The position numbers were made by a program, and so were the translations under genes. From a virus: a stretch of 20,578 nucleotides of DNA. The stretch is from the UHGV virus genome UHGV-1749955. One strand, 5' to 3'. The notes under the pieces are model-generated. The model worked only from the letters and a program-made list of their open reading frames with translations. It had not been told where the DNA came from and did not search any database. Below are positions 1-20,578 of the stretch, piece by piece (position 1 is the stretch's first letter; each line of letters begins with the position of its first letter).

Positions 1-3000
1 GCTGATCGTCATAAACCCTGACGGTAATGGTCCCTGATGGCCACCGCTCCGGTGCCCGGGAGTCACGGGGGAAAGCTTTGCCCACTGTTTTAACGAGATC
101 GCCTTCAATCTGGTTCGCGGACAGTTTTCCCAGAACCCGACAGTTCTCGTTAATCGTGACGTTGTTGAGCGTCCCGGAGTTCGCATTCACGTTACCGCTG
201 ATATCGGCATTTTTCGCCGTCAGCCGCCCGTCCGGTGTCAGGGAAAATGCCGGAGGATTACCGCCGCTGGTAATGGTGGGAGCCGTCAGATATTTCAGGA
301 ACACTTCGTTCATGAATATCTGATCGCCCTGACCAACAAACATCGGCTTTGTGTTGCCATTCGCAGGATTAATCATCGCAATCCTGTCCGCCGCCAGCAG
401 CACCTGACTCTGCATACCGTCAGGGGTATTCTCAATACCGGCACCAATACCCGCGATATAAAGGCGTCCGTCCTGCATCTGCTGCAGCTTCACAGCCCAC
501 ATGCTGTTCAGGTTATTATTTGTATCAACCTGAACCTTCTGTATCTGCTGAATTGCCGCACTCTGGTCTTCCAGTTTCTTATTGACGGTCTGCGTGATTT
601 CATTGCTGACATCCGTAATGGACGTCCTGATTTCAGCCAGGTCAGGCGCAAGCTGACCGTTATCAATCTGCGTCCACAGCTCCTGAGCCAGATGGGTTTT
701 CCCTATCTCGCCTTTGAAAAAATCCAGATAGCCGGATGCATCATCACTCGGCTGACCAACAGCCTCCACGAATGCCGATTTGCCAACGGTGTTCACACTG
801 CGAACGTAAAAATAATAATCATGGCCCGGTTTGATATTGATACTGGCGGCTATCCAGTACAGCGCCGTGCCAAGATAGCGGGCTGTGGTTTCAACCTGCC
901 TGATATCCGCAATCCGCTTTTCCGAGAACCAGAACTCAAACTGTACCGTCGGGTCATAAACGGCAAGATGCGGCGTGGCGGTTATCTGAAAATAGCCCGG
1001 CGTCAGCTCAATCCGCGACGGTGCTGCCGGTGCGGCAATCCGGAACGATACCGACGCCGGATCGCCCTGCTGCCCCCACGCATTTACCGCCCGGACTGTC
1101 AGCCTGTAGTTCCCCAGCGCCAGTTGCGTGAAGCGGTATGTGGTTTCCGTCGTCCGGGCCGTGCTGACCAGCCGCTCACTGCCGTCATCCGCTGCCACGG
1201 TCAGGCGAAGCATAAAGCTCACGCCCTTCACCACCTTCGGCGTGTCCCAGCGCGCCAGCACCTGATATTCCCCGCTGTCTGCGGTGACTTCGGCAGTCAG
1301 GTGCTGCACCGCTGGCGGCGTGACACCATTCACCGTGCCGCTCTGGTCGCCGTCAAAGTGCGCCCCGTTATCCACGATGGCCTCTTTTTCCGGTACATGC
1401 TGCACGGCGGTGATGGCATACGTGCCGTCATCGTTCTCACGGATACTCACGCAGCGGAACAGGCGCTGGCGCAGCGTCGGCAGCTTCAGCCCCCACACGC
1501 TGTATTCGGCAACGCCGTCAGGAACACGGCTCACTTTCACCTTCACGCCGTCGGTGACGGACTGGACCTCCACGCTGACCGGATTACCCTGCCCGTCAAC
1601 CAGGCTTATCAGCGTGGTGCCGGAGGATGGCAGCGTGATTTCACGGTCGAGCGTCAGCGTCCGGGTCTGGCTGTTCACCGCCAGCACGCGACCACCGGTG
1701 CTGATACCGGCATAGTCATCATCGCAGATTTCAATGACATCGCCCGGTACATGGCGAAGCCCTTCAGCACCCACGCTGAAATCCACGGTCTGCGTCTCCA
1801 GCAGTTCCGTTTTAATCAGCCACAGCCCGGCGCGGTGTGCCTGCCCCCGGCTGGTACAGCCAAAGGCATCCATCTTCGTGACGTTACGACCGTAACGGGC
1901 AATGGCCTGCGTGTCCTCCACAAGCTCTGTCGCCGTCTCCCAGCCGTTATCCGGGTCAATCCAGTTCACCTCAACGGCATTATGGCGGTCCTTCAGGGCG
2001 CTGAAGCTGTAGCGGAACGGCGCGCCATCATCCGGCATCACCACATTACTGCGGTTATAGGTCCACACCTTATCCGACGGTCGGTCCTGCACGAACGTCA
2101 GCGTCTGCCCGTTCCATACCGGCATACAGCGCATCGCCGAGCAGAAATCACTGAGCACATCCCACGCCTTGCGCTGTGTGGTCAGGTACGCATTACAGGT
2201 GATGCGCGGCTCCGTGCCGCCAAAGCCGTCCGGCACTGACTGGTCGCAGTACTGGCCGATGACATACAGCGCCCATTTATCCACATCCGCCGCACCAAGA
2301 CGTTTCCCCATGCCGTAGCGCGGATGGGTCAGCATATCCCACAGACACCAGGCCATGTTGTTGCTGTATGCTGGCTTAAACGTTCCGTCCCAGATACCGC
2401 TGTATTGCCGCGTCTGCGGGTTATAGTTCGACGGCACCTGCAGAATACGCCCGCGCAGATGATAATTACGGCTCACCTGCTGGCTGCCGAACTGCTCCGA
2501 ATCCACCTGTACGCCGACCAGTGCCGTGTTCGGGTAGCACTGTTTCACATCGATGATTTCGGTGTATGACGACCAGAGCGTTTTGTTCTGCAGCTGGTCT
2601 GTGGTGCTGTCCGGCGTCATCCTGCGCATCCGGATATTGAACGGGCGCGGCGGCAGGTTATCCACCACCACCGAGGCCAGATACTGCGAGGTGGTTTTGC
2701 CCTTAATGGTGATGTCTTTTTCCGTCACCCAGCCACCGTTACGCTGTATCTGAACCAGCAGGCGGACTTCCGACGGATTCCGGTCCCCCTTTGAGGTGGT
2801 TTCCACCAGTGCCTGCACACCGAAGGTAAAGCGCAGACGGTCGATGTTTGCCGACGTGATGGTCCGGGTGATCGGCGTGTCGTATTTCACTTCCGTACCC
2901 AGCACCGTCTCGGAGCCGGAGGATTCAAATCCCTCCGGCGGTGTCTGCTCCTGCTCACCTGCCCGGAACACCACCGTGACGCCGGATATATTGGTATTCC

Positions 3001-3169
3001 CCTCACTGTCCAGCACCGGCGTACTGTTCAGCAGCACGCTTTTTAATCCGTCCACCGGACCTTCAACCGGCCCTTCGCTGATGGCATCGATCACACTCAG
3101 CAGCTGCGTGGACTTCAGGTTGTCCTTCGCTTCGCGCGGGGTATGCCCCTTACTGCTGCCTTTACCCAT
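1..3169 (-). CDS. J: Tail tip / host-specificity protein J (central tail fibre), N-terminal ~1056 codons; 3' part lies beyond the left window edge
   Basis: ATG at 3169-3167 on the minus strand, with GGAG about 9 nt upstream. My hand translation begins [53 protein letters not shown], which I recognise as lambda J. The frame stays open to position 1; the track lists no minus-strand ORF here, consistent with no stop inside the window. Position after I matches lambda. Confidence 0.92.
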
Positions 3170-3191
3170 TCGTCATGCTCCATAAACGACA

Positions 3192-3211
3192 AAACCGCCC
3201 GCAGGCGGTTT
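3192..3211 (-). terminator. GC-rich stem-loop in the I-J intergenic gap (AAACCGCC-cgca-GGCGGTTT), followed on the minus strand by UGUCGUUU; terminator-like or RNA-stabilising hairpin
   Basis: Perfect 8-bp inverted repeat read directly from the sequence; it lies between the I stop (3230) and the J start (3169). Confidence 0.4.
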
Positions 3212-3229
3212 CACATAAAACATTTTGCA

Positions 3230-3901
3230 TCAGCGACCAATCACCACAACCTGACCACCATCCCCTTCGTCTGCCGTGCTGATCTCCTGAGAAACCACGC
3301 GTGACCCCACGCGCATTTCACCGTACAGAACAGGCAGAACATTGCCCTGGGCAACCATGTTATCCAGTGAGGAGAAATAGGTGTTCTGCTTACCGTTATC
3401 CGTTGTCTGTGTACGGGGAGTTCTGGCTTTCGGTGCCAGCATCTGCGCCACACCACCGAGCACCATACTGGCACCGAGAGAAAACAGGATGCCGGTCATA
3501 CCACCGGCCCCAATGGCTGCCCCCCATGCTGCAAGGGTGGCTCCGGCGGTAAAGAATGATCCGGCAATGGCGGCAGCCCCCAGGACAATCTGGAATACGC
3601 CACCTGACTTGGCCCCGGCGACTCTGGGAACAATATGAATCACAGCGCCATCAGGCAGAGTCTCATGTAACTGCGCCGTTAACCCGGACGTGCTGACGTC
3701 CCGCCCGGCAATCCGTACCTGATACCAGCCGTCGCTCAGTTTCTGACGAAACGCCGGGAGCTGTGTGGCCAGTGCCCGGATGGCTTCAGCCCCCGTTTTC
3801 ACACGAAGGTCGATGCGGCGGCCAAATCGTTGTAAATCCCCGTAAAGGCAGATGCGTGCCATGCCCGGTGACGCCAGAGGGAGTGTGTGCGTCGCTGCCA
3901 T
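3230..3901 (-). CDS. I: Tail tip assembly protein I
   Basis: 223-aa ORF (MAATHTLPLASPGMARICLYGDLQRF...QVVVIGR) recognised as lambda gpI; its 5' end overlaps the 3' end of K by about 100 nt, as in lambda. Confidence 0.93.
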   Translation of the reverse strand: MAATHTLPLASPGMARICLYGDLQRFGRRIDLRVKTGAEAIRALATQLPAFRQKLSDGWYQVRIAGRDVSTSGLTAQLHETLPDGAVIHIVPRVAGAKSGGVFQIVLGAAAIAGSFFTAGATLAAWGAAIGAGGMTGILFSLGASMVLGGVAQMLAPKARTPRTQTTDNGKQNTYFSSLDNMVAQGNVLPVLYGEMRVGSRVVSQEISTADEGDGGQVVVIGR

Positions 3902-4542
3902 TTGTCGGTATACCTCTCTCGTTTGCTCAGTTGTTCAGGAATATGGTGCAGCAGCTCGCCGTCACCACAGTAAATGGCGGCATGATTCGGCACCGATGAA
4001 CCAAAACAGCACAGCAGCACATCGCCCGGCTGCGCCGCTGACAACGGCACCTGATACAGCCCTGTGGCCTCCAGATTATCCAGATAGAGATTCTGACCGT
4101 GACGCCACCAGTCATCCTCGCGATGAAAATCCGGCATCTCAATCCCCGCCAGATGGTAAGCATCCCGGAACAGCGTGTAACAGTCCGTCACCCCGTGCTC
4201 AAAGCGCCGCCCGGTAAGATGTGGCACACAGCGGAACTTGTGAATCGCCCCCCGGCAGACCAGCCACCACGGCAAATCACTCTGCACCTGCAGCCGCCGG
4301 TCGGCCTCACTCAGCCAGGGCAGACCACCGGGGTGGCTGTGGACCAGCGCCACAATCTCACCCTGCATCTCTGCCTGCAGCCAGTCTTCCGGCGACATAC
4401 GGAAATACGCCTCCGGCTCACCGGAGATATTCACGCAGGGGAAATATCTTTCCCCCTCCGGCGTTCTCACCACGAAGCCGCACGACTCCGCTGGCGCACA
4501 TCGCCGGGCGTGCGCCAGAATCGCTGATTCTGTCTCTGTCAT
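3799..4542 (-). CDS. K: Tail tip assembly protein K, long form with MPN/JAMM-type motif (E-x-C-G ... H-S-H-x7-S-x2-D)
   Basis: 247-aa ORF; its C-terminal 199 aa (MSPEDWLQAEMQGEIVALVHSHPGGLPWLSEAD...) match lambda gpK as classically annotated. The ATG at 4542 is 5 nt after the L stop, and the extension carries AESCGF, a plausible JAMM catalytic Glu. Start choice is uncertain (4542 versus internal Met at about 4398). Confidence 0.85.
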   Translation of the reverse strand: MTETESAILAHARRCAPAESCGFVVRTPEGERYFPCVNISGEPEAYFRMSPEDWLQAEMQGEIVALVHSHPGGLPWLSEADRRLQVQSDLPWWLVCRGAIHKFRCVPHLTGRRFEHGVTDCYTLFRDAYHLAGIEMPDFHREDDWWRHGQNLYLDNLEATGLYQVPLSAAQPGDVLLCCFGSSVPNHAAIYCGDGELLHHIPEQLSKRERYTDKWQRRTHSLWRHRAWHASAFTGIYNDLAAASTFV

Positions 4543-4547
4543 GGGAT

Positions 4548-5246
4548 TTACTGCGAAAGTTTGTTAATGGAAAGGAAGCCGCCAAAGTTGCCGACGTTAT
4601 TGCGGAACTTACAACCGCTCAGGCATTTGCTGCATTTATCCTTCGTGATATCGGACGTTGGCTGGTCATATTCATCCGCGACCGCCGGACCGTGATAACC
4701 GCACTCATCGCCGCGATAGGTCCAGGTGCAGGTGTTGGCCAGCATGATACGTCCCGGAAAAACGGCACCGTCCGTTTCCGTCGGCGTGGACAGTACAAAA
4801 GAGGCACTCACCGCGCTCAGTTCGCTGCACTGCTCAATGCGCCAGCGGCTGATCACCTCCTGCTCCGGATCGGCGTCACTGTTTCCGTTGACGAAGTTCA
4901 CCGCATCCAGAAAACGGGCGTAAACCTTACGCCGGACCACCGTTCCGCCGACCAGACTCTGCAGATCTTCCGCCATCCCGGTGACCATACCGTACAGGTT
5001 AGAAACCGTCAGCGTGGGGCGCGTACTGGTGCCTTTGCCATTCAGTTCAAAACCACTCCCCTGAATGGGATACGGCTGATACTGTCGCCCCTGCCAGGTG
5101 ACCGGCTCACCTTTTTCGTTCTGCTCATTACAGAAAAAATAACGTTCTCCACCGACCTCTGTCAGATCGATTTCCCAGAGCACCACCTGGGCTGACTGAG
5201 TGAGGCGTGTCGTCTCATGATGTGTTTCCTGTGGAATATCCTGCAT
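4548..5246 (-). CDS. L: Tail tip protein L
   Basis: 232-aa ORF (MQDIPQETHHETTRLTQSAQVVLWEIDLTEVGGERYFFCNEQNEKGEPVTWQGRQYQPYPIQGSGFELNGKG...) recognised as lambda gpL, with the same length. Confidence 0.93.
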   Translation of the reverse strand: MQDIPQETHHETTRLTQSAQVVLWEIDLTEVGGERYFFCNEQNEKGEPVTWQGRQYQPYPIQGSGFELNGKGTSTRPTLTVSNLYGMVTGMAEDLQSLVGGTVVRRKVYARFLDAVNFVNGNSDADPEQEVISRWRIEQCSELSAVSASFVLSTPTETDGAVFPGRIMLANTCTWTYRGDECGYHGPAVADEYDQPTSDITKDKCSKCLSGCKFRNNVGNFGGFLSINKLSQ

Positions 5247-5255
5247 CAGGGCCTC

Positions 5256-5585
5256 CTATGCCACGACCTGTTCAAAATCTGCCGTTATGGTTACCCACAG
5301 CGCCCCCACGCTTGCCGACCATTTACGACAAACCACCCTGATCGGCTTCCAGTCATAAGGTGGCGTCCACTGAAATGCGCGGACGCCACCGTGCCGTTCC
5401 AGAAAGGCTTTTAAAGATGGGTGTTCACATTTACGAACACGTATCGTCACGCTGTAAGTCGACAACTGGTTATTCAGTCCCGCCGCACGACGCTGTTCAT
5501 AACCATCGCCCAGCTTCACTGTCACCACTTTCGGCTCTGATACCACATTCATATCCGGGCGCACTTTCCAGTGAAACGTCTCCAT
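5256..5585 (-). CDS. M: Tail tip protein M
   Basis: 109-aa ORF (METFHWKVRPDMNVVSEPKVVTVKLGDGYEQRRAAGLNNQ...) recognised as lambda gpM; its start overlaps the H stop. Confidence 0.93.
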   Translation of the reverse strand: METFHWKVRPDMNVVSEPKVVTVKLGDGYEQRRAAGLNNQLSTYSVTIRVRKCEHPSLKAFLERHGGVRAFQWTPPYDWKPIRVVCRKWSASVGALWVTITADFEQVVA

Positions 5586-8146
5586 TACCGATATGCTCCA
5601 CTTAACCGACCACCATCACGGGCCTGCTGTTGCATAAAGTCCGCTGCCGCTTTTTTCCCGAGGTCATAAACCGCCTTCAGGGCAGCCGGACCTATCTGCC
5701 CGTTCGTGCCGTCGTTGTTAATCACCACATGGTTATTCTGCTCAAACGTCCCGGACGCCTGCGACCGGCTGTCTGCCATGCTGCCCGGTGTACCGACATA
5801 ACCGCCGGTGGCATAGCCGCGCATCAGCCGGTAAAGATTCCCCACGCCAATCCGGCTGGTTGCCTCCTTCGTGAAGACAAATTCACCACGGTGAACAATC
5901 CCCGCTGGCTCATATTTGCCGCCGGTTCCCGTAAATCCTCCGGTTGCAAAATGGAATTTCGCCGCAGCGGCCTGAATGGCTGTACCGCCTGACGCGGATG
6001 CGCCGCCACCAACAGCCCCGCCAATGGCGCTGCCGATACTCCCGACAATCCCCACCATTGCCTGCTTAAGCAGAATTTCTGTCATCATGGACAGCACGGA
6101 ACGGGTGAAGCTGCGCCAGTTCTGCTCACTGCCGGTCAGCATCGCCGCCATATTCTGTGCAATACCATCAAAGGTCTGCGTGGCTGCACTTTTTACCTGC
6201 GACATACTGTCCGTGGCGCTCTCTTCCCACTCACTCCAGCCGGACTTCAGGCCTGCCATCCAGCTCCCGCGAAGCTGGTCTTCAGCCGCCCAGGTCTTTT
6301 TCTGCTCTGACATGACGTTATTCAGCGCCAGCGGATTATCGCCATACTGTTCCTTCAGGCGCTGTTCCGTGGCTTCCCGTTCTGCCTGCCGGTCAGTCAG
6401 CCCCCGGCTTTTCGCATCAATGGCGGCCCGTTTTGCCCGTTGCTGCTGTGCGAATTTATCCGCCTGCTGCGCCAGCGCGTTCAGGCGCTCCTGATACGTA
6501 ACCTTGTCGCCAAGTGCAGCCAGCTGGCGTTTGTACTCCAGCGTCTCATCTTTATGCGCCAGCAGGGATTTCTCCTGTGCAGACAGCTGGCGACGTTGCG
6601 CCGCCTCCTCCAGTACCGCGAACTGACTCTCCGCCTTCCACAAATCCCGGCGCTGCTGGCTGATTTTCTCATTTGCTCCGGCATGCTTCTCCAGCGTCCG
6701 GAGTTCTGCCTGAAGCGTCAGCAGGGCAGCATGAGCACTGTCTTCCTGACGATCGCCCGCAGACACCTTCACGCCGGACTGTTTCGGCTTTTTCAGCGTC
6801 GCTTCATAATCCTTTTTCGCCGCCGCCATCAGCGTGTTGTAATCCGCCTGCAGGATTTTCCCGTCTTTCAGTGCCTTGTTCAGTTCTTCCTGACGGGCGG
6901 TATATTTCTCCAGCGGCGTCTGCAGCCGTTCGTAAGCCTTCTGCGCCTCTTCGGTATATTTCAGCCGTGACGCTTCGGTATCGCTCTGCTGCTGCGCATT
7001 TTTGTCCTGTTGACTCTGCTGCTCAGCCTTCTTTCGGGCGGCTTCAAGCGCAAGACGGGCCTTTTCACGATCATCCCAGTAACGCGCCCGCGCTTCATCG
7101 TTAACAAAATAATCATCCTTGCGCAGATTCCAGATGTCGTCTGCTTTCTTAAACGCAGCCTCTGCCTTAATCAGCATCTCCTGCGCGGTATCAGGACGAC
7201 CAATATCCAGCACCGCATCCCACATGGATTTGAATGCCCGCGCTGTCCTGTCTGCCCAGGTCTCCAGCGTGCCCATGTTCTCTTTCAGGCGGCGGGTCTG
7301 GTCATCAAACCCTTTCGTTGCGGCCTCGTTCGCCGCCTGCAATGCCCCGGCTTCATCGCCGGAACGCTGCAACTGAGCAACATACGCAATCTGCTCCGCC
7401 GTCACGTTATGGAACTGACGTGCCATCGCTGTCAGTCCCGACGTCGGGTCTGTGGTCAGCTTCCCGAAGGCTTCAGCGACCTTGTCCACCTCCACGCCGG
7501 ATGCAGAGGAGAAACGCGCCACACTCTGGCTGATGGATGCAATCTGAGCCTCACCGCTTACTCCCGCCTTAACCAGTGCGCTGAGTGACTCGCTGGTCTG
7601 GTTAAACGTCAGCCCTGCCGCCTGCCCGGCTCTGGACAGGACCAGCATACGATCTGCCGTCAGTCCTGCCTGATTACCGGAAAGGACCAGCGTTTTGTTG
7701 AAATCGGACAGGGTTGAGTTGCCCTGATACCAGGCATACGCCAGCGCACCGGTCGCCACCGCCAGCGAGGTGGCCCCGACCATCGGCAGGGTGATCGCAC
7801 CGGCAAGCCCCCGGAACATGGGGATCATCCCGCCGAAGGAGTCCTTCACCTGACCGCCCTGTTGCAGCAGGATCAGCCACGGACTTTGCCCGCCTGCAAG
7901 CTGCGTGGCCACGTCGGTGAACTGTGCAGGCAGCATACGCATGGCGGCTTTATACTGCCCGACGGAAATCCCCGCTTTCTGTGCAGCCAGCGCCTGTCGG
8001 CTCAGCGACTGTTCAACGACTGCCGCTGTTTTTTTCGCATCACTTTCCGTACCGGAAAAATGACGCCTGACTCTGGCCATCTGCTCGTCAAATCTGGCCG
8101 CATCCAGACTTAAATCAACGACCAGATCGCCTACCGGTTCAGCCAT
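5585..8146 (-). CDS. H: Tail tape measure protein H
   Basis: 853-aa ORF, same length as lambda gpH; N-terminus MAEPVGDLVVDLSLDAARFDEQMARV; long coiled-coil-like Ala/Gln/Lys/Glu-rich centre and Gly-rich C-terminal part typical of tape measure proteins; its start overlaps the T stop. Confidence 0.95.
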   Translation of the reverse strand: MAEPVGDLVVDLSLDAARFDEQMARVRRHFSGTESDAKKTAAVVEQSLSRQALAAQKAGISVGQYKAAMRMLPAQFTDVATQLAGGQSPWLILLQQGGQVKDSFGGMIPMFRGLAGAITLPMVGATSLAVATGALAYAWYQGNSTLSDFNKTLVLSGNQAGLTADRMLVLSRAGQAAGLTFNQTSESLSALVKAGVSGEAQIASISQSVARFSSASGVEVDKVAEAFGKLTTDPTSGLTAMARQFHNVTAEQIAYVAQLQRSGDEAGALQAANEAATKGFDDQTRRLKENMGTLETWADRTARAFKSMWDAVLDIGRPDTAQEMLIKAEAAFKKADDIWNLRKDDYFVNDEARARYWDDREKARLALEAARKKAEQQSQQDKNAQQQSDTEASRLKYTEEAQKAYERLQTPLEKYTARQEELNKALKDGKILQADYNTLMAAAKKDYEATLKKPKQSGVKVSAGDRQEDSAHAALLTLQAELRTLEKHAGANEKISQQRRDLWKAESQFAVLEEAAQRRQLSAQEKSLLAHKDETLEYKRQLAALGDKVTYQERLNALAQQADKFAQQQRAKRAAIDAKSRGLTDRQAEREATEQRLKEQYGDNPLALNNVMSEQKKTWAAEDQLRGSWMAGLKSGWSEWEESATDSMSQVKSAATQTFDGIAQNMAAMLTGSEQNWRSFTRSVLSMMTEILLKQAMVGIVGSIGSAIGGAVGGGASASGGTAIQAAAAKFHFATGGFTGTGGKYEPAGIVHRGEFVFTKEATSRIGVGNLYRLMRGYATGGYVGTPGSMADSRSQASGTFEQNNHVVINNDGTNGQIGPAALKAVYDLGKKAAADFMQQQARDGGRLSGAYR

Positions 8147-8573
8147 ACCGGACTCCTCCTGCGATCCCTTCTGATACTGTCATCAGCATTACGTCATCCT
8201 CCGTCATGTCCGCCACATCCGGGGAAGTGGGGATAACTTCATTCCCGTCCGGGCCAAAGCGGACGCCTCCGGCAAGCCCTGCCGCTTTCTGCATCAGCAC
8301 ATCATCTTCAGGCTCTTCGTCAGCCTCGCGCCGGTTCAGCAGACTGAAATCCAGCGGATGCATATCCGGATCGCTGAAAAACAGGCTGAGCACGGTGTAC
8401 GTCAGCCCGGAAAAGTGCATATCCAGCAGAACATCATGAAAATAATGGGTACTGTAAAAGCGGTGCCAGTCGGCATACTCCGTGGATGACATCCCGGCAA
8501 GCATGGCGCGCCAGTCGGGTCGCCCCATCTCACGCGCCAGTTTCAGGGCAAAACTCAGCTCACCGTCGAACAC
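8139..8573 (-). CDS. T: T segment of the tail assembly chaperone, expressed as a G-T fusion by -1 programmed ribosomal frameshift
   Basis: Open frame in the -1 frame relative to G, beginning at the slippery site (the track start is GTG, not an independent start); protein ...FDGELSFALKLAREMGRPDWRAMLAGMSSTEYADWHRFY recognised as lambda gpT. Confidence 0.85.
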   Translation of the reverse strand: MFDGELSFALKLAREMGRPDWRAMLAGMSSTEYADWHRFYSTHYFHDVLLDMHFSGLTYTVLSLFFSDPDMHPLDFSLLNRREADEEPEDDVLMQKAAGLAGGVRFGPDGNEVIPTSPDVADMTEDDVMLMTVSEGIAGGVRYG

Positions 8574-8977
8574 TTTCCCGCAGAAACAGGCTCTGCAGGC
8601 CCGGCGTCCTCTGTCTGTTCAGGGGCATTATTCACCACAAACTCATACATACCGGACAGCCGGTACACCACGTTTTCAGCATGAGAAATTGCCTCCGTGG
8701 GCCAGGTGGTAAGCACTTCCTGCTCAATCTGTTTAACGGCTTCATTCATGGACGGCATCTGCGTCTTCTGCGGATGGTTATGCCACAGGGACATCGCCAC
8801 CAGAAACGCGCCGGTTCTGATGGCGTCTTCCACAGTAAACTTCCGGTTGCTGTCTGACTCCGCCTGTTCTGCCTGCCGTTTCATCAGGGCGAGATGCTCA
8901 ATACGCTGCAGGGCTGACAGTTCAGAAAGCGTGACGGTCACACCGTTATGTTCAAATGATTCGGTTTTCAGGAACAT
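8555..8977 (-). CDS. G: Tail assembly chaperone G
   Basis: 140-aa ORF (MFLKTESFEHNGVTVTLSELSALQRIEHLALMKRQAEQAESD...) recognised as lambda gpG; ends ...AGKCSTVS with the slippery site embedded. Confidence 0.92.
   Translation of the reverse strand: MFLKTESFEHNGVTVTLSELSALQRIEHLALMKRQAEQAESDSNRKFTVEDAIRTGAFLVAMSLWHNHPQKTQMPSMNEAVKQIEQEVLTTWPTEAISHAENVVYRLSGMYEFVVNNAPEQTEDAGPAEPVSAGKCSTVS
8573..8579 (-). other. -1 programmed ribosomal frameshift slippery heptamer G GGA AAG at the end of G
   Basis: Plus strand CTTTCCC at 8573-8579 is GGGAAAG on the minus strand, in G frame as Gly-Lys, 5 codons before the G stop; this matches the known lambda G/GT frameshift site. Confidence 0.8.
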
Positions 8978-8992
8978 CTCTGACTCCCCGGA

Positions 8993-9733
8993 TTAACTGG
9001 CGGTGACGGTGATTTCTGCAACCGCAGCAAGTTCACCATTACCGGATACAACCGGAATGTTGACCTTGCCTGCAGCAACGCCGTTCACGGTGATGGTCAT
9101 ACCACTGACCGACACGGTGGCTTTTGTTTTATCCGCAGACACCGCACGGAAGCTCTTGTCGGTTGCGCCTTCCGGCTGGAATGCCACGGTCAGCGTGGTG
9201 CTCTGCCCTTTCACCACCGAGGTGCTGGCAGGCGTCACGGTCATGCCGGTTGCCGCTGTTACCGTGCTGCGATCTTCTGCCATCGACGGACGTCCCACGT
9301 TGGTGACTTTCACCGTGCGGGTGATCACTTCCTTCGCCGTCACCGCCTTACCGATACTGCTGACCCAGCCACGGAACACATCGACCGTGCCGTTCGGGAA
9401 GCGGATTTTATAGGCACGGGTATCACCTTCATTAAACCACGCCAGCAGCGCCTGCTGCCCCTGCTCTCCGGGCATCCACGCCAGCGTGAAGCTGGTATCT
9501 CCGGCAGATTTCTGCCCCTGCCCGGTCGCAGTCCAGTCCGCATCTTCATCATCGAGATAGCTGTCGTCATAGGACTCAGCGGTCAGTTCGCCGGGCGTCA
9601 GGTCTTTAACTTTTGCCAGACGCGACCAGTCAACGTCTGAAAGCGGGTTCGCATAAGGGTCACCGCTCCCCTTATAAACCCACAGGGTGGTCCCGGCACC
9701 TTTCACCGGCATTACAGGATTTGGTACAGGCAT
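8993..9733 (-). CDS. V: Major tail tube protein V
   Basis: Track ORF is 256 aa; the lambda-length start is the internal Met ([43 protein letters not shown]...), giving 246 aa; C-terminal Ig-like region ...[18 protein letters not shown]. Confidence 0.92.
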
Positions 9734-9740
9734 AGCGTCC

Positions 9741-10136
9741 TCACATTTCATAGGTAATGACATAAGTCAGATCGGCTGAACTCCACAGGCCCGCATCATC
9801 GTCGCGCCGGTAGTCATAGCCACTGGCCACCATACTGGTGATCAAATCTGACAGTGCCGGGATATCGCTCATCACCGGATAAATCCGGGACTCCATCCAC
9901 GCATCCAGCTCTGAATCCGGCACCTGAGCAGGCAGGAAAACTTCAATATGCAGCTCCGCCTGCCAGGTATCGCTGTCCAGCTCTTCGCCCGTGTATTCAG
10001 CGCCGGTGAGATAAACGGCAACTGCCGGAAAATCCGCCTCATCAAAAACAGCGGGGCGACCATCAAAAAACGTCGCCCCGGTGTCATGCTTCTCCAGTGC
10101 ATCCAGTACGGCTGCACGGAGTTCAGTATGTTTCAT
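9741..10136 (-). CDS. U: Tail terminator protein U
   Basis: 131-aa ORF ([54 protein letters not shown]...) recognised as lambda gpU; overlaps Z by 4 nt. Confidence 0.93.
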
Positions 10137-10711
10137 CGCTTTATTACCATTCTCAGTTGATGCTGCAGCGCATAGCCCAGCTCTTTCGGAAGACGTTCAC
10201 GCCGTATCCGTTCAATATTCTGTTTAAACGCCGTGGTCAGCGGCACCGCCATCGGGATTTTCACCACATCAATGGGGTAACGGTTTTTCCCGGCCACACG
10301 CTGCATGACATGCCACCGGCCATTTTTCAGTTGCTGAATAAACGCGCCGGGAATACGACGGTTTCCCACCACAAGCACGCTGCCGCCACCTTTCAGGGCT
10401 GAACGCTGCCCCTTTTTACGACGTCTGCGGCGGGAAAGGACAACCCGCGCGTTACCCAGCTTGATTACGGGCAAATCCCCCCGGTTAACCCTGATTCTGG
10501 CCTGCGGATTTTTGACCGTGGCCCTTTTCAGCCTGGCCCTTTCCTTTACCAGTTTCCGGCGTACCTTTGTCTCACGGGCAACCTGTGCCGCCGACTGCGA
10601 TATCGCGGATGAAGCAACGCGGTTAATGGCCATTGCGGCGGCACCAGGCACCGCCGTTTTGCTGATACGGCTGAGGTTTTCAACGGCCTGCTCAAGACCT
10701 TTTATGGCCAT
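10133..10711 (-). CDS. Z: Tail completion protein Z
   Basis: 192-aa ORF (MAIKGLEQAVENLSRISKTAVPGAAAMAINRVASSAISQ...) recognised as lambda gpZ. Confidence 0.93.
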   Translation of the reverse strand: MAIKGLEQAVENLSRISKTAVPGAAAMAINRVASSAISQSAAQVARETKVRRKLVKERARLKRATVKNPQARIRVNRGDLPVIKLGNARVVLSRRRRRKKGQRSALKGGGSVLVVGNRRIPGAFIQQLKNGRWHVMQRVAGKNRYPIDVVKIPMAVPLTTAFKQNIERIRRERLPKELGYALQHQLRMVIKR

Positions 10712-10722
10712 ACATCCCCCTT

Positions 10723-11076
10723 TCAGCGGCGACGGTTAACGGCAGGCGGTACGCCCCGCCCAAGCCAGAGATGACAGCTTCCGCCATCATCCGGCGTAAC
10801 CCGATCTACCCAGAAGTTTTCCTCACCGATGATCAGCGTGTCTCCACGCCGCAGCTGCCGCACATCATCAGTCCGGACAAACAGGGACGGGCTGGAGCCT
10901 TCAACGCGCACGCCCTGTCCGGCATAGCTGATATTTTCAGGGTCATCAAAAACACCACGTATCACAGCACCGGACTGCTCACCGGATGTCATGGTGGCTG
11001 ACGTTCCCATGTACCCGCGTATCGTTTCATCGGCGCGGGCAATGGCAGCATCGAACAGGTTATCGAAATCAGCCAC
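10723..11076 (-). CDS. FII: Head-tail connector protein FII
   Basis: 117-aa ORF (MADFDNLFDAAIARADETIRGYMGTSATMTSGEQSGAVIRGVFDDPENISYAGQGVRVEGSSPSLFVRTDDV...) recognised as lambda gpFII. Confidence 0.93.
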   Translation of the reverse strand: MADFDNLFDAAIARADETIRGYMGTSATMTSGEQSGAVIRGVFDDPENISYAGQGVRVEGSSPSLFVRTDDVRQLRRGDTLIIGEENFWVDRVTPDDGGSCHLWLGRGVPPAVNRRR

Positions 11077-11087
11077 AGCGCCTCCCG

Positions 11088-11483
11088 TTATTGCATTCTG
11101 GCCAGGCCGCGCTCTGTCATTTCGGCTGCCACACCGGCAGAGACACGAAACGCCGTTCCCGGCAGCACAAATGCCACAGGTTCATCCCGCGTGGCGTGAA
11201 GTGCATCGGTATGCAGCGTCACCAGTGCCACAACCGTGACCAGAGCAGCCGTATCAGTCACGGTATCCGTCTGTGCTGATACCACCTCATTTTCATGTCC
11301 GGTCAGCGCATTTTCCGGGCTGACAGACGAGTCCTGACCGGCTGCGTCATCCGTGTCATCAAGCTCCTCTTCCAGCTCTGCCACACGGAGCGCCAGTTCT
11401 TCTTTCGTCCCCGTCAGGCTGACATCACGGTTCAGTTGCTCACCCAGCACCTGAAGACGGGCAATCAGTTCATCTTTCGTCAT
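11088..11483 (-). CDS. FI: DNA packaging / head assembly protein FI
   Basis: Lambda-like start MTKDELIARLQVLGEQLNRDVSLTGTKEELALRVAELEEELDD at the internal ATG 11483, preceded by GGAGGAG; the track's upstream ATG (11522) lies inside the hairpin after E and is rejected. Confidence 0.9.
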   Translation of the reverse strand: MTKDELIARLQVLGEQLNRDVSLTGTKEELALRVAELEEELDDTDDAAGQDSSVSPENALTGHENEVVSAQTDTVTDTAALVTVVALVTLHTDALHATRDEPVAFVLPGTAFRVSAGVAAEMTERGLARMQ

Positions 11484-11504
11484 GGACTCCTCCACAGAGA
11501 GAAA

Positions 11505-11522
11505 ATGGCCCCGAAGGGCCAT
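11505..11522 (-). terminator. Stem-loop directly after the E stop: ATGGCCC-UUCG-GGGCCAU on the transcript, followed by UUUCUCUCU; terminator-like or mRNA-stabilising hairpin
   Basis: Perfect 7-bp inverted repeat with a UUCG tetraloop, read directly from the sequence; 2 nt downstream of the E stop. Confidence 0.45.
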
Positions 11523-11524
11523 GA

Positions 11525-12550
11525 TTACGCCAGTTGTACGGACACGAACGCATCAGGGTCAGCCAGCAGCATCAGCGGTGCAGACTGAATCATGGTGAAC
11601 TCACGCGCCGGATCGCCGGTGGTCACCCAGTTTTTCGGGTAGCGGGCAGAGGCGTTAATGCCTTCGCGCTGTGCGTCCGCATCCTGAATGCAGCCATAGG
11701 TGCGCAGACCGCGTGCCTGAGTGTTCCCCAGCACCATCGTGTTGTCCGGCAGGAAGTTCTTTTTGACGCCGTTTTCCACGTACTGTCCGGAATACACGAC
11801 GATGGCCACATCGCCATACATCCCCTTATAGGACACCGCTTTGCCCAGGTCTTTTACCGCTGTCTCCAGCTCGGAATGAGAGCCGCGACGGGTATCCAGC
11901 TTCTCCTTGACGGCTTTGAAGGAACGGAACAGCGCCCAGCCTTTCGGATCAAACACGATGATATTCACCACGCCGCTGGCGTTCAGCGCGTAGGCTTCGA
12001 TATCGTCGGTCGGGTCATACGTGGACTTGTCACGCTTGCTCCACTCCGTGCCGCCGGACTGCGTGATGTTGTTCGCCGCACTGCGGCCCATATCCACCTC
12101 AACCGGATCGAAGGCTTCACCGGTCATGGTGTATTTGCCCTTAAGCACGGCAGAAACTGCCTGCATCTCTTCGACCTGAGCAATGGCCAGCTCTTCGTCA
12201 CGCATGTTCTGCATGATGATGCGACGGCGGCGGTAAGCCGGGTCCGCCAGATTCTGCGGATCTTCATCCGGCAGGCGACGCAGGGTCATCTGCGGATTCA
12301 CTTCATGCTTCGGCTTGACATATCCCGGCGTAAATTCAGAGGTGGAGCCGCCACGGGAACGGATAACCTCACCGGAAACAATCGGCGAAACGTACAGCGC
12401 CATGTTTACCAGTCCCGGAATTTGTGAGAGATAGACTTTCTCCGTGGTGAAGGGATAGCTCTCACGGAAAAAGAGACGCAGAAACAGCGGATCAAACTTA
12501 AATTTCTGCTCATTTGCCGCCAGCAGCTGGGCGGTTGTGTACATCGACAT
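11525..12550 (-). CDS. E: Major capsid protein E
   Basis: Lambda-length product (341 aa) starting MSMYTTAQLLAANEQKFKFDPLFLRLFFRESYPFTTEKVYLSQIPGLVNMALYVSPIVSGEVIRSRGG; recognised as lambda gpE; the track's 9-codon upstream extension is rejected. Confidence 0.95.
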   Translation of the reverse strand: MSMYTTAQLLAANEQKFKFDPLFLRLFFRESYPFTTEKVYLSQIPGLVNMALYVSPIVSGEVIRSRGGSTSEFTPGYVKPKHEVNPQMTLRRLPDEDPQNLADPAYRRRRIIMQNMRDEELAIAQVEEMQAVSAVLKGKYTMTGEAFDPVEVDMGRSAANNITQSGGTEWSKRDKSTYDPTDDIEAYALNASGVVNIIVFDPKGWALFRSFKAVKEKLDTRRGSHSELETAVKDLGKAVSYKGMYGDVAIVVYSGQYVENGVKKNFLPDNTMVLGNTQARGLRTYGCIQDADAQREGINASARYPKNWVTTGDPAREFTMIQSAPLMLLADPDAFVSVQLA

Positions 12551-12563
12551 AAAAAAATCCCGT

Positions 12564-12588
12564 AAAAAAAGCCGCACAGGCGGCCTTT
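12564..12588 (-). terminator. Intrinsic-terminator-like hairpin between D and E: GCCGC-cugu-GCGGC followed by UUUUUUU on the minus-strand transcript
   Basis: Plus strand reads aaaaaaaGCCGCacagGCGGC; on the minus strand this is a GC stem followed by seven U, 18 nt after the D stop. Confidence 0.5.
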
Positions 12589-12605
12589 AGTGATGAAGGG
12601 TAAAG

Positions 12606-12938
12606 TTAAACGATGCTGATTGCCGTTCCGGCAAACGCGGTCCGTTTTTTCGTCTCGTCGCTGGCAGCCTCCGGCCAGAGCACATCCTCATAACGGAACG
12701 TGCCGGACTTGTAGAACGTCAGTGTGGTGCTGGTCTGGTCAGCAGCAACTGCAAGAATGCCAACGGCAGCACCGTCGGTGGTGCCATCCCACGCAACCAG
12801 CTTACGGGTGGAGGTGTCCAGCATCAGCGGGGTCATTGCAGGCGCTTTCGCACTCAATCCGCCGGGCGCGGTTGCGGTATGAGCCGGGTCACTGTTGCCC
12901 AGCGGCTGGTAATGGGTAAAGGTTTCTTTGCTCGTCAT
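12606..12938 (-). CDS. D: Head decoration protein D
   Basis: 110-aa product [68 protein letters not shown]... recognised as lambda gpD; the track's 2-codon extension is rejected. Confidence 0.93.
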
Positions 12939-12947
12939 AAACATCCC

Positions 12948-13553
12948 TTACACTGGTGTGTTCAGCAAATCGTTAACGGCATCAGATGCCGGGTTACCTG
13001 CAGCCAGCGGTGCCGGTGCCCCCTGCATCAGACGATCCAGCGCAGTGTCACTGCGCGCCTGTGCACTCTGTGGTGCTGCGGCCAGAATGCGGCGGGCCGT
13101 TTCCACGGTCATACCGGGGGTTTCGGCCAGCACGCATGCCTGTTCTTCGCGTCCGTGAGCCTCCTCACAGTTGAGGATCCCCATAATGCGACTGTTTTCT
13201 GCCGCAACCGCTGCGGTGATCTGCGCGTTCACGTCCGGCTGCGCAGCGCTGGCGTTCTCGCCCTCCGTCGCTTGCACCACGCCAGTAACGTCAGCCTGCG
13301 AAGCAGTGGCTGAAACAGTTGTTGATTGAGTCTCTTTGGTCATTCGCCCTCCTGAGAGACGGGATTTACGTGCATCCAGTGCATCACGCATGACGGTGAT
13401 CGCATCGGTACTGTTCACAAGTTCATCAGCCAGTCCGGCATCAATGGCCTCCTGACCGCTGTACACTGCAGCCTCGGTATCCAGCACAGCCTGCACGGAC
13501 AGGCCGGTATATGCCGACACCTTCTGTGCAAACATCCGGCGGGTTGCATCCAT
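12948..13553 (-). CDS. Nu3: Scaffolding protein Nu3, nested in-frame in the 3' third of C
   Basis: Internal ATG at 13553 in the C frame (MDATRRMFAQKVSAYTGLSVQAVLDTEAAV...), at the position expected from lambda coordinates; shares the C stop. Confidence 0.8.
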   Translation of the reverse strand: MDATRRMFAQKVSAYTGLSVQAVLDTEAAVYSGQEAIDAGLADELVNSTDAITVMRDALDARKSRLSGGRMTKETQSTTVSATASQADVTGVVQATEGENASAAQPDVNAQITAAVAAENSRIMGILNCEEAHGREEQACVLAETPGMTVETARRILAAAPQSAQARSDTALDRLMQGAPAPLAAGNPASDAVNDLLNTPV

Positions 13554-14247
13554 CCGGGACTGCAGTGTTTCCCGGACATCATCCGGTAGATGGCTGTAGG
13601 GGTTGCCATCCACCTTATGGCTGCCGCTGTAAATCAGCGTGATTTCCACGCCCTGTTTCTCCAGCGCAGCACCGTAATTACTGTGAGCCATCATGACGCC
13701 GATGGAGCCTGTCCGGGCGGTCTGCGTGACCAGACGCCGGGAGGCGGCGCTGGCAAGCAGCTGACCTGCACTGCAGTTCATGTCGTTGGCCAGCGCCCAT
13801 ACCGGTTTTATGTCTCGCACACGGGCGATGATGTCAGCACAGTCAAATGCTCCCGCCACCATCCCGCCCGGTGTGTCCATATCCAGCAGAATGCCGTCCA
13901 CCATCGGATCGCTGGCAGCCTGTTGCAGACGGGCGATAATGCCGTTGTAACCGGTCATCCCCGAATACGGCTGCAGCGCCCGCGTCCGGCTGACCAGCGT
14001 GCCGGACACCGGCAGCACGGCGATGCCGTTCATGACCTGATAACTGCGGGCCTGTCGTGGTCCGTCATCATCAACGGATAACGCCAGCGCCGCGGGTGCC
14101 TCTCCGGCAGTCAGGCTGTCGCCGGACACCGCATCCGTCAGGCGGCTGATCCCAAGCTGGCCTGCAAGCGCACAAAAGAAAACCCGCGCATAGGCGGGTT
14201 CAAGCATCAGCGGCTCATTAAAGGCCATGCTGGCAATATGCGGGAGA

Positions 14248-14267
<20 letters not shown>
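12948..14267 (-). CDS. C: Head maturation protease / scaffold fusion protein C (ClpP/S49-like peptidase)
   Basis: 439-codon frame starting at GTG 14267, preceded by GAGGAGGAG and overlapping the end of B by about 20 nt as in lambda; product VTAELRNLPHIASMAFNEPLMLEPAYARVFFCALAGQLGISRLTDAVSGDSL... recognised as lambda gpC; the track start 14402 is an upstream in-frame extension. Confidence 0.9.
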
Positions 14268-17948
<3,681 letters not shown>

Positions 17949-17974
<26 letters not shown>

Positions 17975-18494
17975 TCAGCAACCCCGGTATCAGTTCATCC
18001 AGCGCGGCTGCTTTGTTCATGGCTTTGATGATATCCCGTTTCAGGAAATCAACATGTCGGTTTTCCAGTTCCGGAAAACGCCGCTGCACCGACAGGGGGA
18101 TCCCGTCGAGAATACTGGCAATTTCACCTGCGATCCGCGACAGCACGAAAGTACAGAATGCGGTTTCCACCACTTCAGCGGAGTCTCTGGCATTTTTCAG
18201 CTCCTGTGCGTCGGCCTGCGCACGCGTAAGTCGATGGCGTTCGTACTCAATAGTCCCTGGCTGGAGATCTGTCTCGCTGGCCTGCCGCAGTTCTTCAACT
18301 TCCCGGCGCAGCTTTTCGTTCTCAATTTCAGCATCCCTTTCGGCATACCATTTTATAACGGCGGCAGAGTCATAAAGCACCTCATTACCCTTGCCACCGC
18401 CTCGCAGAACGGGCATTCCCTGTTCCTGCCAGTTCTGAATGGTACGGATACTCGCGCCGAAAATGTCAGCCAGCTGCTTTTTGTTGACTTCCAT
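17949..18494 (-). CDS. Nu1: Terminase small subunit Nu1
   Basis: 181-aa ORF (MEVNKKQLADIFGASIRTIQNWQEQGMPVLRGGGKGNEVLYDSAAVIKWYAERDAE...) recognised as lambda Nu1; it sits next to cosB as expected. Confidence 0.95.
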
Positions 18495-18509
18495 TGTTCA
18501 TTCCACGGA

Positions 18510-18645
18510 CAAAAACAGAGAAAGGAAACGACAGAGGCCAAAAAGCTCGCTTTCAGCACCTGTCGTTTCCTTTCTTTTCAGGGGGTATTTTAAATAAAAA
18601 CATTAAGTTACGACGAAGAAGAACGGAAACGCCTTAAACCGGAAA
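18510..18645. promoter_or_regulatory. cosB: terminase (Nu1) binding elements R1, R2, R3 with an intervening A/T-rich IHF-type site
   Basis: Three copies of the CGTTTCC/GGAAACG core (about 18517-18532, 18569-18584, 18627-18642) in alternating orientation, with taaataaaaacattaagtta between R2 and R3; the layout matches lambda cosB as I recall it. Confidence 0.7.
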
Positions 18646-18671
18646 ATTTTCATAAATAGCGAAAACCCGCG

Positions 18672-18684
18672 AGGTCGCCGCCCC
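18672..18684. other. cosN: 12-nt cohesive-end sequence (reverse complement of GGGCGGCGACCT), junction of phage left and right ends
   Basis: Plus strand AGGTCGCCGCCC followed by cgtaacctgtcggatcaccggaaaggacccg, the reverse complement of the lambda right-end sequence ...GGGTCCTTTCCGGTGATCCGACAGGTTACG. Confidence 0.85.
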
Positions 18685-18882
18685 GTAACCTGTCGGATCA
18701 CCGGAAAGGACCCGTAAAGCGATAATGATTATCATCTACATATCACAACGTGCGTGGAGGCCATCAAACCACGTCAAATAATCAATTATGACGCAGGTAT
18801 CGTATTAATTGATCTGCATCAACTTAACGTAAAAAAAACTTCAGACAATACAAATCAGCAACACAGAATACGGGACAACCTC

Positions 18883-19116
18883 ATGTCAACGAAGAACAGA
18901 ACCCGCAGAACAACAACCCGCAACATCCGCTTTCCTAACCAAATGATTGAACAAATTAACATCGCTCTTGTTCAAAAAGGGTCCGGGAATTTCTCAGCCT
19001 GGGTCATTGAAGCCTGCCGCCGGAGACTGTGCTCAGAAAAAAGAGTTTCGCCTGAAGCAAACAAAGAAAAGAGTGACATTACTGAATTGCTCAGAAAACA
19101 GGTTAGACCAGATTGA
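18883..19116 (+). CDS. Small ribbon-helix-helix (Arc/MetJ/CopG-like) DNA-binding protein, 77 aa; resembles the ynfO/ybcW-type proteins next to cos in E. coli cryptic prophages (assignment from memory)
   Basis: ATG at 18883 (MSTKNRTRRTTTRNIRFPNQMIEQINIALVQKGSGNFSAWVIEACRRRL...): basic N-terminal arm, a beta-strand motif R-N-I-R-F-P, helix A, a G-S-G-N-F-S turn, then helix B, the RHH pattern. The track's GTG start at 18754 has no RBS and is rejected. Confidence 0.6.
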   Translation: MSTKNRTRRTTTRNIRFPNQMIEQINIALVQKGSGNFSAWVIEACRRRLCSEKRVSPEANKEKSDITELLRKQVRPD

Positions 19117-19173
19117 AGCAATCTAGATAATCGTGCAGACTACGCCCCCTCATATCACATGGAAGGTACTACA

Positions 19174-19584
19174 ATGGCTCAGGTTGCCATTTTTAAACAA
19201 ATATTCGATAAAGTGCGAAATAATTTAAACTATCACTGGTTTTATTCTGAACTAAAACGTCACAATGTCTCACATTACATTTACTATTTAGCCACAGAGA
19301 ATATTCATCTTGTTCTTGAAAACGATAATACGGTTTTAATAAAAGGACAGGGTAAGGTTGTAAATGTAAGATTTTCAAAAAATAAATGCCTTATAGAAGC
19401 CACCTTAAAAGGATTCAAATCAGGAGAGTTATCATTTTACGAATACAGGAAAAATCTTGCTACAGCAGGGGTTTTCAGATGGATTACAAATATCCACGAA
19501 AACAAAAGGTATTACTATACCTTTGATAATTCATTACTCTTTACTGAGAACATTCAGAACACTACACAAATATTTCCGCACTAA
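19174..19584 (+). CDS. Hypothetical prophage protein, 136 aa, probably the ydfO/ybcV-like (DUF1398-type) family; function unknown
   Basis: ATG at 19174 preceded by GGAAGG about 7 nt upstream ([67 protein letters not shown]...); the track's ATG at 19159 lacks an RBS. The family assignment is from memory of K-12 Qin/DLP12 genes next to nohA/nohD and needs a database search. Confidence 0.65.
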
Positions 19585-19830
19585 ATCATAACGTCCGGTT
19601 TCTTCCGTGCCAGAACCGGACTCGCTGGCATGATGAAATATGTGTACCCGGTAACCCCGGTGTGCATCGTTTTTGATTATTCCCGCACACTCGCGCAGAA
19701 GGAGTTCCCCGTCGGGCTACGGTCTCTGTTAATACGGGAACACGGCGACGATACAGCGCATGATGTGTCAGGCTTGAATACCTTTATCCTTTAAAAGGGA
19801 TATCAGTTAAGTTATCCCGTGTAGGGTATA

Positions 19831-19866
19831 AGCCATTATCAAAGCCACTCAGTAGCGAATGGCTTT
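19831..19866 (-). terminator. Stem-loop just downstream of the minus-strand membrane-protein ORF (alternative 7-bp stems AGCCATT/AATGGCT or AAAGCCA/TGGCTTT); weak terminator candidate
   Basis: Inverted repeats read directly from the sequence, about 10 nt after the stop at 19876-19878; the U-tract is poor (UUUGAUAAUGG). Confidence 0.3.
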
Positions 19867-19875
19867 TGTAATGGA

Positions 19876-20214
19876 CTATTTAATTAGTGATGCTGCGTAT
19901 TCGATTAGATATAACTTAGGTGCCAACCAGATTTTTAACCATGTCATATTGGTTACTACAGCAATAATAAAACTTACCCACAGAACAAAAACTGCTGCTA
20001 ATGGTAAGATAAGAAAACTAATCTCACCGTTACTTTCCCAAATCATAGTCGGTTTGTATTTAGGCTTTCCCTTCTCCCATGACCATCCTTCATTATCGAA
20101 TATACCAATTTCAACTTTTTGGTACTGTTTTTTCATAAACCAGAAAACCAGCGGGATTGTTGAAATGGCTATTAATGTTTTAATCAGGCTATCAACCATA
20201 TTCCATACCAGCAA
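19876..20214 (-). CDS. Small predicted two-transmembrane membrane protein (107-112 aa), function unknown
   Basis: ORF MLVWNMVDSLIKTLIAISTIPLVFWFMKKQYQKVEIGIFDNEGWSWEKGKPKYKPTMIWESNGEISFLILPLAAVFVLWVSFIIAVVTNMTWLKIWLAPK...: two hydrophobic helices separated by a Lys/Glu-rich loop. Sits in AT-rich DNA; the track start is TTG at 20214 and the first ATG is at 20199. A fully overlapping plus-strand ORF (19859-20218) makes the strand assignment uncertain. Confidence 0.45.
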   Translation of the reverse strand: MLVWNMVDSLIKTLIAISTIPLVFWFMKKQYQKVEIGIFDNEGWSWEKGKPKYKPTMIWESNGEISFLILPLAAVFVLWVSFIIAVVTNMTWLKIWLAPKLYLIEYAASLIK

Positions 20215-20324
20215 CTGATGAACAACATCCGGAATCTGAGCCTGACTGAATGCAATGGCGAATCAATTCCATCGCTGGCCTTCTTCAATAAATCAACAAG
20301 AATTTTATTTGCTTCTTCTTGCAT
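20184..20324 (-). CDS. Small ORF (46 aa from ATG 20324; track gives 61 aa from TTG 20369) overlapping the 5' end of the membrane-protein ORF in another frame
   Basis: MQEEANKILVDLLKKASDGIDSPLHSVRLRFRMLFISCWYGIWLIA; AGGA about 7 nt upstream of ATG 20324; its stop at 20184-20186 overlaps the next ORF by about 30 nt. It may be a coupled small gene or the front half of a frameshifted gene. Confidence 0.3.
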   Translation of the reverse strand: MQEEANKILVDLLKKASDGIDSPLHSVRLRFRMLFISCWYGIWLIA

Positions 20325-20578
20325 GTTTATATCCTGTAAGTTGTAAGCCTGTTCGAGAAAAATAAACAACTACGAGAGACAGAAAAAATATCTCAGGCTC
20401 TCTTTCTATAAGCTTTTAGTTGAGGATGTTCTGCAAAACAAAACTGGTTAGTTATGTAACTGCTTCCGGAATACAACAGCCGACGTGCTACAACGTAAAA
20501 TTCGCTTGATTGTGGCAGTTGAGGAAACAGACTTGCATTTCTCAACATCATCAATAATGACCACATCCGGTACAGGAA

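Follow-up and report, generated by a model that had tools for sequence, protein, structure and literature searches.

The interval to the right of cos (positions 18685-20578 of the window, by which we mean the whole 20,578-nt stretch of virus genome UHGV-1749955) is very probably an ordinary mosaic accessory interval of a lambda-like phage, lying between cos and the lysis genes and composed of independent modules. A preliminary description of this DNA had the sequence departing from lambda at cos itself; that reading is wrong, and what is seen instead is ordinary lambdoid mosaicism, in which the swapped-in cargo is limited to the last ~700 bases and one of its two genes is broken. As read here, the modules follow one another as a lambda right end with ynfO, a DUF1398 gene, a linker with a terminator-like hairpin, and cargo in the slot that bor occupies in lambda. 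The individual features are listed below.

18672-18683: cosN, 12-nt cohesive end; exact match AGGTCGCCGCCC, the reverse complement of lambda 1-12
18684-19045: lambda right-end block (lambda 48502-48141); 362 bp, no gaps, 96.4%, 13 mismatches
18883-19116, plus strand: ynfO, YlcI/YnfO family (DUF3950), 77 aa; Pfam PF13132 DUF3950, 72.8 bits
19046-19099: 54-bp stretch in the gap between the lambda blocks, replacing 613 bp with lambdap79/ybcW of lambda and DLP12
19174-19584, plus strand: DUF1398 gene (ybcV/ydfO/lambdap78 homolog), 136 aa; Pfam PF07166, 147 bits
19585-19874: non-coding linker, ~290 bp, of which 19653-19874 (222 bp) is common to many lambdoid elements
19841-19869, plus strand: hairpin followed by a T-run, terminator-like, AAAGCCA...TGGCTTTTGT, as read from the sequence
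19876-20324, minus strand: gene for a 149-aa two-helix membrane protein (phrog_3054), frameshifted; intact homolog against phrog_3054, E=8e-59
20448-20578, minus strand: 3' end (last ~43 codons) of a 286-aa orphan gene (phrog_2571), frame ...VVIIDDVEKCKSVSSTATIKRILRCSTSAVVFRKQLHN*, cut by the window end

Homology to the lambda right end

From J to cos the match to lambda that had been described holds: lambda 18002-1 and window 673-18683 run collinearly at 96.9%, with Nu1 on the minus strand at 17949-18494. Position 18684 corresponds to lambda 48502. To the right of cos, only the first ~35 bp had been said to match lambda, a claim that is contradicted both by the gapless 362-bp block and by a second block, 19100-19760 against lambda 47527-46868 (661 bp, 82.5%). 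The ~35 bp corresponds to the distance to the first SNP (18720), and the next mismatch is at 18836. With these two blocks aligned, ~54% of 18685-20578 is lambda-homologous, which falls short of the end-to-end alignment with lambda 46.6-48.5 kb that the preliminary description had named as the finding that would overturn it. Non-homology is nonetheless confined to 19046-19099 and 19761-20578, with nothing aligned beyond 19760. Base composition does drop as had been reported, from 57.3% GC in 1-18684 to 39.1% in 18685-20578, but lambda 46428-48502 is equally low at 40.1%, and as such the AT-richness is no departure from lambda. The restriction sites to which attention had been drawn are present (XbaI at 19122-19127, HindIII at 20410-20415), and neither occurs in lambda 45000-48502. 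The 54-bp stretch between the blocks is flanked by a 14-nt direct repeat, with copies at 19030-19043 and 19088-19101. Rfam matches in 18400-20578 (E<=1) were limited to chance microRNA matches on the cosB inverted repeat at 18519-18575 and were set aside; a tRNA scan found none.

The two genes that lie within or overlap this homologous DNA both belong to established families. YnfO scores above the cut-offs of Pfam PF13132 (25 bits) and NCBIfam NF041551 (35.2 bits; cut-off 30), is identical to the Qin YnfO of K-12 at 75 of 77 residues (97%), and is 87% identical to lambda/DLP12 YlcI across the 62 aa that they have in common, with a different C-terminus; judged by eye from its sequence it may be a ribbon-helix-helix protein, and a role as a regulator is suspected. 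The DUF1398 protein, whose gene is inside the second lambda block and has an alternative ATG at 19159 that would extend it to 141 aa, covers profile positions 1-119 of 119 in PF07166 (cut-off 22 bits), matches the solved YdfO structure (PDB 2HH8) at E=1.4e-69, and is 75-77% identical to lambda p78, YbcV and YdfO. Judged by sequence, the pair (18883-19584) represents the conserved counterparts of the ylcI-like ORF and lambdap78 of lambda, ylcI and ybcV of DLP12, and ynfO and ydfO of Qin. Both genes point away from cos, opposite to late transcription, and are on the strand of bor and lambdap78 in lambda. A type II toxin-antitoxin pair would call for an obligatory adjacent, co-oriented couple with a DNA-binding antitoxin. 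Genes of the two types are adjacent and co-oriented in the window, in Qin and in the related element L004; in lambda and DLP12 ylcI and the DUF1398 gene are parted by an oppositely oriented ybcW, and the relatives L003 and L005 have ylcI without a DUF1398 gene. A search of the literature turned up no functional study of either DUF1398/YbcV/YdfO or ynfO/ylcI/DUF3950.

The linker and its putative crossover

The linker gives an RNA fold z-score of -2.8 on both strands, and the hairpin at 19841-19869 is present in both minimum-free-energy folds. A 54-aa ORF within the linker (19630-19794) is annotated in some phage records; it is interrupted in lambda, DLP12, L003 and L005, and we do not regard it as a gene. 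In E. coli LH50-c the 222-bp segment borders the cassette (the 149-aa and 286-aa genes) on both sides. Among metagenome contigs, distinct variants of the hairpin are each paired with a distinct downstream sequence, such that the variant travels with the right-hand cargo. At informative sites between 19655 and 19822 the window agrees with L004 at 12 of 12, and at 19851-19859 it agrees with the cassette-bearing phage PhiR46_1. Of the 41 gut-metagenome contigs that contain the left-type 55-mer, none has the window's hairpin variant or the cassette.

Given the distribution of these informative sites, the most likely origin of the joint would be homologous recombination within the common 222-bp linker, with a crossover at 19823-19850. 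The left side would derive from a chromosomal lambda-like prophage whose slot was empty, and the right side from a parent that carried the cassette, of a type mostly encountered as N15-like linear phage-plasmids. A narrower crossover interval, 19822-19832, was rejected since empty-site sequences, too, often have the G at 19832. The arrangement of ynfO, DUF1398 gene and cassette was absent from 5,426 complete E. coli genomes, 50,697 phage records, IMG/VR, GTDB representative genomes and the 41 related metagenome contigs; as the exact arrangement was found in no collection searched, the recombinant is uncorroborated. Searches with exact 32-, 55- and 100-mers likewise gave no match for the frameshift in the 149-aa gene or for the full recombinant joint, and the region is not discussed in a study of Chi-hotspot lambdoid phages (PMC12315714).

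A combination unique across every collection searched is also what might be expected had an assembler fused two elements of one genome, an N15-like phage-plasmid and a lambda-like prophage of the chromosome, at their common 222-bp linker. The switch in parentage falls inside a repeat common to both element types, identity to phage-plasmid and prophage cassettes is 99.7-99.9% in the right part, against 98% to chromosomal prophages in the left part, and the frameshift is likewise private to the window. However, lambdoid mosaics normally form by homologous recombination at such common linkers, natural genomes with related joints exist (ylcI, linker and cassette; also linker copies flanking the cassette), and the 222-bp repeat can be spanned by many read types. 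We therefore consider an assembly chimera unlikely and favor homologous recombination within the linker as the source of the joint.

The accessory slot and its cargo

The segment from Rz to cos is a variable accessory slot with lineage-specific cargo from 19875 onward. The preliminary description had recognized the locus as one that carries morons; the variable slot and the lineage-specific cargo stand, but the cargo does not follow directly from cos, as it starts only at 19875. Between the DUF1398 gene and Rz we find at least five alternative contents, and the variants of the slot include the following.

Lambda: bor-p78-p79
DLP12: borD-ybcV-ybcW-ylcI
Qin: ynfO-ydfO-gnsB...cspI
E. coli 2021CK-00607: empty (98% to the window up to 19874)
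Other prophages: KilA-N cargo
PhiR46_1, LH50-c, Z1323CEC0001, VTB96815v and the protelomerase/SopAB plasmid pEC21Z151-46K: cassette with or without a DUF4406 gene

An insertion is apparent on comparison with the empty-site L004, which runs from linker to a small ORF to Rz and from which the window diverges at 19875. The reported absence of a bor-like gene is borne out by tblastn with lambda Bor, which gave no homolog at E<=10 in the window (which ends before Rz) and none at E<=1e-3 in the relatives L002-L005, which span the interval to Rz. Both cargo genes are on the minus strand, co-oriented with the late operon, and absent from lambda. Consensus scans for a promoter or terminator belonging to the cargo scored no higher than in shuffled sequence, although promoters of non-consensus type are possible.

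Compared with PhiR46_1 and LH50-c, the 149-aa gene of the window lacks 1 bp after 20259 (GG to G). The 32-mer containing this frameshift is absent from genome_contigs and viral_contigs, and as this private lesion inactivates the gene, its function has probably been lost in the window; the frameshift could also be a sequencing error. The phrog_3054 family to which the gene belongs comprises 488 clusters across Enterobacteriaceae, and virulent coliphages, Vibrio and Pseudomonas have more distant homologs. The copy in one Vibrio phage is opposite in strand to the structural genes and looks like a self-expressed moron. The AlphaFold2 model of the protein has four helices and is weak (pLDDT 66); in BFVD, Foldseek found no match to this model below E=1.4, and none came from profile searching of the PDB. 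Family members are found in at least three settings, namely the early PL operon by sieB, the late Rz-to-cos interval, and the early regions of N4-like and rV5-like virulent phages; homologs are found alone after N in the PL operon and beside sieB in P22-like prophages. Copies at other genome positions are homologous over the ORF alone (20324-19877), from start codon to stop codon. This ORF-exact transfer, the invariable placement in a lytic transcription unit and the copies in virulent phages together argue for a role in lytic growth, and the protein would most likely act at the inner membrane, for example in phage exclusion or in the modulation of membrane or lysis.

It might instead be proposed that the cargo consists of classical lysogenic-conversion morons like bor, expressed from a promoter of their own in the prophage and altering the surface or fitness of the host. 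The AT-rich composition, the location in the bor slot of lambda and DLP12, and the presence of a membrane protein among the products would all suit such a role. We judge it improbable, however, in that both genes have the late-operon orientation, unlike bor, the promoter and terminator signals do not rise above chance, and homologs occur in virulent phages, which have no lysogenic state; furthermore, because the homology of the 149-aa gene stops at its start and stop codons, no private regulatory flanks travel with it. A function of the membrane protein in lytic growth is thus preferred.

The second cargo protein matches phrog_2571 at E=7e-164 and is a true orphan, confined to Escherichia: it forms one full-length cluster among 1.84 billion representatives, and HMMER against the same set returned fragments of its own family with no remote homologs. 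Its AlphaFold2 model is of low quality (pLDDT 46; moderate confidence at residues 197-282 only), and Foldseek of this model against the PDB listed thymidine kinase, FlaI and PilT, with a best E of 2.7e-3 and thus none at E<=0.001. Profile matches to P4 and Wzc were marginal (E=0.3-0.9), and the protein reads PRSGMT where the GK[ST] of a Walker A motif (GxxxxGK[ST]) would lie. Pfam and NCBIfam gave nothing for the two cargo proteins, and PADLOC-DB 2.0 gave no significant match for any of the interval's four proteins, with matches at chance level only (E=0.025 and 0.049). In 28 of 5,426 genomes (at least 80% of the cassette query covered) the two genes stand side by side in the same orientation, separated by a 123-bp spacer. 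A 276-aa homolog of the 286-aa protein is found alone between Rz and Nu1; as each gene is found without the other, they are no obligate pair.

The adjacency in these 28 genomes, together with the location in a known accessory slot, the marginal P-loop NTPase fold matches of the C-terminal domain of the 286-aa protein, and the 149-aa homologs that adjoin sieB in P22-like prophages, might be taken to indicate a two-gene anti-phage system (abortive infection or exclusion) in which a degenerate P-loop-like sensor is coupled to a membrane effector. We find this very unlikely, given that either gene occurs without the other, that the PADLOC matches are marginal and the 286-aa model poor, that SGMT stands at the position of the Walker A lysine, that virulent phages commonly carry members of the membrane-protein family, and that the 149-aa gene is frameshifted in the window. 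As a tentative and rather speculative possibility, phrog_3054 may be an uncharacterised, widespread phage membrane effector of lytic growth, such as a new superinfection-exclusion or anti-defence protein; the window's copy would then have come from an N15-like phage-plasmid by recombination and have been inactivated recently. The interval as a whole is textbook lambdoid mosaicism, and correcting the false departure from lambda has little significance beyond bookkeeping; the lead worth keeping is this membrane-protein family.

Comparison with known elements

The right end of lambda (46.4-48.5 kb, with bor, lambdap78, lambdap79, the ylcI-like ORF and cosQ) occupies the same position as the interval described here, at 40% GC versus 39%, and the likeness extends through the DUF1398 gene and the intergenic DNA downstream of it (82.5%). 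The window differs from lambda in having no lambdap79/ybcW (54 bp versus 613 bp) and no bor, in the long C-terminus of its 77-aa YnfO, and in the two unrelated minus-strand genes in the bor slot. DLP12 (rzpD-borD-ybcV-ybcW-ylcI-nohD) has the same interval and the same families (YlcI, DUF1398), with 176 bp of the linker conserved, but is of lambda-type organisation, with ybcW and borD present and a short, 64-aa YlcI.

Qin (nohA-ynfO-ydfO-[gnsB ynfN ynfR ynfQ cspI]-rzpQ) shares the layout of the window, namely a Nu1 homolog, a cos region, ynfO (234 nt), a DUF1398 gene (411 nt), minus-strand cargo and Rz, and its ynfO and ydfO are adjacent, as they are in the window. Its cargo is gnsB...cspI instead of the 149-aa and 286-aa genes, however, its YdfO is only 75% identical, and the 290-bp linker is missing from it (blastn, no match). 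PhiR46_1 (PV340565) and N15-like phage-plasmids such as pEC21Z151-46K match window 19653-20578 at 98.4-99.9% and share its 149-aa and 286-aa genes, after which come a DUF4406 gene and Rz. Unlike the window, these elements are without ynfO and the DUF1398 gene, the linker following directly at ~50 bp past cos, and their 149-aa gene is intact.

Lambda homology right of cos

What the lambdoid phage carries at 18685-20578 is a mosaic accessory interval of an ordinary kind, and its arrangement is a new combination of already known modules. The window runs backward along a lambda-like phage genome, lambda 18002-1 aligning collinearly to window 673-18683 at 96.9%. Given this reversal, and since window 18684 is the counterpart of lambda 48502, the interval corresponds to the rightmost part of the lambda map, from cos to the lysis genes.

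Features in and beside the interval
17949-18494, minus strand: Nu1
18672-18683: 12-nt cosN cohesive end, exact reverse complement of lambda 1-12
18883-19116, plus strand: ynfO (YlcI/YnfO family, 77 aa; Pfam DUF3950 at 72.8 bits, NCBIfam NF041551 passed)
19046-19099: 54-bp stretch in place of the 613 bp with lambdap79/ybcW of lambda and DLP12
19174-19584, plus strand: DUF1398 gene (Pfam 147 bits; YdfO structure 2HH8, E=1.4e-69)
19585-19874: non-coding linker
19841-19869: terminator-like hairpin with T-run, at the linker end
19876-20324, minus strand: 149-aa membrane-protein gene (phrog_3054), modeled with four helices, two of them hydrophobic
20448-20578, minus strand: last ~43 codons of the 286-aa protein gene (phrog_2571), cut at the window end

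The preliminary description held that only ~35 bp right of cos match lambda, an impression evidently created by a single SNP at 18720, the first mismatch; the next lies only at 18836. Homology is in fact gapless across 18684-19045 (lambda 48502-48141; 96.4%, 13 mismatches) and resumes in a second block at 19100-19760 (lambda 47527-46868; 82.5%), such that the claimed loss of lambda homology was mistaken and the boundary of departure was misplaced by about 1.2 kb. The noted drop into AT-rich sequence is real (GC falls from 57.3% to 39.1%), but it is no departure from lambda, as lambda 46428-48502 is itself 40.1% GC. The XbaI (19122-19127) and HindIII (20410-20415) sites are present as described, neither occurring in lambda 45000-48502, and the absence of bor was confirmed by tblastn with lambda Bor, which found no match in the window.

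Between Nu1 and cos lies a 25-nt inverted repeat (18519-18575), a region which we take to be cosB with the Nu1-binding R sites of lambda. The only Rfam matches were to this repeat; they are microRNA models scoring below threshold, and therefore chance. At the opposite end of the window, the 3' end of gene J (1-672, minus strand; the receptor-binding part) is divergent from lambda, with only a 75.5% match over 140-503 and the rest unaligned.

A variable slot and a probable crossover before the linker hairpin

Comparison of Rz-to-cos synteny bore out the general idea that this interval holds lineage-specific cargo: from the DUF1398 gene (or linker) to Rz, the slot varies in content across elements. 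The genes ynfO and DUF1398 are conserved residents rather than cargo.

Slot content in lambdoid elements
lambda, DLP12: bor
Qin: gnsB-ynfN-ynfR-ynfQ-cspI
E. coli 2021CK-00607: 50-codon ORF only (shares 98% identity with the window through 19874)
PhiR49_1, E. coli Ecol_448: KilA-N gene and 85-codon gene
PhiR46_1, three E. coli chromosomes, 46-kb plasmid pEC21Z151-46K: 149-aa and 286-aa genes (the cassette), usually then a DUF4406 gene

None of the four relatives examined, cassette-type or empty-site, has bor. The cassette itself is rare: 59 of the 5,426 complete E. coli genomes have it, and 10 of its 63 places are on N15-like plasmids. One of the tabulated carriers, pEC21Z151-46K, has genes for a protelomerase, a large RepA and SopAB, which mark it as an N15-like linear phage-plasmid, one with lambda-like structural genes. 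E. coli "plasmid" records of 46-50 kb are more generally such elements (protelomerase, CyRepA1, SopAB; e.g. L023, NZ_CP101200.1, 46,173 bp); their head, tail and cos region are near lambda at the DNA level, and they are the main home of the cassette. The DUF4406 gene, which lies past the window end, separates the 286-aa gene from Rz in cassette-bearing elements (L002 5935-6246, L005 6183-6494, L023 17420-17731) and matches nucleoside 2-deoxyribosyltransferase weakly.

No record in the phage and E. coli collections reached 80% coverage of 18685-20578. Chromosomal prophages match the window up to 19874 and cassette elements match it from 19653, the overlap being a 222-bp segment common to both, within which informative sites change parentage: in the window, all 12 such sites over 19655-19822 have the state of the empty-site relative, and all from 19851 onward that of PhiR46_1. 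The simplest reading of these sites would be a single homologous crossover between 19823 and 19850, immediately before the hairpin. The left-type 55-mer (19786-19840) was found in 41 gut-metagenome contigs, none of which bears the window's hairpin variant or cassette. Searches of the GTDB representative genomes and of IMG/VR recovered neither the exact joint (as a 100-mer) nor the frameshift in the 149-aa gene (as a 32-mer), which leaves some room for an assembly chimera across the common repeat; we regard such an artifact as unlikely, and favor the crossover.

Copies of the linker flank the cassette on both sides in E. coli LH50-c, which shows the segment to be a recurrent recombination substrate. 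The fold of the whole linker is more stable than that of shuffled sequences on both strands (z about -2.8), and every hairpin variant is tied to its own single downstream cargo type. At least three sequence variants of this hairpin exist (window 19841-19869 and the matching position in gut-metagenome contigs L034-L074), the stem being kept in each. A 54-codon ORF in the linker was rejected as a gene, being interrupted in lambda, DLP12 and two further relatives.

The two cargo families

One of the cargo genes is broken in the window: the 149-aa gene lacks one G after 20259, truncating the frame after 22 native residues. The two genes are probably not a two-gene system. The 286-aa protein is an orphan, with 15 clusters, all Escherichia, in a word-indexed search, and one full-length cluster plus fragments in a full HMMER scan of 1.84 billion representatives; a 276-aa homolog stands between Rz and Nu1 with no adjoining membrane-protein gene. 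The 149-aa family comprises 488 clusters, from Escherichia, Shigella, Salmonella, Cronobacter, Citrobacter, Klebsiella, Pantoea and others. Homologs without the 286-aa gene occupy the PL operon of P22-like and other lambdoid prophages, directly after N and beside sieB, and in a Klebsiella prophage one comes after a KilA-N gene, in the stretch that separates lysis from terminase genes. Virulent N4-like and rV5-like phages carry more distant homologs (27-46% identity), as do many Vibrio phages. Such loci, with the homolog at 3501-3900 in each, include Salmonella phage FSL SP-058 (L019), Escherichia phage muut (L020) and Vibrio phage 120E34-1 (L021); in one Vibrio phage the gene stands alone on the opposite strand, inserted between tail-completion and head-closure genes.

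Compared with the PL-operon copies (gene at 5001-5450 or 4001-4450 in loci L006, L010 and L027-L029), the window gene has 80-89% nucleotide identity, and homology extends exactly from ATG to stop codon. Given these bounds, the gene moves as an ORF-sized module: the mobile unit is the ORF alone, apparently carrying neither a promoter nor a terminator of its own.

PADLOC returned no significant match for the ynfO, DUF1398, 149-aa or 286-aa proteins. The 286-aa model is poor (pLDDT 46) with a moderately confident C-terminal domain, whose P-loop-like matches on that model are marginal only (best E=2.7e-3); the protein has no Walker A lysine. As the 149-aa gene runs in the direction of lytic transcription units in almost every context, and homologs occur in phages without a lysogenic state, we infer that its product may act at the inner membrane in lytic growth, through competitor exclusion or modulation of the membrane or lysis.

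Resident genes and their known counterparts

Both ynfO and the DUF1398 gene are oriented against the late operon, as is bor. Our literature search on DUF1398/YbcV/YdfO and ynfO/ylcI/DUF3950 found no functional study; judged by eye, YnfO resembles a small DNA-binding protein of the ribbon-helix-helix type. A 14-nt direct repeat (TGCTCAGAAAA[A/C]AG; 19030-19043 and 19088-19101) flanks the 54-bp stretch, and could be a deletion/insertion footprint or chance. Window YnfO matches K-12 Qin YnfO at 75 of 77 residues; against the 64-aa lambda and DLP12 YlcI, its identity is 87% as far as the homology break. The DUF1398 protein is 75-77% identical to lambdap78, YbcV and YdfO, and the adjacency of the two genes is that of ynfO and ydfO in Qin.

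Follow-up and report, generated by a model that had tools for sequence, protein, structure and literature searches.

We found that the two genes lying between the cohesive-end site and the lysis genes of UHGV virus genome UHGV-1749955 (20,578 nucleotides, hereafter the window) are neighbours that often occur apart, and not an obligate pair: the smaller belongs to the YlcI/YnfO family (ynfO), the larger to the YdfO/YbcV/lambda p78 family (DUF1398). We lean towards the view that they are two autonomous AT-rich accessory genes occupying a variable spot near cos, rather than a two-component system. A sequence-only reading of the same DNA had described a conserved two-gene module, an idea to be given up should the genes prove not to be conserved as a pair; each was found alone at many loci, which largely overturns it. 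Neither the genes nor their adjacency is new, since both are on record for E. coli K-12, lambda and thousands of genomes; the window carries a further copy.

The late region of the window is lambda-like and reversed, with tail and head genes on the minus strand. The ORF list places the terminase large subunit at 16049-17974 and Nu1 at 17949-18494, both on that strand. The minus-strand cosN cohesive-end sequence lies at 18672-18683, between Nu1 and ynfO; the plus strand there reads AGGTCGCCGCCC, and reverse-complementing it gives the lambda cohesive end GGGCGGCGACCT. This site marks the packaged chromosome end. The ynfO-like gene (77 aa) occupies 18883-19116 and the DUF1398 gene (136 aa) 19174-19584, each on the plus strand and each with an ATG start. 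Since the late genes are on the minus strand, both ORFs on the plus strand and cos at 18672-18683, the two are read from cos to the lysis genes. The ORF list, the sequence and the coordinates thus agree with what had first been noticed, namely a 77-aa and a 136-aa ORF with a 57-nt gap, placed opposite to the late-gene strand and pointing from cos towards the lysis region. The GGAAGG reported ahead of the larger gene is likewise there, as a Shine-Dalgarno-like element read from the sequence at 19161-19166 on the plus strand, 7 nt before the ATG at 19174; a longer frame, from the first ATG at 19159, would encode 141 aa. Just 3' of the DUF1398 stop codon is a plus-strand hairpin without a U-tract (GTCCGGTT...AACCGGAC, 19592-19620). 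It folds no better than shuffled sequences (z -1.1) and was not called in a terminator scan, and is at best a weak terminator. Rfam and terminator checks of the region gave no match.

Both ORFs are real genes and not chance frames, as family matches, codon-position bias and pN/pS confirm, and their products are each 100% identical to RefSeq-annotated proteins of E. coli strain 3359. The smaller product matches Pfam DUF3950 (E 2e-20, 72.8 bits, cut-off 25) and the NCBIfam model YlcI/YnfO (YlcI_YnfO_N, NF041551; E 9e-9, 35.2 bits, cut-off 30), in both cases above the curated cut-off, as well as PHROG 949, and it shares 97% identity with YnfO of K-12, so that its identification as a ynfO homologue is secure. 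Variable sites in ynfO are distributed 6/7/21 over the three codon positions, with the expected third-position bias. The protein consists of a conserved basic domain that is almost invariant (residues 1-50) and of a variable tail (residues 51-77); it equals YlcI over the first 49 residues, after which the tails differ. It is soluble, has a pI of 10.9 and contains no membrane segment, and the gene has a GC content of about 43-45%, lower than the 53-56% of the late genes.

Upstream of ynfO, a repeat search gave one candidate operator/promoter element, the inverted repeat ATCAATTA-N17-TAATTGAT at 18781-18813. All lambda-type loci keep it, but they keep everything between cos and ynfO as well, and it is absent from the ynfO locus of a Stx phage (L241). 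As the sole repeat found in this operator search, it does not stand out from a cos flank that is conserved overall. Recombination next to cos is known to be frequent (PMC3945230), and it may be this process, rather than strong functional constraint, that keeps ynfO nearly identical across phages.

A clear ribbon-helix-helix (RHH) pattern had been claimed for the 77-aa protein. We found that TRNIRFP-x14-G-x4-S in YnfO is in register with QFNLRWP-x14-G-x4-S in Arc and HFNFRMP-x14-G-x4-S in Mnt, two repressors of phage P22 whose sequences were confirmed by strong matches to Arc-like PHROGs. In this alignment the DNA base-contacting residues N11 and R13 of Arc correspond to N14 and R16 of YnfO. 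An AF2 monomer of YnfO (pLDDT 70) is extended over residues 13-18 and has helices at 19-32 and 34-52, a predicted secondary structure that is compatible with Arc and Mnt, and a further helix is predicted in the tail (63-72). Alignment by hhalign picked the identical register, with a P of 0.02 that is statistically not significant, and a profile built on Arc relatives gathered close relatives only and left this significance unimproved. Foldseek searches of the model against the PDB gave no match below E = 7, sequence and profile searches of the PDB gave no RHH match, and neither Pfam (no Arc or RHH family) nor the PHROGs (no RHH family) matched with E up to 10, the sole hint of RHH type in the profile searches being a HicB-like family at E 0.29. 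The register with Arc and Mnt and the AF2 helices speak for the RHH pattern in part; the scores are weak and the Foldseek, PDB and Pfam searches did not back it. On the strength of that register and of the predicted secondary structure, we consider it plausible that the N-terminal 50 residues of YnfO form an Arc/MetJ-type RHH domain. Such a domain would dimerize, with N14 and R16 on a DNA-reading beta-ribbon and a flexible basic arm ahead of it, and YnfO would then be a sequence-specific DNA-binding regulator. It departs from Arc and Mnt in the greater length of its basic arm at the N-terminus and in having a C-terminal tail that varies, and its gene sits at the cos end and not in the immunity region.

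The larger protein matches Pfam DUF1398 over the full profile (PF07166, positions 1-119 of 119; E 3e-43, 147 bits, cut-off 22), and its residues 1-135 match PDB 2HH8, the NMR structure of YdfO (E 3e-67). With 75% identity to YdfO, 77% to YbcV and 76% to lambda p78, it is a member of the YdfO/YbcV/YcgX family, as the first inspection of the sequence had suggested. Profile searches of the PDB returned 2HH8 as the only match. Relatives amount to 189 among 1.84 billion representative proteins, mostly fragments; a scan of genome contigs with a shallow alignment retrieved Escherichia and Shigella only, plus lambda DNA contaminating unrelated assemblies. A first scan of viral contigs gave 80 near-identical loci; starting a second alignment from a distant member gave a broader set. 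These searches point to a small family found chiefly in enterobacteria. Alleles have an overall pN/pS of 0.29, which breaks down into 0.25 for residues 1-54, 0.50 for residues 55-90 and 0.14 for residues 91-136. We rejected positive selection in the centre, where a value of 0.50 is relaxed and still below 1. An internal duplication was not significant by sequence (z 0.95).

The protein is soluble and basic (pI 9.4), with no signal peptide or membrane segment (maximum 19-residue hydropathy 0.39), and the gene has a GC content of 31-32%, against 53-56% in the late genes. The family is also dispensable. Knock-down of lambda p78 by CRISPRi showed the gene to be non-essential and had no effect on plating (PMC10695390). 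A ybcV::Kan strain is viable and used routinely, and lambda recombinants across the region are viable as well (PMC3945230). An ASKA clone overexpressing ybcV was recovered and has a glycogen phenotype (PMC2853380), and a third K-12 paralogue, ycgX, lies outside prophages (PMC3509220).

These properties bear on the idea that the larger protein is a component of the virion or of the envelope, which we regard as extremely improbable. What speaks for it are labels: PHROG 413 and RefSeq phage records say 'head protein', and lambdap78 is listed as 'putative envelope protein'. However, the gene is antisense to the late operon, the source of all virion proteins, it is AT-rich cargo, it also occurs as an orphan chromosomal gene, its product has no signal peptide or membrane segment, and lambda p78 is non-essential (PMC10695390). 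We rejected the envelope label because the protein is soluble and has no membrane segment, and the head label because the gene is antisense, p78 is non-essential, and the ybcV::Kan strain and the lambda recombinants are viable. All of the lambda head is already attributed to known proteins.

The DUF1398 gene has a control region to itself. In cos-adjacent loci, common homology begins at GACCAGATTG, about 70 nt before the ATG, whatever lies upstream, and this leader contains a GGTnnnACC palindrome that corresponds to known PdhR sites. In the window as in Qin and DLP12, this putative PdhR box precedes the ATG by 61-62 nt. In the window it is the palindrome AACAGGTTAGACCAGAT at 19097-19113 on the plus strand, within the last codons of ynfO, and differs by one mismatch from the gSELEX PdhR site reported for ynfO>ydfO; gSELEX sites are known at both ynfO>ydfO and ybcV<>ybcW (PMC7660256). 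The conservation of this stretch indicates that the putative box travels with the DUF1398 gene. It is overlapped by a promoter-like TAGACC-16 nt-GATAAT (19104-19131, plus strand), which a consensus scan identified as a pattern match only and whose GATAAT is also present in lambda. In K-12, a pdhR mutant has 10-fold less ybcV mRNA (PMC7660256), ydfO rises 12- to 116-fold upon ionic liquid shock (PMC4077768) and responds to DicC (PMC11430063), and ybcV is raised in a sabinene-tolerant strain. These expression data indicate that DUF1398 genes are transcribed from uninduced cryptic prophages under host control.

The distribution of the two genes argues for their independence. Among 5426 complete E. 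coli genomes, ynfO is present at 9549 places in 4184 genomes (77%) and DUF1398 at 4312 places in 3234 genomes (60%), and more than half of the ynfO copies occur without a DUF1398 gene of the window's clade. In the 50,697 phage records searched, the YnfO N-terminal domain was found in 153 and DUF1398 in 43, a surplus of ynfO that comes mostly from Stx-converting phages. Some 80 Stx phages and no fewer than 5200 E. coli loci have ynfO alone; in one Stx phage locus (L241), DUF3950 stands by itself beside HNH and TerS genes. The reverse situation is also found: one set of loci (L131-L152) has a DUF1398 gene of 72-74% identity beside Nu1 and cos without ynfO, the DNA from cos to the leader of about 70 nt being replaced by unrelated sequence, and another (L153-L160) has a longer DUF1398 protein (159-177 aa) beside cos, again without ynfO. 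DUF1398 genes of lower identity (25-45%) stand as orphans amid long intergenic stretches, and their neighbours include genes for an adenosine deaminase, an NlpA lipoprotein, GAPDH, a sulphur transporter and an acyltransferase, and in a remnant of a Salmonella-type prophage the neighbour is sopE2. Finally, strain VTB96815v has the same cos followed directly by the downstream genes of the window, with neither ynfO nor DUF1398.

Linkage is nonetheless constant within the closest clade. Among IMG/VR and genome loci with a DUF1398 of about 100% identity, a YnfO domain lies about 290 nt upstream wherever there is enough upstream sequence, in comparison with a distance of about 850 nt between the YnfO domain and DUF1398 in lambda-type loci. 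This linkage holds even where Nu1 is only 35-56% identical, and because it is constant at such divergent Nu1, there may be a functional link between ynfO and DUF1398 within this clade.

A toxin-antitoxin or repressor-effector operon was a possibility raised in the sequence-only reading. Here YnfO would repress through its RHH domain and neutralize DUF1398 by its tail, and DUF1398 would be a toxin or an abortive-infection effector released on phage attack. The two genes are indeed adjacent, on the same strand and 57 nt apart, always linked in the closest clade and located in a prophage accessory hot spot. YnfO has an antitoxin-like layout, with a probable N-terminal DNA-binding domain and a variable tail with a predicted helix at 63-72, and the structural neighbours of its model include the RHH antitoxins MazE4/6/7/9, RelB and TacA. 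Such antitoxins, however, make up most of the small RHH entries in the PDB, and these neighbours therefore say nothing specific. Each gene lies without the other at thousands of loci, where a toxin could not persist. The obligate co-inheritance of a type II system is contradicted by the solo loci and by the unequal counts in genomes (9549 versus 4312 places) and phage records (153 versus 43), and its single tightly coupled operon by the 57-nt gap, the promoter-like site and PdhR box that give DUF1398 a control region of its own, and the opposite-strand gene (ybcW/p79) that in lambda and DLP12 splits the pair and replaces the YnfO tail. DUF1398 homologues have also been overexpressed and purified (ASKA clone, NMR sample). 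Neither protein matched any toxin family in Pfam, nor any model of PADLOC-DB 2.0 below E = 0.01, the best being Csx23 (E 0.023, 12.7 bits). The independent distribution, the p79/ybcW split, the separate control region and the overexpression all tell against the proposed pairing, and a toxin-antitoxin design for ynfO and DUF1398 is unlikely.

The position of the genes suggests another role, as counter-defence or takeover genes of the infection phase that would be expressed first from the entering cos end. The right cos end of lambda is packaged last and enters the cell first, and the location and orientation of both genes in the window are compatible with such a function. Their neighbour in lambda, p79 (YbcW), is sensed by and activates the Vulcan NADase defence, and phages that escaped Vulcan lost p79 by recombination with Qin (bioRxiv 10.64898/2026.09.04.749371), which yields the ynfO-ydfO arrangement of the window. 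The DUF1398 alleles are furthermore mosaic, with a pN/pS of 0.50 in the centre against 0.14-0.25 in the flanks. Yet at no point does pN/pS reach 1, DUF1398 is also found as a chromosomal orphan remote from any phage (ycgX, PMC3509220), host PdhR regulates it in cryptic prophages that never infect (PMC7660256), and the CRISPRi knock-down of p78 left plating unaffected (PMC10695390). We consider a role in the infection phase rather unlikely. A bolder version of phage-host conflict, in which YnfO would be an RHH regulator tied to the packaging end in both lambdoid phages and capsid-forming satellites, and DUF1398 an effector of unique fold that blocks or provokes host immunity, strikes us as comparably doubtful. 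If it were true, these would be among the last unassigned lambda genes to gain a role in defence or counter-defence. The triggering of Vulcan by p79 offers a parallel for this kind of conflict.

We therefore return to the view of two autonomous accessory genes. The segment from cos to the lysis genes would be a variable accessory ('moron') spot of lambdoid phages, in which the two genes came to lie side by side by chance. The features expected of morons are found here, namely a GC content of 31-45% against 53-56%, a variable presence, a non-essential p78 and a promoter-like site (a pattern match). The DUF1398 gene would be a separate transcription unit, with its own promoter-like site and a box for host PdhR about 61 nt upstream; it is AT-rich, as is usual for foreign cargo, and would be dispensable for lytic growth. 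Its product may act in the lysogen as a soluble protein of the cytoplasm, tuning the physiology or the stress tolerance of the host.

That genes of the ynfO/ydfO type have no established function, as had been stated at the outset, agrees with the literature, where our search found none for ynfO or DUF1398 genes. Both are counted among the uncharacterised genes of E. coli, its 'y-ome', and have homologues in lambda itself. With ynfO in 77% and DUF1398 in 60% of the 5426 complete E. coli genomes, any function would be widely applicable. Our analysis clarifies that ynfO and DUF1398 should be studied as separate units and that their database labels are misleading.

Comparison with prophages of K-12 and with lambda places the window in context. 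The closest counterpart is nohA-ynfO-ydfO of Qin, a parallel drawn in the sequence-only reading and now seen to be identical in architecture: the same 77 aa, 57-nt gap and 136 aa, divergent from the small terminase gene, with a putative PdhR box at the same distance from the DUF1398 start. The ydfO allele shares 75% identity with that of the window, the differences being concentrated in residues 55-90, and the cargo downstream differs, with gnsB, ynfN and cspI in Qin and a minus-strand module of 149 aa and 286 aa in the window.

The DLP12 parallel had to be redrawn. There the order is nohD, ylcI, ybcW (opposite strand), ybcV and borD; the small protein corresponds to ylcI and not to ybcW, an unrelated gene that lies on the opposite strand between ylcI and ybcV. 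Lambda and HK630 have the same arrangement as DLP12. With respect to the window, lambda and DLP12 have the same families on the same strand and in the same position between cos and the lysis genes, and keep the leader and PdhR box ahead of the DUF1398 gene. They differ in that a cassette of about 520 bp with the opposite-strand p79/ybcW splits the pair and gives YlcI another, shorter tail (64 aa), and in that bor comes next on the same strand. Between cos and p79, lambda and HK630 have a 64-aa ORF with the sequence of YlcI; it carries no annotation in the HK630 record JQ086376, nor does this stretch in J02459 or NC_001416. In lambda, p79 comes next on the late strand (100% identical to YbcW), then p78 and bor. 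The annotated 177-aa form of p78 starts at a GTG and reads through the conserved leader, while the 136-aa form starting MAQVAIF is conserved; the 177-aa annotation is probably too long.

A broader comparison can be made with bor and lom, the lysogenic-conversion morons of lambda. Bor and Lom reside in the outer membrane and have known phenotypes, serum resistance and adhesion, unlike YnfO and DUF1398, which would be cytoplasmic and have no defined phenotype. The genes themselves are nevertheless alike: bor and lom are AT-rich and non-essential, have promoters of their own and lie in or antisense to late operons, and ynfO and the DUF1398 gene appear to follow the same design.

The window carries, 3' of the DUF1398 gene, an AT-rich two-gene module on the minus strand (19653-20578; 2724-4157 in locus L245, from strain VTB96815v) that codes for proteins of 149 and 286 aa, the second gene extending past the window end. 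Neither protein has a match in Pfam or PADLOC. In strain VTB96815v the module directly adjoins cos, and ynfO and the DUF1398 gene are absent. The module is further unexplained cargo of the same cos-proximal hot spot. Its 149-aa gene, coding for a predicted membrane protein (19876-20325, minus strand), is frameshifted in the window at about 20259, where one C fewer is present than in strain VTB96815v (GATTCCGCC changed to GATTCGCC), and because of this loss the window shows two shorter ORFs instead (19876-20214 and 20184-20369); the frameshifted copy is either a pseudogene or the product of a sequencing error. In E. coli strain 3359 (L002), the window cargo is replaced, between DUF1398 and the lysis genes, by a GIY-YIG nuclease gene (7664-8152, minus strand), and the cos-proximal spot is therefore highly variable.

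DUF1398 genes also occur at other prophage loci, and ynfO is absent from both sets described here. A longer and divergent form of 159-177 aa, whose N-terminal extension starts MFNFYITHSDLSPPDC, occupies the same cos-proximal place in other lambdoid prophages (L153-L160, about 3896-4430). At L123-L130 and L156 (about 1535-3336), a DUF1398 gene with about 53% identity to the metagenome homologue P0276 and a gene for a SopE-family type III effector (SopE_GEF, E 2e-69) lie about 700 nt apart in divergent orientation, both close to the end of prophage contigs that measure about 55 kb. DUF1398 proteins have been named 'head protein' or 'putative envelope protein' in databases (PHROG 413; RefSeq phage records, for example NC_001416 and NC_019723), labels that are contradicted by strand, non-essentiality, composition and the lack of a membrane segment. 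The annotated start of the 177-aa lambdap78 is probably too far upstream.

Concerning YnfO, residue 30 (codon at 18970-18972) is valine in the window allele but glutamate or aspartate in the majority of relatives; no other position varies as much within the N-terminal domain, which is elsewhere invariant. HK630 and lambda hold an intact 64-aa ORF with 100% identity to K-12 YlcI (L001 389-583, plus strand; lambda J02459 about 48142-48336, complement). No annotation covers this ORF in HK630 (JQ086376) or the corresponding segment in J02459 and NC_001416, and it is annotated in some newer lambda-like records.

The lambda right end is also matched by contigs (L011-L037, genome contig matches) in assemblies that bear the names Pseudomonas, Kitasatospora, Brevibacillus, Flavobacterium, Cohnella, Shewanella and others. 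These contigs are about 3.5 kb or 48.5 kb long, and this size, together with the identity to lambda, suggests that they are residual sequencing-control DNA. The record 'Campylobacter phage CJLB-4' (MW057783.1) also has a lambda-type ybcV, with 76% identity to the window protein.

The p79/ybcW gene lies at 748-954 in L001 (minus strand) and at 4381-4587 in locus L244, and the lambda product p79 has 100% identity to K-12 YbcW. According to a 2026 preprint (bioRxiv 10.64898/2026.09.04.749371), p79 activates the NADase defence system Vulcan, and phages that escape Vulcan have p79 deleted via recombination with Qin. Such recombination yields an arrangement without p79, the same as that found in the window.

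Follow-up and report, generated by a model that had tools for sequence, protein, structure and literature searches.

The right end of the window, by which we mean the whole 20,578-nucleotide stretch of virus genome UHGV-1749955, raises the question of how many genes its open minus-strand reading frames represent and what these genes encode. The first-pass annotation described three closely packed reading frames in an AT-rich cassette, running in the late-gene direction and converging on a ydfO-like gene. The setting was correctly drawn. The GC content is 0.37 at positions 19876-20578 versus 0.574 at positions 1-18500, the minus strand is the late-gene strand (Nu1 at 17949-18494 and terminase at 16049-17974), and the cassette faces a DUF1398/ydfO-like gene on the plus strand at 19159-19584 (Pfam DUF1398, E = 3.3e-43). 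The count of genes is different: this end of the window holds two accessory genes with no assigned function, not three. On balance, the explanation that we favour for the whole locus is a two-gene accessory insert whose second gene is a frameshifted member of phrog_3054, with the intact family proposed as a membrane protein for envelope conflicts.

The surroundings of the cassette are those of a lambda-like phage. A lambda-type cos on the minus strand at 18514-18683 is composed of cosN (GGGCGGCGACCT, an exact match at 18672-18683) and the cosB R-site inverted repeat (18514-18580), which is also present in the relative L002, and on direct reading the flanks of this cos are lambda-like. This leaves 1.2 kb between the cassette and the right cohesive end of the virion DNA. 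Two genes in that interval (18754-19584), the ydfO-like gene and a YlcI/YnfO-like gene (18754-19116, plus strand; Pfam DUF3950, E = 3.9e-20; NCBIfam YlcI_YnfO_N), occupy the strand opposite to late transcription, and both are neighbours of the cassette rather than members of it. An Rfam search of 18400-20578 returned only spurious miRNA-hairpin matches on the cosB inverted repeat, and a consensus scan for promoters and terminators gave counts at or below chance. Near-identical relatives of this stretch (98.5% DNA identity) occur in E. coli, both as plasmid prophages of the N15-like type and as lambdoid prophages.

Comparison with these relatives shows how the gene model must be read. Three minus-strand frames are indeed open, but the relatives carry two genes, annotated there in intact form with products of 149 and 286 aa; one of the two is frameshifted in the window, and the first of the three frames had been taken in the wrong register. 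The second frame (20184-20369; 61 aa, or 46 aa from the ATG at 20324) and the third (19876-20214; 112 aa, or 107 aa from its ATG) had been proposed as separate genes, and both are parts of a single 149-aa gene in relatives such as L002. In an alignment with two relatives, the window was identical to E. coli VTB96815v over 739 nt save for one missing base, a G lost from a GG pair at 20260 (plus-strand context AATGGC[G]GAATC). The resulting gene (19876-20324, minus strand; phrog_3054, the Sf6 gene 34 family; WP_021512246 in relatives) measures 449 nt instead of 450, and the uninterrupted frame of approximately 130-150 codons expected of phrog_3054 members is split at 20260. As read in the window, 20184-20324 contains 22 native codons followed by 24 out-of-frame codons, and 19876-20214 corresponds to codons 38-149. 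The PHROG profiles trace the same break: the second frame matches phrog_3054 positions 1-22 (E = 9.8e-05), the third matches positions 38-137 (E = 2.9e-35), and the restored 149-aa protein matches positions 1-137 of 137 (E = 8.1e-59).

The frame at the right edge is open to a TGA at 20393-20395, as had been reported, and spans 61 codons, but this frame, which carries ...FAEHPQLKAYRKRA, is the wrong one; it has no family match and is shut after 76 codons in relatives. The true edge frame ends in ...VFRKQLHN and a stop codon, and its C-terminus is identical to that of the annotated 286-aa gene of L002. Positions 20448-20578 (minus strand) thus hold the 3′ end of a 286-aa gene (phrog_2571; WP_021512245 in relatives), consisting of the last 42 codons and a TAA at 20448-20450, and the remainder of the gene lies beyond the contig end. 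The 42 codons match phrog_2571 positions 250-291 of 291 (E = 8.6e-21), which covers only the C-terminal 15% of the protein; a full-length relative matches the same profile with E = 6.7e-164. A model of three separate small genes, with an edge ORF ending at 20393, an ORF of 46-61 aa and a membrane protein of 107-112 aa, has in its favour that all three frames are mechanically open. However, the second and third frames align to consecutive stretches of one family profile, and the first lacks both homologues and conservation as an ORF, and we give this model almost no credence. Two further candidates were rejected. Programmed frameshifting is contradicted by the relatives, all of which encode the protein in a single frame, and an antisense gene on the plus strand (ORF 19859-20218) has no family match, while the substitution pattern fits the minus frame.

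We consider the window copy of the 149-aa gene to be probably a pseudogene, in which the 1-bp deletion truncates the product after 22 native codons. The third frame on its own is unlikely to be functional, because its product would be without the strongly conserved N-terminal 37-42 residues. The competing explanation is that the deletion at 20260 is an artefact of low-coverage assembly or sequencing, so that the phage itself would carry an intact, functional gene. The sequence is a metagenome contig at approximately 6x coverage (NODE_1753_length_20578_cov_6.1, ENA ERZ1303446); of the 43 complete E. coli genomes with this stretch, all have the extra base and an intact 149-aa gene; and the remainder of the window gene is 100% identical to VTB96815v, so that no further decay has accumulated. 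All of these observations suit an artefact. However, frameshifts are not a general feature of the contig, since its large late genes are without exception intact, and every other large gene of the 20.6-kb contig is open as well. Moreover, the base was lost from a 2-nt run and not from a long homopolymer, and single frameshifts are common in the accessory genes of prophages. An artefact is therefore a doubtful explanation in our judgement, although one with a substantial minority share, and a genuine pseudogene is the reading with which we proceed.

The insert itself is best described as cargo. The relatives show the gene order S-R-Rz-DUF4406-286aa-149aa-cos-Nu1, which bears out the suggestion of accessory, moron-type cargo and supports the view that the AT-rich insert was acquired horizontally between the lysis genes and cos of a lambda-like phage. 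Elsewhere the same slot holds unrelated genes: a KilA-N gene in the prophage L011, bor with lambdap78 and lambdap79 in lambda, and Dcm with gp59 in N15. The Rz-cos slots of lambda (bor/lambdap78/lambdap79) and N15 (gp56-gp59) resemble that of the window in their position by the lysis genes and cos and in a shared linker, but the genes there are different ones. Neither window protein has a counterpart in P22, in the post-lysis region of N15 or in the two accessory regions of lambda that were tested, in agreement with the earlier remark that the cassette has no recognisable lambda counterpart.

The shared linker is a conserved lambdoid sequence that marks the boundary downstream of the cassette (19572-19759) and shares 82% identity with the bor-lambdap78 interval of lambda; a query stretch containing it had matches, mostly partial, in 3,491 of 5,426 E. 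coli genomes. In L002 the linker forms direct repeats at 5920-6107 and 7704-7890 that are 86-98% identical, and a second, partial copy upstream of the 286-aa gene is found in L001, L017 and L019 and is absent in L012 and L020. In the relatives with this second copy, the two-gene insert is therefore bracketed by direct repeats. A hairpin (approximately 19828-19879, core stem 19841-19866, minus strand) overlaps the stop codon of the 149-aa gene. The stem-loop noticed on first reading is well founded, with an RNA fold of -26.1 kcal/mol (z = -5.92) and none of 200 shuffles as stable. The hairpin has no clean T-run on the minus strand, and the consensus terminator scan made no call on it; it could serve both convergent transcription units as a terminator or stabiliser.

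Little resembles the 286-aa protein. An exhaustive HMMER search of 1.84 billion representatives returned 12 matches, one full length and the rest fragments; the protein has 15 close clusters and 2 phage records, and phrog_2571, annotated as being of "unknown function", is confined to N15-like and lambdoid phages of Escherichia/Shigella. Two weak remote matches contained no Pfam domain, the PDB sequence profile search returned only Wzc (E = 0.51), PADLOC-DB v2 gave no match, and the AF2 model reached a pLDDT of 48.6. A P-loop NTPase assignment (MinD/ParA/BY-kinase-like) for the C-terminal domain was rejected, as significant similarity together with a Walker A motif (GxxxxGK[ST]) was not found. 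The 123-nt spacer that separates this gene from the 149-aa gene (20325-20447, minus strand) contains a Shine-Dalgarno sequence, AGGA, at 20332-20335, 7 nt upstream of the ATG at 20324; the scan of the spacer yielded nothing above chance and no convincing promoter or terminator.

The cassette had been treated as a unit, and the two genes could in principle form an abortive-infection, defence or toxin/antitoxin module in which a cytoplasmic sensor and a membrane effector move together. In 28 complete E. coli genomes the two are neighbours on one strand, direct repeats of approximately 190 nt flank the pair, and the general architecture, a soluble protein of approximately 280 aa followed on the same strand by a membrane protein of approximately 145 aa, recalls RexA/RexB. 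However, 15 genomes carry the 149-aa gene without a full 286-aa gene and 7 carry part of the 286-aa gene without the 149-aa gene, so the pairing is not obligate. There are hundreds of contexts in which the 149-aa gene is found without its partner, among them the same slot of E. coli strain 135, where it follows Rz, and the 286-aa protein has essentially no relatives, as against at least 1,501 clusters for the 149-aa family. The resemblance to RexA/RexB also fails in detail: neither protein has a Pfam RexA/RexB match, hhalign against RexB gave a probability of 0.09%, RexB has four transmembrane helices and the 149-aa protein two, and the 286-aa and 149-aa genes are independently distributed. 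There was likewise no significant PADLOC match, the best E value of the 149-aa protein against the PADLOC-DB v2 defence models being 0.049. We regard a two-gene module as improbable and treat the genes as independent.

The 149-aa protein is the more informative of the two. The first-pass annotation saw a two-transmembrane protein with a charged loop, and two hydrophobic segments (approximately residues 43-65 and 98-135 of the full protein) and a loop with 7 K and 6 D/E are indeed present, but the ORF of 107-112 aa in which they were seen is only part of the protein. Hydropathy, family alignments and the AF2 model agree on a pair of hydrophobic helices between the conserved N- and C-terminal motifs, QIPDVVHQLLxW and WLKIWxAPKLYLxEYAAxL. 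The AF2 model is of mediocre quality (pLDDT 68), has helices at H2-68, H106-125 and H128-148, and has no structural neighbour. The family fold consists of an N-terminal helix of approximately 40 residues, two transmembrane helices that form a hairpin around a variable loop, and, at the C-terminus, an amphipathic helix of approximately 23 residues. The topology is ambiguous, with 7.5 K+R in the loop versus 5.1 in the two termini. The window copy shares with phrog_3054 its restored length, the two transmembrane segments, the conserved motifs and a full-length profile match; it differs in the 1-bp deletion, which is found in none of the 43 E. coli relatives, and in its late slot, most temperate relatives having the gene in the early-left operon.

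Constraint is distributed unevenly along the protein. Among 64 homologues, mean pairwise identity is 0.86 at the N-terminus, 0.58 in the first transmembrane helix, 0.58 in the loop, 0.35 in the second transmembrane helix and 0.88 at the C-terminus, and the loop varies from 14 to 39 residues across the family. We compared alleles by pN/pS, the ratio of nonsynonymous to synonymous differences per site. The C-terminal 23 codons gave 0.04-0.07 (11-14 synonymous versus 2-3 nonsynonymous differences between late-slot and early-operon alleles) and codons 1-63 gave 0.14-0.30; these low values in the termini indicate that the 149-aa gene is a real coding gene. The central region gave 0.4-2.0, with values above 1 in the three closest pairs that rest on 1-5 synonymous differences and may reflect mere relaxed constraint or recombination. 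One allele, that of L020, is a mosaic of the late-slot and early-operon types.

None of the searches supplied a name that would explain this protein. Pfam, NCBIfam and PADLOC produced no match for either protein or for four distant members of the 149-aa family, and a PDB sequence profile search with the family found none. A literature search on PhiR46, the PHROG identifiers, the accession numbers and Sf6 gene 34 brought up nothing relevant and no characterised homologue for either protein. The only name that any source attaches to the 149-aa family is "Phage transmembrane protein" (UniRef), with RefSeq WP_021512246 being a "hypothetical protein", and phrog_3054, which includes the gene 34 protein of Shigella phage Sf6 and phi92 gp220, is annotated as being of "unknown function".

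With sequences grouped into clusters at 90% identity, the family comprises 461 clusters in a search with a single sequence and at least 1,501 in a profile search, and the names among the profile-search matches listed are all hypothetical or uncharacterised, with no named relative. It is present in 178 phage genome records, virulent and temperate, including N4-like, phi92-like, Vibrio, Pseudomonas and Ralstonia phages. In P22-like and lambdoid prophages, the gene lies directly after N in the early-left (pL) operon and has a different downstream neighbour each time; in N4-like phages it is found in early regions; and in Vibrio phage 466E53-1 it is an opposite-strand insert between the tail-completion and head-closure genes. 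The family is thus stand-alone and mobile, with ever-changing contexts that are usually early operons. The earlier expectation of locus-specific, lysogen-type cargo does not fit a family that is common in virulent phages and in the early operons of temperate ones.

With regard to the function of the intact family, our analysis leads us to propose, tentatively, an inner-membrane protein for envelope conflicts that resembles the exclusion protein Imm of T4. T4 Imm, P22 SieA and HK97 gp15 are phage inner-membrane superinfection-exclusion proteins, and T4 makes Imm early. Like them, the 149-aa family consists of small stand-alone phage membrane proteins with no fixed partner and varying positions; like Imm, it is made early by virulent phages, which is a likeness of putative mode and not of membership. 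The family profile gave hhalign probabilities of 0.9% against SieA and 0.6% against SieB of P22, Pfam SieB (PF14163) was not matched, and the 149-aa protein had no Pfam match to exclusion families at E<=1. The family also differs from the exclusion proteins in that its genes in temperate phages mostly sit in a repressed early operon and not behind a lysogen-active promoter. Under the proposal, the inner-membrane protein would be made in lytic growth, early in most phages, and in slots of the window type the gene would probably be read through from the late promoter. Acting alone, the protein would hold its conserved N- and C-terminal helices on one membrane face, where they would bind a conserved host envelope component, and the fast-evolving loop and second transmembrane helix would tune specificity. 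The infected cell would be shielded from envelope interference, and the likeliest form of this would be the blocking of DNA entry by superinfecting phages, as with T4 Imm.

Two other functions deserve comparison with this proposal. The family could consist of early membrane proteins with a counter-defence or host-takeover role, which would neutralise a membrane-acting abortive-infection system of the host or remodel an envelope function. Its place directly after N in pL operons, which is the slot of ral and P22 gene 17 and lies upstream of kil, cIII and abc, agrees with such a role, as do the early or middle regions that it occupies in virulent N4-like and phi92-like phages and its variable centre. 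However, no known anti-defence protein resembles the family, its surroundings show no conserved partner gene of host or phage, and in the phage type of the window the gene sits in the late operon next to cos; we consider this function unlikely, but worth keeping in view. The neighbours of the gene in temperate phages, where it mostly occupies the pL operon, are ral, gene 17, abc and kil, and they are no less a hint of counter-defence or host takeover than of exclusion. Alternatively, a lysis-timing component (a holin, an antiholin or a releasin-like protein) would explain the position after S-R-Rz, given that the protein is small, has two transmembrane segments and lies downstream of holin, endolysin and spanin in N15-like and lambdoid relatives. 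However, linkage to endolysin and spanin is seen only in these N15-like and lambdoid late-slot relatives and in none of the P22-like, lambdoid early-operon, N4-like, phi92, Vibrio, Klebsiella or Pseudomonas phages; most members belong to early operons at a distance from the lysis genes, a setting in which a holin would be lethal. Moreover, the relatives already have a holin, five family members gave no Pfam holin match at E<=1, hhalign gave 0.4% against lambda S and 0.3% against a class II holin, and the C-terminus is hydrophobic and amphipathic rather than highly charged. A lysis role is accordingly very improbable in our view, and envelope conflict is the function that we retain as a working proposal.

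For the window, the import of these results is small: the gene model is corrected, its sole complete gene is probably dead, and the insert is an ordinary and probably inactivated cargo slot. The 286-aa orphan is narrow cargo that travels in the lysis-cos slot between N15-like plasmid prophages and integrated lambdoid prophages. Wider interest attaches to the Sf6 gp34-like family, because it is among the more widespread uncharacterised phage membrane proteins, present in virulent and temperate phages of several bacterial orders, and because its evolutionary pattern, with near-invariant termini and a fast-changing centre, is striking. Intact alleles and cultivable phages exist (PhiR46_1, Sf6 and N4-like phages), which makes the family a tractable candidate in screens for exclusion or counter-defence. 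It is possible, although we hold this no more firmly than the likeness to Imm, that phrog_3054 is an unrecognised and very widespread stand-alone class of inner-membrane proteins in envelope conflicts, serving either superinfection exclusion or the neutralisation of membrane-acting host defences. If this is true, a conserved protein of the host envelope would be the docking partner of the invariant terminal helices, and the hypervariable loop and second transmembrane helix would set the specificity.

The minus-strand region at the right end of the contig was read in the first-pass annotation as a cassette of three ORFs. However, its relatives are annotated with two genes, encoding 286 and 149 amino acids, in the order S-R-Rz-DUF4406-286aa-149aa-cos-Nu1. 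By megablast, window positions 19653–20578 are covered in 28 of 5,426 complete E. coli genomes and in one phage (PhiR46_1), at up to 98.5% identity. In an alignment with two relatives, the only difference between the window and E. coli strain VTB96815v over 739 nt is the loss of one G of a GG pair at window position 20260. The second and third ORFs of the earlier reading are present at 20184–20369 and 19876–20214, but putting the G back fuses them into a single 149-aa protein; in PHROG profile matches, they correspond to positions 1–22 and 38–137 of phrog_3054, respectively. Two minus frames are open at the right window edge. The frame previously taken as the first ORF, which ends ...FAEHPQLKAYRKRA before its stop, is indeed open from the edge to the TGA at 20393, but it is the wrong frame: it has no family match and closes after 76 codons in the relatives. 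The other edge frame (...VFRKQLHN, stop at 20448–20450) encodes the C-terminal end of the 286-aa protein annotated in the relatives, with a match to positions 250–291 of phrog_2571. Therefore, the cassette consists of the tail of one gene and one frameshifted gene. The frameshifted gene is of a mobile phage membrane-protein type that stands alone and evolves under purifying selection; the copy in the window is disrupted, and the gene whose tail lies beside it is an orphan. PHROG catalogues the families of both without a characterised function, and RefSeq already includes intact copies.

All 43 complete E. coli genomes holding this stretch lack the deletion at 20260: against the 141-nt query, each contributes 142 aligned nt. 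The window corresponds to a metagenome contig in full (ENA ERZ1303446, NODE_1753_length_20578_cov_6.1, listed for two samples), and its low coverage of approximately 6x means that single-base calls and joins across repeats call for care. We consider an assembly error at this base to be rather unlikely, and the 149-aa gene is probably inactive in this contig. A 160-aa protein on a 91-kb NCBI contig (P0135) shows the 286-aa frame running straight into the frame of the supposed first ORF (...FAEHPQPKAMKKRA...), followed by the next gene; this protein is a decayed relative and a second case of frameshift decay of the cassette, in another genome. Other elements of the first-pass annotation, which is partly confirmed overall, were upheld. 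The membrane protein has two hydrophobic segments and a charged loop, a very stable hairpin (−26.1 kcal/mol, z = −5.9) lies directly 3′ of the stop codon, and the GC content drops from 0.574 in the backbone to 0.37 in the AT-rich cassette region.

The contig derives from a lambda-like phage with its late genes on the minus strand. Gene J runs open to the left window edge (1,057 codons) and is followed by tail and head genes, the terminase gene (16049–17974) and Nu1 (17949–18494). Just beyond Nu1 lie the cosB R-site inverted repeat (18514–18580) and, on the minus strand, a cosN site, GGGCGGCGACCT (18672–18683), which matches lambda exactly and has lambda-like flanks; the Rfam matches in the cos region were limited to spurious miRNA hairpins on the cosB palindrome. 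To the right of cos are two plus-strand genes, a YlcI/YnfO-like gene (DUF3950) and a DUF1398/ydfO-like gene (19159–19584), after which the minus-strand cassette region begins. The ydfO-like protein matches phrog_413, which PHROGs labels "head protein", and lambdap78 is labelled likewise in the lambda record. Annotation carry-over seems a better explanation of this label than real evidence, since the gene is small, is transcribed against the late operon and adjoins cos.

The boundaries of the insert can be recognized in its relatives. In PhiR46_1, the plasmid pEC21Z151-46K (NZ_CP101200.1) and two further relatives, L002 and L019, direct repeats of approximately 190 nt of lambdoid linker flank the two-gene insert on both sides (5920–6107 and 7704–7890 in L002); this duplication is absent in the relative L012 and in E. 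coli strain 135. In the window, the linker (19572–19759) shares 82% identity with the lambda sequence separating bor from lambdap78, and the query stretch containing it has matches, mostly partial, in approximately 3,500 of the 5,426 E. coli genomes. The linker has the look of a boundary for recombination, and it contains a plus-strand ORF of 54–58 aa, annotated as a gene in some records. A mosaic joint lies at 19875/19876: many E. coli prophages match 17000–19875 at 99% and then part from the window, precisely where the stop codon of the 149-aa gene lies, to carry a KilA-N gene and a hypothetical gene instead. The exact combination of ydfO and cassette was found in no complete E. coli genome, and the join between them may be chimeric because the joint lies inside a 223-nt shared repeat and the contig has only about 6x coverage.

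The proposal that the region is acquired cargo is borne out, and the accessory slot it fills lies between the lysis genes and cos. The same slot is filled by bor and lambdap78/79 in lambda and by the Dcm methylase and gp59 in N15, and, as had been suggested for lambda, neither cassette protein has a homologue in the lambda or N15 slot regions or in P22. N15-like linear plasmid prophages, which have protelomerase, RepA and SopAB and are filed in E. coli assemblies as circular "plasmids" of 46–62 kb, make up most of the close relatives of the cassette; 14 of the 35 places of the 286-aa gene are on such records. The closest, PhiR46_1 and pEC21Z151-46K, carry a protelomerase, a CyRepA1 replication protein, SopA/ParB, a RelE/ParE toxin-antitoxin pair and lambda-like late genes. 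In N15 itself (gene 57, 4234–4566) and in the N15-like relatives (7938–8249 in L002), the position immediately after Rz is conserved: it is occupied by a DUF4406 gene (nucleoside 2-deoxyribosyltransferase-like). The next gene is a cytosine methyltransferase in N15 and the 286-aa orphan in the relatives, which hints at DNA modification or anti-restriction as the theme of the slot.

Among 64 homologues of the 149-aa protein, mean pairwise identity is 0.86 in the N-terminal 41 residues and 0.88 in the C-terminal 23, versus 0.58 in TM1, 0.58 in the loop and 0.35 in TM2; the family at large has loops of 14–39 residues. The ratio of nonsynonymous to synonymous differences per site (pN/pS) is 0.04–0.07 in the C-terminus, 0.14–0.30 in codons 1–63 and 0.4–2.0 in the centre, where it exceeds 1 in the three closest pairs on only 1–5 synonymous differences. 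Amino-acid changes between close alleles concentrate in residues 64–126, in which L002 and L012 differ by 22 replacements versus 3 silent codon changes. The allele of strain 135 (3187–3636) is a mosaic that joins a late-slot N-terminal half to the loop/TM2 centre of an early-operon allele. The conservation and pN/pS patterns identify the 149-aa gene as a real, selected minus-strand coding gene, and the third ORF of the earlier reading would lack a strongly conserved part. In the AF2 model (pLDDT 68), a long N-terminal helix continues into TM1, and a short beta-hairpin loop then leads to TM2 and a C-terminal helix. Both conserved helices necessarily lie on the same membrane face, and charge counts (7.5 K+R versus 5.1) slightly favour a cytoplasmic loop. 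The protein has no structural neighbour in BFVD and no PDB sequence match; kinship to P22 SieA, SieB, lambda S, RexB and class II holin was rejected, each at <1% hhalign probability.

The 149-aa family comprises 461 clusters with a single-sequence query and at least 1,501 with a profile, and, among the matches listed, no member has a name more specific than hypothetical or "Phage transmembrane protein". Among phages, 178 genomes have it, some of them temperate (Sf6 gene 34, P22-like, lambdoid and N15-like) and others virulent (including N4-like Schitoviridae of Salmonella and Vibrio, phi92-like, a Ralstonia jumbo phage and Pseudomonas phages). Nothing about the cassette is therefore specific to lysogens, and the interpretation in the first-pass annotation is partly supported overall. 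The neighbours of the gene differ between phages. The early-left (pL) operon of P22-like and lambdoid prophages has it directly after N, beside sieB and upstream of cIII/kil, with another downstream neighbour each time (pentapeptide protein, HNH, Nmad5, unknowns). It lies among early or middle genes in N4-like phages, before an AAA ATPase in phi92, near parB in a Klebsiella phage, among small early genes in a Pseudomonas phage, and as an opposite-strand insert between tail-completion and head-closure genes in Vibrio phage 466E53-1. The 286-aa protein has 15 close clusters, all from Escherichia/Shigella, and occurs in two phage records; an exhaustive HMMER search over 1.84 billion representatives returned 12 matches, one of full length, and no Pfam, NCBIfam or PADLOC match was obtained. 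A likeness to Wzc (residues 181–221) was not significant (E = 0.51), and the would-be P-loop lacks GK[ST].

A two-gene defence module formed by the 286-aa and 149-aa proteins is improbable, since the two genes are distributed independently. Both occur together in 28 complete E. coli genomes, but in 15 genomes the late-type 149-aa gene is present and a full 286-aa gene is not, in 7 the 5′ part of the 286-aa gene stands alone, and strain 135 carries the 149-aa gene in the same post-Rz slot without the other gene. This separate occurrence indicates independent cargo rather than an operon-level system. A role in lysis timing is less credible still because of the early-operon locations of the family. 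The main functional rival is counter-defence or host takeover, to which the company of the gene in the pL operon (ral, gene 17, abc and kil) would point, but which we regard as doubtful.

We tentatively suggest that the intact 149-aa protein guards the infected cell at its envelope. Made during lytic growth and placed in the inner membrane, it would dock through its conserved termini on a conserved host envelope component, a host partner being proposed because the carrier phages share no conserved phage partner. The infected cell would thereby be shielded from envelope interference, most likely the entry of DNA from superinfecting phages. T4 Imm protects against such entry, and the proposed role may be likened to it. 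The 149-aa family is a reasonable target for experiments.
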